Numbered from the stretch's first letter, positions 1 through 64,000 are shown. The stretch is DNA of 64,000 nucleotides from a bacterium (GCA_963675755.2 CAXXMD010000003.1:1216001-1280000), one strand, 5' to 3'. A program made the numbers and translations. The notes: generated by a model not told the origin, from the sequence alone.

Positions 1-887
1 AATTTACGTAAAATGTAACGATCATTATCATAACAGTACATCCCCTTGTAATAAGCCATAGCACGTAAATTATTTGCCTCAATCGTGTACTGGTCGGTTA
101 TTTTTGAAAAATCCGTTTTATCGTGCCTGAAAATAGAATTTTGTGAACAGGAATATACATGCCCATCTGCTATATTTAAACAGAGCCCTTTAATATTTTG
201 AGTCATTTTATGGGTTCTCTGCACTGTAAATTGATTCAGGTCCAATTGATATAAAGAATCTGGTCCCACGCATGCCAGTACAACCTCCCGGTGATAGGTC
301 ATTCCCGTTACATTCTTTTTATTAAACGGGGACATGAAATAATTCTCAAATTCCCAATGGTTCACATTGTACTTGTATTTCCGTAACAGTTCGGCATTAA
401 CTAACGGATACTGGCCAGTCAACGCTCCCATCCACATTTCGTTACAGACAAGGCGGGAGCCATTACTGGCAATTGCCGGATTCGTTGTCATGGATGAAGT
501 GCTGAACACATTACACATAAAGATTTTGGGGATTTCTATCACAACCGTAGAATCTTTGTGCCCAATTTCCAGCTTGTCCCAGGCATCAATCCAGTACTCC
601 CCAATCTGATAATCAATATAATACGTCCCCGGATAAATGGGATCAAACTCGAAATTTCCATTACTGTCTGATTCAACAACCTGGGTGCCAAAGGTTACAT
701 CGTAAAGCATGTGCACCTGCCGGATCTGTATGGACACCCCGGTCAATAATTCACCACTGTCCATATCGATAGTTTGGCCGCTGAACCGGTAACTGGGAAT
801 CAATGGACGTGTAATATCATGATTCTGCTTTTTCCAACAGGAAAGCAAAGACAAAAAAACAATTAATACCAGAAACTTTTTTACCAT
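1..887 (-). CDS. Putative lipoprotein with carboxypeptidase-regulatory-like (Ig/prealbumin) domain; 3' end runs off the window and it is not in the ORF track
   Basis: Translated by hand from ATG at 887: MVKKFLVLIVFLSLLSCWKKQNHDITRPLIPSYRFSGQTIDMDSGELLTGVSIQI...SDSNGNFEFDPIYPGTYYIDY. Lipobox LLSC; SG.T.D...GE.L.GV and D.NG.F.F....PG.Y motifs. Confidence 0.65.
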   Translation of the reverse strand, partial: MVKKFLVLIVFLSLLSCWKKQNHDITRPLIPSYRFSGQTIDMDSGELLTGVSIQIRQVHMLYDVTFGTQVVESDSNGNFEFDPIYPGTYYIDYQIGEYWIDAWDKLEIGHKDSTVVIEIPKIFMCNVFSTSSMTTNPAIASNGSRLVCNEMWMGALTGQYPLVNAELLRKYKYNVNHWEFENYFMSPFNKKNVTGMTYHREVVLACVGPDSLYQLDLNQFTVQRTHKMTQNIKGLCLNIADGHVYSCSQNSIFRHDKTDFSKITDQYTIEANNLRAMAYYKGMYCYDNDRYILRK

Positions 888-959
888 GATATCCCCAATA
901 TATTATAATTAAAAATAAAAATTATCAACAAAACAGCAAACGTTTTTTTGTTTGAGTGT

Positions 960-988
960 TTGCATTTTTTGGGGGTTTTCCGTATTAT
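960..988 (+). promoter_or_regulatory. Sigma70-like promoter for the radical SAM gene
   Basis: TTGCAT-N17-TATTAT, 25 bp upstream of ATG 1014. Confidence 0.4.
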
Positions 989-1013
989 TATAGAAACCCA
1001 ACAGGAAAATTTC

Positions 1014-2021
1014 ATGCATCCTTTAAAAATAAGCCGATTGATCTCTGGTGGACTGATCACAAACTACAACTGTTCATCCACATGCAGGCATTGTTTATAC
1101 CGATGCAGTCCGCGGTGGGACAATGACTATATCTCTACTGATATCGTAAAAAGTAACCTGGAAAAGGTAAAATCCCTGGGCTGCCATTCTATGCATATTG
1201 GCGGAGGCGAACCCATGCTCAAGCCAGACATGCTGATTGATGTACTGGATACAGCGCAAGAGCTGGGTGTATCGATTGAATATGTGGAAACCAATTCGTC
1301 ATGGTTTTATGATCATCTCTCAGCCCTCGATATGCTGCGTAATTTACGCACGCATGGACTGAATACGCTGCTGGTTTCCATCAGTCCGTTTCATGTAGAG
1401 TATATTCCCTTTGCCAAAGTTAAAGGAGTTATCCGTGCATGTCAGCAAACCGGCATGAACATCTTTCCCTGGATCAGTGATTTTTATGACGAACTGGACA
1501 AGCTGCCAGATGACAGAAAACACAAAATGCAGGAATATATTGACCTGTTTGGCGACCAATGGCCGCAGAGCGTTTTGAACCGCTATTGGCTCTCTACCGG
1601 CGGCCGAACGCTTGATCTGCTACGCACGTTCAGCAGCAGACGGATTCCGTTGGAACGGTTACGCAACAGCAATCACGGCTGTCATGAACTGACTGAAACC
1701 GGTCATTTCCATGTGGACCTGTATGGCTATTACATTCCCGGACTCTGTACCGGCTTGGGCATTCAAGCCAGCGATCTGGGATCAGAACTGAATCCGCAAG
1801 ACTATCCACTCATTACTTTGTTATACAACAATGGAATTAACGGATTGTTGACTTTTGCGGAAACAGAATATGGATACAAAGCAAAACACAATGCCTATGT
1901 AGCAAAATGCGAGCTTTGCGCAGAGATCAGGACTTTTCTGGTGAATGAGAAAAATGTAAAATCTAAAGAACTGCATCCACAGGGACATTACGACGAGATC
2001 AACAGAGCTGCCAATTCCTGA
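1014..2021 (+). CDS. Radical SAM protein
   Basis: CxxxCxxC (CSSTCRHC), GGGEP, ETN motifs and C-terminal CELC. ATG 1014 is preferred over TTG 948, which overlaps the promoter. Confidence 0.85.
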   Translation: MHPLKISRLISGGLITNYNCSSTCRHCLYRCSPRWDNDYISTDIVKSNLEKVKSLGCHSMHIGGGEPMLKPDMLIDVLDTAQELGVSIEYVETNSSWFYDHLSALDMLRNLRTHGLNTLLVSISPFHVEYIPFAKVKGVIRACQQTGMNIFPWISDFYDELDKLPDDRKHKMQEYIDLFGDQWPQSVLNRYWLSTGGRTLDLLRTFSSRRIPLERLRNSNHGCHELTETGHFHVDLYGYYIPGLCTGLGIQASDLGSELNPQDYPLITLLYNNGINGLLTFAETEYGYKAKHNAYVAKCELCAEIRTFLVNEKNVKSKELHPQGHYDEINRAANS

Positions 2022-2024
2022 TTC

Positions 2025-2813
2025 TTAATTTTTATATTTTTTAACTGCTTTTGCAATTTTTTTCCTGATCTTTTTTTCAGAGGGTGGCGGTCCGGTACTC
2101 AGTTCTTTTCCATTAATAAAAATACCATCCGAGATTCCCCACTCCCTATATGTGTCACGGTCTGTTGTATCAATCTCATGCATACGGATTACCTCTCCAT
2201 ACTCTGAGGCTATATTTCGGGTCCGTTCATATACCATATTAAACGCAGGACACCAACCATTTTTAAAAATGGTAATCTCGGGGCTATCAGGATTTGTTAT
2301 CCGCTTACGATTTGGAGCAATCCATTTCGGAGGTTCCGCGCTATCCTCAAACGCTTTCCACAACAGAACCTGAACACCCTGCTTGTCTGTTTTGACATAG
2401 CCCTGCTTTTTAAACCAGCTTGCTTTCATCCATGCTGGAATAGCGAGACCCCACGCAGCCAGACCCTTAGCACCAAGCGCTTTAACATCATCTTCTGCGG
2501 CTTGTATTAAAGCTTTGCCCATCCCCTGCTTTTGAAAATTTCCACGTCCTTTTTTATGCCCATGCACCCAGATACAAAGAACCATGTATAAATCTTTTCC
2601 CTCGGCAAAGGATTCTTCAATAGGCAGATATTGGATCATCCCACCAATCTCACCGGAATCATCCACCGCCAATTTTACCCGTAATCCCCGGTTTTTCATG
2701 GTATGAAACCAGTTTTTCTTGTGGTCAGCCGCATCTTTAATCTCGTCAGACCAGTCCTCTAGACAGACAAAATAGAGCGGTTGATGTGCTTCTGACAAAT
2801 CAATAATTTGCAT
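2025..2813 (-). CDS. GNAT acetyltransferase with C-terminal thioredoxin-like (YoaP-like) domain
   Basis: Acetyl-CoA motif FQKQGMGKALI, F.K.GY, and C-terminal WCPA. Confidence 0.8.
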   Translation of the reverse strand: MQIIDLSEAHQPLYFVCLEDWSDEIKDAADHKKNWFHTMKNRGLRVKLAVDDSGEIGGMIQYLPIEESFAEGKDLYMVLCIWVHGHKKGRGNFQKQGMGKALIQAAEDDVKALGAKGLAAWGLAIPAWMKASWFKKQGYVKTDKQGVQVLLWKAFEDSAEPPKWIAPNRKRITNPDSPEITIFKNGWCPAFNMVYERTRNIASEYGEVIRMHEIDTTDRDTYREWGISDGIFINGKELSTGPPPSEKKIRKKIAKAVKKYKN

Positions 2814-2841
2814 ATATACCCCTGATGTTATTTACTCTTTA

Positions 2842-2870
2842 ATAGTATTTATTCACAACAAAAATGTCAA
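2842..2870 (-). promoter_or_regulatory. Sigma70 promoter for the GNAT gene
   Basis: Minus strand TTGACA-N17-TACTAT. Confidence 0.6.
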
Positions 2871-2953
2871 GTTAAATTAATATGAATTTAAACCATCTAT
2901 TTTGAATCCTGCAAGGGGGTTTCTCATCAAATTAATAGAAAACAATACAGGAA

Positions 2954-3508
2954 ATGGACATGATTGACAAAAACCGCTTTGAACAAGGCTATACATTTAA
3001 CGAAATGTTACAAAAATATCCCGATCAGCTTGAACTGCATCAGCATCATTATAACAAAACCGCAATCCAGGATGATGACCGCAATCTGATCAAAAACGCC
3101 GGAGACTTGAACATAATGGTACTAACCATACCCTGGTGTGGAGACTCGGTTGCAACACTACCTGTGCTATTCAAACTGGTTGAAGGATTGGACAATGTAA
3201 AGCTGCGCATCCTTGAGCGGGATGATCATCCGGACATCATGGATAATTACCTGACCAACGGTGGCAGGGCTGTACCAAAGTTTGTATTTTTCGACGGAGA
3301 ATTCAATGAACTGGGCAATTGGGGTCCACGTCCCAAATCCTTTCAGGATATTTTCGAACAATATCGCCCCAAAATCAAATCCGGTGAAATCAGCAAAGAA
3401 ACCGTCCATCAGATCCTGCGGAAAGAATATGCCAAAGATCGTGGCAAAACCATCATCAGGGAAATGATGGAACTACTGACAAAAAAGTTCGTTCATTCTA
3501 AATTTTAA
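2954..3508 (+). CDS. Thioredoxin-family protein (Thioredoxin_9-like, CxxS)
   Basis: WCGDS, LTNGGRAVP and WGPRP motifs. Confidence 0.85.
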   Translation: MDMIDKNRFEQGYTFNEMLQKYPDQLELHQHHYNKTAIQDDDRNLIKNAGDLNIMVLTIPWCGDSVATLPVLFKLVEGLDNVKLRILERDDHPDIMDNYLTNGGRAVPKFVFFDGEFNELGNWGPRPKSFQDIFEQYRPKIKSGEISKETVHQILRKEYAKDRGKTIIREMMELLTKKFVHSKF

Positions 3509-3630
3509 AACATTCCCCAGACTACTACTCTTACCACACAGATTTTTTATTTAGACTTTTCCTATTACAATACTTTAGATTTTCATTTCTCAAACTTTAC
3601 TCCGTAATCTTTTCCAACAGATCAAATTCT

Positions 3631-3645
3631 TGGAACAATTTTTGC
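3631..3645 (+). promoter_or_regulatory. Putative sigma54 (-24/-12) promoter of the CotH-VTC operon
   Basis: TGGAACAATTTTTGC has GG and GC at the exact spacing of TGGCAC-N5-TTGC, about 105 bp upstream of 3752. Confidence 0.45.
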
Positions 3646-3751
3646 GCGAGCAGGTATTATAAACATACAGCAAATTTACAATTTCTTAACATAAATTTAA
3701 TATAGTTTTGATTTTCGTCAAAATAATATTATATTCTACATCGGGTGGAAA

Positions 3752-6379
3752 ATGTTAAAATTTCCCAAAATTTATAAATTATTATATTTTTTTATGACAC
3801 TTTTTATAATGTTGTTTGTCTCGCTATTATATGCGGATGAGCTTCCAGAATATTATATAATTATTGACCTGGCATGGCTTGAAACGCTTGACAACAATCC
3901 ATACGAAGATACTTATTATCCCGCCAAGTTTGCTTGCGATGATAAAATCTATGAATGTCAGGTCAGGTACAGAGGTGCGTCTTCTCGCAACTATCCCAAA
4001 AAGAGTTGGAAGATTGATTTGTTTAATGATAATAATACTTTTGATTGTGAAAGGATAAATCTCAATGCAGAATATATTGATAACACAATGCTTCGCAATC
4101 ACCTCACGAACAAACTCTATAAAAGCATGGGATTTCCAGCCCCCAAAACAAAACACGCAAAACTATATGTTAATAATGAGTTTAGAGGTGTCTATTTATG
4201 CATACAAAACATAGATGAATACTTTTTGGATGATAACGACCGTCAAAAAAACAGCTTATTTAAAGCAGTAAACCATAGCGCCAACATGGCCCCCCTTTGT
4301 CACTTTGATGAATATCCAATTTCATGGGAACAAAAAATTGGTGACCCAAAAGATTACCAAAAACTGATAACCCTTTTAAACAAGCTCTATTATTACAACA
4401 ATACGGATTTTGTTAATAATATTGAAAACATGGTTAATGTTGAAAATATAATCAACTATTTTGCGATTGAATTTGTAATATCCAGTTATGATTGCTTTAC
4501 AAAAAATTTGTTCTTTTATTTAAATCCCCAAACAGGTCTTTGGGAGATATTTCCATGGGACAATGATGCAGCCTGGGGCTTTTCCTGGAAAGGTGAATAC
4601 ATTCAAGATTATGAGACATTTTATTATGACAGCCCTTTAAAAAACCAGCTCCTTTTTCAAAGATTGTTAGAGCATGAAAAATATAAAAAAATGTTCTGGG
4701 ATGTCGTTCTAACCATTATAAACGAAAAATTTTCGCACCTTCTTTCTGAAATAGATAATGATGTAACCCAAATACAATCAGATATTTATAGCGACACCTT
4801 TAAAAGATGTACAAATCAGGAATTTGACGAATCAGTAATAGAATTAAAATCCTTTTTTTCAAAACGTAAAGATTTCTTGAAAACCAAAACAACCTTTAAC
4901 AGACCACAGCTCTCAAACTTTTATTGTTCCAATCCATTTCCCACTCCGGATTCCACAGTCACTTTTCAGGTTAAATCATCTCAATCCCAGAATATAAATT
5001 TGAATATCATTAAAGATATGGATTGGGAAGGCACTGCCGGATTTGAGTTGTATACCGTTCCTATGTATGACGATGGCAATCATAATGACAGTCTGGCAGG
5101 TGATCTTTTATATGGCTGTCAGGTTGAATTTAAAAATTTTTCACCACAGATCTTGCCGTATTATTTCTCAATTGAAAATTATGATTTTCCGGCAAACGGT
5201 CACTTTTACATAAAATTCAACAGCTCTCACTCTCATGCAATACGTCTGTTTGATGAGGAAATGAATATAAAACAAAACATTCAACTCGGTAGTATTTATA
5301 AAATAGGAAACAACTATACAGTTCAACTGTACAACAACTCTGACAAAGATATTGATCTTTCATATTGCACACTTCAATCCGGGAAATATTGGAATCAGTT
5401 TCTCATACCGCAAGGCACAATAGTTCAGGCTAAAAAAAGTCTTTATATATCATCAGACACCGAGCTTTCTACGGTAACCATAACCAAAGAAAAAACAATT
5501 GGTAACGCGATACTTGAAATAGCAATAGGTGATTCAATTACCTTACTTTCCCCGGCTCAAATAAAAATCACATCAAAATGCTGTACTCATTTTGAACCGC
5601 TTCATAGTGAGCCTATAGACATTGTAATCAATGAAATCAATTACAACTCGGCAGAACAGTTTGATGTTGGTGATTGGCTTGAATTGTTCAATCCCAACGA
5701 TACTGTTACAGATATCTCTTACTGGTCAATTTCAGATGGTGATTTGGATAACATGTACCGCTTTCCTGCAAACACCAAAATCCTTCCAAATGATTTTATG
5801 GTAATTTGTTCTGACATGGAGGACTTTGAATCGGGTTTTCCAAATGTAGAAAAAATCATAGGTGAAATGGATTTCAAACTAAGTGCTTCCGGAGAACAGC
5901 TGGTCCTCTATGATGCGTTACACAATACCATAGACTCTGTAGCATTTGACGATCACGCACCCTGGCCCGAAGGTCCGGATGGCAGTGGTGCAACCCTTGA
6001 ATTGATCAATCCATTGCTTGACAATAATGTAGCACAACATTGGGCAGCTTCTGATAATTTTGGTAGTCCGTGTGCTTTTAACAGCAGGTACAGCAAAATC
6101 GATACAACGGAGCAGCCTGCAAATAATTCGTACCTGCGACAAAATTTCCCAAATCCTTTTAACGAAAAAACCCATATCAGCTTTATTTCAAAATTAAATC
6201 AAAAAGTTGAAATAAAAATATACAACATAACCGGTCAGCTTGTTGTATCACTCACTCCTTCAACAAACACTTTTATGGTTACATGGAATACCCTCAATCA
6301 AAGCTCAGGCGTATATTTTTATCAATTGGTTGTAAATAATAAAATAGTAGATACTAAAAAGGCAGTACTGTTTAAATGA
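3752..6379 (+). CDS. Secreted CotH-family kinase with lamin-tail domain(s) and C-terminal T9SS-type/FlgD sorting domain
   Basis: Signal peptide; RGASS..YPKKSWKI, SYDCFTKN, PWDND; YDDG.H.D..AGD (choice-of-anchor-X-like); VINEINYN..DWLELFN (LTD); QNFPNPFN...SGVYFY. Confidence 0.85.
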   Translation: MLKFPKIYKLLYFFMTLFIMLFVSLLYADELPEYYIIIDLAWLETLDNNPYEDTYYPAKFACDDKIYECQVRYRGASSRNYPKKSWKIDLFNDNNTFDCERINLNAEYIDNTMLRNHLTNKLYKSMGFPAPKTKHAKLYVNNEFRGVYLCIQNIDEYFLDDNDRQKNSLFKAVNHSANMAPLCHFDEYPISWEQKIGDPKDYQKLITLLNKLYYYNNTDFVNNIENMVNVENIINYFAIEFVISSYDCFTKNLFFYLNPQTGLWEIFPWDNDAAWGFSWKGEYIQDYETFYYDSPLKNQLLFQRLLEHEKYKKMFWDVVLTIINEKFSHLLSEIDNDVTQIQSDIYSDTFKRCTNQEFDESVIELKSFFSKRKDFLKTKTTFNRPQLSNFYCSNPFPTPDSTVTFQVKSSQSQNINLNIIKDMDWEGTAGFELYTVPMYDDGNHNDSLAGDLLYGCQVEFKNFSPQILPYYFSIENYDFPANGHFYIKFNSSHSHAIRLFDEEMNIKQNIQLGSIYKIGNNYTVQLYNNSDKDIDLSYCTLQSGKYWNQFLIPQGTIVQAKKSLYISSDTELSTVTITKEKTIGNAILEIAIGDSITLLSPAQIKITSKCCTHFEPLHSEPIDIVINEINYNSAEQFDVGDWLELFNPNDTVTDISYWSISDGDLDNMYRFPANTKILPNDFMVICSDMEDFESGFPNVEKIIGEMDFKLSASGEQLVLYDALHNTIDSVAFDDHAPWPEGPDGSGATLELINPLLDNNVAQHWAASDNFGSPCAFNSRYSKIDTTEQPANNSYLRQNFPNPFNEKTHISFISKLNQKVEIKIYNITGQLVVSLTPSTNTFMVTWNTLNQSSGVYFYQLVVNNKIVDTKKAVLFK

Positions 6380-7869
6380 TGAACAAACTATATAATATAT
6401 TATTTTTGTCCCTTTTGGTTCTGGCCTATTGTTCAAGAGACAATTCTATAGATCCCGAGACATCCTTTGTATCTGAATATGAATTCATAACATTGCACCA
6501 AATGTGTCAAAACTGTCCTTTACCTGTTATTGTTCTCCCCAAAGAGAACGACCTGTTTTTTGGCAACAATACCAAACAAAGCTATTCCCTGGCTTTTAAC
6601 CAACAAACCAGCAGTAAAGACTTTTTCCTAAAAAAAGGGACCGGGTGCGCAATCATTGAAACGGGATTGCAAAACACATTTACATTCGAAATTGAAAATA
6701 TTACAGAAAGAAAAACCATAAATACTATCACGCTTCCTGAAAAACATGTCAGTGGTAATCTGAATGGATTTACAGAATGGAAAAGCGATACCTGTTATAT
6801 CGTTGATAGTGACCTCACCATTCAGACAAGTGACGAATTAAAAATTCAGGAAGGCACTATTGTACTTTTGAAAAACACGGTAAATCTATTTGTTTATGGA
6901 AAACTGTTAATTGAAGGCTCAAAAGACAAACCTGTCTATTTTACTGCATATGAAGCGAATGGTGCCTGGGGAGGAATAGAATATATCAATACTACTGCAA
7001 ATCTGTCTTTTTGTATTTTCAATAACGGAGGCGCTGACCAGGAAAAAGAATTTGGGCATTCGCACAGTCAACCGGTTTTAATGTTCAATGAATCTGACTC
7101 AGCTTTGGACCATTGTTTTCTTTTTGACAATCCCGGTAAAGCATTAGGAACAAAATCCTGTACAGTGACAATTGATAATTGTCTAATCTCAAGATGCGAT
7201 ACGGGAGGTGAATTTTTGGGCAGCCTGATGACCATTACCAATACTCGTGTTATGGATATGCCCAATGACGATGGAATTTTTGTGGATGACGATAATGACG
7301 GTTTCTATTTCTCTAGCCACGCGGATACCGATGAACCTTCACGGGTGGAACACTGTCTCATTATGACGGGCAAAGACGACGCCATAGATCACAACAAAGC
7401 CAAGCTGGTAATCAATGACTGTCTGCTGATGGACTGTATGCATGAAGGATTGGCTGCCTCTAATGCAAACTATGCCAGAATTAGCAACTGTGTAGTTTCT
7501 GGCTGTGAACAGGGAATTGAAGCAGGGTATTATGAACCTAATGTCTTTGTCGATCATTGCGTGGTTATAAATAACAAATTTGGACTTCGTTTTGGTGATT
7601 CATATGATTGGGGATGTAACGGTTCTATGCAGGTCACCAATACCATCCTCTATAATAATGAAGATAATATTTACAATTTTGACATAAAAAAACAGGGTAC
7701 AGTTGAAAATGCTATAAATATCAGTTATTCAATAACCAACGATCCGGATTACAACAATTCCCCGAATTGTATTTCTGGCACCCCTTTATTCAATAATCAA
7801 TATCAATTATTGTCCGGTTCTCCCGGACTAGGATCAGGGACAAACAACAGTAATATAGGTTTAAATTGA
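6376..7869 (+). CDS. Lipoprotein with right-handed parallel beta-helix repeats
   Basis: Lipobox LAYC; L.I.EGT.V...L.V.G.L...GS...PV.FT..WGGI; repeated xxNC/HC beta-helix rungs. Confidence 0.75.
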   Translation: MMNKLYNILFLSLLVLAYCSRDNSIDPETSFVSEYEFITLHQMCQNCPLPVIVLPKENDLFFGNNTKQSYSLAFNQQTSSKDFFLKKGTGCAIIETGLQNTFTFEIENITERKTINTITLPEKHVSGNLNGFTEWKSDTCYIVDSDLTIQTSDELKIQEGTIVLLKNTVNLFVYGKLLIEGSKDKPVYFTAYEANGAWGGIEYINTTANLSFCIFNNGGADQEKEFGHSHSQPVLMFNESDSALDHCFLFDNPGKALGTKSCTVTIDNCLISRCDTGGEFLGSLMTITNTRVMDMPNDDGIFVDDDNDGFYFSSHADTDEPSRVEHCLIMTGKDDAIDHNKAKLVINDCLLMDCMHEGLAASNANYARISNCVVSGCEQGIEAGYYEPNVFVDHCVVINNKFGLRFGDSYDWGCNGSMQVTNTILYNNEDNIYNFDIKKQGTVENAINISYSITNDPDYNNSPNCISGTPLFNNQYQLLSGSPGLGSGTNNSNIGLN

Positions 7870-10800
7870 AAAAAGCAGTATATAAAATCATTCCGGCATT
7901 TTATGTTTTAATGTTGTTGTTTTCAGGCTTTTCTTTTGCAAAAGATAATTTATCAGGGCAAAACCAATCGAATTCTGACATTAAAACGATAAATATTTAT
8001 TGCTCCCAGGACAGCTTTAAATATATCTATGATAACCCACTTCAGGATTATTATATACATGTCGCGGTTGAATATGATGGGCAAACATGGCCTAGTATTC
8101 CTATGCGTATCAGGGGTGACAGTTCACGAGGTTATCCTAAAAAATCTTTGAAATTACAATTCCCTGAAAAATTTGATGATTGGGGGGATACCATTAACCT
8201 GAACGCCGAGTACCGGGACCTGGGATACTTTCGCTCTACTGTTTCCAGCCGATTGTATAGAGATACCGGGCACCCCTGTTTCAGGACTGAACATTTTAGC
8301 GTATACCTGAATGGTGAATATTTGGGTTTATATGTTAGAATTGAAAATATTGACAACTATTTTTTAAAACATTGGGACCTGGATGTAGACGGCAACCTCT
8401 ACAAAGCTTACAAAGACGGAGCATGTCTGAGTGTTTATGATGATGTTGAATATCACTGGGAGAAAAAAACAAACAAATCTGCACCATTTACTGACCTGAA
8501 AGAACTGATCAGAGATATTAACACAGTAAAGGATGGCGATTTCTATCAGTTCCTTCAAAACACCTTTGATTATAAATCCCTTATTAATGCTTTTGCCGTG
8601 AACATGATGATCTCTAACGGCAGCACATATTATCACAACTATTACCTGTACCATGACACTGAAAAAAGCAATAAATGGATGTATCTCCCCTGGGATATGG
8701 ACCTTTCATTAAGTCCTTATGGCATCAACTATGCCTATCATCGTAGTTCTGGTATGTGGACTGTAGATAACCCCCTGCTTGAAAGGGCTATTCTATGCAC
8801 ACCTGTATTGGATGACATTCAAACCCGAATCGATGAGTTGGCGGCAACCTGGATAAATTCAGAACATGTTACCCCCATCATGGATAGCCTGGCCGCTGTT
8901 ATTCAAGATGATGTAAGCAGAGATACAACGGACAATGTGGAGAGCCTGGATGTCTGGACAAAAGCCATTGATAATGACAAAGCCTTTATTTCATCCCGAT
9001 ATGCCAAGCTAAAGGACCAGTTTGCTTATTGGCCCTCATCTTTCAGAATCAATCCACAGGCAACCGTCTTTCATGACTCTGTACATTTCAACTGGTATGC
9101 GTCTCAAGATCCCAACAACAATCCCATAACGTATACGCTTTATTATAGCAAATCTAAAAGTTTTTCTTCTGAACCTGTTTTCATGGTTGAAAACATTACA
9201 GACACGCTTGCATCCATAGCAACACCGACAGACAAAACAACATATTACTGGTATGTTACCGCATCAAATCCATATACCAAAGTTCCGGGATTTGACACCT
9301 ATAATGCTTTTACAATCAAAGACCAAACTCCATTGAACCCGGAAATCACAAATGACATAACTTTAACCAAAGAGAATTCTCCCTATTATGTAAACCAGGA
9401 CATAACAGTTCATGAAAACGCTATCCTATATATAGAACAAGGTGCAGAAATCGTATTTGATGAAGCCACATCTCTGACAATAAAAGGAAACATCATTGCC
9501 ACTGGCTCTTTACAAGAACCGATCCAACTCAAATCAAATACGGCTGATCAGTATTGGTCAGGTATCTATCTTGATACTCTTAAAGATCAATGCATATTTT
9601 CGAACATTCAATTTATCAATTGCTTTCATTGGGATAATACGGAAACCCATTTACCCGTTATTAGCGCAAACAATACAAATCTGTTAATACAGGATGCTTC
9701 TTTCATAAACTGTTCGGGAGGCATATCCGCCAGTGGCAATAAAGCCGAGATTAAAAACTGTTCATTTACTGATATGCAGGGGAAAGCAATACGCATTACC
9801 AATTGTCTGGCAACAATTCTGGATAACAACATTGTTCTAAAAGATTCTGCTGATGCAATCATCCTGGAAAACGCAGACAATAGTACAATTCAAGGAAACA
9901 GTATCAAAAATTCCGGCATCTATATAACGAATGATTCAAAAAATATTTACATATCTCAAAACAGAATTTCTTCTGCTCCGGACTATGGAATCAAAATATC
10001 GGACCATTCTACAGCCATGATGGACTATAACATATTGGAACATGCACAAACCGGAATAACCGTACAAGACAGTTCAAATGTCATTGCAAACAATAATACC
10101 CTGGTAAATAACAACATTTCTTTTTCAGCATTATGTGTAAATCATTCATTATGGGGAGGTGTTATAAATATCTCGAATACCATCATTTCAGGTTCAGTAA
10201 CACCTGTTTATTATGATGAAAAATCAGATATTCAAATCAGTTATACCTTGTGCGATACAAAACTCTTATCAGGGCAAGGCAACCTTTATGATGATCCCCG
10301 GTTTGCGTCAGAAAATGATTATTCACTGTTACCGGATTCTCCCTGCATTCATGCAGGAAATCCCAATTTTGGTTCTGACAATGACGGATTTATTACGGAC
10401 ATGGGTGCAGTTCCTTATATGTCCATACCCAAAATTGTCATTAACGAAATCAATTATCATTCATCCAACGACTTTGATTCAAAAGATTGGGTAGAATTTT
10501 ACAATGCAGATTCATCAAGTATAAATATTTCAAACTGGACCTTTCAGGATGAAAATTATAACACATATACCTTTCCAAACAATACAATTCTTGGCAGTAA
10601 TGCTTACCTGGTATTATGTCAAGACACACTCGAGTTCGAATCGTTTTATCCCGATGTTACCTGCATTTTGGGAAACATGGATTTTGGGCTGAACAATGGT
10701 GGTGAACTTTTAAGCCTGTACAATCTTGCCAATTTGCTGGTAGATTCGGTACGCTTTGATGACAAGGCTCCCTGGCCGGTTTCCGCAGACGGTAAAGGGG

Positions 10801-11165
10801 CTACACTAGAATTATTGGATCCCGACAGTGACAACGGAATACCAGAAAGCTGGTCCGGACGGTTTTTATATGGGTCACCCGGCAGAACCAATAACCAACC
10901 CGCCTCGGAGTCAAAATCAGTATTGTATCAAAACTATCCCAATCCTTTTTACAATAAAACAACAATTCGGTTTTCCGGTGAAACAAAAAAAGCGGAAATC
11001 ACAATATTCAACATACTGGGCCAAAAAGTTGAATCGTTCTATCCATCAGAAAATGAAAACACGGTAATATGGGATGGCTCAACTTTACCATCCGGTATTT
11101 ATTTTTACCGACTGGAAATTGACAACAAGCATATTAACACAATAAAAGCAATACATCTCAAATAA
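7866..11165 (+). CDS. Secreted CotH-family kinase-like protein with Fn3-like, beta-helix, lamin-tail and C-terminal sorting domains
   Basis: RGDSS..YPKKSLKL, HNYYLY, PWDMD; LTKENSPY beta-helix start; VINEINY..DWVEFYN; QNYPNPF...SGIYFY. Confidence 0.85.
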   Translation: MKKAVYKIIPAFYVLMLLFSGFSFAKDNLSGQNQSNSDIKTINIYCSQDSFKYIYDNPLQDYYIHVAVEYDGQTWPSIPMRIRGDSSRGYPKKSLKLQFPEKFDDWGDTINLNAEYRDLGYFRSTVSSRLYRDTGHPCFRTEHFSVYLNGEYLGLYVRIENIDNYFLKHWDLDVDGNLYKAYKDGACLSVYDDVEYHWEKKTNKSAPFTDLKELIRDINTVKDGDFYQFLQNTFDYKSLINAFAVNMMISNGSTYYHNYYLYHDTEKSNKWMYLPWDMDLSLSPYGINYAYHRSSGMWTVDNPLLERAILCTPVLDDIQTRIDELAATWINSEHVTPIMDSLAAVIQDDVSRDTTDNVESLDVWTKAIDNDKAFISSRYAKLKDQFAYWPSSFRINPQATVFHDSVHFNWYASQDPNNNPITYTLYYSKSKSFSSEPVFMVENITDTLASIATPTDKTTYYWYVTASNPYTKVPGFDTYNAFTIKDQTPLNPEITNDITLTKENSPYYVNQDITVHENAILYIEQGAEIVFDEATSLTIKGNIIATGSLQEPIQLKSNTADQYWSGIYLDTLKDQCIFSNIQFINCFHWDNTETHLPVISANNTNLLIQDASFINCSGGISASGNKAEIKNCSFTDMQGKAIRITNCLATILDNNIVLKDSADAIILENADNSTIQGNSIKNSGIYITNDSKNIYISQNRISSAPDYGIKISDHSTAMMDYNILEHAQTGITVQDSSNVIANNNTLVNNNISFSALCVNHSLWGGVINISNTIISGSVTPVYYDEKSDIQISYTLCDTKLLSGQGNLYDDPRFASENDYSLLPDSPCIHAGNPNFGSDNDGFITDMGAVPYMSIPKIVINEINYHSSNDFDSKDWVEFYNADSSSINISNWTFQDENYNTYTFPNNTILGSNAYLVLCQDTLEFESFYPDVTCILGNMDFGLNNGGELLSLYNLANLLVDSVRFDDKAPWPVSADGKGATLELLDPDSDNGIPESWSGRFLYGSPGRTNNQPASESKSVLYQNYPNPFYNKTTIRFSGETKKAEITIFNILGQKVESFYPSENENTVIWDGSTLPSGIYFYRLEIDNKHINTIKAIHLK

Positions 11166-11169
11166 CAGA

Positions 11170-12261
11170 GTGGTGATAAAATTGAAAAACAAAACAATCC
11201 TTATACTGATCTCACTGGTAATCCTGATTTTAGCCATTATGTCTGGTTTTATTAAAACAAACAAAACCCATATATTCCCCTGTCTTTTTTTAGCACAGGC
11301 AGAGTGGTCGGTTCACATGGATGATCCTGAAAAATTATACATGGAATTAACAAGAAACGATAAAAATCTGGTAGATCGTTTTTCATGCTTTCATTTTAGC
11401 CGGCCAGACCTGGTACATTTTAAGCTTTTACCCAATATAACATTTGGCACCCCCATCCGTGCCGGTCAGGTGATTGCCCAAATACATTCAAAAGAAGACG
11501 AATATCGTATTGAAACAATTAAAGCCGAGCTTGAACAAACCCGTGCTGAATTACAAATGTTAAAAGTAGGTGAAAAAATTGAATTGCAGCAAGAAGCAGA
11601 GCAGGAGCTTGAATATGCCAGAGCCCAGATAAAAGCATATAAACCGCAGCTTGAACGAAAAAAAGAAATGTACAATTCCAGTCTGATCAGCATTGAAGAA
11701 CTGGAACTGGCAGAAGCGACTTTTAGACTTTTACAGATAAATGCAGAATTACAAACCGCAAAATTAAAAGCAACCCAAACAGGAGAAAAGCCAGAGTATA
11801 TTCAATATATCCAAACCGAACTGGAAGGGTTTGAAAAACAGTATTCGATCCTTGAAATGAAAAACCAGGCAAAGCAAATCACCTCCCCGGTATCCGGTAT
11901 TGTCAGTGACGGCAACAAAGCCGGCCTGGTATGCCAGGTAAACAAAACCGACACCCTGATTGTAAAAATACCCGTTTCAGAATCATTAATAGGCCGGGTT
12001 AAGACAGATCAAAAAATCAAGATTGCATTACCTTACAACAATTATGAATCAAGAGAATGTCAAATACTCGAAATTGGGAATCAGGCGCATTTTATTAATG
12101 GGCAGTCCATATTCTACCTGTTATGCAGTATCGCCAATCCGGAAAACATAATCAAAACCGGTTCTACGGGTATCGCAAAAATCAATTTTGGACCGGTTCC
12201 TCTGTATCAGCGATTCATTGAACAGTGGAATAACTATAAAGTACGAAAGCTAACAATCTAG
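11170..12261 (+). CDS. HlyD-family periplasmic adaptor (membrane fusion) protein
   Basis: N-terminal TM, lipoyl half-motifs (GTPIRAGQVIAQI; ITSPVSGIV), long alpha-hairpin, and IK.G.TG.AKI..G. Confidence 0.75.
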   Translation: MVIKLKNKTILILISLVILILAIMSGFIKTNKTHIFPCLFLAQAEWSVHMDDPEKLYMELTRNDKNLVDRFSCFHFSRPDLVHFKLLPNITFGTPIRAGQVIAQIHSKEDEYRIETIKAELEQTRAELQMLKVGEKIELQQEAEQELEYARAQIKAYKPQLERKKEMYNSSLISIEELELAEATFRLLQINAELQTAKLKATQTGEKPEYIQYIQTELEGFEKQYSILEMKNQAKQITSPVSGIVSDGNKAGLVCQVNKTDTLIVKIPVSESLIGRVKTDQKIKIALPYNNYESRECQILEIGNQAHFINGQSIFYLLCSIANPENIIKTGSTGIAKINFGPVPLYQRFIEQWNNYKVRKLTI

Positions 12262-12282
12262 ATCATAAAACAGGACGATTCA

Positions 12283-13050
12283 ATGACCAGCTCTAAAAAT
12301 CACATATCACGATACGAAATCAAGTATTATGTTCCTGTTGAAATGGCAGAAAATATAAAAAATTTGATTGGGCCTTTTGTCAAACTTGATCCCTATGCGG
12401 AAAAAGTAGAAAATAATCGCTATTTGGTACGAAGCCTCTATTATGATACGCCAGACCTTGATTTTTATTATGAAAAGGTAGACGGGCTCAAAGTAAGGAA
12501 AAAATTACGCGTAAGAACATATAATGATTTTCACCCGGACAATATAGGATTCCTGGAAATTAAACGCAGATACAACAATTGTGTTGTCAAAGAAAGAACC
12601 AAAATACCCATTACCAACATTGACGATTTGATGAAAACACCAGTCGAATATGTTAACCGATTCAAGAGTTCGAACGGTAAATACAGATCTTTGCATCGTT
12701 TTGTCTATAACATGACAACACTAAACCTTGAACCTACCCTGCTGATACTATATGACAGAGATGCGTTCATGGACCAAATTGATGACAGGGCCAGATTAAC
12801 CATAGACTATAATGTAAGAATGAAATATGCTCCCTCTCACAATGAAATATATACAAACGAAACCCTCGCACCGGTTACTGAAAAACAATGCATTCTGGAA
12901 CTGAAATTTGACGAATTTATGCCCAAATGGATGCGGAGGCTGGTACAAAAAGTTAAAATACGACCGGAATCGATTTCAAAATACTGCCTGGGAATAGATG
13001 GAAATTTTAACGGAAATAAAGGATTAACGGATGCAGGATCTCATTTTTGA
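12283..13050 (+). CDS. VTC-domain (polyphosphate polymerase, CYTH fold) protein
   Basis: RYEIKY, SLYYDT, KLRVRTY, FLEIK, KER, Y.R.AF, RLTID, ILELKF, ISKY. Confidence 0.9.
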   Translation: MTSSKNHISRYEIKYYVPVEMAENIKNLIGPFVKLDPYAEKVENNRYLVRSLYYDTPDLDFYYEKVDGLKVRKKLRVRTYNDFHPDNIGFLEIKRRYNNCVVKERTKIPITNIDDLMKTPVEYVNRFKSSNGKYRSLHRFVYNMTTLNLEPTLLILYDRDAFMDQIDDRARLTIDYNVRMKYAPSHNEIYTNETLAPVTEKQCILELKFDEFMPKWMRRLVQKVKIRPESISKYCLGIDGNFNGNKGLTDAGSHF

Positions 13051-13720
13051 AAGTTTGCTGGCAAACAGCGCAACTATAACTATTTTTGATGTATTTTTTA
13101 ATATTTTGCTATCTTTATGCTTGGGTTTATTGATTACACTTGTATATAAACTCACCTACAAGGGATATGCTTATTCGGTTACATTTGTAAACACATTGAT
13201 CATCATTACAATGGTTACTACAATTGTCATTATGGTAATCGGTAACAACCTGGCTCGGGCTTTTGGCTTGGTAGGTGCCATGTCAATCATCCGGTTTAGA
13301 ACTGCCGTTAAAGACTCGCTCGATATTGCATTTGTTTTTTTCTCTCTTGCCGCGGGCATGGCAGCTGGCGCCGGCAACCATATCATTGGGATTATTGGCT
13401 GCTCTGTTGTAGCCTTGATCGTTGTTATTTTACATTTCACCAAATATGGCGCCACCTTTCATGAAGAAATGATGCTGCGATTCTGGGTCATGCCGGAGCA
13501 CAATGAAAAGCCCGCCTATCTCGATATTTTCAAAAAATACCTGTCTGTTCATTCTCTTGTTAATATCCGTTCCGCGAGGTTGGGCGAATTTCTCGAGCTC
13601 ACCTTTAATGTGCGCTTTAAAAAAGATAAAACCCATCAGGAACTGGTGCAAGAGCTGGCAATGCACGAAGGTATAGAACGGGTATCGCTGGTTTATGGAG
13701 AGAATTTGTCAGAAAATTAA
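13031..13720 (+). CDS. DUF4956-family membrane protein
   Basis: IG.NLARAFGLVGAMSIIRFRTAVKD..DI.F.F...A.GMA.G; several TMs plus a C-terminal ACT-like domain. Confidence 0.9.
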   Translation: MQDLIFESLLANSATITIFDVFFNILLSLCLGLLITLVYKLTYKGYAYSVTFVNTLIIITMVTTIVIMVIGNNLARAFGLVGAMSIIRFRTAVKDSLDIAFVFFSLAAGMAAGAGNHIIGIIGCSVVALIVVILHFTKYGATFHEEMMLRFWVMPEHNEKPAYLDIFKKYLSVHSLVNIRSARLGEFLELTFNVRFKKDKTHQELVQELAMHEGIERVSLVYGENLSEN

Positions 13721-14331
13721 ATTTTATTCTTAACAAATTGATATATCAATTGTCCAAGTTTAAATACATCTGTTGTTCCGACAATTGGTATATCATCTTT
13801 TTCTTTATAGTTCTTTTTTGAATTTTCTATTGCTTTATCAATTAGAACAAAACATCTTTTGGAATCGAATCCCCCGGAAATTTTTTTATTTACAAAACTT
13901 TTCCATGATTTTGAAATATGCATATTCTCAAAATCCGGATAACTATCAAAAAAATGATAATACAACCAAACTTCAAAACAAGGATTACTGATTCCAACAA
14001 ACCATGATTCTTCTTCAGCATCATTCTTCAAATCATTTATTTGGGTCCATTTATCAACATCAACAATAAACCAGACATAATCAGTACTTCTTAATTCAAT
14101 GTCTTGAACTTTGAATAATTCTTGTGCTTTTTCAAATAATCCTGTTGGAGAATTATTATCATGCTGCTCAGTCTGGATAATTCTGGGATCTATTCTTGAA
14201 TCTAATCCTCTAAAACAACTAAAATATTGATATTCCCGTTTAGCACCCTCACAAAATATGAAAATTTTTATTGCTTTTTTACTGGGGGCTTCACGTACAT
14301 ACTTTCGTTTATCAGGTTTTTGTAGTATCAT
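13717..14331 (-). CDS. rloB: RloB-family (AbiLii-like, TOPRIM-type) protein
   Basis: IFCEG..E..YF, W.IVDVD, SNPCFEVWL..HF. Confidence 0.85.
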   Translation of the reverse strand: MILQKPDKRKYVREAPSKKAIKIFIFCEGAKREYQYFSCFRGLDSRIDPRIIQTEQHDNNSPTGLFEKAQELFKVQDIELRSTDYVWFIVDVDKWTQINDLKNDAEEESWFVGISNPCFEVWLYYHFFDSYPDFENMHISKSWKSFVNKKISGGFDSKRCFVLIDKAIENSKKNYKEKDDIPIVGTTDVFKLGQLIYQFVKNKI

Positions 14332-15673
14332 AAGAATGCCAATTTAATTCATCAAGGTTGCCTAAAAAAGGAATTGAACCATACCTGCCATTCAAATACC
14401 CTTTACGAATATCAATTGTATTATGCTCTTTATAATCGCTCAGAGAATACAAATCCGTACAGCCTTTTCTGTCCTTTTCAGCGAACCATATCTCATCCTG
14501 ACGGAATATGGACTGGTCCAGTAAATTACATTCATGCGTTGTAAAAACAAGCTGGCCTTTGGTATTCTCATCTGATGAAAATTTTTTAATTAATTTTTTA
14601 ATTAAAACCGGGTGCATACTTCTTTCTATTTCATCAATTATAAAAACTTTTTTCTTTGAGACAATTACTTTAAAAGCAGGGATAAAATCCAGTAAACGTA
14701 GAGTACCATCAGATTCTTCATCTAAATCAAAACGTTTAACTGATTCACCTATACCCAAATGTTCCAAAAACAGATGTTTTACTATATAATCATTGTTTTC
14801 TTTAACAATTATTAATTCATCACCATTGCTATTCCTTAATGCGATCATTTTTGATGGAGACTCTTCAATATTCTTTATTAGCTCTTCAATATCATAGTCG
14901 GCACTATCACCAAAAAACTCTTTCATCTGTTTTTTTTCTAAAACAATATTAACAATTCCTATATCAAACGCTTTTAATATATCAATAGTATATTTTTTAA
15001 AATCATCATCAATATCAACATGGTGAGCCAAAGCTGCAGGCTTTGAACTTGGAAAAATAATTTGTAAACAATCTTCAAACCATTGATATGCATCTCCAAC
15101 TAATTCTAATTGTGGATTTTTTAAAGTTGTTAGCAATTTAAAAATTGGTTTATTGGATTTTGAAAAACTTTTTTCTATTAATTTTTTCAAGATCTGATTT
15201 TCGGAATCCATCATAAATTCATTTGAAAAAAGAATTTGAGTGCTTCCCTCATTGTTAGTTTTTCTTTCAAAAATCAATTCATCATCTCTTTTTCCAACTC
15301 CTGATAAATATAGCTCTTCAGTTATCACTGTTTGCCTAGATATTTCCAAACCATAAATAAAAACTTTACTATTTGAAATAAACTCAATTGCAAATAATAT
15401 ACTTTTATCATTATTAAACTTGAAAGCTATATCCTGGATATTCGCAGGTAACATTTCTGTTGTTACTATATCTTTTAACAAATCCAATGCTTTAACTAAA
15501 TTTGATTTCCCGGCTCCATTCGCCCCATAAATTGAAGCCATTTTTAACAAATTTAATCCACATTCCGAGTATTTGTGATGATTGTGGGGCTTATATCTGG
15601 GCTGTGGCAGCATGTTAAATTCTTTTTGCTCCCCAAATGAATATACATTATTTATTACAAATCTTACTAACAT
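14312..15673 (-). CDS. RloA/AbiLi-like ABC-type ATPase (AAA_21)
   Basis: YGANGAGKSN Walker A, ESDGT signature, IIDEIE Walker B, QLVFTTH, Y..GRYG.IP. Confidence 0.85.
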   Translation of the reverse strand: MLVRFVINNVYSFGEQKEFNMLPQPRYKPHNHHKYSECGLNLLKMASIYGANGAGKSNLVKALDLLKDIVTTEMLPANIQDIAFKFNNDKSILFAIEFISNSKVFIYGLEISRQTVITEELYLSGVGKRDDELIFERKTNNEGSTQILFSNEFMMDSENQILKKLIEKSFSKSNKPIFKLLTTLKNPQLELVGDAYQWFEDCLQIIFPSSKPAALAHHVDIDDDFKKYTIDILKAFDIGIVNIVLEKKQMKEFFGDSADYDIEELIKNIEESPSKMIALRNSNGDELIIVKENNDYIVKHLFLEHLGIGESVKRFDLDEESDGTLRLLDFIPAFKVIVSKKKVFIIDEIERSMHPVLIKKLIKKFSSDENTKGQLVFTTHECNLLDQSIFRQDEIWFAEKDRKGCTDLYSLSDYKEHNTIDIRKGYLNGRYGSIPFLGNLDELNWHSYDTTKT

Positions 15674-15782
15674 CTCATTCCTTTATATAAATGTGAAATA
15701 CTCACACAACATTACTAAAATAATCATAATAATGCAACATATTTATACAATTTTATTCATTATTGTGAATATTTCACACAAA

Positions 15783-15813
15783 AATCCCCGGCAGCCTAGG
15801 GTTACCGGGGATT
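15783..15813 (-). terminator. Intrinsic terminator
   Basis: Inverted repeat AATCCCCGG...CCGGGGATT followed by a T-run on the minus strand, downstream of 15839..16246. Confidence 0.6.
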
Positions 15814-15838
15814 ATTAATTTTTTAAATTATTTTCAGA

Positions 15839-16246
15839 TTATTGTTTTACTTCAAAAATCAGTTTTGCGGCTTTACCCCAGTACTGATCTTTACAAGCTT
15901 CAGTAACAATTTGCTCACCGTCTTTATCCAAAGCTTTTACTTCCAGGGTCAATTTTTCCAAAGGCGCTTCATAAGGTACCTGACCTACCAGTTCCCATAC
16001 GTTTTTCTCACTGCCTTCTTTGGGCTGCAAGATCATTTCTGGTGCATCATAGGGATATTCTTTAACCAATACTTCAACTGATTCAACATCCGCTGTTTTT
16101 CCGGTAAACTCGACGGTAATAACAACTTTGGCGCCCGGTGCAGCAACAGCAGGATCAATTTTTGCATCTACAACAGTTGGCTGTTTCGCAAAAGCCGAAA
16201 GAGCAGTCAACAATACCAATACACTGACAAACATCATGCGTTTCAT
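15839..16246 (-). CDS. Secreted hypothetical protein (Ig-like beta-sandwich)
   Basis: Signal peptide ending AFA; alternating beta-strand pattern; SD AGGAG. Confidence 0.65.
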   Translation of the reverse strand: MKRMMFVSVLVLLTALSAFAKQPTVVDAKIDPAVAAPGAKVVITVEFTGKTADVESVEVLVKEYPYDAPEMILQPKEGSEKNVWELVGQVPYEAPLEKLTLEVKALDKDGEQIVTEACKDQYWGKAAKLIFEVKQ

Positions 16247-16316
16247 AGGTATCTCCTGTTTATTTTATTCCTTATTCTTAAATCTGCTTTTTCTATCAAC
16301 ACTATAGATTACCAAT

Positions 16317-17519
16317 TTATTCTGATTCAAGCACCTTTTTCACTTTTTCAAATGCCCAATCCAGATCTTCTTTACTGATCACCAATGGGGGTGCAAATCG
16401 GATGACATTCTCGTGCGTCTCTTTACACAAAAGACCATCTTTTTCAAGCTGTTCACAAAACCTGCGCGCGCCGCCTGCTTCAGGATTCAGTTCAATGCCG
16501 ATAAACAGCCCGCGTCCTCGGATCTCTTTGATGTGCTTTGAATCCAATGTTTGCAATTTAGATTTAAAATATTCGCCCAATTCGGCAGAACGTTCCGGGA
16601 GTTTTTCTTCAACCAAAATGCTCAAGGACTCGCGCGCAATAGCACACGCTAATGGATTTCCTCCAAAGGTGCTGCCATGATCTCCTGGCTTGAAAACACC
16701 CAGTACTTGATCGCTGGCCAGTACTGCTGAAACAGGATAAAATCCACCACTCAATGCTTTTCCAATAATCACCACATCCGGATCCACATTTTCATACTGA
16801 TAGGCAAACAACTTGCCGCTGCGGCCCAAACCGGACTGGATCTCGTCTAAAATAAAAAGCATATTTTTTTCTTTACAGAGCGCCTGAATTTGTTCAAGGG
16901 TACCCTCTTTAGGTATCAAAATACCGCCTTCTCCCTGTACAGGTTCAATCATAACAGCCACCGTGTTTTCTGTAACGGCTGCTTTTAATGCATCAATATC
17001 TCCATAGGGGACCAACATAAAACCCGGTGTAAAGGGTCCAAAACCTTCCTTATATTGTTCTTCGGAAGAAAATCCCACAATGGTTGTAGTACGGCCATGA
17101 AAATTGTTGCCAAACACAACAATCTCTGCCTTGTCTTTGGCCACTCCTTTGACGGTATAGCCCCATTTTCTGGCTGCTTTAATAGCTGTTTCCACCGCTT
17201 CTGCACCACTGTTCATGGGTAACACCCTGTCAAAACCTGTCAATTCGCAAAGCTCTTTGCACAACAGGGGTAACTGATCATTGCGAAACGCCCGCGATGT
17301 AAGGGTGATCTTTTCGCATTGATCTTTCATGGTTTTCACCAGCCGGGGATGACAATGCCCCTGGTTTACCGCCGAATAGGCGCTCAAAAAATCCATGTAC
17401 TTTTTACCTTCAACATCATAAACCCAAACGCCTTCCCCTCGAGTCAACACAACATCCAATGGATGGTAATTGTGAGCTCCGTACTGTTCCTCAATCCGGA
17501 TATACTCTTGTGTCGTCAT
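16317..17519 (-). CDS. rocD: Ornithine--oxo-acid aminotransferase
   Basis: AHNYHPL, SAYSAVNQGHCHP, DEIQSGLGRSG, GKALSGG, HGSTFGGNPLA. Confidence 0.95.
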   Translation of the reverse strand: MTTQEYIRIEEQYGAHNYHPLDVVLTRGEGVWVYDVEGKKYMDFLSAYSAVNQGHCHPRLVKTMKDQCEKITLTSRAFRNDQLPLLCKELCELTGFDRVLPMNSGAEAVETAIKAARKWGYTVKGVAKDKAEIVVFGNNFHGRTTTIVGFSSEEQYKEGFGPFTPGFMLVPYGDIDALKAAVTENTVAVMIEPVQGEGGILIPKEGTLEQIQALCKEKNMLFILDEIQSGLGRSGKLFAYQYENVDPDVVIIGKALSGGFYPVSAVLASDQVLGVFKPGDHGSTFGGNPLACAIARESLSILVEEKLPERSAELGEYFKSKLQTLDSKHIKEIRGRGLFIGIELNPEAGGARRFCEQLEKDGLLCKETHENVIRFAPPLVISKEDLDWAFEKVKKVLESE

Positions 17520-17757
17520 TTAACCTCCTGATTCAAAAAAATGAATGCTTTACGCGCCGAAATTACAAATTTGCCCTTGAAAAAGCAAGTAAATCCCTGT
17601 TTTTTTCTACAAACTGTTAAAAACCCGCATCATTGTGCTTTAACATAAGCAGAGATTAACCTTGATTAATCGACCAAGTTTTTGTAATTTATCTCTTTAT
17701 GTGTGACAGCACAGTCTGAAATTTGAATATAGAGAATTACTATAGAAAGGATGTAAC

Positions 17758-18723
17758 ATGCGAATTCTTTCCGGCATTCAGCCCTCTGGCAGCCTTCACT
17801 TGGGCAATTATTTTGCAATGATGAAACGAATGATCGATTACCAGGAAAATCATGAACTGTTTTGTTTTATTGTAAATTATCACGCACTCACTACCGTTAC
17901 GGATGGTGAACGTTTGCGCAAACATACGTTTGAAGCCATTTGCGACTTTTTGGCATTGGGCATTGATCCTGAAAAATCATATTTTTATGTACAATCTGAT
18001 GTTCCCGAAGTTACAGAGCTGACATGGATCCTCTCCAACATCACACCTATGGGCTTGCTGGAACGCGGACACTCTTTCAAAGATAAAAAAGCCAAAGGCA
18101 TTGCCGCCAATCATGGACTGTTTGCTTATCCCGTTTTAATGGCAGCTGATATTCTACTTTACGGTGCTAACAAGATCCCCGTAGGTAAAGATCAAAAGCA
18201 GCATGTTGAAATGACCCGTGATATTGCTATCAAATTCAACCAAATGTATGGCGAAACCTTTGTCATCCCTGAACCGGAAATCCCCACAGACGTAGCAACC
18301 GTACCCGGTCTGGATGGACAAAAGATGTCAAAATCTTATGACAATACAATAGAAATCTTTGCAGATTACAAACCGTTAAAGAAAAAGGTCATGTCAATTG
18401 TAACCGACTCTACCCCAATTGAAGAACCCAAAGATCCAAAGACCTGTAATCTATTTGCCATATATTCTCTGTTTCTGGATAAAGCCGGCCAGGAAGAACT
18501 GAAACAACGCTATGTAACACCGGGCATGAGATATGGTGATGTAAAAAAAGAACTGCTTGAAACCATTTGGGCATATTTTGAACCCTATCGTGAAAAACGT
18601 GAACATTACATGAACCACAAAGATGATGTTTATGATATCATGAAAATGGGAGCAGAAAAAGCTCGCGCCGTTGCCAAAACATTTCTTGAACCTGCAAGAG
18701 AAAAAACCGGCCTGAAATATTAA
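17758..18723 (+). CDS. trpS: Tryptophan--tRNA ligase
   Basis: SGIQPSG.LHLGNY, YPVLMAADIL, VGKDQKQH, KMSKS. Confidence 0.97.
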   Translation: MRILSGIQPSGSLHLGNYFAMMKRMIDYQENHELFCFIVNYHALTTVTDGERLRKHTFEAICDFLALGIDPEKSYFYVQSDVPEVTELTWILSNITPMGLLERGHSFKDKKAKGIAANHGLFAYPVLMAADILLYGANKIPVGKDQKQHVEMTRDIAIKFNQMYGETFVIPEPEIPTDVATVPGLDGQKMSKSYDNTIEIFADYKPLKKKVMSIVTDSTPIEEPKDPKTCNLFAIYSLFLDKAGQEELKQRYVTPGMRYGDVKKELLETIWAYFEPYREKREHYMNHKDDVYDIMKMGAEKARAVAKTFLEPAREKTGLKY

Positions 18724-18730
18724 TTTTTTG

Positions 18731-18755
18731 GGAACGTTGGCAGATCATGTTCGTT
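18731..18755 (+). promoter_or_regulatory. Putative ECF-sigma promoter
   Basis: GGAAC-N16-CGTT ending 11 bp before ATG 18767. Confidence 0.4.
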
Positions 18756-18766
18756 AAAACAGTGTT

Positions 18767-19189
18767 ATGAATAGAGTATATATTTTTATATTATTAGCAT
18801 TAACAGGCAGTTTTATTTTTTGCAGCAACCCACTTGAAGAAAGTGAAACCCAAAAAGAAAAAATAAGATTGCTGGTTGATCAAACCTTTACAGAATCTGG
18901 CAGGTATGTCTATTACTGGGACGGTAAAGACGACGATGGGAAATATGTTGAACCCGGTAAATACCTGTACGCAATGGAAACAAAAAATTACGATCAGATC
19001 AATTATATGATTGCTGAAATAGGTGGCAAAACCGGTTCTAACAATGAAGAGCATTGGGAACCGGGCTACTGGAACAGTTTTGTACTGGAAGATGCTTACC
19101 CCGATCCCTTTTATATCGAATCCGGGGTAAATATTCCTTTTCTTGTCAGTACATCAGCAAGAATCAAGATCACTATCTATAAAGATTAA
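18767..19189 (+). CDS. Lipoprotein with circularly permuted FlgD-Ig/T9SS CTD-like domain
   Basis: Lipoprotein-type signal (FIFC-SNP); the WDGKDDDG..V.PG.Y.Y half comes before the L.DAYPDPF...I.ITIY half. Confidence 0.7.
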   Translation: MNRVYIFILLALTGSFIFCSNPLEESETQKEKIRLLVDQTFTESGRYVYYWDGKDDDGKYVEPGKYLYAMETKNYDQINYMIAEIGGKTGSNNEEHWEPGYWNSFVLEDAYPDPFYIESGVNIPFLVSTSARIKITIYKD

Positions 19190-19265
19190 ATCTTGATATT
19201 TTAAAAAATTACTATTATACTATATATATCTAGTATCGAATTCAGAATTCGTTTATGGTATAGCT

Positions 19266-19844
19266 ATGAAAAGACTTGTTACATTACTCTCATTTTTGTG
19301 TATCTCTTTTCCACTGTTTTACATTGATGGAACCAATGCAAACCAGAGTAGTGAGGTTTATTTTACTCCCGAAGAAATCCGCAACGAAATAAGACAAATC
19401 AGCAGCTATAACATTCAAGCACCCGAATTTCCGGAACATTTGGACTGGTTCAATACCAAAGAACGAATTGCATTATCTGACCTGAAAGGACAGATTATTA
19501 TAGTCAATTTCTGGACTTTTGGCAGCACAAAAGCGATGGAACAACACAAACAGTTAAAAGCAATCAAGGCAAAATATCGCGACCAGGTCAGGTTTATTGA
19601 TGTACAATCCCCAAATTTTTACAATAATCTTGATCGTAACAACATTCAAGACGCCATTAAAAAATATAAAATAGATACACCGGTAGTATTTGACCGTGAC
19701 AATCGAATCCGTCAGGCTTTTAATGTGCACCATTATCCTACATTTGTAATTCTTAACCAACAGGGCCAATATGCCGGTTACTTGTCCGGACTGGACAAAA
19801 TCCGCTTACTGGAAACCTACATTAACAGTATATTATCTCTCTAG
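19266..19844 (+). CDS. Exported TlpA/redoxin-fold protein lacking the active-site cysteines
   Basis: APEFP..LDWFNT...L.DLKG.IIIVNFWT, PVVFD and YPT motifs; the CxxC position reads GSTKA. TTGATA-N17-TATACT at 19193-19221. Confidence 0.75.
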   Translation: MKRLVTLLSFLCISFPLFYIDGTNANQSSEVYFTPEEIRNEIRQISSYNIQAPEFPEHLDWFNTKERIALSDLKGQIIIVNFWTFGSTKAMEQHKQLKAIKAKYRDQVRFIDVQSPNFYNNLDRNNIQDAIKKYKIDTPVVFDRDNRIRQAFNVHHYPTFVILNQQGQYAGYLSGLDKIRLLETYINSILSL

Positions 19845-19876
19845 TATATATTTTTCTCCCAAAACATAAAAATCTA

Positions 19877-19905
19877 TTGACATGACTCTACAGTTTATGT
19901 ATAAT
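19877..19905 (+). promoter_or_regulatory. Consensus sigma70 promoter
   Basis: Perfect TTGACA-N17-TATAAT upstream of 19982. Confidence 0.7.
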
Positions 19906-19981
19906 TAAGTAGAGACCTTTGACATTCCCTTCTATTCTGGTAGTATGACATGGCATAACCACAAAAAAAACGGAGGTTGCC

Positions 19982-20734
19982 ATGACAACAAGACAAAATG
20001 AACAACTCAATTGGGACCGTTTGGTTAAAAGCCAGGTCGCCATTTGGGAGATCAAGCAACAAATCAAAAAACACCAAATCCATCATCCTCAAGACAGCCT
20101 CTTTCAAAAATCCGTAATCACCATTTCAAGAACACATGGTGCAGGCGGTGATGCAGTTGCACATGAAATTTCCAAAATTCTAAACTGGCCGGTTTATGAT
20201 AAAGAACTTGTAGAGTACATTGCACAAACCGGGCAGGTGCGCAACCGCGTCATTGAAGATCTTGACGAACGCAGACAGAGTGAAACCCAAAATTTTGTCC
20301 AAACAATGCTAAGCAAACAATCCATTGGTATGGACAAATATTTCAAACTCCTTCATGATGTCATTGCGGTCATTGCCCAGGAAGGTCAGGCCATTATCAT
20401 TGGGCGCGGCAGCCATTTGATAGTTGATCCCAAACGGGCAATGCGTGTCATGATCACCGCACCTATGGAATGGAGGATTGAACGCGTTGCACGCGAAAAA
20501 GGCTTGTCTATTAAAGAAGCACGTAAAACGGTTTCTCTGGTTGACAGCAACCGCTTTGCTTTCATTCAACGCTATTTTCATCGTAGTGCGAATGACCATG
20601 CATCCTACGATCTTGTGCTGAACGCAGAGAATCTGCCTCCCCAGACTTCAGCCAGAATTATCATCAATGCGCTGAGCACAAAACTGGGAATGCAGAAAAC
20701 ACAGGAAATCATGCAAAACGAGGCGGTTTATTGA
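19982..20734 (+). CDS. Cytidylate kinase-like family protein (Cytidylate_kin2)
   Basis: VITISR..GAGG..VA, IIGRG, D..R..F...YF, YDLVLN. Confidence 0.85.
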   Translation: MTTRQNEQLNWDRLVKSQVAIWEIKQQIKKHQIHHPQDSLFQKSVITISRTHGAGGDAVAHEISKILNWPVYDKELVEYIAQTGQVRNRVIEDLDERRQSETQNFVQTMLSKQSIGMDKYFKLLHDVIAVIAQEGQAIIIGRGSHLIVDPKRAMRVMITAPMEWRIERVAREKGLSIKEARKTVSLVDSNRFAFIQRYFHRSANDHASYDLVLNAENLPPQTSARIIINALSTKLGMQKTQEIMQNEAVY

Positions 20735-22503
20735 TCTGCAGATGGTTTGGTTAGAAAATCACGTAATCCCTTGATCACGGCTCCCGAGAGTTGATGCAAA
20801 AATTTGGGATCAGTAAATTTTTGTTCTTCATCGGGATGGGAGAGAAATGCGCCTTCAATGAGCAAAACCGGCATATCCGTAACCCGGGTTATGTAATAAG
20901 AATTATATATTCGGCCATAAGGCGCTAATCCCAGATCTACCATATACGGATAGATAGCCCAGGCTAAATCTTTATTGTGTGGATGATAAAAGTAAACGCT
21001 TGTACCACGCGCGCTCAGGGCATTTCCTCCGGGGGTTGTAGAATTATTATGCAAGGATAACAGTAAATGTGCTTTTTGTCTGCGGGCAATATCCACCCGT
21101 TCTTTTAATGATACGGTTTCATCCGCATTACGAGTCAATACTACCTGCGCTCCATATTTTTCCAAACTGTCTTTTAAAACCTGCGCCCACAGCAAATTTA
21201 CTTCTTTTTCCAAAAAACCCATAGGACCCACTGCCCCTTCATATTCACCACCATGCCCCGGATCCAAAACCAGGGTCAAGCCTTTAAGAAATGAGCTATC
21301 CTGAACATTCGGTCTTTCCGGTGCTTTTAATATCTTTACATGATATCCGGATTCATCATAATGAACACAAAATCCCCAATAATCTTTGCTTTCCGGGGTA
21401 ATACTTGCCTGCAGAATCCCCTCTTCAGGATATGAAAACGCTACATTCTTAATACCTGTGTCAATATTAGGATACGTAATCCAATGAGAACTTTGCTGCG
21501 CCCCATACCACGTTAGCACAATATCTTTACTTGCGGGATCAGAAGCAATGGTGACAGGTACCTGTATATCCGCAGAGAAACGTAATTTTAAATATTGTTC
21601 ATCAAATGCCAGTATAGGAGCGGAAATTCTGGCTCTGGGTATATCGGTTCCCCATGACAGCAAGGTAACTTTTTGGTCGTCTACATATCCATATTTACCG
21701 TGCCCCAACCGCACTTTGAACCGGTCTCCGGTTTTCCCAACAATATGCAGCAGTGTTTCTTCCTGCATAAGAGATTTGGGAATGAAACCATCCGCTGTAT
21801 TCAACAGCCAGGTTTCCTCTCTCGTCTCAGCCACAACCGGAACATCATCAGACATGATAAATACCTGACCAGACAGTTTTATCTTTTTTCGTTTTCCATC
21901 TTTACCACGCAATTCACATTCTATATCTAGTGGACGGTTTCGCGGGCCATCATGTACCTGCACAATACCGCTGTAAATCCCCCGCATACCAAATGCTTTA
22001 CCCGGTGGCAGCTCTATCATGGGCACTTCGTCCGCAATCTTTTCAATAGAAAATCTGGCATCTCCACCAGGAGTACCTTTAAATTTAACGCGAACATAAT
22101 CTCCGGGCAGTACCATCACATCTTTATCCGGTACCTGGTACAGCGTGTCAATTACGGTTTCTACTGTATCTGTTTCAACCAGCTTGGGTGGACGTAAAAC
22201 AACAATTTCTTGTACTGTTTGCTGATCGCCCTTGTTCGCACGGACACGGATCAGATTTTCACCATCCTCCAGTTCAACACGGGTGACAAAAGCACCATAT
22301 GGATAAACCTTGACAGGCTTGTCATTAACATACACATGCGCTCCGGGCAGGGTATTGCCTGACAGCCTCACCTTTTCCAAAGAAAATGTGTCGGGATTTG
22401 ATGGGAATGTAATATTGAGGGAAAGTGACGCATCTGCATACAGCGGCATTGTCATAACAATAATAATCAGGGCTACAGCATAAATCCGTTTCAAATCAGT
22501 CAC
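20728..22503 (-). CDS. N-acetylmuramoyl-L-alanine amidase (Amidase_3) with N-terminal Ig/SH3/AMIN-like domains
   Basis: LDPGHGG, EK..NL, LTR, SLHNN, LIEGAFLS; signal peptide. Confidence 0.9.
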   Translation of the reverse strand: MTDLKRIYAVALIIIVMTMPLYADASLSLNITFPSNPDTFSLEKVRLSGNTLPGAHVYVNDKPVKVYPYGAFVTRVELEDGENLIRVRANKGDQQTVQEIVVLRPPKLVETDTVETVIDTLYQVPDKDVMVLPGDYVRVKFKGTPGGDARFSIEKIADEVPMIELPPGKAFGMRGIYSGIVQVHDGPRNRPLDIECELRGKDGKRKKIKLSGQVFIMSDDVPVVAETREETWLLNTADGFIPKSLMQEETLLHIVGKTGDRFKVRLGHGKYGYVDDQKVTLLSWGTDIPRARISAPILAFDEQYLKLRFSADIQVPVTIASDPASKDIVLTWYGAQQSSHWITYPNIDTGIKNVAFSYPEEGILQASITPESKDYWGFCVHYDESGYHVKILKAPERPNVQDSSFLKGLTLVLDPGHGGEYEGAVGPMGFLEKEVNLLWAQVLKDSLEKYGAQVVLTRNADETVSLKERVDIARRQKAHLLLSLHNNSTTPGGNALSARGTSVYFYHPHNKDLAWAIYPYMVDLGLAPYGRIYNSYYITRVTDMPVLLIEGAFLSHPDEEQKFTDPKFLHQLSGAVIKGLRDFLTKPSADQ

Positions 22504-22511
22504 CTTTCAAT

Positions 22512-22548
22512 AAAAAAACAGCCGCACTCGGGGAAACAGTACGGCTGT
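22512..22548 (-). terminator. Intrinsic terminator between dsbD and the amidase
   Basis: Minus strand ACAGCCGTACT...AGTGCGGCTGT followed by a T-run. Confidence 0.6.
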
Positions 22549-22580
22549 AAAATAACAAAATTTACGGATTTTGCAAAAGA

Positions 22581-24398
22581 TTATTCTGCGGCAAGCCCTG
22601 CCTGCATGCTCTTTACAAACTGTTCGGGACCAACAAATCCAATTTCTCGCAGATCAGTCAGCACTTTACCACCCGGAGAAATGAACACCAGGGTAGGCAT
22701 TCCCGTCACATTAAACCGCTGCATAACAGATTTGATCTGATCATCCGGCGTTGTACAATCCACTTTGATCATATGATATTCCTGAGCAGCTTCCACAACG
22801 GCTTTATCTCGAAAAGTTACACGGTCTAGCTGCTTACATGGCGCACACCAGTCCGCGAAAAAATCAATAAATACCGGCTTTTCATCATCAATATAGGTCT
22901 GGATATCCTGATCATGCAATTTTATCCACTCAATTTCAGAAGCTTTAGATACAATTGCGCCCTGTGTCCACATGATACCCAGAACCACCAAAATCACACC
23001 AACCACACCACGGAATATCTTGAATGTTTTTGTGTATCCCGGTGCATGGTCCAAAAAGCCCAGCAACAGGCCGCCAAAAATTCCCAGCACACCTGCCAGA
23101 AATGCAAATTTATCATAAATACGTTCAAGCTGTGGTATGATGAAATAGAATGCAACACCAATCAGCATAATAGCAAACAGCTTGCGCACCCAAACCATCC
23201 ACATACCGGATTGCGGTAGTTTTTCCAACAATCCTGAAAAAGTCGCCAGTATGAGATAAGGTAACCCAAGTCCCAGTCCCATTACAAAGAACAACAAGGT
23301 TCCTTTAACCACCAGCCCGAGTTTGGCTACCAAACCTACAAGTCCTATAATAATACCCGCCGCACAGGGAGCGATCACAACGCCCACTGTCAGCCCCATA
23401 ATAAAAGCGCCAACAATACCTTCGCGGCTTTTACCGACCCTGTTCATCAACCAGTTGGGAACGGTAATTTCAAATGCGCCAAACAAACTCGCAGCCATGG
23501 CAAGAATGATGGTGGCAATCACAACCACAAACCAGGGACTCTGGAATAGAAATCCCCATTGCTTGCCAGCTAATCCCGAAATTAATCCCAAAAGGGCAAA
23601 AGCAATGGCAATACCAATCTGGTACAACAATGCCGAAGCAAATGCAGAACCTCGGCTCTTGCCGGACTGTCCGCCAAAATAGCTCACCGTCATGGGAATC
23701 ACGGGGTACACACACGGTGTCAGGTTAAGTGCCAGACCAATTCCAAAGAAAGCGATAATAGCGTAAAAGATCCCTTTTTCAATAATTTCACGCGCCCGCT
23801 GTTCATCCGCGGTCAAAGCACCTGAATCATACGTTGTTTCTACTGTTTCCTGGACATCAGCAATCACACCGGCAAAATAATCCTGATTGATCTTTTCAAC
23901 GGGTGTTCCGGCTGGTACAACCTCAATCTCTACCGTAAAGGCTTCCTCACCGGGAGCAAAGCACATGGTATCATTACATCCCTGGTAAGACACCTGACCT
24001 TTTACAGTCAGCTTTCCTGTCTCCAATGTGGATGCTGTTGTCACATGAGTTACGATAACAACTTTACCCTCATAGACCGCTATCTTTTCATCGGAAAAAG
24101 AAAAGGCTTTCAACTCATGGGGTGGATAAACCGGAGTACTGAAATCCATACCCGGCAGAGAATCCAACGCAACCACGGTAGGAATGTAATACTCGCCTGA
24201 GGGAGTGTGCGAGTTGATGTGCAGTTCATCTTCTATATCCAGAACAATGGCAATATCAAACTCGCCTCCTGGTACAACCGCGCTTTGCGAACTGTATGCG
24301 GAGGCTTCCAGTATTTTATCCGGCCCAAACTGGGCAAAACCATTTACTGCGAATAACAACAGCATTGGTATCCATAAACTTTTCAATACGCTTTTCAT
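22581..24398 (-). CDS. dsbD: Thiol:disulfide interchange protein (DsbD-like)
   Basis: YQGCNDTMC (alpha domain), LTPCVYP and APC (TM domain), WCAPC thioredoxin domain. Confidence 0.9.
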   Translation of the reverse strand: MKSVLKSLWIPMLLLFAVNGFAQFGPDKILEASAYSSQSAVVPGGEFDIAIVLDIEDELHINSHTPSGEYYIPTVVALDSLPGMDFSTPVYPPHELKAFSFSDEKIAVYEGKVVIVTHVTTASTLETGKLTVKGQVSYQGCNDTMCFAPGEEAFTVEIEVVPAGTPVEKINQDYFAGVIADVQETVETTYDSGALTADEQRAREIIEKGIFYAIIAFFGIGLALNLTPCVYPVIPMTVSYFGGQSGKSRGSAFASALLYQIGIAIAFALLGLISGLAGKQWGFLFQSPWFVVVIATIILAMAASLFGAFEITVPNWLMNRVGKSREGIVGAFIMGLTVGVVIAPCAAGIIIGLVGLVAKLGLVVKGTLLFFVMGLGLGLPYLILATFSGLLEKLPQSGMWMVWVRKLFAIMLIGVAFYFIIPQLERIYDKFAFLAGVLGIFGGLLLGFLDHAPGYTKTFKIFRGVVGVILVVLGIMWTQGAIVSKASEIEWIKLHDQDIQTYIDDEKPVFIDFFADWCAPCKQLDRVTFRDKAVVEAAQEYHMIKVDCTTPDDQIKSVMQRFNVTGMPTLVFISPGGKVLTDLREIGFVGPEQFVKSMQAGLAAE

Positions 24399-24477
24399 TC
24401 CATTCCTCAATTTTTTTCACATCTTTATTAACACGCTAACAATAACAACTATTCATCGTATAATTTAGATGCTGAAT

Positions 24478-25017
24478 TTACATTTGGGATTCATCTTTCC
24501 AGCGGGTTATGCGCCATTTATCGTCATAATCGCTTTTTTTAAAATTGAAAATAGCACTTCCGGTCAGACTAAACTCGCCAGCACTGCCAAACATGACCAA
24601 CTGTAACGTTTTAGAGACCTCGGCTGTATTTTCACCCTCTTCTTCATAGATGGTGGAATTCCAGGTCAGGGTAATGGTCTCAAAACTTTTGAAAAGTCGC
24701 CCTGTGGTTTTCAAATCGATATCGCGTCCCCAGGAGACAAAACGTCCCGAACTGCCCAAATTGGGATCAAAATAGACAAAAACGAACGAGCTGTCTAATA
24801 TGTCTGCATATACCAATGAATCTTTAAAAGTATAAGCATATACAAAATTCTGCAACACTTCTTCCGGAGTAGCCTGTTCCGTAATGACATACCCCTCTTC
24901 ACCTGAGCGATCAAGTTTAGGCGCAAAAGGATTGAAACAGCCAACTATTGCTGTAAGCAGAATCAAAATTATAAATAAATAACGTGGTTTCACAAAACAC
25001 CATAATTGTAGAATCAA
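24478..25017 (-). CDS. Hypothetical lipoprotein (NTF2-like)
   Basis: Lipobox IVGC-FNPF; C-terminal W.I.RW.D; resembles 53652..54290. Confidence 0.65.
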   Translation of the reverse strand: MILQLWCFVKPRYLFIILILLTAIVGCFNPFAPKLDRSGEEGYVITEQATPEEVLQNFVYAYTFKDSLVYADILDSSFVFVYFDPNLGSSGRFVSWGRDIDLKTTGRLFKSFETITLTWNSTIYEEEGENTAEVSKTLQLVMFGSAGEFSLTGSAIFNFKKSDYDDKWRITRWKDESQM

Positions 25018-25305
25018 CCTCTTTTCTAATTAACGCAATTATAGGGTATTTCTCAAGTTAAATTTATAATAAGGATGGTATGTTGCTGGGAGTAACAAAT
25101 TGAATACAACTTTTAATAAATTAATCAATACAACCAACTTTAGATACACAGCACAAATAAAAATTTAGTCTCTAAAAAAAATATGATTGCTTCTAATAAT
25201 AATTTTCCTTTTATTTATCATATATAAGGGGAATTCTTTCTTTTATAAATTTACAAAATTTTTTCTATCTAACTAAAAATTATACCAATCACTATTGGAG
25301 GGAGC

Positions 25306-28300
25306 ATGAAGCGTTCAGTTTGGTTAATTTGTTTATTCTTGTGTATTGTTGTCAACAGCTTGGCACAGCAACCGGGGGAATTGAAATGGAAATATAAAGA
25401 CACGAATGTCCCGTATGTACATATGCCCTGTATTGGACTTGATGGGTCAATATACATAACATCTGAAGATTCTACATTTTTAATATCCATTGATCAGGAT
25501 GGAAAATTAAAATGGAAAAATTATTTAGGTTATCAAATTCAATTTACCACGCCATCTATAGGTATGGATGGTTCAATATATATTGCAAGATCACAGGGTG
25601 ATCTTTTAGCTTTTAATCCTGATGGAAGTATAAATTGGACATATGAATTAAATCCCGGAATTATGCAATTTCCTGCGCCGCCGGCAATTGGCAGTAATAA
25701 TGAAATTTACATAAGGGGTGATAATGAGTGCTTAATTGCTTTAAACAGTGATGGATCCTTTTTATGGAAAGAAAATTTACATAGTACTGGTTCAGGACCC
25801 GTTATTGGAACGGATGGATCCCTTTATTTAAAAACACCAGCAATACAGATACGTAATCCTGAAGGTCGGCTAAAATATGATTCCTCCCCTGAAATAACCC
25901 GCAGTTCTTTACCCATAATTAATTCAGATGGTACATATTATCTTATTTTTGGTGGTTACCTAAATGCTTTTTATCCTGACGGATCAATCAGATGGAGAGC
26001 AGCGCTCACTGGTAGTAATTATTTAAAACCGCTAATTGATTCAGATGGTAATATTTTAGTATTCCAAAATAGATTAAACATGTATTCCTTTTCTCCGAGT
26101 GGAGATTTGAATTGGAAAGTAGATATTGATCCGGATATAAACATAACAGACTGGGTATTGGGAGACAATAATATCGTCTATGGATTAACATATTCAGGCG
26201 CTGCTGCAATAGATTTTTCGGGGAATTTATTATGGGACTACGATACATCTATTGATGTTATTTCATCAAAGCTAAACATGGATAATAATGGGGTATTATA
26301 TTTTTGTGCTTCTGATTCTAATCTATATGCCATTCAAACATCCAGTACAGGACTGGCTAAAAGCACATGGCCAAAAGAATATGGAGATTTACACAATAGA
26401 AGCAATACCTATAATCCCTCAAGCCCTGTTGCATTAACCTCATTAGACACGCTTTTTATTCAACCATTCAACACGGTGATATTAGACGCAAGTAATTCTT
26501 TTGATCCTGAAGGAGATGCCCTCACATATAAATGGTCTCTGGTCAAGAAACCAACAGGCGGAATGGCAGCATTTTCAGATTCCAATTCAGTTATTACAGA
26601 AGTGACTTTTACTGAACAAATATATGGAACCTATGTATTTGGTGTCGTTGTAACCGATTCTGACAATAACGTTTCCGGATCAAACATTGTTGTTAAATAT
26701 GAACCCTTGAATTGGTCAGTCAATTTAACAGAAAATCAAACATCCCCGGCAATGAGTCTGGATGGAACCTTGTTTGTAGGATGCGATGATGGTACGCTGT
26801 ATGCAATAAACAATGATGGATCAATCAAATGGAGCTTTACAACAAATGGGAAAATCCTGTCTGATCCTGTTATTGGTATTGATGAAACCGTATTGATTGG
26901 CTCAGATGATGGCTATCTATATGCCATAGATTTACTCGGAAATTTAAAATGGAAATATTCTGGCGAGTTCGAAGCCATGCATTCACCCACAATCCTTCCG
27001 GATAGTACAATTTGGATCGCATTCAATGACCGGTATATTCATACATTGAATCCGGATGGCACCTTGAAATGCAAATTCCGCATAAATACAACAGTATCAA
27101 GCGCTCCCGTGTTTGATGGTGACAGCACCATATATTTCGGAACCAATCATTTATATGCTTTAGGAATAAATGATACTCTGAAATGGGAATTTGATCTAAG
27201 GTCAACTGCCACCTCAGAACCCATGTTGTCGTTGGACGGAACTGTTTTTATTGCAGATAGTAGTAATACATTATATGCAATATCAGAAAACAATCTGATT
27301 TGGGAATTTAAAGCCAATGGGATTATTGTTGGTTCTCCCATTACTGACGAAGAAGGTTGTGTTTATTTTGGCTCTGTTGATAGTGTAATATATGCATTAA
27401 AACCAGATGGTTTATTAAAATGGAAATATAAAACCGACGATCGTATTGTTGCCTCACCACTTTTGGGGGATGACGGTCGAATCTATATTGGCTCAATAGA
27501 CGGATTTTTATATTCATTGAACACAGATGAAGGAATCCTGAATTGGAAATATCAGACAGGTCATATTGAATCTTCACCTGTTATGGATGATAATGGGAAT
27601 TTATATCTGACAAACAGTAATGGAAAATTGTATTCAATACAAACTGATGCAAACGGATTGGCGAATAGTGCTTGGCCCAAATTTCGGCAAAACAATTTAA
27701 ATTCCGGAAACTTGTATACTAAACCCTATGCAGAATTTGAAACGAATTTAAAAACCGGTTATAAACCGTTTACGGTTTCATTCACTGATCTTTCAAAAGG
27801 TTATATTACTGACTGGCTATGGGATTTTGGTGATGGAGAAATGAGTACAGATAGAAACCCAAAACACACTTTTACTGATGGCGGTACGTATACGGTTTCA
27901 TTAAAAGTAGAGGGTCCTTTTGGTTCTTCGTCTTGTGTGAACAATGATTTGATAAGCGTTATAACTGCCTCCCCAAATGTAGATTTTTCTACTGACACCA
28001 CAAGAGGTGTAATTCCTTTTCATGTTCAATTCACATCCCATTCTGATGACAATATTGTAGAGTGGTTGTGGGATTTTGGTGATAGTACAACAAGCTCAGA
28101 GCAAAATCCGGAACATATTTATCAATCAGCCGACACTTTAACAGTGTCTCTTACTGTTAAAAACAATCTTGGCTTGACAGAAACAATTGTTAAAGAAAAT
28201 TATATTATTGCCTCCGAACCCAAACCTACCGCTTATTTTGTTGCAGATACAACTTTTGGCCAAGTACCGTTTACCGTTCATTTTAGTGACAACTCGACAG

Positions 28301-29013
28301 GTACAATTTCTCAATGGAGTTGGTTCTTTGGAGATGATGAATCAAGTGCAGATCAGAACCCAACACATACATATACACAGGCCGATACATATACAGTCAA
28401 GCTTCAAGTCGGTGGAGCTTTTGGTTCTGATAACATAGTGCGTGAAAACTATATCATTGTTACTGACGCAAAACCTGTTGCTGCTTTTAATGCAGATTCT
28501 ACCTTTGGCTATATACCCTTTACGGTTCAATTTAATGATCTTTCAACAGGGAATGTTGATAATTGGTTATGGAACTTTGGGGATGGAACCACAAGCTCAG
28601 AGCAAAATCCGGAACATACCTTTACAACTGCAGATTCCTTTACAATCTCTTTAATCGTTTCCGGTATTGGTGGAGCGGATTCTCTTGTTAAGCAAAATTA
28701 TATCAAAGTTGATATCAATACAGTGATTCAAGATGATTTCCCGGTACCACAAAATTTCCAACTCTATCAAAACTATCCGAATCCCTTTAATCCGGTTAGC
28801 TGTATTACTTTTGATCTCCCTGAAACAGAATTCGTCGAGTTGAATATATACAATACTACCGGTCAGCTTGTTTCAACACTCATGAACGAATTAAAACAAG
28901 CCGGGCAATATAAAGTCTATTGGGATGCATCTTCGTTTCCAACGGGTATGTATTATTATAAAATTAAAGCTGGTGATCATATTGCTATTAAACGGATGGT
29001 TCTGGTAAAATAA
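25306..29013 (+). CDS. Secreted protein with PQQ-like beta-propeller repeats, PKD domains and C-terminal sorting domain
   Basis: Repeated SP....DG.IY.GS.DG.LYA...DG.LKW units; four WDFGDG/QNP.H PKD repeats plus one LDAS.S.DPEG domain; QNYPNPFNP...RMVLVK. Confidence 0.9.
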   Translation: MKRSVWLICLFLCIVVNSLAQQPGELKWKYKDTNVPYVHMPCIGLDGSIYITSEDSTFLISIDQDGKLKWKNYLGYQIQFTTPSIGMDGSIYIARSQGDLLAFNPDGSINWTYELNPGIMQFPAPPAIGSNNEIYIRGDNECLIALNSDGSFLWKENLHSTGSGPVIGTDGSLYLKTPAIQIRNPEGRLKYDSSPEITRSSLPIINSDGTYYLIFGGYLNAFYPDGSIRWRAALTGSNYLKPLIDSDGNILVFQNRLNMYSFSPSGDLNWKVDIDPDINITDWVLGDNNIVYGLTYSGAAAIDFSGNLLWDYDTSIDVISSKLNMDNNGVLYFCASDSNLYAIQTSSTGLAKSTWPKEYGDLHNRSNTYNPSSPVALTSLDTLFIQPFNTVILDASNSFDPEGDALTYKWSLVKKPTGGMAAFSDSNSVITEVTFTEQIYGTYVFGVVVTDSDNNVSGSNIVVKYEPLNWSVNLTENQTSPAMSLDGTLFVGCDDGTLYAINNDGSIKWSFTTNGKILSDPVIGIDETVLIGSDDGYLYAIDLLGNLKWKYSGEFEAMHSPTILPDSTIWIAFNDRYIHTLNPDGTLKCKFRINTTVSSAPVFDGDSTIYFGTNHLYALGINDTLKWEFDLRSTATSEPMLSLDGTVFIADSSNTLYAISENNLIWEFKANGIIVGSPITDEEGCVYFGSVDSVIYALKPDGLLKWKYKTDDRIVASPLLGDDGRIYIGSIDGFLYSLNTDEGILNWKYQTGHIESSPVMDDNGNLYLTNSNGKLYSIQTDANGLANSAWPKFRQNNLNSGNLYTKPYAEFETNLKTGYKPFTVSFTDLSKGYITDWLWDFGDGEMSTDRNPKHTFTDGGTYTVSLKVEGPFGSSSCVNNDLISVITASPNVDFSTDTTRGVIPFHVQFTSHSDDNIVEWLWDFGDSTTSSEQNPEHIYQSADTLTVSLTVKNNLGLTETIVKENYIIASEPKPTAYFVADTTFGQVPFTVHFSDNSTGTISQWSWFFGDDESSADQNPTHTYTQADTYTVKLQVGGAFGSDNIVRENYIIVTDAKPVAAFNADSTFGYIPFTVQFNDLSTGNVDNWLWNFGDGTTSSEQNPEHTFTTADSFTISLIVSGIGGADSLVKQNYIKVDINTVIQDDFPVPQNFQLYQNYPNPFNPVSCITFDLPETEFVELNIYNTTGQLVSTLMNELKQAGQYKVYWDASSFPTGMYYYKIKAGDHIAIKRMVLVK
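28090..28618 (+). repeat. 28-bp exact direct repeat in PKD-coding repeats
   Basis: ACAAGCTCAGAGCAAAATCCGGAACATA at 28090-28117 and 28591-28618. Confidence 0.7.
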
Positions 29014-29026
29014 TCAAAACTTTTAC

Positions 29027-29053
29027 TCCCCGGAAGTGAAGAGCTTCCGGGGA
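29027..29053. terminator. Hairpin between convergent genes
   Basis: TCCCCGGAAG...CTTCCGGGGA. Confidence 0.55.
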
Positions 29054-29134
29054 ATTCTATACGAATCTAAAATTAAAATCCCCGGTCAATTATTGTAAAA
29101 AATCAGATGATTATATTTTTTAGCATAACCCTCT

Positions 29135-32100
29135 TTAATCTTTGAATTCCAGGGTAAAACTCGTTCCCCGTTTATTTTCAATTTTCAAATCTCCTTCTAA
29201 TTGAAGCGATAACATTTTCACCAACTGCATCCCCAAAGTATCTGTATGCTCAGGATCAAACTTGGGAGGAAGGCCCGCGCCATCATCTTTTACAACTAGC
29301 TCGTACTTTTCGGATTTTGCGCTCAGTTTGACAATAATCTCTCCCTTTTCCCTGTTTTTAAATGCATGCTTGTATGCGTTGCTTACAAGCTCATTCAAAA
29401 TCAAACCACAGGGAATTGCATGTACAACATCAAAATAAATACTATCAACCTGAATATTGCTTTTGATATATTTTTGAGGAGCATACATAATTTTTAAATC
29501 CCGTACTATTGTTTCAATATACTTTTGCATTTCTATCTTGGATAATTCTTTGGACTGATATAGCTGCTCATGGACCATTGCCATAGAGTACACACGATTA
29601 CGGCTTTGGTTAAATACATCCCGAATCTCTGGATCCTCAATTTTTTCAGATTGTAAGCTCAATAAACTGATGATGACCTGCAAATTGTTCTTGACCCTGT
29701 GATGGATCTCTCGAATCAAAACTTCTTTCTCTAACAAATCCTTTTTAATTTGTTCTTCCGCCTGCTTTCTATCAGTTATATTGACCGTAAATCCAAACCA
29801 GGTAACGGTACCATCCGGCAGTAATTCCGGAGTAGAATTGGACAAAATCCACTGTACACCCTTTTCCGGTAAAACAACTCTATATTCACATCTGAATGGC
29901 GACAGGTTTTTAGCTGATATTTCAACAGTTTCAACAACACGTTCAAAATCATCAGTATGTATTACCCGGGCAACAGGCTCAAACGTATCCACAACATCCT
30001 GTGGCGTACAACCAAAAATATTAACAATACCTTCAGAAGAGATGGGAACATAATAAGTGCCATCGGGCTTGCGGGAAAACTGGTAAATCATATCCGGCAA
30101 ATGTTTTGATAGCTTTCTAAACTCTAAATCTTTTTTACGGATTTTCTCTTCAGCAATTTTCAACTGGGTAATATCCTGGGTAAAACCAATGCCCAAAAGG
30201 GCTTTGCCATTTTTATCAAATTCCACATTAGCTTTTTCATGCACCCATTTTACTTTACCATTAACTAAAAGCCTGTGCTCAATATCGTAGGGAACACCCT
30301 GTAACGCGGCAGTCCATTCCTTTGTTACATATACTCTGTCATCAGGATGAACACATTCCATAAAAACTTCAAGATTGAGCTTGGTACCCAATGGCACACC
30401 AAAAATCCTATAATTCTCATCCGTCCAGGTCAACACATTTTCTACAACATCCAGCTCCCACGTACCAATTTTCCCTATTTCCTGTGCTTTGGTTAGATAA
30501 TATTGTTTTTCACTCAGATCTTTTTCTGCTTTTCGTTGTGCCAAAGCGATTGAAATATTTCCTGCCATTCGCTCAATCTGGTCAACAAACTGTTCTGTAA
30601 AACGCCCTTCTCTGTGATCGTTAAATTGAAGCAAACCAAAAGTTTCTCCTCCTGCCCGCAAAGGTACCAGCATAACTGATTCGTATCCTTCAGCATTACA
30701 CCGGTTTCGAGTGCTCGCCTGACGTTCCGTTTCAGTTGTTGAAGCAAGTAATTTTGAAGTACCATTTGAAACAAAACTACCGTGCTCGGTAAAAAATGGC
30801 AAGGATGCATCAAAACGTCCACATAAAACATTTCCGCACATACATTCAAGAACCGGATTACCAATTTCGTCTTTTAAAATTTGGCCTTTTAAATCTTTTG
30901 CGCACAAGTACTTTTCTTTTTTAACAAATTTTTCAGAAAATCCACGGGTTTCATAATAGGGAAAATCTTGTTCTTCTTTTAATCGTATACCCACAGCCTC
31001 ACAACCTGACAGCTCGAACATAAATGTTAATACAGATTGCATCAAATCGCTTAATTCTTTTTTCTCATTTATTATTTCAAGCAACCCGATTGTGATCTCA
31101 CGTTCTGATTCAATTCTTTTTCGTTCCGTAATATCCCGGGCTATACCAAATGTACCAATAATTTCACCTTTTTCATTCTTTTTAGGTATGCTGGAAACCT
31201 GGCATGTTATTCCAGAGGTAAAGGTTATGGTATTTTCAAGTGATTCACCTTTTAACGTTCTCTTGAACATATCTCTAATTGACGGATGGTCTTTATCAAT
31301 GAATAGCGGCAAAAAGGCTTTACCTATGACATCTTTTTTTGACAAACCTGTAACCCGTTCACTTGCCGCATTAACCCAAACAACATTTCCATTCACATCA
31401 GCAATATATGCAATGTCAGACATATTGTCCAAAAAGAGTTTTGACTCTTTGAGTTCCATTTCCAGTTGCTTACGTTCAGTAATATCCCGACCAAAACACA
31501 AAAACTGCCCACCCTCAAAATCTGCAAAGGTTGATGAAACCTCAATATCAATAATTTGCTTATCTTTACGCAAGAGTTGGGTTTCAAATATTTCACTTCC
31601 ATTTTCAACAATTCTGTTTATTCTTTTTCGGGTGTCACTTGGACTTTCTAACGCATCTAGTTCATTGATGTTGAATTTTAAAAGTTCTTCACGAGTATAA
31701 CCTGTCATTTTTAAATACGCATTATTTGCATCAATCAAAATTCCATTTATATCTATTATCCAAAATCCGTCAATAACTGTTTGAATGATATTATGTAAAT
31801 ATTTTTCATTATTTACTATTTTCAATTCGACTCGTTTTCTTTCTGTAATATGACCCAATTGTTCCGCTATTGTGTCCACCAACATTCTTTCTTCCTTCGA
31901 AAACGGTCCTTCATCACGTTCTGGTAATTCCTTTAAATAAACAATTTGTATCTCACCAATGACTTTTTCAAAGGCTTTTACATCAGCACTTTGCATCCAT
32001 TCTGTAATTTTGAAATTGTCAGATTTATATTCTTTATCATCAATAATAATTCTAGAGCAGGTAATTTCGGGGTATTGCCAACTGAAAGGTAATATATTTG

Positions 32101-33352
32101 CAATTTCCTGATATATCTCATCCAGATTGATATTACTATGTTCCATAATTTTAGAAATTCTATAAAAGGCTTGCAGTTCTTTTATCCGTTCATGTAAAGC
32201 GCTTTTGGTTCTTTTTGATTCGGTAATATCTTCAAAAACAGTTGCAAACTGATTTTCACCCGGAGAAAAAACTGAAATTAAAAAATTCTTTTTCATAGGT
32301 TCATAAAACGCTTCAAACTCTGCCGGATTACCCGTTTGAGCTACCTTTGCATATATATCAAGATACGGGGGGATATCTGTTTTGTATATTTCGGTTGCTT
32401 TCATGTTAACAACATCTGCTCTTTTCAAATCCAGAATCTGTTCAAACTTTGGATTCACATCAATTATTTCATAATCAATTGCTTTTCCGGATTCATCATA
32501 AATGACATTGTGCAAACAAACGCCTTCAAGCATGGAATTAAATAATGTCTTGTATCTTTTCTCGCTCTCAACAAGTTCACTTTTTATTTCATTTTCTTGC
32601 ATTGTCTCTCTAAATACAAGAACAACACCAATAATCTGACCTTTTGAATTTAATACAGGTGATGAACTATTAGAAATCCGAAACGCTTTATCTTCCTTAT
32701 TCAGGAGAATTGTCTGATTTACAAATTCAGAAATCTCGTCTGTCTCAATAACACGGCTGACAGGATCACTAACCAGATTTTTCGTTTTAGCATTGACTAG
32801 ATTGAATATATCCGTTAAAGGTAAGCCTTTGTAATTCTCATAATTGCATCCGGAAATCTTAATTGCAGCTGGATTTATAAATGTAATAATTCCTTCTTTA
32901 TTGGTTGTAATTACAGCATCTTTAATAGAATTAAAAGCAGCGTTTAACCATTCCTGCTGTTCATATAACTTTTTTTCCTTTTCAAACTTGAATAGAGCCA
33001 TTTCTATAGCATTTTTAATAATATCAACCTGTATAGGTTTGTAAATAAATCCATGGGGTTCGGTTTTTTTAGCACGAACTATTATCTCTTCATCAGCATT
33101 TGCCGTCATGTACACAATAGGAACATCGCAGATTGTTTTAACCTGACGTGTTGTTTCGATACCATCCATTTCCCCTTTTAACTTGATATCCATTAATATC
33201 AGGTCCGGTGTATTGGTTTTCACAAAATCAATGAGATCAATACCAGAAGAAAAGATAGCAGGTACAGAATAACCTGTATTAGATAAAATGTTTTTGATAT
33301 CCCGGGCAACAATAAGTTCATCTTCAACAATCAAAATCCTAGGTTTTATCAC
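29135..33352 (-). CDS. Cytoplasmic sensor kinase: REC, multiple PAS, GAF, HisKA_2 and HATPase domains
   Basis: ILIVEDE..DLILMDI..DGIE..KP (REC); repeated DITERK PAS ends; EIHHRVKNNLQ; ELVSNAYKHAF; DDGAG; LGM.LV. GTG start at 33352 follows GAGGAG. Confidence 0.92.
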   Translation of the reverse strand: MIKPRILIVEDELIVARDIKNILSNTGYSVPAIFSSGIDLIDFVKTNTPDLILMDIKLKGEMDGIETTRQVKTICDVPIVYMTANADEEIIVRAKKTEPHGFIYKPIQVDIIKNAIEMALFKFEKEKKLYEQQEWLNAAFNSIKDAVITTNKEGIITFINPAAIKISGCNYENYKGLPLTDIFNLVNAKTKNLVSDPVSRVIETDEISEFVNQTILLNKEDKAFRISNSSSPVLNSKGQIIGVVLVFRETMQENEIKSELVESEKRYKTLFNSMLEGVCLHNVIYDESGKAIDYEIIDVNPKFEQILDLKRADVVNMKATEIYKTDIPPYLDIYAKVAQTGNPAEFEAFYEPMKKNFLISVFSPGENQFATVFEDITESKRTKSALHERIKELQAFYRISKIMEHSNINLDEIYQEIANILPFSWQYPEITCSRIIIDDKEYKSDNFKITEWMQSADVKAFEKVIGEIQIVYLKELPERDEGPFSKEERMLVDTIAEQLGHITERKRVELKIVNNEKYLHNIIQTVIDGFWIIDINGILIDANNAYLKMTGYTREELLKFNINELDALESPSDTRKRINRIVENGSEIFETQLLRKDKQIIDIEVSSTFADFEGGQFLCFGRDITERKQLEMELKESKLFLDNMSDIAYIADVNGNVVWVNAASERVTGLSKKDVIGKAFLPLFIDKDHPSIRDMFKRTLKGESLENTITFTSGITCQVSSIPKKNEKGEIIGTFGIARDITERKRIESEREITIGLLEIINEKKELSDLMQSVLTFMFELSGCEAVGIRLKEEQDFPYYETRGFSEKFVKKEKYLCAKDLKGQILKDEIGNPVLECMCGNVLCGRFDASLPFFTEHGSFVSNGTSKLLASTTETERQASTRNRCNAEGYESVMLVPLRAGGETFGLLQFNDHREGRFTEQFVDQIERMAGNISIALAQRKAEKDLSEKQYYLTKAQEIGKIGTWELDVVENVLTWTDENYRIFGVPLGTKLNLEVFMECVHPDDRVYVTKEWTAALQGVPYDIEHRLLVNGKVKWVHEKANVEFDKNGKALLGIGFTQDITQLKIAEEKIRKKDLEFRKLSKHLPDMIYQFSRKPDGTYYVPISSEGIVNIFGCTPQDVVDTFEPVARVIHTDDFERVVETVEISAKNLSPFRCEYRVVLPEKGVQWILSNSTPELLPDGTVTWFGFTVNITDRKQAEEQIKKDLLEKEVLIREIHHRVKNNLQVIISLLSLQSEKIEDPEIRDVFNQSRNRVYSMAMVHEQLYQSKELSKIEMQKYIETIVRDLKIMYAPQKYIKSNIQVDSIYFDVVHAIPCGLILNELVSNAYKHAFKNREKGEIIVKLSAKSEKYELVVKDDGAGLPPKFDPEHTDTLGMQLVKMLSLQLEGDLKIENKRGTSFTLEFKD

Positions 33353-33502
33353 AACGATACTCCTCAAGATTTTTCAGTTTTTTCCCTTGTCATTTAATAT
33401 ACTGTAGGAATGCAGTAATAACAAGAATAATAAAAATATTAAATCAATGTGCTTATTTTTGCAAAATAATAGGTGTATCTACATAAACATAAATCCAGAT
33501 AA

Positions 33503-33539
33503 AAAAAGTCACTCTGTTTTTTGATCAGAGTGACTTTTT
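33503..33539 (-). terminator. Intrinsic terminator
   Basis: AAAAAGTCACTCTG...CAGAGTGACTTTTT. Confidence 0.65.
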
Positions 33540-33625
33540 CCCTTTCCCCGAGGTTAAGGTAAAAACATCTTGAACTTTTTAAGTTATTTATCTTCCTTGA
33601 ACCTTCCAGATTTTCAACTCGTAAA

Positions 33626-36600
33626 TTATCTTATTAAAATCATTTTCCGTGTCATACTAAATGTTTCTGTTTGCATACGATACAAGTAAACACCGGTTGA
33701 TACCGGATTTCCGCTCTGATCACACGCATTCCAGTTAAAGCTATATCTTCCAGCTGGTTGTTCAGCGTTAACCAGCTCTACTATTTTTTGTCCCATAATA
33801 TTATATACAACCAACATAACTCGAGATTGCTCTGGCAGATCGTATCGGATCTGTGTTTCAGGATTAAATGGATTCGGCACATTGGGATACAACATGTATT
33901 CTTGCGGAAGCTTGATCTCCACCGGCTCATTTTTAACGGATACCGGCTCAGCAATCTCCATCAGGTAATCTTCAACTTCACCATCTATAGCATATCCGTT
34001 AAACCAGAGATTTGGACGAGTAGAAAAACGGAAACGCGTTACAACCTGCCCCGGTTCAACATGTTCTGGTATTAAAAAATTAAGATCATGGCTACCTGCG
34101 GGAAGAATGAAATTATAAAATACATTATTATCCTCTTCATACCATACTCCATTTCGATCATAATCTGCCCAGGCACTCAAATATCCGCTTTTTGAAAGCT
34201 TTACCCGAATCTCTGCAATCTCACCCGGACCTGCTACATTTATCATTTCAACGCCGTCTTCATCATCCTGGTCATTCATGTCATCACCCAACAATTCATC
34301 ATGCGGTATGCCATCATCTTCCACATCAATTCGGTTACCCATATATACATCAGGATCATAAGCATGCTGCGCCCCGTTATGCTCAAGCAATGTTCCATAA
34401 TGGTGTGGCGCATCACCAAAATCAAACAAGCGGATATCCATGTCGGTAGTAAGCTCAAATGATAGATCCCACATCTCTGCTAACGGAAAATGCAATTCGG
34501 GGGTTGCTCCCGGATCTAGCTCAATGGGGGGAGGCATTACAATTGCATCATCCCCATAATAATGTTCCCGGGTCAACCAGGTCCAGGGATACCATCTCTC
34601 CTGGTCTTCCGGTGGTATTGAATCATATACAGCAGCAACACTGAGCCACCATACCGTGGAATCCTCTTCCTGTAGAAACCACTCGTCAGTAGGAATGCTG
34701 AAAAAATATTCAAATGCTGTTAAACATTCATCATGAAACGCACCATCTCCGCTTTGACAGCGTACCCAATGTTCATTCACTTGTGACCGCTCCAACAACC
34801 ACGATCTCACCAATGCCCCGGGATGACTCCATGCACTGTCCACACCTGCAGGAACATCCTGCCAGATGCCAACATGGAATGCTTCCGGTGCATAATCCGG
34901 GGTATGCAACGAATCCCATCCGGCATATACTCCCCACCATCGAATTCCAGTAACGGGATTGGCATCTGCGCAGAACCAATCATCCGCCAACACTACTTTT
35001 GGCCCCTCTCTGTCAATTAAAGAGGGTTCAGACCAACCTGTAAAACATATGGAATCCGCTTCCATCTTGCCCAGTATAGGGCGTTGGCTCCATTTCAAAT
35101 AACCTTCTCCACCGCTTCCACCTTCCTGATGATTTCCAAACCAAACAGCCTGCATCAATTGACCGGGTACAACCTGTACGGTATGCGTTCCGGGTGATAC
35201 CGGATAGGTTTGCACCCAACCGGATTTCAATTTTTCTCCAATAATATAATCACCCTGCTCAAGTCCGGTAAACTCGAAATGCCCCTGTGCATCGGTTATA
35301 GTATATTTGTCTCCGGTGTCCTCAACACCATTTTGATTTGCATCCAGCCAAATCTCCCAACCAGACAATCCTGGTTCACCAGGATCTTTGATACCATTAC
35401 CATTGAGATCATTCCACTTGTAGCCATGTATAAAACCGCCTTCCGGAACAGGTGAATCATCGTTGATAATTTCTAAAACATAATCTTCAACTTCGCCTGT
35501 TTCTACAAACCCGCTTACAGGAATGGGATTATTAAAACCATTCATGGCTCGTAATCTTGCATAGGTTACTCCGGGTTGGGTGCCGGCCGGCATTTTAAAA
35601 ATAACAGCCGCTTCAACCCAGGTACTTCCTGCAGGAAACGGCCCCGGAGTTGCTCCCCACAAAATCGCAAAATTGAGAATTTCTTCACCCACATCGTCCC
35701 AGTCTTTATCCATATTAATGTCCAACCACATTGCAACCTTGATGCTATCACTAATTGTCTGTCCCTTTAACTTTAACATACTCCACCCTTTGTCCGGATG
35801 AACCAGTATGGCATCAATCAATCCATTTTCATCGTCTCCCTGAGCATCATTATCATCGCCCAGGGCATCCGGGTGACGCTGCATTGATGATTCAGCATCC
35901 GGTTGGTCAGACGAATCACCCAACCAAACCAATCCAATAGAATGACTGGCTTCAGGATAGGGCAAGGGCGCATCTCCCCAATCCAATTCCTCTTCACTAT
36001 CCCATATTGTTACCATATAATCTTCAACTTCTCCAATGCCACCAGCACCTTCTGGAGACGAAACAATCTGCATTAAAGGTTCGGTCTGATAAACTCTAAA
36101 TCTCGCATAGGTAGTCCCAATAACCGCACTGGCAGGCACATTGATCGTATAGGATTTATTAATGACCGATCCATTTGCAGTAATAACATCGTCAACCACT
36201 TTCTCTGTGGTATTATCAAAAACCTGATCACCATTAAAATCGATCCAACCTGCCAGTGAGCCCAACAGTCCGGGGGGACCTGATATATCAACCTGCACTG
36301 TTGCAGCCTGGCCCTTGACGAGTGTAGAAGTAAACGTAACACCGTCTTCATCGTCATTATCATTCAAATCATCCTGATTTGCCTGTGAAGAAGGCTGGCC
36401 ATCCGGTTCCGTATCTATACGTTGGCCCAACATGACTTCACCAGGCAAGTGATAAGCCCCATTAGAAGCAAGTGTTGTTTTATATGCATCGGGAGCATCT
36501 CCAAAATCAAGACCGGGTTCGGCCATATTAAAAAAGTATAAATTGAGATCACCGGAAGCATCATAATCCACTTCCATGAAATGATTTGTCCAGTCAATTT

Positions 36601-38050
36601 GAACACCGCTAAATGAATTTCCGGCCAATCCCAGGGCAAACCAGATCCATCCGGGAAGGTCTGTTTCATATATCTTGTATTTCCCGGCACTGATGCCTGT
36701 AAATATTTTTTGTGGAGTAGAAGGATCATTCAAGGTAAAAGATCCCAAATCTCCCGTAAACGGGAACGGGGTATCATCAGCAGGATCAGCAATTTTGTGT
36801 ACAATAATCAAACCACCCTCTGATTCGGATTCAATATTGACCATATAATCTTCAATTTCACCAATAGGCGTTCCATTTGGCGGTACCGGGCCTTTATCAT
36901 AAATCATAAATCTTGCAAATGTATTACCCGCTACCGCAGTAGAGGGAACATTGAAATTCAGTGTACTCTTGAAAGCGGGTGTTAAGGATTGATCTACTAT
37001 TCGTTCCTGTACTTCCCAGGTACCATTACCATCAAAATCTATATATGCTTCAAGCTGCGGCTGTGCAGATGGTGATGAATTGCTGATATCGACAGTGAAC
37101 GAGGCGACAGTTCCGGGTATTAACAATGTTGTAAAAATTATCCCGTCTTCATCATCATTACCGTCATTATCATCTCCTTTAGCCTGCGCGGTTGGCTGAC
37201 CGTCTGCATCTATATCAACCGATTGTCCCATAAACAATAAAGTGTCTACAGTAAAATAACGCCCGCCATCAGCGAGCAGGGTTTTATAGGGAGAAGGTGC
37301 ATCACCAAAATCATATTCATCCTGAGATGATTCCTGGTATACATTTACAGACGCCAGATCGGTATCTGTTGCACCATGTGTGTCTGTAACTCGTAATCTG
37401 ATATTTCCTGAATATGGACTGTACCAGGCGAATAGTGTATCCCCATAAATGCAGGTAACATCTCCTGCACCATTATAAACACCATCCAGATTACAGTCCC
37501 ATTCGTACGTAACAATTTTATCTCCAGCATCAGGATCATAACTGCCGGAACCTACAAGCGTAATCCACTGACCAACCGTTGCTGTATAGGGTCCTCCGGC
37601 ATCAGCAACCGGGGGATTATTGCTGCTTCCCGCGGTATCATCCCAAAATTTATTACCTGTCAATGTTTTGTTATCAAGGGGATAGTCGTATTGTATTACA
37701 TTATTATTTATAACAGTTCCGCTGACTGTTGTAGCGCCTTTGGAGGTATAACCGGGAGGATCAATTTCTTTAATAAAATAAAACTCACAAATCTGCCGAA
37801 CATTTAAACCAAACCAACCGGCGGAATTTGTATATGTACTATCCACTAGAAATGCTGTAGAGATGGAAGGATTATTGGCACCCAAAAGCCAAACTCTTGC
37901 ACCTGCAATTGGCTCAGAAACCGGGGGTTCAGTTCCTGTTGCACCTTTGTAAACTCTGCCAGACAAAACGCTCTGAGCCATTGTATTTATGCATACACTC
38001 AGACTAAACAGAAAAATGAATATACTACGAGACTTCATAATATACCTCAT
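33626..38050 (-). CDS. Large secreted protein with GEVED repeats, PKD and SdrD-B-like domains and C-terminal FlgD/T9SS sorting domain
   Basis: Four DFGDAP...D.EDG...GE(V/I)EDY units; PPVADAGGPY; G.KWNDLNGNG..D.GEPGL.GW; PNPFNPET...RKMILIR. Confidence 0.88.
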   Translation of the reverse strand: MRYIMKSRSIFIFLFSLSVCINTMAQSVLSGRVYKGATGTEPPVSEPIAGARVWLLGANNPSISTAFLVDSTYTNSAGWFGLNVRQICEFYFIKEIDPPGYTSKGATTVSGTVINNNVIQYDYPLDNKTLTGNKFWDDTAGSSNNPPVADAGGPYTATVGQWITLVGSGSYDPDAGDKIVTYEWDCNLDGVYNGAGDVTCIYGDTLFAWYSPYSGNIRLRVTDTHGATDTDLASVNVYQESSQDEYDFGDAPSPYKTLLADGGRYFTVDTLLFMGQSVDIDADGQPTAQAKGDDNDGNDDEDGIIFTTLLIPGTVASFTVDISNSSPSAQPQLEAYIDFDGNGTWEVQERIVDQSLTPAFKSTLNFNVPSTAVAGNTFARFMIYDKGPVPPNGTPIGEIEDYMVNIESESEGGLIIVHKIADPADDTPFPFTGDLGSFTLNDPSTPQKIFTGISAGKYKIYETDLPGWIWFALGLAGNSFSGVQIDWTNHFMEVDYDASGDLNLYFFNMAEPGLDFGDAPDAYKTTLASNGAYHLPGEVMLGQRIDTEPDGQPSSQANQDDLNDNDDEDGVTFTSTLVKGQAATVQVDISGPPGLLGSLAGWIDFNGDQVFDNTTEKVVDDVITANGSVINKSYTINVPASAVIGTTYARFRVYQTEPLMQIVSSPEGAGGIGEVEDYMVTIWDSEEELDWGDAPLPYPEASHSIGLVWLGDSSDQPDAESSMQRHPDALGDDNDAQGDDENGLIDAILVHPDKGWSMLKLKGQTISDSIKVAMWLDINMDKDWDDVGEEILNFAILWGATPGPFPAGSTWVEAAVIFKMPAGTQPGVTYARLRAMNGFNNPIPVSGFVETGEVEDYVLEIINDDSPVPEGGFIHGYKWNDLNGNGIKDPGEPGLSGWEIWLDANQNGVEDTGDKYTITDAQGHFEFTGLEQGDYIIGEKLKSGWVQTYPVSPGTHTVQVVPGQLMQAVWFGNHQEGGSGGEGYLKWSQRPILGKMEADSICFTGWSEPSLIDREGPKVVLADDWFCADANPVTGIRWWGVYAGWDSLHTPDYAPEAFHVGIWQDVPAGVDSAWSHPGALVRSWLLERSQVNEHWVRCQSGDGAFHDECLTAFEYFFSIPTDEWFLQEEDSTVWWLSVAAVYDSIPPEDQERWYPWTWLTREHYYGDDAIVMPPPIELDPGATPELHFPLAEMWDLSFELTTDMDIRLFDFGDAPHHYGTLLEHNGAQHAYDPDVYMGNRIDVEDDGIPHDELLGDDMNDQDDEDGVEMINVAGPGEIAEIRVKLSKSGYLSAWADYDRNGVWYEEDNNVFYNFILPAGSHDLNFLIPEHVEPGQVVTRFRFSTRPNLWFNGYAIDGEVEDYLMEIAEPVSVKNEPVEIKLPQEYMLYPNVPNPFNPETQIRYDLPEQSRVMLVVYNIMGQKIVELVNAEQPAGRYSFNWNACDQSGNPVSTGVYLYRMQTETFSMTRKMILIR

Positions 38051-38231
38051 ACACTGTTTTAAATAAATGTTATAGGATTATAGTATTGATTCAACAGGAT
38101 AACTGAAATTTATTCGGCAAGTACCAACAAGTGGGGAAATATCAATTTAAACAATACTATGTAGAAATGAACAGTTTTCATCTAAACAATTATGAAACAT
38201 GAATTATTCATATCTGGCAGGAAATATAAAA

Positions 38232-38259
38232 GAGACAAGGGCTTAATAGCCCTTGTCTC
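38232..38259 (-). terminator. Intrinsic terminator after the second tonB
   Basis: GAGACAAGGGCT-TAAT-AGCCCTTGTCTC. Confidence 0.65.
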
Positions 38260-38268
38260 AAAATCCAA

Positions 38269-38913
38269 TTATTTTAATCTGAATGTAACAGGTACAGAAA
38301 TCCATACTTTGACCGGTTTATCTCTCTGCATAGCGGCTTTCCATTTTACAGAACGAACAGCTGTAATGGCTGCCTCATCACAACCATTGTTGCCCAGAGA
38401 CTGAAGAATTTGTGTGTCAATTACGTTTCCACGTTCATCAATCAAACATTTAACAACAACTCTGCCTTCTACACCAGCTTTGCGGGCAATTTCGGGATAT
38501 ACAACCTTTCGTTGAATAGCCATAAATCCACCAACTGGTGTGGGAGGTTCATCATAACTGATAAAAGGATCATGGTCAACCGTTCCATCTTCAGGATTAA
38601 ACGGTGGCGGCGGCGGAACGATATCGGTAATAAAATTATTATTACCTTCAATTGTAGCATCAATGGGAACATCCGGATCATCAGTCTCTACCGGAATAGC
38701 CGGTCTTGAGGGTTTGGGTATTTTTTTAGGATAAACAGTACGAATGTTCTCGGCATAGATAGGTTTGTCAAATTCAGGAATTACAGCATTAGCCTCATGT
38801 TCAAACTGTTTCCAGCCCTGAAAAACGGCAACCAGAAATACCAAAGACAAAACCAGAGACAGTTCAATGTTGCGTTGGTAGCGGCTTTTAAATTCTTTGT
38901 TAGCAAATTTCAT
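38269..38913 (-). CDS. tonB: Energy transducer TonB (copy 2)
   Basis: N-terminal TM, Pro-rich linker, YPEIARKAGVEGRV...W.AA.Q...PV. Confidence 0.9.
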   Translation of the reverse strand: MKFANKEFKSRYQRNIELSLVLSLVFLVAVFQGWKQFEHEANAVIPEFDKPIYAENIRTVYPKKIPKPSRPAIPVETDDPDVPIDATIEGNNNFITDIVPPPPPFNPEDGTVDHDPFISYDEPPTPVGGFMAIQRKVVYPEIARKAGVEGRVVVKCLIDERGNVIDTQILQSLGNNGCDEAAITAVRSVKWKAAMQRDKPVKVWISVPVTFRLK

Positions 38914-39064
38914 AGGATACTCCTTTCAGTTTTTGATCTCCGGCTTTTTGCCGGTTTAGCGGATCCACTATGGATCGCTGTTTTTTGGTATCCTTCCCTG
39001 TCCATTTGGCTAACATGTTTGAATACGGGTCCACCCAAACACAGTCAAACAGATTCCCTCTGAA

Positions 39065-39487
39065 TTAATCCGCTGCAGTTTTTGCAGAGTAATTAACATT
39101 CAGTGCTGCTTCTCCAACCTCTCTCAGCTCTTCATGGATCTGAGTAACACGTTCCATTGCTACCTGATTGTCTATCTTTAAAGATACAATCTTGAGTGGG
39201 CTGGTAAGATCAATGGCCTTTTGATAAATTACACCACTTATATCATTAGGATTTAAAAACCGATCATCAATAGTCAGATTTCCAGCACGGTCAGCCCAAA
39301 TTACGCCTACCCCGCGTTTGCCGGGTAATTTTTCTATCTTTTGCGCATCCGGTAAAATCACATTGAGTCCGCTTGAAGATTTGATAACCGTGCAAACCAT
39401 AAAAAAGATCAACAGCATGAAAATGATATCTGGCATTGATGCAGTTGAAATTCCGCTTCCGGCCTGTGCTTTCTTTTTAAATTGCAT
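39065..39487 (-). CDS. exbD: Biopolymer transporter ExbD (copy 2b)
   Basis: SMPDIIFMLLIFFMV. Confidence 0.9.
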   Translation of the reverse strand: MQFKKKAQAGSGISTASMPDIIFMLLIFFMVCTVIKSSSGLNVILPDAQKIEKLPGKRGVGVIWADRAGNLTIDDRFLNPNDISGVIYQKAIDLTSPLKIVSLKIDNQVAMERVTQIHEELREVGEAALNVNYSAKTAAD

Positions 39488-39526
39488 GATTTCCTCCTGT
39501 TCTCTTTATACCCTGGTGCATACAAT

Positions 39527-39925
39527 TTAGTCAGGTTCAGCTATTGAAATGCGTTTAGCTCCGGCGCGCTTGAGCTGGTCTAGCACATGGATATAAGCAT
39601 CATAGCGAGTTTGTTTTAATGTCTTGACAGAAAACGCAAGTTTATCGTTATTTTGGATCAATTCACGGGCTTTGGTTGCAATCTCGGGAATCGCGGTCTT
39701 TTCTCCCTCAAACATAACATCGCCTGCTTCATTAATCAAAATAGTAACCAGATTCCTGTCAATCATTTTTACGATTTCACTGTTCTTGGCTGGCAGCACC
39801 AGAGAAATACCTTTATCCGTATCTATCGTTGTTGTTACCAGAAAAAAGATAAGCAAAAGGAAAACAATATCTGCCATAGATCCGGAATTGATTTCAGGTG
39901 TACCTTTATCATTCTTGATCAGCAT
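39527..39925 (-). CDS. exbD: Biopolymer transporter ExbD (copy 2a)
   Basis: SMADIVFLLLIFFLVTT. Confidence 0.9.
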   Translation of the reverse strand: MLIKNDKGTPEINSGSMADIVFLLLIFFLVTTTIDTDKGISLVLPAKNSEIVKMIDRNLVTILINEAGDVMFEGEKTAIPEIATKARELIQNNDKLAFSVKTLKQTRYDAYIHVLDQLKRAGAKRISIAEPD

Positions 39926-40123
39926 GAGCGTACCTCCTCGTTGCCGGTGAAATTGTATTCATTTACGGTTTGGTTTAACTTGTCCGATTTTATCCGTCCC
40001 ATAACCGGACAATTTAAAATGTAGTAATTAGTGAGGGTCCCTCTTTCTACATGTTTAACTGTATCAAAGAGGTTGCGGTTCCCGGTAATTTAATAAAGAG
40101 AGATTTTTTTATGTGGTAGGAAT

Positions 40124-40161
40124 AAAAAAAAAAGGGCGAACAAGAAAATCTCATTCGCCCT
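40124..40161 (-). terminator. Intrinsic terminator after the first tonB
   Basis: Minus strand AGGGCGAATGAG...CTTGTTCGCCCT followed by a long T-run. Confidence 0.75.
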
Positions 40162-40183
40162 GAATATCAAATATATCGTTGGA

Positions 40184-40834
40184 TTATTTCAACCGGAATA
40201 CAACCGGGATACCAATCCAAACCTTAACCGGTTTATCACGTTGCTTTGCCGGTTTCCATTTTACTTTCTTGATAGCAGCAATAGCAGCTTCATCACAACC
40301 ATTATTTCCCAAAGACATGAGTACTTTGGTATTTACTACACTACCTTTTTCATCAATCAAACAGTTGATAACTACACGACCTTCAACACCTGCTTTACGA
40401 GCAATTTCCGGGTATACCAGATTTTTCTGGATAGCCGCAAATCCACCAATTGGCTGTGGAGGTTCATCATAAGCCACAAAGATTTCAGCAGAATCATCAA
40501 TATCTTCTTCTGGTGGTGGTGGTGGCGGTGGTAATTCATCGAGATTGATTTCAGTAGATTCGATGGTTTCATCAACATCAATGTCTTCATCTTCACTTTC
40601 TACAGGAATTGCAGGCCGTGAAGGTGCGGGAGGACGTTTTGTTTGCTCAGTTTGTGGAATTTCTTCAACCTTGATGGTCAAATCCACAACCTGTTGTGTG
40701 ACCTCTCCTTTATCAAATTTTTTCCAACCCTGGAACCCTAAAACCAGTAATGCCAGGGTTAAAACCATGCCCAGCTCAATATTCTTTTTATATTTAAAGC
40801 GCAGGCTGACTTCTGGTTTTTTTCTCAAGTTCAT
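40184..40834 (-). CDS. tonB: Energy transducer TonB (copy 1)
   Basis: TM, poly-Pro, YPEIARKAGVEGRV, WKPAKQR. Confidence 0.92.
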   Translation of the reverse strand: MNLRKKPEVSLRFKYKKNIELGMVLTLALLVLGFQGWKKFDKGEVTQQVVDLTIKVEEIPQTEQTKRPPAPSRPAIPVESEDEDIDVDETIESTEINLDELPPPPPPPEEDIDDSAEIFVAYDEPPQPIGGFAAIQKNLVYPEIARKAGVEGRVVINCLIDEKGSVVNTKVLMSLGNNGCDEAAIAAIKKVKWKPAKQRDKPVKVWIGIPVVFRLK

Positions 40835-40845
40835 ATAAAATCACC

Positions 40846-41268
40846 TCAATCTGCTGCAGTTTTTGCAGAATAGTTGACATTCAATGCTGCTTCACCAACT
40901 TCCCGCAACTCTTCGTGTATCTGGGTTACGCGCTCCATCTCAACCTGACTGTCAATCTTTAAAGATACAATCTTTAACGGGCTTGTTGGGTCAATAGCCT
41001 TTTGATAAACGATACTACGAATATCTGTGGGGTTTAAAAATTTATCATCTATTGTTAAATTGCCGGCACGATCAGCCCAAATTACGCCAACACCGCGTTT
41101 TCCCGGTAATTTTTCAATCTTTTTAGCATCCGGTAATATCACCTTCAAACCTTGTGATGATTTGATCACAGTACAAACCATGAAAAAAATCAGCAACATG
41201 AAAATGATATCAGGCATGGAAGCCGTAGAAATGCCGCTACCTGCTTTTGATTTTTTCTTAAAGTCCAA
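40846..41268 (-). CDS. exbD: Biopolymer transporter ExbD (copy 1b)
   Basis: SMPDIIFMLLIFFMV. Confidence 0.9.
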   Translation of the reverse strand: MDFKKKSKAGSGISTASMPDIIFMLLIFFMVCTVIKSSQGLKVILPDAKKIEKLPGKRGVGVIWADRAGNLTIDDKFLNPTDIRSIVYQKAIDPTSPLKIVSLKIDSQVEMERVTQIHEELREVGEAALNVNYSAKTAAD

Positions 41269-41316
41269 AGCATTTGCTCCAGTTTTATATAATTACATAT
41301 TTTTAACGCCCTAAAA

Positions 41317-41715
41317 TCAATCAGGTTCCGCAATTGAAATACGGATCGCTCCGGCGCGCTTTAGTTGATCAATAACGTCGATATAGGCTTCGTATTTTGT
41401 CTGTTTCAGTGTTTTTACTGAAAAAGCAATCTTGTCATTTTTCTGGATCATTTCACGTGCACGTGTAGAAATTTCAGGAATTGCTATACGCTCTTCATCA
41501 AGCATTACCTCACCGGAAGCATTGATCAGGATGTTGGCAAGGTTATCTTTATGCACTTCTTTGGTGTCTGAACCTTTTGGAGGCAGAACCAGAGTAATAC
41601 CTTTATCAGTATCAATTGTTGTTGTTACCAGAAAAAATATGAGCAGCAAAAATACGATATCTGCCATTGAGCCGGAATTAATTTCGGGTGACTCTTTTTC
41701 TTTCTTTTTTAACAT
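41317..41715 (-). CDS. exbD: Biopolymer transporter ExbD (copy 1a)
   Basis: SMADIVFLLLIFFLVTT. Confidence 0.9.
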   Translation of the reverse strand: MLKKKEKESPEINSGSMADIVFLLLIFFLVTTTIDTDKGITLVLPPKGSDTKEVHKDNLANILINASGEVMLDEERIAIPEISTRAREMIQKNDKIAFSVKTLKQTKYEAYIDVIDQLKRAGAIRISIAEPD

Positions 41716-41745
41716 AAGAATATACCTCTACATTGCCGGGTTAAA

Positions 41746-42363
41746 TTAGTTACCTTTTTCTTCAAGGGCAATCAAGGTGTCAACAAGTTCATTTGAGCTT
41801 TCTTCCATATCAATGATCAACTTGTCAATTCTTGAAACAAAATAGTTGTGAAGAATTTGAATAGTAACAGCTACAACCAAACCAAAAAGGGTTGTTAACA
41901 ACGCAACACCAATACCACCAGCAACGATAGTGGGTGAAATATCATTTGCAGCAGCAATATCTTCAAATGCTTTAATCATACCTTGTACTGTACCGGTAAA
42001 ACCCAACATCGGAGCAACACTAATAACAGTTGCCAACCATACCAAACCTTTTTCCAAAAATGCCATTTCAATGGATCCGGCGTTAGAAATTGCTTTTTCT
42101 ACATGTTCCAGACCACGACTTGAACGCATCAAACCAGCATGGAAAATAGATGCTACAGGACCACGTGTATTCTCACAAACTTCGATTGCGCCCTGAACGC
42201 CACCTTCACTCAAAGCTTCTTTAATTTTTGTAATAAATTTTCTTGTGTTAACACTTGCGCGTGTCAAGGTCCACAGTCTTTCCAAACTGATTGCTACACC
42301 AAAAACGAAAAGACCTAAAATGGGCCACATAAAGGCACCGCCATCATTAAACATTTCTACCAT
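41746..42363 (-). CDS. exbB: MotA/TolQ/ExbB proton channel protein
   Basis: GG.FMWPI, APMLGFTGTV.GMI.AF, GGI..ALLTT.FGL. Confidence 0.92.
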   Translation of the reverse strand: MVEMFNDGGAFMWPILGLFVFGVAISLERLWTLTRASVNTRKFITKIKEALSEGGVQGAIEVCENTRGPVASIFHAGLMRSSRGLEHVEKAISNAGSIEMAFLEKGLVWLATVISVAPMLGFTGTVQGMIKAFEDIAAANDISPTIVAGGIGVALLTTLFGLVVAVTIQILHNYFVSRIDKLIIDMEESSNELVDTLIALEEKGN

Positions 42364-42479
42364 TATTCAGACTCCTCCAAACAATTTTAATTAATGTGAA
42401 TTATTTCCAATAAACTCATTTTTTAACTTAGCATATTTTGCTTTAAAAGTCAATATATTTTTTGAACCGGTTTGATAGC

Positions 42480-44081
42480 TCAGAGCTTTTCAACCCAATT
42501 ATTCAACATTGCTATTTCTGTTGCCTTTGGGAAAAGCCCTACTGTTTGCGAAACCTCATTATCTGACTTTATTCTGATTCTATAAAAGTGTTCACTGTCC
42601 CAAAGATTCCTTGCAACTTCTGCTTTCATGAAATTTTTAATATAATCCAAATCCTTTTCCCAGGCTTTTTCATTATACTCTATTTCATGCTTTTCCATTA
42701 TTTTTTTCAAATCAGCCAGCATGTCGTCGTTTACAACAAAGTCCTGACGATATTTCTCAAATTCATTTTTCCAGCTTTTAAAATCCTGGCCATGTGAAGA
42801 TCCGTATTCAAAAAAGACTCGCTTACTTCTCAGTTGAAAAGTAAAACGGGTGATTTTATCAGAATCCAGATGTTCATCAGGTGTAATACCACCACCACCA
42901 TAAACAACACGACCGGACAAGGTCTTGAATTGCTTGGTAGAATCAATTTTGCTGGCACTGCTTGAATCATCATAAGCATCCGCATAATAATCCATCACGC
43001 CATCATCATATGGACGCTGAATCAATCTTCCACTGGGTGTATAATAACGCGCTACAGTTAAGCGTAATGCCGATCCATCCCGTAAAGGAATCTGGTTTTG
43101 CACAAGGCCTTTACCAAAGCTGGTTTCACCGACCACTAAACCACGATCAAGATCCTGAATAGCGCCTGCCACAATTTCAGATGCGCTTGCGGAGCCATGA
43201 TCAATCATCACAATCAGTGGATACAAACGGTGTGTGCCTTCATCGGTTGAATAAAAATCTGAACCGGTGTTTTTCAAACGACCGCGAGTATAAACAATCT
43301 TTTGACCACCGGGAACAAATTTATCAGCAACTTCAAAAGCCTGATCCAGAAAACCACCTGAATTTCCACGAAGGTCTAAAATCAACTGTTTCATACCCTG
43401 TTTTTCAAGCTTGTTCATTGCATCTTCAAGTTCCTGCGATGTGGTTTTCGCAAAACGTCCCAAATAAATGTATCCGGTCTCGTTGTCTTCAAGCATAAAC
43501 GATGCGGTTACACTGTATATTGGAATTTTGTCACGAATGATTGTAACATCAAAATTTTCAGATTGGCCAGGTCGGCGGATTGTTACATTTACTTTGCTGC
43601 CCTTGGGTCCACGCAACTTTTTCTGAACTTCATCTTCGGTAATGCCATAAGCGGATTTATCTTCAATCTTGATGATCTGATCACCAGGCAAAATACCCAC
43701 TTCTTCAGAGGGACCGCCAACAATAGGCGCGACTACTGTCAATATCTTGTTTAAAATTACAAATTCAATACCTATTCCCTCAAAAGCGCCTTCAAATTGT
43801 TCATTAACCCGTTCAAGACGTTTTTTGGGAATATATACAGAATGAGGATCCAATTCACTCAACATGCCTTCAATAGCACCGGTAATAATCTCCTCATTAT
43901 CTGGCTTTTCAACATAAAATTGATTTATATATGCAAAAACCTCATTAAACCGGACTAGCTGATCGCGTATGCCATCAGACGGATACACATCACGATTTCC
44001 AAACTGATTCAATACAACAATTGCCAAAGCTATTGCCAGAATAGTCCAGAGTGATCGTTTCATATTTTTCCCTTTTGCCAT
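42480..44081 (-). CDS. Carboxy-terminal processing protease (S41A)
   Basis: LDPHS, GIGI PDZ, LDLRGNSGG, SASASEI, FGKG.VQ. Confidence 0.93.
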   Translation of the reverse strand: MAKGKNMKRSLWTILAIALAIVVLNQFGNRDVYPSDGIRDQLVRFNEVFAYINQFYVEKPDNEEIITGAIEGMLSELDPHSVYIPKKRLERVNEQFEGAFEGIGIEFVILNKILTVVAPIVGGPSEEVGILPGDQIIKIEDKSAYGITEDEVQKKLRGPKGSKVNVTIRRPGQSENFDVTIIRDKIPIYSVTASFMLEDNETGYIYLGRFAKTTSQELEDAMNKLEKQGMKQLILDLRGNSGGFLDQAFEVADKFVPGGQKIVYTRGRLKNTGSDFYSTDEGTHRLYPLIVMIDHGSASASEIVAGAIQDLDRGLVVGETSFGKGLVQNQIPLRDGSALRLTVARYYTPSGRLIQRPYDDGVMDYYADAYDDSSSASKIDSTKQFKTLSGRVVYGGGGITPDEHLDSDKITRFTFQLRSKRVFFEYGSSHGQDFKSWKNEFEKYRQDFVVNDDMLADLKKIMEKHEIEYNEKAWEKDLDYIKNFMKAEVARNLWDSEHFYRIRIKSDNEVSQTVGLFPKATEIAMLNNWVEKL

Positions 44082-44117
44082 ATTATCGTCCTTTATTAAA
44101 CAAACCTCTTTGTCACA

Positions 44118-46271
44118 TTAAAGACTAGTAATAGTCTCTTTTATATTTACTTTCCATTGCTCGCCGGGTTCCAGATTAATTTTCCAATTTGGCAATATTA
44201 CCGAAGCCTGATACACCCTTTCAAAACCGGCTTCAGACATGGAAATAGTTTCTATAGGCAATCTCCAAAAATCCGCTTTCTTACTTACCTCAAAAGATGC
44301 CCTGACTTTTAACCATTCATCATAAAGAGAAATCTCTTTGATATCCTCTATAATGCCCTTGCTTGCCAACGTTGTATCATCAAGATCAACACCAGGTACT
44401 TTATAATAGCGATCCGGCGCATTTCCGGCCATTAATGCTGTTGCAAATTCAACACCGAACCATAGTGAAATCGCCTTATCACTGGTATTTTTTAGAGTAT
44501 AAGCCATATCTACCAGATCGCTCTTTGCTTTAACCGTTACCACTTTTTTAACCTGCAACGGCAAAAAGTCCCATCCTATCCATACGTTTCCGTCACGTAT
44601 AAACGTGATTTTCGCGCTATCTTTTTGCTTTGAGACTTTGACTTCATAGGGTTGATTTACAAAATCACCCTGTTCTCCGTACTGGGCTTTATTAAAACTA
44701 TCAAGCGATACCTGAGGATGTAGAAAATGGTCCATCATGGAAACTCGTCTATACCAATCATAATTCAGGTATTGATCAAGCCCTTCTTCCTTGGTCATGA
44801 CAATATCATGTATAGATGCTACGCTATCATCATCATGAGCGTTTTGATTGTTCTCCAGTTCATATAATTTTTTATGATAGGCTTCCTCACGTCGTGTCAT
44901 CGTATCGAGGAGGTTGAGGGCCTTGGGTTTAAAATCCAATTCTGTAAGGCTGGCACCGTTTTCAGGGGAAAAATTCAGAAAAAGACGATCGGTTTCTACC
45001 AGGCATTCATCAAATCCATCCGCATCAAAATCCTGCATTTTTACATCTACCCAGCCGGTTTTGAGCTCATCCTTGTGTTCAATTTTATCCATTTCCACAT
45101 CAGCCTGAACCAGATTGTTGTAAATAGCATAACGCAAATGTGGTAAATAGAGTCCGCCAAACACACCATGCCAATAGGGACAATTACACTGACCTGCGTA
45201 AACATGATCTCGGGCCTTTTCAATGGATTTCTCTGCTTTTAGACGATCAAAACGGTTGCTTGTAAACAGCATTCGCTTTTGCAGATTGTTAGATTCGGGG
45301 TACTTGGCAAGGAAATTACGCCAGAAACCGCCTTTAACAAAGTTCATATCTTCTTTAGAAACGGACTGGGATTCCAGCCATTCATGGAAATGCTCATATT
45401 TTGTAATAGCCTGTGTGGGCATTGCCCATTCCATCATTTCACGATATGATGCTGTAGGCAAATATACACGGCCCAATGGTTTCAACTGTTCAAGGGCTTC
45501 AGAAAATGTAATAATATTTAACCAATCCTGATTTTCTTCCAAAAGGGTAAAAAACCGGTCCAGCCAGCCATTAACATAACACTGTTCATATGTACCCGGC
45601 CAAACACCAAACTTTTCACCATCATCAGCAAATACAACCAGACGCTCACCATCTTCTGTAGCAAGTGATTTAAACACTTCAATAGTTTTTTCGGGCGGCT
45701 GAAATGGCATGGTATAACGGAGCTTTTCACAAATGGGGAATATTTTTAATGCCTGTCCCTGATGTTCTGTCACATAATAACCCAACAACTGGTCATCCTG
45801 TAAACCTACAGATTTAAAATGAGAATCATCTGCCAGGGTATATTGAATACCTGCCTGAGACAACGACGCAGGTAAATAAGGTTCCCAAACCCGCTCGGTC
45901 AACCAGATGCCCTTTGCGTCATAACCGGTTTCTTTTTTAACATATTTTGTCAATTTGTCAATTTGACCAACTATATCCCGTTCCGGAATACTGGTTAAAA
46001 TGGGTTCATAATACCCACCGGACATCATTTCAATCTGACCGGATTTAACACCCTTTTTCAGTTTTTCAATCAATTCCGGGTGATGTTGTTTCAGCCATTC
46101 AAGCAATATACCGCTATAGTGTTTAGTCATTCGTATACTGGGGTGCTTTTCCAACACATCATAAAAAGGTCTATATGATTGATCATATGCCTGTTCGAAA
46201 ACAAAATCAAAATTACCAATAGGTTGGTGATTATGGATCCCAAAAGCGACATTTAATTTTTTCATCGACAT
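44118..46271 (-). CDS. GH57 alpha-amylase/4-alpha-glucanotransferase
   Basis: HNHQP, WLTERVWEP (nucleophile), DDGEKFG (acid/base), QCNCPYWHGVFGGLY. Confidence 0.92.
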   Translation of the reverse strand: MSMKKLNVAFGIHNHQPIGNFDFVFEQAYDQSYRPFYDVLEKHPSIRMTKHYSGILLEWLKQHHPELIEKLKKGVKSGQIEMMSGGYYEPILTSIPERDIVGQIDKLTKYVKKETGYDAKGIWLTERVWEPYLPASLSQAGIQYTLADDSHFKSVGLQDDQLLGYYVTEHQGQALKIFPICEKLRYTMPFQPPEKTIEVFKSLATEDGERLVVFADDGEKFGVWPGTYEQCYVNGWLDRFFTLLEENQDWLNIITFSEALEQLKPLGRVYLPTASYREMMEWAMPTQAITKYEHFHEWLESQSVSKEDMNFVKGGFWRNFLAKYPESNNLQKRMLFTSNRFDRLKAEKSIEKARDHVYAGQCNCPYWHGVFGGLYLPHLRYAIYNNLVQADVEMDKIEHKDELKTGWVDVKMQDFDADGFDECLVETDRLFLNFSPENGASLTELDFKPKALNLLDTMTRREEAYHKKLYELENNQNAHDDDSVASIHDIVMTKEEGLDQYLNYDWYRRVSMMDHFLHPQVSLDSFNKAQYGEQGDFVNQPYEVKVSKQKDSAKITFIRDGNVWIGWDFLPLQVKKVVTVKAKSDLVDMAYTLKNTSDKAISLWFGVEFATALMAGNAPDRYYKVPGVDLDDTTLASKGIIEDIKEISLYDEWLKVRASFEVSKKADFWRLPIETISMSEAGFERVYQASVILPNWKINLEPGEQWKVNIKETITSL

Positions 46272-46350
46272 TCTGCATCCTTTATAATAATAGCATTCTT
46301 CCCTATATTTTAGGGCCAAGATTAACTTAATCTTAAATGTAAAAAAAAAT

Positions 46351-46380
46351 TTCCCCTAATGCCACTGAATTTAGGGGAAA
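46351..46380 (-). terminator. Intrinsic terminator after the PorV-like operon
   Basis: TTCCCCTAA...TTAGGGGAA flanked by A/T runs. Confidence 0.55.
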
Positions 46381-46413
46381 AAGATTTTTTTGCACAATTT
46401 TTAAAGAATTTTG

Positions 46414-47307
46414 TTAAAAACGGGCTGCAAGTGAGAACCGTTGAGCATTTCCGAGGTCGTTTTCATAAGGGACATAAGCATAATCGATAACAATAAAACC
46501 AAAATCCAATCCAAACCCTGCGGAAATAGATTTTTCTTCATATCCGGTTTGAAAACCGGTACGTAAAGTAATAACAGATAAAGGGTTGTACTCTAAACCT
46601 GCGTGAATGTGGCTGTCCTGATCAAAATATTGAACATAATCCAAAGCAGCAATCAAAGACTGAGAGCCGGGAAACATGGGCAAATGATAAGCAAAACCTG
46701 CCCGTAGGACCTTTGGCAATTCTACAGATTCAATAACCATCTCAGACATGGAACCCAGATTCTGCAAAGCTGCTGCTGCAAACAATTTGTCTGAAATCAA
46801 ACTGTATCTGGCACCCAGATCAAAAGCAAAACCACTGGAAGATTCCGTATAAATTTTTTCATATAAAAAGGCGGTACGAACACCCAATGACAGCTTGCTG
46901 CCAATCATCCTGGCATAGCTGAGAGAAAAGGAAACATCCTGGGTTGAAAATGTTCCCAAGGGCTCTTCAGAAGCAATGATACGGCGCTCAAAATCATCAA
47001 CGCTGTTGAGCATAATTCCCAAACCAATGACACCCTTTGAGGAAGGAAAAACAATGCCAGCCGAGTTGTGAGATATATCCTGCAGCCATTGATTATAAGT
47101 AAAACTTGCCTGACGTTTGTTCACCCAGGCAGTACCCGCGGGATTCCAAAACAATCCGGAAGCATCATCTGCCGTTGCAGTAAATGCTTCACCCATACCA
47201 CTTGCGCGAGCACTGACTCCAATTTTTAAAGCAGCCAATCCGGCTTCTCCGGCAGCAAACATTACAGCCGGAAGCAATATTACAAAAAGTAAAACTATCC
47301 TTTTCAT
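46414..47307 (-). CDS. PorV/PorQ-family outer-membrane beta-barrel
   Basis: L.IGVSARA.GMGEAF.A.ADDAS..FWNPAG; DYAY; C-terminal Phe; ATG 47307 gives a clean signal peptide. Confidence 0.85.
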   Translation of the reverse strand: MKRIVLLFVILLPAVMFAAGEAGLAALKIGVSARASGMGEAFTATADDASGLFWNPAGTAWVNKRQASFTYNQWLQDISHNSAGIVFPSSKGVIGLGIMLNSVDDFERRIIASEEPLGTFSTQDVSFSLSYARMIGSKLSLGVRTAFLYEKIYTESSSGFAFDLGARYSLISDKLFAAAALQNLGSMSEMVIESVELPKVLRAGFAYHLPMFPGSQSLIAALDYVQYFDQDSHIHAGLEYNPLSVITLRTGFQTGYEEKSISAGFGLDFGFIVIDYAYVPYENDLGNAQRFSLAARF

Positions 47308-47323
47308 TACCATCATCCACATT

Positions 47324-48295
47324 TTATAGATTGAATGACCATGTAAATATATGGTCCGTACCAATATCATAATCGTTTGATGCAAAAGCGTAATCGATCA
47401 TGGTTGTCTTATTAAACACCTGAAATACAAGTCCCATTCCAAAGGTCGGCATTCCATCGTCCATACCAACTCGCAGCGCCCCCAAACCGGCCCGCATCAA
47501 CTCGGCACCGAAATGGTAGCGGGGATTCTGTTCTTCACTGTCTTCCACTTCGGCAGTGACCATCAACCACTCCTGGGGAATACGATAAGCTACCGCAGCC
47601 CGGGTTACCTTTGGAAATACATTTGTGATACTTGTTCCGCGATCAAAAACATTATCCGTGTTCCAGGTATATTTACTCATATTGTCACGCAGTACCAATC
47701 CAAACGTCAAATTATGGATTGGTGAAAAATATGCTCCAACATCCATACCAAAACCAGTAGAAGTCAGGGCACCATCATCTATTTCCAATCCCGGCATTCT
47801 ATTATATAATACTTTGCCGCTAATACCTACAGAAAACTTTTTATGAGGACTGACAGCAAATGAAAGATAGAATGCGTGCTCGGCATTTGAATAATCCTGT
47901 GTATGGTTCCCGCTGCCATCCGTTCCATAAATATTATCAACGCCCGCATGTACCCATGCAAAAGATACACCCGCTTTGAGCGGATTCTTTCTTCCGTTGA
48001 TTGAAGGTGGATCCAAAGATTGCGCGTAACCCACATAATCCAGATTTCTGTCAAGAGACAAGAACGCATAAGAGGCTATCAGCTGTCTCTCTTTTAAATG
48101 CGGCAGCAAAGCAGGATTATAGAATCCGGCAATTGCACCTTCGGGAACCGCTGAATACGCATCACCCAGGGCTTTGGCGCGCGCGCCCATGCCCATTCGC
48201 AAAAAGGCACCAGCGTAACCACCGTCACCATTTTCAGCTAAAACAGTGCCTGACAAAAGTAATAAAATCAGGAACAATCCTAATGTATGCTTCAT
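47324..48295 (-). CDS. PorV/PorQ-family outer-membrane beta-barrel
   Basis: G.AGAFLRMGMGARA.ALG.A...YNPA.L; IDYAF; start taken at ATG 48295. Confidence 0.8.
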   Translation of the reverse strand: MKHTLGLFLILLLLSGTVLAENGDGGYAGAFLRMGMGARAKALGDAYSAVPEGAIAGFYNPALLPHLKERQLIASYAFLSLDRNLDYVGYAQSLDPPSINGRKNPLKAGVSFAWVHAGVDNIYGTDGSGNHTQDYSNAEHAFYLSFAVSPHKKFSVGISGKVLYNRMPGLEIDDGALTSTGFGMDVGAYFSPIHNLTFGLVLRDNMSKYTWNTDNVFDRGTSITNVFPKVTRAAVAYRIPQEWLMVTAEVEDSEEQNPRYHFGAELMRAGLGALRVGMDDGMPTFGMGLVFQVFNKTTMIDYAFASNDYDIGTDHIFTWSFNL

Positions 48296-48315
48296 ATTAA
48301 ACTCTTTTAATTTCA

Positions 48316-49752
48316 TCAGTTGACCACCATTATCTTTCCCCAAAAAGTGCCATCGTTTTCAATTTCAACGCTGTAAAAATAGACACCATTGGCAACAGGA
48401 TCACCATAATCATTTCGCCCTGTCCACATTTCACTATAGTCACCTTTATCCGCCACATATTTATTTTCAACAACTGTGGTTACCAGATCCATTGCAAAAT
48501 CAAAAATTCGGATAGTAACATTGCCAGCGGAGGTTGTATTATACTGTAAACGAACATGACCATCATTATCTAGCAAATTGTATCGTGTAGGAGAAAAGGG
48601 ATTGGGGTACGCATAAGTCCGTGGCACATCGCCTTTTCCTGAAGGAACATACGCCCGGTTGACATCCCAGGTATAGCCATTATCACTGGTACGGGCCAGG
48701 CCATCCGAAGTACCTACCCACAAAACACCATTGTCTGCATAGACGGAATAGATTTGCTCTGTAAACACCTTGTCTCCGGTGATGGTATCGGTAATATCCG
48801 GAAATTTATACCAGGTATCACCAAAGTCAGTTGACTTGTATAGTCCTTCACGGGTAGACACATAAACCGTTTCACCATCAAACGCAAAGTTGGTTGCCCA
48901 AATATCGAGCAGAGTGGTTTTCCATGTCAGACCGCCGTTTTCAGAAACAGATACGCCATATCTTTCATCCGAGCCTTCGGCTTTATTTGAACAAACCCAA
49001 ATGAGCTCCTTGCCATCTACTTTTTGCTGTGCAAGTGCAATGACCCAGTTGCCTGATATAGGCTGGTCCTGATTGGTTGCGTTATAGTTAACCCAATGAT
49101 CGCCACCATCAGTAGACTTGTTAACACCTTCGGCAGTACCAACCCACAACACACCATCGGCATTCAGCACAGAAAAAACCCGATGGTTTAAACGACCGCC
49201 CGGATTAAACACAAAAGAATCCGGAGTGGTAATCTCCCAGGATTCTCCAAAATTAGAACCCTTAACCAGACCACCGCCAAAACTTGCCAAAAAGATATTT
49301 CCATTATGCACGGCAATGTCATAACTCAAATTGTTTACCGGTGTATAATCCTCGGGAGGCTGCGGTAAGAGTTCCCAACTGTCTCCACCATCAACAGAGA
49401 TTGAAACACCTGTTCCATAATCTTCATAGCTATCCAGACTTTCGATCAATGTATCCCCTGCCGTGGCAACGATGATGGTATCACCACTCACCCACAATGC
49501 GGACACACTGTAACGTCCAATGCCCTGCGCGGGTCCAAAAGATTCAAACGTCTCACCATTATCTGTGGTTCGGCTCAAACCATAACCGGTACCCAACCAC
49601 AACGCATCAGATCCCGGCGCAATATCGGTAATGCCGTTACCTGCAAGGCCCTGGTCTGGTTCAGAATCCATTTTATATGTACCGGTCACTTTGGCAAAAG
49701 TATAACCCGCCAACATCAAAACCAATACAAAAACTATACTCTTTTTTGTCAT
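48316..49752 (-). CDS. Secreted beta-propeller (BNR/Asp-box) protein with C-terminal FlgD-type domain
   Basis: Repeated LW.GT..G...S.DGG..W; YAYPNPFSP; W.GRND.G..VANGVYFY. Confidence 0.8.
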   Translation of the reverse strand: MTKKSIVFVLVLMLAGYTFAKVTGTYKMDSEPDQGLAGNGITDIAPGSDALWLGTGYGLSRTTDNGETFESFGPAQGIGRYSVSALWVSGDTIIVATAGDTLIESLDSYEDYGTGVSISVDGGDSWELLPQPPEDYTPVNNLSYDIAVHNGNIFLASFGGGLVKGSNFGESWEITTPDSFVFNPGGRLNHRVFSVLNADGVLWVGTAEGVNKSTDGGDHWVNYNATNQDQPISGNWVIALAQQKVDGKELIWVCSNKAEGSDERYGVSVSENGGLTWKTTLLDIWATNFAFDGETVYVSTREGLYKSTDFGDTWYKFPDITDTITGDKVFTEQIYSVYADNGVLWVGTSDGLARTSDNGYTWDVNRAYVPSGKGDVPRTYAYPNPFSPTRYNLLDNDGHVRLQYNTTSAGNVTIRIFDFAMDLVTTVVENKYVADKGDYSEMWTGRNDYGDPVANGVYFYSVEIENDGTFWGKIMVVN

Positions 49753-49756
49753 ACCC

Positions 49757-50899
49757 TTATTCCGTATCTTTAAGGTTGATAATAAATGCTTTATCACTGC
49801 TTCTGTTACCGGCAAGATCTTCTGCCCAGAAAATCAATATATAATTACCCAGCAAATCATCAGGATCAAATACACCGGTAATAGAATAAACACCGTCATT
49901 CGCGGTCAAATCACCGCGGTATCCCTGGTCCCAATTATCATAACTGTATTCCAAACCGTTATCAAACAATTGATAAGGGCTGCCACCAGGATACGAAGCA
50001 TCCGGTTTCTGCCAGGACACGCGGACCTCTTTAATATCTCCCAACCCCTGTGCATCTGATATCGGCACTTCAATCAGGAAATTGACGATATAATCTAATG
50101 GCGGCCGTTCAATCTGCCGTGGGGCAGAAATCTCGCCCAATTCAGGATAGGTGTTTTCAATATATAAAATCCGGGTTGCCGGATCACTGCTTACATTAGA
50201 CTGGTCCGTTGCACTGAAAACAATATCATAGCTTCCTTTTTTTCCTGCGGCAAAGGAGCTGTCGATGGTTATGACAAATTCTCCGGGGGTACCGGTGGGT
50301 TGCAACTCGCCGTTAAACAATTCGGCATTGTTTTGCATTCCGGTAAACACAACCGACTTTATGTCTTCTGTTCCATTAGAATCACTAACGGTAACGATAA
50401 ATTGCTGTCCCGATTCGCCGGACTTTAAACTGTCAGGAATAGAAATATCTATAATTACGGGTTTAGAGTTTGCCGTTGATTTTACTGAAAAAGCTGCATC
50501 GCTTAAAAGCTGCCCTTCAGTACTCTTGGCAGAAAAGGTAAAGATCAGATCAGAAGCCTCTGTCTGGTCCCAGTTCAACACCTGGCTAAATATACCATCA
50601 TAGGCAACCGCATCACCATCATTGCTGTCAACGGCCCCGCCATCATCATATAAAGACAGACTCTTGATGGGTGAACTGCTGCCTTGTAATGTAATTTCCA
50701 GACTTACGGATTCAACAAGATCAGAGGGTTCCACCCTGACCATTACCGGGTAACTTGAGCTGGGATTGACAATTTCAGGCACACTGAACTTTTCAACCAC
50801 CGGATTGTCACTGCTGTCATTCGGTACCGGAAGGTCCCGTTCCGAACATCCAGCGGCAATCAAAGCTAAAACAAGGAGTACATAAATAAAGCGTTTCAT
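49757..50899 (-). CDS. Lipoprotein with two choice-of-anchor-X-like (LYDDG...D..A.DG.YS) motifs
   Basis: Lipobox AAGC; LYDDGG...GDAVAYDGIFS and LFDNG...GDLTANDGVYS; ATG 50899. Confidence 0.7.
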   Translation of the reverse strand: MKRFIYVLLVLALIAAGCSERDLPVPNDSSDNPVVEKFSVPEIVNPSSSYPVMVRVEPSDLVESVSLEITLQGSSSPIKSLSLYDDGGAVDSNDGDAVAYDGIFSQVLNWDQTEASDLIFTFSAKSTEGQLLSDAAFSVKSTANSKPVIIDISIPDSLKSGESGQQFIVTVSDSNGTEDIKSVVFTGMQNNAELFNGELQPTGTPGEFVITIDSSFAAGKKGSYDIVFSATDQSNVSSDPATRILYIENTYPELGEISAPRQIERPPLDYIVNFLIEVPISDAQGLGDIKEVRVSWQKPDASYPGGSPYQLFDNGLEYSYDNWDQGYRGDLTANDGVYSITGVFDPDDLLGNYILIFWAEDLAGNRSSDKAFIINLKDTE

Positions 50900-50914
50900 A
50901 TTATTTTCCCGCAT

Positions 50915-50953
50915 AAAAAAAACCGGGCCTGACAAAACATGGGGGCTCGGTTT
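50915..50953 (-). terminator. Terminator-like hairpin directly upstream of the lipoprotein-PorV operon
   Basis: Minus strand AAACCGAGCC...GGCCCGGTTT followed by a T-run. Confidence 0.5.
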
Positions 50954-51141
50954 ATATGAGTTCATGTTGCCAGACAATTTGTCACTGCACAATTCAATGA
51001 GTTAAATAAATTTTCACCTATTTATCAAAAAAACAACAGTAACAAATATTTCTCTGGCAATCTCCTTTTTCTATATAATTAGAAAAAATACGCATATTGG
51101 TCCCAATAATCAAGCACTTTTTCTTCATATTGTGAGTTCAA

Positions 51142-51789
51142 TCATCCCCGTGTAGTCAGCCTGATTATGTGTTCATACAACAAACCATGGTTCCTGAATG
51201 TAACGTCAGCTTTTGACAATAGTTCCCCTGAAAGCGTGGTTTCAAGGGCGTAACACACTGTTCCCGCAGCTTTGGCAGCATCAATACCCAGGGGTGCATT
51301 TTCTACAACAATGCATTCTTTGGGTGTCAGTTTTAATCTTTTAATAGCGGCCAAATACGGATCAGGATGGGGTTTACCGCGATCGGTATCCTTGTCTGTT
51401 ATAATCACAGAAAACTGATCCAATAGCGATTCGTCCAATATAGCTTTTACATTGCCAATATGCGTACCGGTAACCAGTCCCGCTTGCATACCAGCATCTT
51501 TAGCCGCAGCCAGGATCTGAGGAATCTCGGGATAAACTTTGATGCCTTCCCGTGCAGAAAAAATCTTGTTTTTCTCTGCAATCCAGTAACGACCCATTTC
51601 CTCCGAGATGGTTTGCCCCGCCTGTTCAAACAATGCGCAGGCAATCTGCCATCCGGGTCGCCCCTCATTCATACGTATAGTCAATCCATCCGGCTCAAAG
51701 GAAAGGATCTGTTTCCAGGCATCCAAATGGTGTTCAAATGTATTGGCAACAACCCCGTCAAAATCAAACAAAAGTACCTTGTGTTCCAT
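51142..51789 (-). CDS. HAD-family phosphatase (beta-PGM-like)
   Basis: FDFDGV, GKPHPDPY, VVENAPLGI.AA. Confidence 0.9.
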   Translation of the reverse strand: MEHKVLLFDFDGVVANTFEHHLDAWKQILSFEPDGLTIRMNEGRPGWQIACALFEQAGQTISEEMGRYWIAEKNKIFSAREGIKVYPEIPQILAAAKDAGMQAGLVTGTHIGNVKAILDESLLDQFSVIITDKDTDRGKPHPDPYLAAIKRLKLTPKECIVVENAPLGIDAAKAAGTVCYALETTLSGELLSKADVTFRNHGLLYEHIIRLTTRG

Positions 51790-51794
51790 AGAGA

Positions 51795-52505
51795 TTAGAC
51801 CACGGACAGCTTGAATTGACGTAATGTTTTTTCCAGACCCAGCATGATGGACTTTGATACAATAGCCCGGCCCACATTAAATTCTTCAATATACGGAACG
51901 TTTCCCAGCTCACGCAGGTTTTGCTCATTCAATCCCCTGCCAACTGAAACACCGAGTCCCAATTTGTTTGCCGCCATGGCAACAGATTTTATCTGTTCAA
52001 CATGATCGTTCATGGTTCCCAAATCTTCTATACGGGCCAGTGCCGCAGTATTGATCTGGACATAATCCATTCTCGCCCGCGCCGCAGCCCGTATTTGCTG
52101 CACATCCGGTTTAACCAGTGCGCTGACAACAACATTATTGGCCCTATACGCCGCGGTAACATCTTCAATATATTCCAGATTTGTCACCAGATCGAGCGAT
52201 TGTTCAGGTGTTTGCTCGCCGGTTGCCGGCAGCAACGTTACCATATCGGGCAGCCATTTCAAGGTTTTTTTGATCATCTCATCATTCAGGGTAATGGCTA
52301 CATTAAAATGAGATTGAACTACCTGCTTTAATACAATCACATCCCGTTCTGTTATATCCAAAAGATCATCCTTTACCTGTACGGTAATTCCGTCCACGCC
52401 CGCCATCTCTGCGGCTACAGCAGCAGCAACAGGATCGGGAGATTTGCTTTTGTTCAAATTTCGAATATAGGCAATTTGGTTCAGACAAAAACACATTCTA
52501 GCCAT
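51795..52505 (-). CDS. Pyridoxine 5'-phosphate synthase (PdxJ)-like protein, catalytically degenerate
   Basis: PDPV.AA..AE.AG.DGITV, I..RDV, PD.VTL.P, GL.V..G.GL and EFNVG.AI match the PdxJ scaffold, but active-site His/Glu/Arg residues are replaced. Confidence 0.8.
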   Translation of the reverse strand: MARMCFCLNQIAYIRNLNKSKSPDPVAAAVAAEMAGVDGITVQVKDDLLDITERDVIVLKQVVQSHFNVAITLNDEMIKKTLKWLPDMVTLLPATGEQTPEQSLDLVTNLEYIEDVTAAYRANNVVVSALVKPDVQQIRAAARARMDYVQINTAALARIEDLGTMNDHVEQIKSVAMAANKLGLGVSVGRGLNEQNLRELGNVPYIEEFNVGRAIVSKSIMLGLEKTLRQFKLSVV

Positions 52506-52525
52506 TCGGGGCCTTTCCTTTCAAT

Positions 52526-53662
52526 TTAATTGACAAGTTGAGAAATAGAAACAAACTCTATACCCCTCTCGTCAAGCTCGGGTACTTTTTTTTGCAATGC
52601 ATCCAGCGTTTTTTTACGCACATGGCCAATAGCTACTACATTCTCACCTTTGCTGGCCAACTCTGCTATGCGATCAAACTGACTGTTCATAAACTGTTCA
52701 TCATATTTGGCATCGATAAACAGCTTATTGACAGCAGTTTTAACACCCATCCGTCTTGCGGTTTTATAACCCACGGTTTTGGGGCTCGTAAAGCTGTCTA
52801 TAAAAATTTTATCCATGGATTTCAATTCGCTCATTACCGTATTCATCAACTGGGGCTGCATTGTTGCTTTTGAGCCCTGATGATTATTCATTCCTACCGC
52901 TCCGGGAAGTTGAGAAAAAGCCTGTTTTATACGCATCCTGACAATGCTGTTTTCCTGGTTTGCGTACAACATGTAACCATTATCATCATAGGCCGCGTTA
53001 AGCGGTTCCATGGGCATGTGCACCAGCACTTCCTTGCCCAGCAATGAAGCCTCTCTCCCAACGGTTCGGGAATCAGCCAGCCCTGGGATGATCGAGACTG
53101 TTATTGGGTAACGGAAGCGCAAAAACTCACTGGCAAGATTATTATAATCATATCCAAAATCATCAATCACAATGGCTACATAACCTAATGGTAGTTTCCG
53201 TTTAAACAGATAACTGCAAGCCGGCTGTTCATCTATATTAATTTTCATTAAAAACTGGTTTTCATCGGTTTCTTTACAGCTGATTGATGTGTTGGCAAGG
53301 GCTTCCATTCGTTTATCAACAGATGAATATAGTTTAAGAAAATCCATTTTGCGGGGAATTTGCACTTCTACATAACTGCCACGCTGGATCTGCCAATCAT
53401 CCTGAATATGATACTCTTCAAACACATCTTTGATATGCTGCAATACGATGATTTTGTCCCCGTCACTGATTTGCCTTATTTCCGGCTCATCCGGATTCAT
53501 CGTTGCGGGAAGCACCCAAAACCTTGCAGCAGTTAAAATAATCGCAGAAACAGAGAGCGCAATAATCCAGATGGTTCTTGAATCCATCTTGAAATCAAAT
53601 TTCAACTGTTTCTTTTTGGGTGAATTCCCATGAAAAGATTGTCTTCTCATATTACTTTCCAA
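52526..53662 (-). CDS. Divergent polysaccharide deacetylase family protein (YibQ-like)
   Basis: AIVIDDFG, LVHMPMEP, GMNNHQGS, FIDS.T, AIGH. Confidence 0.9.
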   Translation of the reverse strand: MESNMRRQSFHGNSPKKKQLKFDFKMDSRTIWIIALSVSAIILTAARFWVLPATMNPDEPEIRQISDGDKIIVLQHIKDVFEEYHIQDDWQIQRGSYVEVQIPRKMDFLKLYSSVDKRMEALANTSISCKETDENQFLMKINIDEQPACSYLFKRKLPLGYVAIVIDDFGYDYNNLASEFLRFRYPITVSIIPGLADSRTVGREASLLGKEVLVHMPMEPLNAAYDDNGYMLYANQENSIVRMRIKQAFSQLPGAVGMNNHQGSKATMQPQLMNTVMSELKSMDKIFIDSFTSPKTVGYKTARRMGVKTAVNKLFIDAKYDEQFMNSQFDRIAELASKGENVVAIGHVRKKTLDALQKKVPELDERGIEFVSISQLVN

Positions 53663-54290
53663 ATCTGGCTTTTAGTTCACTCCAGGTAGTTGCCGACGCA
53701 TCACCTGTTGCCGTATCACTCCAGCGGTAAATATACCACAAATCCTCAGCTGTTCGCACTAACCTGAATTCTGCCTGTCCCTTGAAAGTGCGGGGACATT
53801 CATCTTCATCACATGTATAGTTTAGCACCAACTCGTATTCCTGCAGCAAAATAACCGAATCCTGATAAGTATCTTCCCGTGAGGATGTGAATTTCAAGCT
53901 GCTTGTAGAGTCTTGCGGCAAATAAAGCATGAGCTGGTTCAGGTAATTCAGCTCATTTTCTTTACCCCATCTTTCAAACAAACCGGGATTATTGACAATT
54001 ACCGACGGATCTGCAAAAAAGGAAAAGGTTTTAGTAGAATTACTTGTATCCGCAAGGCACCTGACATAGTTGGAAATGTTCTTTTCCGAGATTGCGTTGC
54101 GTAAATTAGCCATCACGTAGCTTGCCGAAGTTGGCTGTATCCATGATGATTGCTCAGTAACAGGATCTTCCGGCTCTCTTGTGGAAAACGGGAATTCACA
54201 AGCGCTTGCAATCAAAACAACAAGACAACATAACACTTGAACAAGTGCAAGGTTTCGATTATATTTAACTATTATTTTCAACTGGAGCAA
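53652..54290 (-). CDS. Hypothetical lipoprotein (NTF2-like); start uncertain
   Basis: Lipobox ASAC-EFPFSTREPE; W.I.RW.D; TWSELK.RF. Confidence 0.7.
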   Translation of the reverse strand: MLQLKIIVKYNRNLALVQVLCCLVVLIASACEFPFSTREPEDPVTEQSSWIQPTSASYVMANLRNAISEKNISNYVRCLADTSNSTKTFSFFADPSVIVNNPGLFERWGKENELNYLNQLMLYLPQDSTSSLKFTSSREDTYQDSVILLQEYELVLNYTCDEDECPRTFKGQAEFRLVRTAEDLWYIYRWSDTATGDASATTWSELKARFGK

Positions 54291-54292
54291 AT

Positions 54293-54691
54293 ATGTTTTT
54301 TCGTTTTTTAATTTTATTTACCACCATACCCCTTTTAGAGATTTGGCTGCTTTTAGAAATCAGCAAACAACTTGGTGTGTTAGACACAATTGCACTGGTT
54401 ATCATTACCGGTCTTGCCGGAGCCTGGCTTGCCAAATCTCAGGGATTTATGTTATGGCAAAGTATTCAGTTAGAATTACAACAAGGACGAATGCCGTCAG
54501 ATTCCCTGATTGAAGGCCTGCTGCTCTTGATCGGGGGCATTGTACTGCTGACTCCCGGTCTGATTACCGACACTGCAGGTTTGCTGCTGCTTTTTCCACC
54601 GTCACGAAAATGGGTTTTGAAACAGGTTAAAAAACATTTTTCAAACAGAATCCACATTCAACCCATTCACTATGACAATCCTATGGAATAA
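54293..54691 (+). CDS. fxsA: FxsA-family membrane protein
   Basis: P.LEI.LL, G..LAKSQG, GG..LLTPG.ITD..G. Confidence 0.9.
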   Translation: MFFRFLILFTTIPLLEIWLLLEISKQLGVLDTIALVIITGLAGAWLAKSQGFMLWQSIQLELQQGRMPSDSLIEGLLLLIGGIVLLTPGLITDTAGLLLLFPPSRKWVLKQVKKHFSNRIHIQPIHYDNPME

Positions 54692-54832
54692 ACAAATATA
54701 TCGTTATTCAGCAGTACATTCAAGCTATTTTTTTACACATGGTTTGTTTTTCGGATTGATATTAACCTTTGCATTGTTACAGGGATTTGTTATATTTCAA
54801 CCCTGTTTTAAAAAACAGACGGGTCAAAACTT

Positions 54833-57800
54833 ATGCACTATATTGCCGATATACACATTCATTCATATTACTCCAGGGCTACCAGTAAAAACCTGAACCT
54901 TGAGCATTTAAACAAATGGGCTCAAATCAAGGGACTCAAGGTGGTAGCAACAGGAGATATCACTCATCCTCAATGGCTTGAAGAAATGCGGCAAAAGCTT
55001 GAACCCGCAACAGATGGATTGTTCCGTTTAAAGCCCGAATTTGCCAAAACAACACAATCAGAAGTGCCTGGCGCCTGTAATGACGATATCTATTTTATTC
55101 TCACGGGTGAAATCAGTAATATATATAAAAGACATGATCAGGTCCGCAAGGTCCATAATGTGGTCATGTTCCCTACTCTTGACGCTGTAGCAAAATTTCA
55201 AAACACGCTCGATAAAATCGGCAATATCCGCTCTGACGGTCGCCCGATATTGGGACTGGATTCCAGAGATTTGCTTGAAATTGTGCTTGAAACCGATGAC
55301 CAGGGCGTGCTGATTCCCGCACATATCTGGACTCCCTGGTTCTCCATGTTGGGCTCAAAATCCGGTTTCGACACTGTGGAAGAATGCTTTGGAGACCTGA
55401 CTCCGCATATTTTTGCCATGGAAACCGGTTTATCATCAGATCCGCCTATGAACTGGCGCCTGTCCATGCTGGACAAATACAATCTGGTCTCCAATTCAGA
55501 CGCTCACTCGCCTGCCAAGCTGGCGCGCGAAGCCAATATATTCGATACCGAACTTTCATACCCGGCAATGATTTCTGCTTTAAGGGATAAAAATTCAGAT
55601 GGCTTTTGGGGCACACTGGAATTCTTTCCCGAAGAAGGCAAATACCACATGGACGGTCACCGAAAATGCAACAGCATGACCTATCCCGCGGATACCATCA
55701 AGAACAATGGATTGTGCCCGGTTTGCGGAAAACCCGCCACACTGGGTGTCAGCTATCGCGTTGAAGAACTGGCAGACCGCCCGGAAGGAGAAAAACCGGC
55801 AGACGCCAAACCCTTTATGAGCCTGGTGCCTTTACCTGAACTGATCAGTGAAGAAAAAGGTGTGGGTCCCAACAGCAAAACCGTACAAACCCGTTATTTT
55901 CAGCTTTTAAACGAACTTGGTTCCGAACTCGATATATTGATGAACCTTCCCCTTGCAGACATTGAAAAAGCGGGAGGTTCTCTGCTGGCTGAAGGCATTC
56001 GCAGGATGCGTGAAGCTGAAGTGCTCCCCCAGCCAGGCTATGATGGTGAATACGGAATTATCAGGGTGTTTCAGGGTACAGATCGGCAGGATATTCTACA
56101 GCAGGGCATACTTTTCCAGACCGAAAGTGTTCCTGAAACCAAGCCCGCGACTGAAAAACCCATCTTAACCCCTAAAAAAGAAAAAAATGCCGAATCAATC
56201 CTCAGGGAAAATCCGCAAACAGATTATGGGTTAAACCAAGAACAGCGGCAGGCAGTATCGCATCGGGACGCCCCGCTGATCATCAAAGCTGGGCCCGGCA
56301 CCGGAAAAACCCGTACGCTGACCGAGCGCATTGCCTCTCTGGTCTTGAAAGACAAGGCAAAACCCGAGCAAGTTCTTGCCGTTACTTTTACTCACAAAGC
56401 CGCCGATGAAATGCGTGATCGTCTTGCAAAACTGCTTTCGGAAGTAACTGTTAAAAACATGCAGGTATTGACATTTCATGCTCTTGGCGCGCAACTGCTG
56501 AGAAAAACAGAATATTTTGCCGGAAGAGACAATACCTTTAGCATTATTGATACAGAAAACGACAAGCACTTTCAGGAAACTTTTGCAGATCGTCACGGCA
56601 AACTAACCAAAGCTTTACTACGTAACATTTCCATAATAAAAGGACAGGGGTACGATCCTGATTCCATACCTGAAGAACAAATCGCTGAATTGCCTGAAAA
56701 CTTTATCAACCAATATCGAAACTATGAAGAACTGCTGACATCGTTAAATGCAGTGGATTACGATGACCTGGTACTGCTTCCGGTACGTTTGCTGCGCAAC
56801 GATCCTGACCTGCGTCGGGACTGGCTGCAAAACATTCAATACATATCGGTAGATGAATTTCAGGACATAAACCGTGTGCAGTATGAACTGCTATCGCTTT
56901 TCTCGGTAACCGCTCAGGATATCTGTGTAATAGGTGACCCGGACCAGGCTATATATGGATTCAGGGGAGCCAGCAATGCATTTTTTGACCAGTTTATAAA
57001 AGATTTTCCGGATGTTGTAACCATCTCGCTGAAACGTAACTATCGTTCAGCCCAAAATATTTTAAATGCCTCCAGACAGATCCTGAATGTGGGGAAAGAA
57101 GCGCCGCAAGACAGATTATGGTCTAACCTGGCGCCGGAAGTCAAAGTCAACATGCATTCCTGCCTAACCGACAAGGCCGAGGCGGAATTTATTGTGCATC
57201 GCATAGAGCAGCTTGTTGGCGGTACCAGTTTTTTCTCAATGGACAGCAGCCGTGTGGATGATCGCGGCCTACCTGAAAGCTATGTCTTTTCTGACATGGC
57301 GGTATTGCTTCGCAGTCGTCAATTACTTCCAGCACTTGTTGAAGCACTTGACCGTTCAGGAATCCCCTTTAGCAGCTTTGACGAATCACCTGTCACCGCA
57401 GAGCCTGTATTTCTCTTTCTTACATCTGCCTTTAATCAGATGATTGGCAATCCCCTTTCTGACATTCAAGCCCAATATCTCTTGCTGCCTTTTTGCGGAT
57501 TTCCGGAGGATACACAAGACATACCCGCTGATACCGAAAACAACGAATTTTACCAGGCATTCCTGAACGAGCTGGAAGAAAAAGAACCTGACCAATCTGT
57601 AACAGAAACAGTCCGGTGGTTATGGGAATGGATAGAACAAAACAATGCCGAGTTGGAAAAAAGCCTTAAACTCAAACTCTTGAATTTATCAGAATCCTTT
57701 GCGGACAATCACGAAGCCTTTTTAGACGCGTTGATGCTGCAAACCAAAATCGACACCTTTGATGACAGAGCAGATAAGGTTAAAATTTTAACCCTGCACG

Positions 57801-58099
57801 CATCAAAAGGTCTGGAATTCCCGGTGGTCTTTATTCCGGGTTGCGAGGAAAATATAATTCCACATCGCATTCCGGGACAAAAACCCAATCTGGATGAAGA
57901 AAGAAGATTGCTATATGTGGGAATGACCCGGGCAAAACAACAGTTATACTTGTCCCATTGCAAAAAACGCCTTATATTTGGACATACACAAGAGCAGACA
58001 GCCTCTCGTTTTCTGGCATCTATCTCTAACAGTCTGCTTGAACATGGAAAACAGGAAAGAAAAAAGGGAATCAAAAGCAATCAAATGGACCTGTTTTAG
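54833..58099 (+). CDS. Endonuclease Q (PHP-family) fused to UvrD/PcrA-type SF1 helicase
   Basis: [42 protein letters not shown]; then [49 protein letters not shown]. Confidence 0.9.
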
Positions 58100-58110
58100 A
58101 TAGGAAGCAA

Positions 58111-59157
58111 ATGAAAACAATTGATCTGAGAAGCGATACCGTTACAAAACCCACCCCGGCCATGCGTGATTTTATTACCAACGCACCCGTAGGCGATGAC
58201 GTCTTTGGTGAAGACCCAACAATTAATGAATTGCAAAAACGAACCGCCGAATTACTGGGCAAAGACGCTGCCCTGTTTGTGCCAAGTGGTACCATGGCAA
58301 ACCAGATCGCTATTAAATGCCACACTATTCCCGGCGACGAAGTAATTTGTGAAAAAGGATGTCATATATTCAATTACGAGGGTGGTGCGGGCAGTATGCT
58401 ATCAGGTATCCAATACAACACACTCGTTGGAGATTACGGCCGCATCAATCCGGACCAGATCAAACAGGCCATACGCCCCAAAGACAGTCATTACGCACAA
58501 ACCCGCCTCGTAGAGTTGGAAAATACTCACAACTCGGCAGGAGGCACAATATACCCTATCGATCTGATCAAAGAAATCCGCAAAACTGCAGAATTTTATG
58601 ATTTAAAAATGCATCTGGACGGTGCAAGGCTGTGGAACGCTCATGTTGCCACAGGTGTACCGCTGAGCGAATATGCAGCACAATTTGATTCGGTATCCGT
58701 CTGTTTTTCTAAAGGGTTAGGTGCGCCAGTCGGCTCTGCCATTGCAGGCTCTTATGAATTGATCAACAGAGCGCACCGGTACCGTAAAATGTTTGGCGGA
58801 GGAATGCGTCAGGCGGGTCTGTTGGCCGCGGGAGCGCTATATGCCCTTGACAACAACCTGCAAAAACTTGACAAAGATCATCAAAATGCCAGAACCCTTG
58901 CCGAATTCCTAAACTCTGTTGATGGTGTGACTGTAAATTTAAAAGAAACGGCTACCAATATAGTTATTGCAGATTTTTCACAATTTAATGTACCTGCACC
59001 CGCTATTGCCTCAAGCCTGCAAAACAGTGGCGTATTGTGCATCGCCTTTTCCGATACAAGAATTCGCTTTGTAACTCATCTTGAAATAGAAGAAAATGAC
59101 ATTCGTGCTGCTATTGATATCATGACTAATAAATTTGAAAAAAGGGATTTTTCATGA
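58111..59157 (+). CDS. ltaE: Low-specificity L-threonine aldolase
   Basis: [42 protein letters not shown]. Confidence 0.93.
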
Positions 59158-60503
59158 AAATACTTATCGTAGGCGCGGGCCAGGTGGGTTTGCACCTGGG
59201 AAAAATCTTGTCCGCTGAAAACCACGATATAACCGTTATCGACTCGAACCCGGATGTATGCAAAAAAGCCAACGACCTGCTGGATGCCCTGGTACTTGAA
59301 GGAAATGGTTCTGATCAGGAAATCCTGAAAAAAGGTGGTCTGGAAAGCAGTGATATGATTATTACGGTCACTGCTGTAGACGAGGTAAACGTTCTTGCTT
59401 GTATGATTGCCGCCAAAGCCGGCGTTAAAACCAAAATTGCCAGACTGCGCAATACGGCTTATAGCGATCCCAATGCTATCCTTAAAAAAGAAGATATGGG
59501 CATTGATTACATAATCCATCCGGAAGAAGAAACCGCTCGCGAACTGGTATGGCTCATCAAAAGAACAGCTGCCACAGATGTTGTAGAATTTGCCGAAGGC
59601 AGAATTCAGTTGATCGGCTTGAGAATTGACCGAAATTCTCCTATTTTGAACAAATCCTTTCAACAGATCACTGAACAATATCCCGATGCCCTGTTCCGTG
59701 TTGTTGCAATTTTCCGTGGTAATCAGAAAACCATCATCCCTACCGGTAAAGATGTTGTAAACCAGGGTGACCAGTTGTTCTTTATAACAGAAACGAGCCG
59801 CGTTCCACAGATTTTGTCGTTAGCCGGCAAAAGTGAAGAAAAAATGGAAAACCTGATGATATTAGGCGGCGGTATGGTTGGCAGATTGGTGGCTGCTGAA
59901 ATGGAAAAAGACCGTCATATTACCATAAAACTAATAGAAAGCAGCAGAGCAAAATCCGAGAAAATTGCCCGGGCCGTTCAAAGGACCTTGATTATTATGG
60001 GAGACGGAACCGACATTGATTTATTGGCAACAGAGGGCATTATGGACATGGATGGCTACATTGCCGTGACCAACGACGAAGAGACCAACATTATCTCGTG
60101 CCTGCTGGCTAAACATCTGGGTGTAAAACGCACATTGGCTCTTGTTAACCGTTCAGATTATATGCCGGTCATGTCATCTATTGGTTTGGACGCAGCAGTA
60201 GACCAGCAAATGATCACTGCAAATGCAATTTTACGCTTTATCAGACGCGGTAATATCATCTCTTTTGCGACATTGAGAGGTATTGAAGCCGAAGTATTTG
60301 AAATAAACGTGGGCAAAAAGTCCAAAATTGCCAATAAAACCGTCAAACAATGCAAGATTCCACGTGACATTATTATTGGCCTGATCATGCGAAATGGTAC
60401 CGTAATTGTACCTACCGGTGATTCCAGACTTGAACCCGATGACAATCTGATCATTTTCTCACTTCCCAAAATGGTCAAAACCGTAGAAAAATTATTCGGC
60501 TAA
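59154..60503 (+). CDS. trkA: Trk system potassium uptake protein TrkA
   Basis: Two RCK_N (GAGQVG; GGGMVG) and RCK_C pairs. Confidence 0.93.
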
Positions 60504-60519
60504 TTAAAGGTGCCTGTCA

Positions 60520-61962
60520 ATGAATTATAAAGCCGTATTGCATGTATTGAGCGCATTGCTGGTTTTTGAGGGGCTGTCTCTGCTTCCCCCTTTGGGTTTT
60601 TCCCTGTATTATCACGATCATGATGCCACCGCATTTATAATTTCTATTTTGATCTGTATCGTTGTAGGTGGCGTTTTGTATTTTTTCACCCGTACCCGTG
60701 GCGATTTGAGAATTCGCGAGGGATTTGCCATTGTAGGTTTTGGCTGGACTACCCTTGCTATCTTTGGCGCCATACCTTTTTATCTGTCAGGCGCTATCCC
60801 CTCCTATACCGATGCATTTTTCGAAACCATGTCCGGATTTACCACAACCGGGGCAAGTATTCTTACCGACATTGAATCCATGCCGCATGGTATTTTGTTT
60901 TGGCGCAGTCTTACCCACTGGCTGGGTGGAATGGGTATTATTGTTCTTTCCATCGCAATTCTTCCCATTTTGGGTGTCGGTGGAATGCAGTTGTTCAAAG
61001 CCGAAGTACCGGGCCCAACTCCGGACAAGTTGAGTCCCCGTATCAAAGAAACCGCCAAAATATTGTGGGTGGTTTACCTGCTCTTGTCTGCAATTGAAAC
61101 CGTTTTGCTCATGTTTGGGGGAATGGACCTGTTTGACTCGCTCTGCCACACATTCGGTACCATGGCAACCGGCGGATTTTCAACAAAAAACGCCAGTATA
61201 GGTCATTATAACAGCATTTATATCGAAACCATTATCATCATTTTCATGTTCCTGGCAGGGACCAATTTCAGCCTGCATTACGCAGTACTAAAAGGAAACC
61301 TCAAAGCATACTGGAAAGACCGGGAATTCCTGTTTTACCTGAAATTCACTGTCCTGATTACAATTATTGTAACAATTGTGGTCTATTTTAGCGGTTATTC
61401 CAGTATTGGGCACGCTTTTCGCGGCGCAATATTTCAGGTTGTTTCCATTACCACGACAACCGGTTATGGTACACACGACTTTGAACAGTGGTCCGGTGGC
61501 GGACAATTGATCATGCTCATTCTCATGTTCATGGGAGGATGCGCAGGATCAACGGGCGGTTCTATTAAAATGATCCGTATTATGATTGTTTTAAAACAAG
61601 GTGTGAATGAGATCAAAAAATTGCTGCATCCCAACGCCTTTATGCCGCTTCGATTGGGTGGCAGGGTCATTCAACCCGATGTAGTCACCAATGTTTTGGG
61701 ATTTTTTCTGATCTACATGCTCATCTTTACCACGGGCTCTGTTATTATGGCTCTGCTGGGCCTTGATCTGATAACCGCAACGTCCAGTGTGGCTGCTACC
61801 CTGGGAAATATTGGTCCGGGACTAGGAATGGTCGGTCCGACCGATCATTATGCGTATGTACCTATGTTTGGGAAATGGGTATTATCATTTTTCATGCTTT
61901 TAGGAAGACTGGAATTATATACCATATTAATCCTCATTATACCGGAATTCTGGAAAAAATAA
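60520..61962 (+). CDS. trkH: Trk system potassium uptake protein TrkH
   Basis: FE..SGFTTTG, WLGGMG, TGGFS, TTTGY, GGCAGSTGG.IK, GNIGPG, GRLE. Confidence 0.95.
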   Translation: MNYKAVLHVLSALLVFEGLSLLPPLGFSLYYHDHDATAFIISILICIVVGGVLYFFTRTRGDLRIREGFAIVGFGWTTLAIFGAIPFYLSGAIPSYTDAFFETMSGFTTTGASILTDIESMPHGILFWRSLTHWLGGMGIIVLSIAILPILGVGGMQLFKAEVPGPTPDKLSPRIKETAKILWVVYLLLSAIETVLLMFGGMDLFDSLCHTFGTMATGGFSTKNASIGHYNSIYIETIIIIFMFLAGTNFSLHYAVLKGNLKAYWKDREFLFYLKFTVLITIIVTIVVYFSGYSSIGHAFRGAIFQVVSITTTTGYGTHDFEQWSGGGQLIMLILMFMGGCAGSTGGSIKMIRIMIVLKQGVNEIKKLLHPNAFMPLRLGGRVIQPDVVTNVLGFFLIYMLIFTTGSVIMALLGLDLITATSSVAATLGNIGPGLGMVGPTDHYAYVPMFGKWVLSFFMLLGRLELYTILILIIPEFWKK

Positions 61963-62012
61963 TGGAACTTTACGCAATTAGCGTATTTAACATTATATAA
62001 TAACAAGAGTAC

Positions 62013-62041
62013 TTGACTTTGTCAATAAAAAATAATAAATT
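62013..62041 (+). promoter_or_regulatory. Sigma70-like promoter with a palindrome over the -35 element
   Basis: TTGACT-N17-TAAATT; TTGAC-TTT-GTCAA palindrome at 62013-62025. Confidence 0.45.
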
Positions 62042-62215
62042 AGATGATGTCTGTATCTCTGCATCGTTATGTGTCAATAATTTTGGCTCATTGCGAAAAT
62101 TTCTATCAATCTATTGAATTTTTAGAAATAAATATTTGTTAAAACCAATGACCGACCGGATTCGTTTAGAACCAGGCCAGAGTTGTTTATTATGAACCTC
62201 TAAAGGAAAAGATCG

Positions 62216-63103
62216 TTGGAAGAAGAAATCACCAAAAAAGCGGTAAAAAACAAAAAAGTTAAAGAAAAAGAAGTTCGTACCAAAGAATCTATTGAAAAGT
62301 ACCTTGAAGAAATTGGTAACTTTTCACCTCTTCCTCCGGAACAGGAAATTTCCCTGGCAGGTAGAATTCGTCAGGGAGATGAATCCGCACTTGAAGAATT
62401 GGTTAAAGCCAATCTTCGTTTCGTCATAAGCGTTGCCAAGGAATACCAGGGACAGGGCCTGCCGTTACAGGATCTGATCAGCGAAGGTAACCTTGGATTG
62501 ATCAAAGCAGCTCAAAGATTTGATGAAACCCGTGGATTCAAATTCATCTCATATGCTGTATGGTGGATTCGTCAGTCCATTCTTCAGGCGTTGGCCGAAC
62601 AATCACGCGTTGTGCGTTTGCCCCTCAATAGAGTAGGTGCAATAAATAAAGTCGGCAGGGCTCTGGAAGATTTGGAGAAAAAATTCGGACGCGAACCCAG
62701 CATGGATGAAATTGCAGGTAGAATGGAAATGTCTTCCCTGGAAGTTGCAGATGTTTTAAAAACATCCGCCCGTCACCTCTCTCTTGACGAACCTTTCAAA
62801 GAAGACGAAGGTAACAGTTTGCTCGATGTATTGGAAAGTGATAGATATGAACCCCCGGATGGCAAGCTGATGCGCGCGTCTCTTCGCGAAGAAATTGAAA
62901 AAGTATTGTCTACATTAAAATCCAGAGAAGCTGAAATCGTTAAACTCTATTTCGGTTTGGACGGAGACAGACCCCTTACGCTTGAAGAGATTGGCGAATA
63001 TTTTGAATTGACACGTGAACGTGTCCGCCAGATCAAAGAAAAAGCATTACGACGCCTGCGTCATCGCTCGCGGCTTGATCCGCTGAGAAAATATTTAGGT
63101 TAA
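62216..63103 (+). CDS. RpoD/SigA-family sigma-70 factor (short, no region 1.1)
   Basis: YL.EIG, ANLRFVISVAK.Y, DLISEGN.GL, FISYAVWWIRQSI, TLEEIG..F.LTRERVRQI. Confidence 0.93.
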   Translation: MEEEITKKAVKNKKVKEKEVRTKESIEKYLEEIGNFSPLPPEQEISLAGRIRQGDESALEELVKANLRFVISVAKEYQGQGLPLQDLISEGNLGLIKAAQRFDETRGFKFISYAVWWIRQSILQALAEQSRVVRLPLNRVGAINKVGRALEDLEKKFGREPSMDEIAGRMEMSSLEVADVLKTSARHLSLDEPFKEDEGNSLLDVLESDRYEPPDGKLMRASLREEIEKVLSTLKSREAEIVKLYFGLDGDRPLTLEEIGEYFELTRERVRQIKEKALRRLRHRSRLDPLRKYLG

Positions 63104-63106
63104 TTT

Positions 63107-63134
63107 AAAGCCCTTCAATTGAAGGGCTTTTTTT
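63107..63134 (+). terminator. Intrinsic terminator
   Basis: AAAGCCCTTCAATTGAAGGGCTTT followed by T-run. Confidence 0.75.
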
Positions 63135-63298
63135 ATTTCTATTCAGTTTAGATTGATATGATTCCAGTGTAATAATATCAAATTTTCCCGGTTCCTTAAA
63201 TTTGCCGGGCAAATACATGCAGCAAAACCCCTTATAAAAAAAGGGTGAACACTTTTCATGCGCACCCTAATTTTTTGTCAAAACATTACCAAAATTAC

Positions 63299-64000
63299 TT
63301 ATTTTTTCCGAATCGACTTTTTATAATCCTTGACCATTTTACCGAACGACTTGTCCCGCTTTCGTTTTTCAAGATAAGTCATGTTATAAAATGCAGATTC
63401 TTTTCGGATCTTGAGATAGTTATTATACCTCCCCTGATCAATAAAGCCCTGTTCAACGGCTTCTTTTACGGCACATCCATCTTCATGCACGTGGGTGCAG
63501 TCTTTAAAGCGGCATCCACTTGCAAAAGCAACCAATTCATCAAATGTTTCTTCCAGGCCGGTATCAACAGCAAAATTTTCGAGTTCTCGCATTCCGGGAG
63601 TATCAATAAATAAACTTCCGGATTCCAGACGGACTAGCTCTCTCCTTACGGTTGTATGCCTGCCTTTGCTGTCTTTTTCTCTGATCTCACTTACTCTGAA
63701 CTGCTGTCCACCCAACAGTTTGTTGAGCAATGTGGTCTTGCCAACACCGGACGAACCTAAAAGACAATAGGTTTTGCCGGATTGAAGCACTTTCCGTAAT
63801 GTTTCAATGCCATCATCGCTTACATTACTGATAGGCAAAAACAGGTATTTATCACTAAAACGTTGAATCTTTTCTTTAATTTCAGCCAGCTCATCCTCGG
63901 AAATTAAATCAATTTTGCTTAGAATAATGATTGGCTGTATTTTGCTTTCACTGGCCATAACAAAATACCTTTCCAATCGATTCAAATTGAAATTCAAATC
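63299..64000 (-). CDS. rsgA: Ribosome small subunit-dependent GTPase A (5' end outside the window)
   Basis: RLERY, SKIDL, GSSGVGKTTL, GRHTT, DTPGMRE, C.F.DC.H..E.GC. Confidence 0.93.
   Translation of the reverse strand, partial: DLNFNLNRLERYFVMASESKIQPIIILSKIDLISEDELAEIKEKIQRFSDKYLFLPISNVSDDGIETLRKVLQSGKTYCLLGSSGVGKTTLLNKLLGGQQFRVSEIREKDSKGRHTTVRRELVRLESGSLFIDTPGMRELENFAVDTGLEETFDELVAFASGCRFKDCTHVHEDGCAVKEAVEQGFIDQGRYNNYLKIRKESAFYNMTYLEKRKRDKSFGKMVKDYKKSIRKK

What the first reader, a model, noticed from the sequence alone, without database searches (positions are those of the whole stretch)
3752..13720. CotH-beta-helix-CotH-HlyD-VTC-DUF4956 operon: candidate polyphosphate export and extracellular phosphorylation system
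Seen: six co-oriented genes that overlap or are separated by 21 bp or less. They encode two secreted CotH kinase-family proteins, a beta-helix lipoprotein, a HlyD-type adaptor, a VTC-domain protein with intact motifs and a DUF4956 membrane protein. Established: yeast Vtc4 polymerises polyP from ATP while translocating it through a membrane; CotH is an atypical kinase; VTC and DUF4956 genes are often neighbours in bacteria, with function unresolved as far as I know. Inference: VTC plus DUF4956 form a split bacterial VTC translocon, and the adaptor extends it across the periplasm. The exported polyP could serve the surface CotH proteins as phosphodonor, substrate or mineral precursor, in a compartment lacking ATP.
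Basis: partly seen in the sequence, partly recalled or inferred. Interest (0 to 1): 0.85.

Follow-up and report, generated by a model that had tools for sequence, protein, structure and literature searches.

The report
Candidate bacterial polyphosphate export module
Six linked genes pair a yeast-like polyphosphate-making enzyme with a membrane protein, a periplasm-spanning adaptor and secreted CotH kinase-like proteins, and may be a bacterial machine that pushes polyphosphate out of the cell.

Summary
Six co-oriented genes (3752-13720) encode CotH-LTD-T9SS tail, a beta-helix lipoprotein, CotH-beta-helix-LTD-T9SS tail, a periplasmic adaptor, a VTC domain and DUF4956.

The conserved core is adaptor-VTC-DUF4956.
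- DUF4956 lies by VTC in 61 of 62 VTC genes surveyed in the window's phylum. VTC lies directly upstream of DUF4956 in 70 of 76 loci from many phyla.
- The VTC protein keeps all nine Vtc4 catalytic residues, including the Lys that inactive Vtc2/3 lack.
- The adaptor models as a MacA/EmrA-like protein (Foldseek 3e-16) with the TolC-docking RLS motif.
- Ten related loci insert a TolC-type gene between DUF4956 and VTC.
- Adaptors accompany T9SS-tailed CotH. Loci without an adaptor have CotH without that tail. This holds in 48 of 54 loci.

Trans-envelope export of a VTC product, probably polyphosphate, to where CotH sits is the best reading, at confidence 0.45. No activity, interaction or transport is shown. 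CotH-2 lacks the catalytic Asp.

The CotH-VTC-DUF4956 triad is already in print for Gram-positive Pel loci. I found no paper describing the adaptor-coupled diderm form.

The parts
3752..6379 (+). CotH-1, 875 aa. Signal peptide, CotH kinase-like domain (res 71-376), LTD domains (res 622-732 is the best stretch), T9SS type A C-terminal sorting domain (res 799-870).
   Evidence: Pfam CotH 1.7e-57, LTD 1.8e-21, Por_Secre_tail 2.5e-10. TIGR04183 41.4 bits against a cut-off of 23. Matches B. cereus CotH 5JD9 at 3.8e-32 over res 31-377. Has D-x4-N and W-D-x-D at the positions of B. subtilis D228 and D251 (PMC7821199 passages).
6376..7869 (+). Right-handed beta-helix protein, 497 aa, with a lipoprotein-like N-terminus. 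An accessory gene.
   Evidence: Pfam Beta_helix 2.4e-10. No NCBIfam hit. N-terminus MMNKLYNILFLSLLVLAYC|S read by eye. In the same-genus genome a deletion removes its 3' part together with most of CotH-2: window 7146-10917 has no counterpart.
7866..11165 (+). CotH-2, 1099 aa. Signal peptide, CotH-like domain (res 81-380) with Ser at the catalytic-Asp position, beta-helix/NosD region (res ~600-770), LTD (res 854-963), T9SS sorting domain (res 1024-1090).
   Evidence: Pfam CotH 1.4e-48, Beta_helix 1.5e-17, NosD 4e-8, LTD 2.1e-18, Por_Secre_tail 6.6e-11. Reads S-x4-N instead of D-x4-N, shared with the CotH+beta-helix+T9SS proteins of L086 and L102.
11170..12261 (+). Periplasmic adaptor (membrane fusion protein), 363 aa. 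N-terminal membrane anchor, long alpha-hairpin with an R163-x3-M167-x6-S174 tip motif, beta-barrel domain.
   Evidence: Pfam HlyD_3 2.2e-7. NCBIfam partial hits to HlyD, RND_mfp, EmrA and MacA, all under their cut-offs. AF2 model pLDDT 94.3. Foldseek MacA 3.1e-16 and 2.6e-15, EmrA 1.9e-13. RLS motif in the family: R 69/69, L 63/69 (M 5/69), S 55/69 (motif defined in PMC3391258).
12283..13050 (+). VTC-domain protein, 255 aa. Cytoplasmic triphosphate-tunnel enzyme of the Vtc4 (polyphosphate polymerase) type. No signal peptide and no membrane segment.
   Evidence: Pfam VTC 8.1e-43. Family profile against PDB: Vtc4 3.5e-23 over its full length, Vtc2 4.7e-16, Vtc3 2.7e-12, no other family up to E 1. 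K14, R76, R78, K94, Y157, R159, E206, S232 and K233 align to Vtc4 K200, R264, R266, K281, Y359, R361, E426, S457 and K458.
13031..13720 (+). DUF4956 membrane protein, 229 aa. Five predicted membrane helices and a C-terminal ACT-like domain. The most conserved stretch is G79-L-V-G-A-M-S-I-I-R88-F-R90-T.
   Evidence: Pfam DUF4956 1.5e-13. Weak MgtC/SapB similarity: NCBIfam 3.3e-7, 30 bits against a cut-off of 214; Pfam MgtC about 1e-3 in three relatives. AF2 model pLDDT 86.1. C-domain resembles the MgtC C-domain 2LQJ (Z 8.3) and ACT domains. Invariant Y39, G82, R88, F89, R90, F103, G109, G113 in 91 sequences.

Best explanation
The cluster is a real functional unit. Its conserved engine is a three-gene module:
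- a cytoplasmic Vtc4-type polyphosphate polymerase domain (VTC);
- an MgtC-like inner-membrane protein (DUF4956);
- a dedicated MacA/EmrA-like periplasmic adaptor.

Most likely mechanism, with each step marked:
1. VTC polymerises phosphate from ATP at the inner face of the membrane. This is inferred from nine conserved catalytic residues.
2. VTC hands the chain to an oligomer of DUF4956, whose invariant R-F-R-T turn faces the cytoplasm. This is inferred from the model's topology and from gene linkage.
3. The adaptor, docking on a TolC-type outer-membrane duct encoded elsewhere in this genome (and inside the operon in some relatives), carries the product across the periplasm and outer membrane. 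This is inferred from the fold, the RLS motif and the related loci that carry a TolC-type gene.
4. At the surface, T9SS-secreted CotH-family proteins (CotH-1 with an intact kinase motif, CotH-2 without the catalytic Asp) and the beta-helix lipoprotein use, bind or attach the product. The chemistry is unknown.

Where the neighbouring CotH lacks a T9SS tail and, in the N-termini I read, looks anchored in the inner membrane, the adaptor is missing. That is as expected if the product only has to reach the periplasm.
For: (1) Linkage. DUF4956 lies on the same strand within 4 kb of 61 of 62 VTC genes (within 300 bp of 49 of 62). An adaptor gene lies within 3 kb of 41 of 62. These 61 loci were picked by me from the 118 matches listed. 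In 80 DUF4956-centred loci from many phyla (the best 80 of 586, so biased toward the window's subtype), VTC is directly upstream in 70 of 76 with enough context. L108 is a 71st, hidden by an overlapping ORF call. The adaptor is upstream of VTC in 54 of 69.

(2) The genome has a second adaptor-VTC-DUF4956 triad. The adaptor family occurs nowhere else in the genome.

(3) VTC keeps all nine residues that bind triphosphate or Mn in Vtc4. Among them is K233, the equivalent of K458, which is Ile/Leu in inactive Vtc2/3 (bioRxiv 10.1101/2023.01.27.525886 passages). Seven of the nine are invariant and two are at 90% or more in 88 sequences. The family profile hits Vtc4 at 3.5e-23.

(4) The adaptor has a MacA/EmrA fold, an N-terminal anchor and the RLS motif at the hairpin tip.

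(5) Ten loci read DUF4956 - adaptor - TolC-type OEP - VTC. Two of them were checked with Pfam: OEP 6.4e-19 and 2.6e-23.

(6) The four monoderm loci (Bacillota and Actinomycetota, L063-L066) have no adaptor.

(7) Among 54 loci with VTC and a C-terminally complete CotH within 8 kb: adaptor with T9SS-tailed CotH 25; no adaptor with untailed CotH 23; mixed 3 and 3. Within the window's phylum alone 22 of 23 fit. Most untailed CotH proteins whose N-termini I read start with a basic stretch and then one hydrophobic helix (by eye).

(8) Genome-level co-occurrence of VTC and CotH: 92, 3, 19 and 53 of 167 (rows, compared by hand; the unpublished genomes G158 and G162 are both in the 92). In the control genomes, VTC, DUF4956 and CotH ring in the same three. 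B. subtilis, whose CotH is assayed with ATP in vitro (PMC7821199 passages) and, from recall, works inside the mother cell, has CotH only.

(9) The genome has the T9SS translocon SprA and many TolC-type genes (31 half-domain matches).
Against: - Nothing biochemical is shown. A triphosphate-tunnel fold with intact residues cannot separate a polymerase from a triphosphatase by sequence.
- DUF4956 is unrelated to the DUF202 helices that form the yeast polyP channel. Its closest known relative, MgtC, is a regulator and not a proven transporter. A 5-helix monomer cannot be a pore without oligomerising, which I could not test.
- The window's operon has no outer-membrane gene.
- Many triads (37 of 62 and 49 of 80) have no CotH within 6-8 kb. 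Flanks checked at four such triads (L004, L078, L087, L098) were mostly unrelated genes.
- 19 of 72 VTC-negative genomes still have CotH, several of them 99-100% complete.
- The same-genus genome has lost CotH-2 and most of the beta-helix gene but keeps the rest.
- The secreted proteins are acidic (pI 4.5-4.8). Their LTD domains carry net charges of -12 and -18, and the mean over 50 LTDs is -11.6. They are poor direct ligands for a polyanion.
- The adaptor/T9SS correlation is partly phylogenetic (related genomes are not independent), and the T9SS-tail model was built from this phylum's sequences.
Confidence: 0.45

Rival explanations
1. VTC and DUF4956 act at the inner membrane only. They would be a membrane-tethered polyP synthase or triphosphatase, with DUF4956 as an MgtC-like anchor or regulator (ACT domain as sensor). 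The role would be phosphate storage or phosphate/energy homeostasis. The adaptor and CotH genes would be loosely associated passengers.
For: DUF4956 shows weak MgtC similarity and an MgtC-like ACT C-domain. MgtC is discussed as a regulator of ATP synthase and phosphate uptake in PMC12345266 (passages). The genome lacks PPK1 at 98% completeness, so VTC could be a housekeeping polyP synthase. Most triads have no CotH nearby.
Against: A dedicated periplasmic adaptor found only beside VTC, with a conserved TolC-docking motif, has no role in a purely cytoplasmic system. Ten loci place a TolC-type gene inside the operon. Adaptor presence tracks CotH's destination. Two PPK2 genes are present.
Confidence: 0.2
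2. The module is a new tripartite exporter for a cargo other than polyP, such as an exopolysaccharide, a phosphorylated glycan or a small molecule. VTC would be its energising or priming NTPase rather than a polymerase.
For: The adaptor and TolC-type layout is that of efflux and secretion pumps. The triad sits in polysaccharide clusters in other lineages: L018 with Wzc-like, Bac_transf, GT2 and PEP mutase genes; the Pseudobutyrivibrio plasmid with GT2, GT4, acyl- and pyruvyl-transferase genes; Gram-positive Pel loci (10.1101/768473 passages). Beta-helix domains fused to CotH suggest glycan handling.
Against: The catalytic residues are exactly those of the polymerase Vtc4, including K458. From recall, no triphosphate-tunnel enzyme is known as a transport motor. 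Four type A triads whose flanks I checked stand among mostly unrelated genes with no glycan synthesis genes. The window has none among the ORFs I scanned.
Confidence: 0.15
3. The genes are a matrix-modification or regulation module like the Pel accessory genes. CotH phosphorylates matrix proteins or the polysaccharide machinery, and VTC/DUF4956 tune local phosphate chemistry. PolyP would be a matrix cross-linker rather than a phosphodonor.
For: In S. intermedius, deleting the DUF4956-type gene SIR_1592 or the CotH gene SIR_1594 lowered Pel levels and aggregation (PMC12345266 passages). The association with EPS clusters recurs.
Against: No Pel or EPS genes lie near the window's operon or the type A triads whose flanks I checked. 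This rival overlaps with the main reading and does not explain the adaptor.
Confidence: 0.15
4. The adjacency is a chance or annotation artefact.
For: None found.
Against: The same order recurs in dozens of loci from many phyla, and the triad is duplicated in the same genome.
Confidence: 0.01

Closest known systems
Yeast VTC complex (Vtc4/Vtc3/Vtc1), a polyP polymerase coupled to a membrane channel
   Same: The catalytic tunnel domain is homologous (profile E 3.5e-23) and all nine substrate/metal residues are kept. It is tightly coupled to a membrane protein. The product of the yeast enzyme is delivered across a membrane.
   Different: The bacterial protein is the bare 255-aa domain with no SPX domain and no DUF202 membrane helices. 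The membrane partner is an unrelated MgtC-like protein with an ACT domain. In diderms a tripartite-pump adaptor, and sometimes a TolC-type duct, is added. Activity is untested.
cotH - polyphosphate polymerase - DUF4956 accessory genes of Gram-positive Pel loci (Whitfield et al., bioRxiv 10.1101/768473 = PMC7112168; S. intermedius SIR_1592-1594, PMC12345266)
   Same: The same three families lie side by side, and CotH is predicted to be secreted (passages). The same triad appears in C. perfringens NELoc-2 (PMC2879425) and on Planococcus and Pseudobutyrivibrio plasmids.
   Different: Here there are no pel or EPS genes. CotH carries T9SS tails, LTD and beta-helix domains. A dedicated periplasmic adaptor precedes VTC. 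PMC12345266 states that its authors did not find the triad outside Pel loci; searches show that it is common outside them. Figures S4-S7 of those papers were not visible to me.
MacAB-TolC and EmrAB-TolC tripartite pumps
   Same: The adaptor fold, its N-terminal anchor and the RLS tip motif match. A TolC-type partner is encoded in the type C relatives.
   Different: No ABC, MFS or RND transporter is present. The inner-membrane place is taken by DUF4956 plus a soluble VTC enzyme.
Bacillus CotH spore-coat Ser kinase
   Same: The CotH domain is homologous (3.8e-32 to 5JD9). CotH-1 keeps both catalytic Asp positions.
   Different: These proteins are exported through T9SS and are multidomain. CotH-2 has Ser at the D228 position. 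Bacillus CotH is assayed with ATP (PMC7821199 passages) and B. subtilis has no VTC or DUF4956. That it acts inside the mother cell is recalled.
MgtC/SapB family
   Same: Similar layout of membrane helices plus a C-terminal ACT-like domain, and weak sequence similarity.
   Different: Scores are far below the family cut-offs. DUF4956 has its own invariant R-F-R-T motif and is always paired with VTC.

Membership tests
Vtc4-type polyphosphate polymerase catalytic domain | Pfam VTC domain above the gathering score | tested here: met
   147.1 bits against a cut-off of 23, E 8.1e-43, positions 2-231 of 235
Vtc4-type polyphosphate polymerase catalytic domain | The nine residues that bind triphosphate/Mn2+ in Vtc4 (K200, R264, R266, K281, Y359, R361, E426, S457, K458), with K458 separating active Vtc4 from inactive Vtc2/3 | tested here: met
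   K14, R76, R78, K94, Y157, R159, E206, S232 and K233 align to them. Seven are invariant and K14 and S232 are at 90% or more in 88 sequences. The residue list comes from 10.1101/2023.01.27.525886 (passages).
Vtc4-type polyphosphate polymerase catalytic domain | Makes polyP from ATP | not testable with these tools
   Needs an enzyme assay
Yeast-type VTC complex | Catalytic domain fused to or assembled with DUF202-type three-helix channel subunits, with SPX regulation | tested here: not met
   The 255-aa protein has only the VTC domain. Its constant neighbour is DUF4956, not DUF202.
Periplasmic adaptor (membrane fusion protein) of tripartite pumps | Anchor, alpha-hairpin and beta-barrel fold | tested here: met
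   AF2 pLDDT 94.3. Foldseek MacA 3.1e-16, EmrA 1.9e-13, also AcrA and MexA.
Periplasmic adaptor (membrane fusion protein) of tripartite pumps | R-x3-L-x6-S motif at the hairpin tip that docks TolC | tested here: met
   The window has R163, M167 and S174. In the family: R 69/69, L 63/69 plus M 5/69, S 55/69. Motif as defined in PMC3391258.
Periplasmic adaptor (membrane fusion protein) of tripartite pumps | Partner ABC, RND or MFS inner-membrane transporter in the operon | tested here: not met
   None among the six genes or in the recurrent triads
Periplasmic adaptor (membrane fusion protein) of tripartite pumps | Outer-membrane factor partner | tested here: inconclusive
   Absent from the window's operon. 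Present inside ten type C loci. The genome holds many OEP genes. Which one pairs with this adaptor is unknown.
CotH atypical kinase | CotH domain with the two catalytic Asp residues (B. subtilis D228 and D251) | tested here: met
   CotH-1 has D-x4-N and W-D-x-D (PMC7821199)
CotH atypical kinase | The same two Asp residues in CotH-2 | tested here: not met
   CotH-2 has Ser at the D228 position and keeps W-D-x-D. The L086 and L102 proteins of the same architecture share this.
T9SS cargo | Type A C-terminal sorting domain, and a T9SS translocon in the genome | tested here: met
   TIGR04183 41.4 bits against a cut-off of 23 in both CotH proteins. SprA_N 135.9 bits in the genome.
MgtC/SapB family (for DUF4956) | Match to the family model above its cut-off | tested here: inconclusive
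   NCBIfam PRK09977 30.1 bits against a cut-off of 214. Pfam MgtC 18.5-19.8 bits against 31.4 in relatives. The C-domain fold resembles the MgtC C-domain at Z 8.3.
Pel-locus accessory module (cotH-PPP-DUF4956) | Contiguity with pelDEADAFG genes | tested here: not met
   The flanks encode thioredoxin, GNAT, radical SAM, RloB/AAA_21, an aminotransferase and TrpRS. No glycosyltransferase or Pel family appears among ten further large ORFs of the window.

The most novel reading that the evidence does not exclude
The adaptor-VTC-DUF4956 triad would be the first bacterial machine that synthesises polyphosphate and extrudes it through both membranes. The extruded polyP would be the shared energy-rich phosphodonor for a large family of exported CotH kinases, many genomes of this phylum showing 12 (the number scored per genome). 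That would solve how kinases can work in compartments without ATP.
Probability: 0.2. Interest if true: 0.92.

Novelty: new variant of a known kind. Interest (0 to 1): 0.72.

Why it matters
How bacteria place polyphosphate outside the cytoplasm is not explained in any paper my searches returned. How secreted CotH/Fam20-like kinases could find a phosphodonor where there is no ATP is also open, as far as I recall.

This cluster gives both questions a concrete, widely distributed and testable candidate. It is a three-gene module that joins a Vtc4-type polymerase to tripartite-pump parts, with CotH proteins placed wherever the product would arrive.

The module is common in Bacteroidota-related and other uncultured phyla and in gut Bacteroidales. 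B. thetaiotaomicron has all three families. The result would therefore bear on biofilm matrix chemistry, phosphorus cycling and host-microbe signalling.

Tried and rejected
- Complex prediction of DUF4956 with VTC (alignments A6, A7): no verdict, score 0.00 in both runs, controls not run. It is not used as evidence either way.
The smaller alignment A5 worked. The cross-phylum set is therefore DUF4956-centred and biased to the window's subtype.
- Search for fused forms. VTC against longer proteins: none of 491 candidates (weak evidence). DUF4956 against longer proteins: three hits. P0001 and P0002 carry both VTC and DUF4956, but the VTC part stops at profile positions 175 and 216 of 235. It is followed by low-complexity sequence without the S-K motif. 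I read these as frameshift read-throughs of overlapping genes and do not count them. P0003 is DUF4956 joined to a phytase-like part in the same doubtful way. The 486-aa DUF4956 ORF of L119 has no VTC part.
- Expression: no RNA holder listed.
- The promoter and terminator scan was not above shuffles: 52 against 44.2 +/- 6.9, and 7 against 8.3 +/- 3.2.
- The idea that LTD domains are basic polyP binders is rejected. They are acidic.
- Fold searches gave no clear solved relative for the membrane part of DUF4956. That is absence of a match only.
- Genes flanking four type A triads (L004, L078, L087, L098) were checked for a hidden conserved partner. They were mostly unrelated genes: HD domain, NTP transferase, PD-(D/E)XK nuclease, YaaA, GH5 cellulase. 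L087 has an SdiA-regulated/phytase-like gene.
- Literature. Searches found no paper on the function of bacterial VTC proteins, on DUF4956 beyond listings, or on a bacterial polyP exporter. Subscription journals and supplements are not covered. Supplementary figures S4-S7 of 10.1101/768473 and PMC12345266 could bear on how widely the triad was surveyed.

Full report
THE OBSERVATION

Six ORFs on the + strand run from 3752 to 13720. The junctions are overlaps of 4, 4 and 20 bp and gaps of 4 and 21 bp.
- CotH + LTD + T9SS sorting tail (875 aa);
- right-handed beta-helix (497 aa, lipoprotein-like N-terminus by eye);
- CotH + beta-helix/NosD + LTD + T9SS tail (1099 aa);
- HlyD_3 (363 aa);
- VTC (255 aa, E 8.1e-43);
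- DUF4956 (229 aa, E 1.5e-13).

NCBIfam's T9SS type A sorting domain passes its cut-off in both CotH proteins, and the genome has an SprA translocon. The flanks are unrelated: thioredoxin-like, GNAT and radical SAM genes upstream, and a convergent RloB/AAA_21 pair downstream. Ten further large ORFs of the window contain no polysaccharide genes.

WHAT IS CONSERVED

The window's genome (6.48 Mb, 98% complete) has two VTC, two DUF4956 and three CotH genes. The second VTC lies in a second adaptor-VTC-DUF4956 triad (L001). There a T9SS beta-propeller/PKD protein stands in the place of CotH. A profile of the adaptor family finds only these two strong matches in the genome: 377 and 367 bits, with the next at 62 bits.

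The nearest named relatives are labelled candidate division KSB1. In the window's phylum, VTC is present in 95 of 167 genomes. I fetched 61 VTC-centred loci, chosen from the listed matches for contig context, with the two unpublished genomes left out. I annotated them with profiles built from the window's own proteins. Of 62 VTC genes:
- 61 have DUF4956 on the same strand within 4 kb;
- 41 have an adaptor gene within 3 kb;
- 25 have CotH within 6 kb.

Three layouts recur.
- A: adaptor (~360 aa)-VTC-DUF4956. This is the window's type.
- B: DUF4956-VTC-CotH/beta-helix (~1000 aa) without an adaptor. In L018 it sits inside a polysaccharide-type cluster with Wzc-like, Bac_transf, GT2, PEP mutase and SIS genes.
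- C: DUF4956 - adaptor - TolC-type OEP - VTC - LTD/T9SS protein, in ten loci. Pfam confirmed two of them, with OEP at 6.4e-19 and 2.6e-23.

ACROSS PHYLA

The best 80 span Ignavibacteria, Bacteroidales, Saprospiraceae, Rhodothermales, Marinimicrobia, Zixibacteria, Calditrichia, Anaerolineae, Planctomycetes, delta-proteobacterial lineages and others. This set is biased toward the window's subtype, and four loci repeat earlier ones. In it:
- VTC is directly upstream of DUF4956 in 70 of 76 loci with context (71 with L108);
- the type A adaptor precedes VTC in 54 of 69;
- CotH lies within 8 kb in 31 of 80, or 15 of 34 with full context.

Of the ten loci with VTC but no adaptor, nine have CotH within 8 kb, in most directly upstream of VTC (maps).

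Four plasmid-collection records from monoderms have VTC-DUF4956 without an adaptor. Three of them also have CotH. Two sit among glycosyltransferase genes.

At genome level in the phylum, comparing the rows by hand gives VTC+CotH+ 92, VTC+CotH- 3, VTC-CotH+ 19 and neither 53. Related genomes are not independent, and G158 and G162 are included.

THE PARTS

VTC. A profile of 88 family members matches the yeast Vtc4 catalytic domain over its whole length at 3.5e-23. That is better than inactive Vtc2 (4.7e-16) and Vtc3 (2.7e-12), and no other PDB family matches up to E 1. The cryo-EM preprint on VTC lists K200, R264, R266, K281, R361, K458, S457, Y359 and E426 as the triphosphate/Mn site. It notes that only K458 differs in Vtc2/3 (passages). 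The window protein has K14, R76, R78, K94, R159, K233, S232, Y157 and E206 at those positions. Seven are invariant and two are at 90% or more in the family.

Adaptor. The AF2 model (pLDDT 94.3) has an N-terminal helix, a long four-helix hairpin and a barrel. Foldseek puts MacA (3.1e-16) and EmrA (1.9e-13) first. At the hairpin tip the family keeps R-x3-L-x6-S: R 69/69, L 63/69, S 55/69, with the window reading R163/M167/S174. This is the RLS motif shown to bind the TolC tip (PMC3391258 passages). The genome has many TolC-type genes.

DUF4956. The model (pLDDT 86.1) has five membrane helices and a ferredoxin-like C-domain. The C-domain resembles ACT domains and the MgtC C-domain, with 2LQJ at Z 8.3. 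Sequence similarity to MgtC is weak. The invariant R88-F-R90-T turn lies, by the model's topology and the positive-inside rule (my inference), at the cytoplasmic face. That is reminiscent of the basic rings at the mouth of the yeast channel.

CotH. CotH-1 aligns to B. cereus CotH at 3.8e-32. It keeps both Asp positions that are catalytic in B. subtilis, D228 and D251 (PMC7821199 passages). CotH-2 has Ser at the first position, as do the proteins of the same architecture in L086 and L102. Across 74 CotH domains in the loci the second Asp is nearly constant, while the first position varies widely.

A NEW REGULARITY

Among 54 loci with VTC and a C-terminally complete CotH within 8 kb:
- 25 have an adaptor and a T9SS-tailed CotH;
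- 23 have neither;
- 3 and 3 are mixed.

Within the window's phylum 22 of 23 fit, and both kinds occur in single genomes. The untailed CotH/beta-helix proteins mostly start with a basic stretch followed by one hydrophobic helix (read by eye). That suggests inner-membrane anchoring with the CotH domain in the periplasm. The adaptor therefore appears when CotH is sent beyond the outer membrane and is missing when CotH stays at the inner membrane or the organism is a monoderm.

BEST READING

These facts fit a trans-envelope delivery system whose core is VTC plus DUF4956, whose diderm extension is the adaptor (with or without a duct), and whose clients are CotH-family proteins. By homology the product is polyphosphate.

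Points against:
- no biochemical evidence;
- DUF4956 is not a VTC-type channel, and its nearest relative is a regulator;
- most triads lack a nearby CotH;
- 19 genomes have CotH without VTC;
- the same-genus genome has lost window 7146-10917, which covers part of the beta-helix gene and most of CotH-2, yet keeps CotH-1 and the triad;
- the exported proteins and their LTD domains are strongly acidic.

The genome lacks PPK1 but has two PPK2 genes, so a housekeeping role for VTC cannot be excluded. I put the full mechanism at 0.45, and polyP as the phosphodonor for CotH at about 0.2.

WHAT IS KNOWN

The cotH-'polyphosphate polymerase'-DUF4956 triad has been described as an accessory set of Gram-positive Pel loci (10.1101/768473 passages). 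In S. intermedius, mutants in the DUF4956-type and CotH genes made less Pel and aggregated less. Its authors state they did not find the triad outside Pel loci (PMC12345266 passages). The triad is also visible in C. perfringens NELoc-2 (PMC2879425 passages). NCBI annotation names the VTC protein 'polyphosphate polymerase domain-containing protein'.

My searches found no paper on three things: the adaptor-coupled and TolC-coupled forms, their wide spread outside Pel loci, and the adaptor/T9SS-tail regularity.

I therefore rate this a new variant of known kinds (the VTC polymerase-translocase and tripartite pumps). Interest is high because it makes polyP export and extracytoplasmic phosphorylation directly testable.

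Noticed in passing
window 13717-16246 (- strand): An RloB-like gene (13717-14331), an AAA_21 ATPase gene (14312-15673) and a small ORF (15839-16246). They lie in a low-GC (30.5%) stretch, and window 13722-15779 has no counterpart in the same-genus genome. It looks like an inserted defence-type gene pair.
   Followed up: partly
window 7146-10917 compared with L003: The same-genus genome (about 90% DNA identity) lacks this 3.8 kb. Only fragments of the beta-helix gene remain and there is no CotH-2, while CotH-1, adaptor, VTC and DUF4956 are kept.
   Followed up: yes
L001 9148-15297 (own genome, contig C2): A second adaptor-VTC-DUF4956 triad, preceded by a 1159-aa T9SS beta-propeller/PKD protein. 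A protein of the same domain make-up (1235 aa) lies in the window at 25306-29013, 11.6 kb downstream of the first triad.
   Followed up: partly
phylum-wide: CotH genes are greatly expanded. Many genomes reach the 12 matches scored per genome, against one or two VTC genes. The window's own genome has only three.
   Followed up: no
own genome: No PPK1 (PF02503) in a 98% complete genome, but two PPK2 genes at C2:1572710 and C3:2466480.
   Followed up: no
L018 1889-8916: A type B VTC-DUF4956-CotH cluster sits behind Wzc-like, sugar transferase, GT2, 2-hydroxyacid dehydrogenase and PEP mutase genes. That hints at a phosphonate- or phosphate-decorated polysaccharide.
   Followed up: no
L087 10300-11055; protein P0003: An SdiA-regulated/phytase-like beta-propeller gene directly follows DUF4956 in one locus. 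It appears joined to DUF4956 in one database protein, probably by a frameshift.
   Followed up: no
L064 and the C. perfringens NELoc-2 table (PMC2879425): Firmicute version with a fixed order: VTC - DUF4956 - CotH - ~690-aa hypothetical - HEAT-repeat protein - glycosyltransferase. In the 2010 paper the DUF4956 gene is annotated 'tubulin/FtsZ, GTPase'.
   Followed up: no
window 33626-38050 (- strand): A 1474-aa T9SS-tailed protein with four GEVED domains, DUF7901 and an SdrD B-like domain. The window is rich in T9SS cargo.
   Followed up: no
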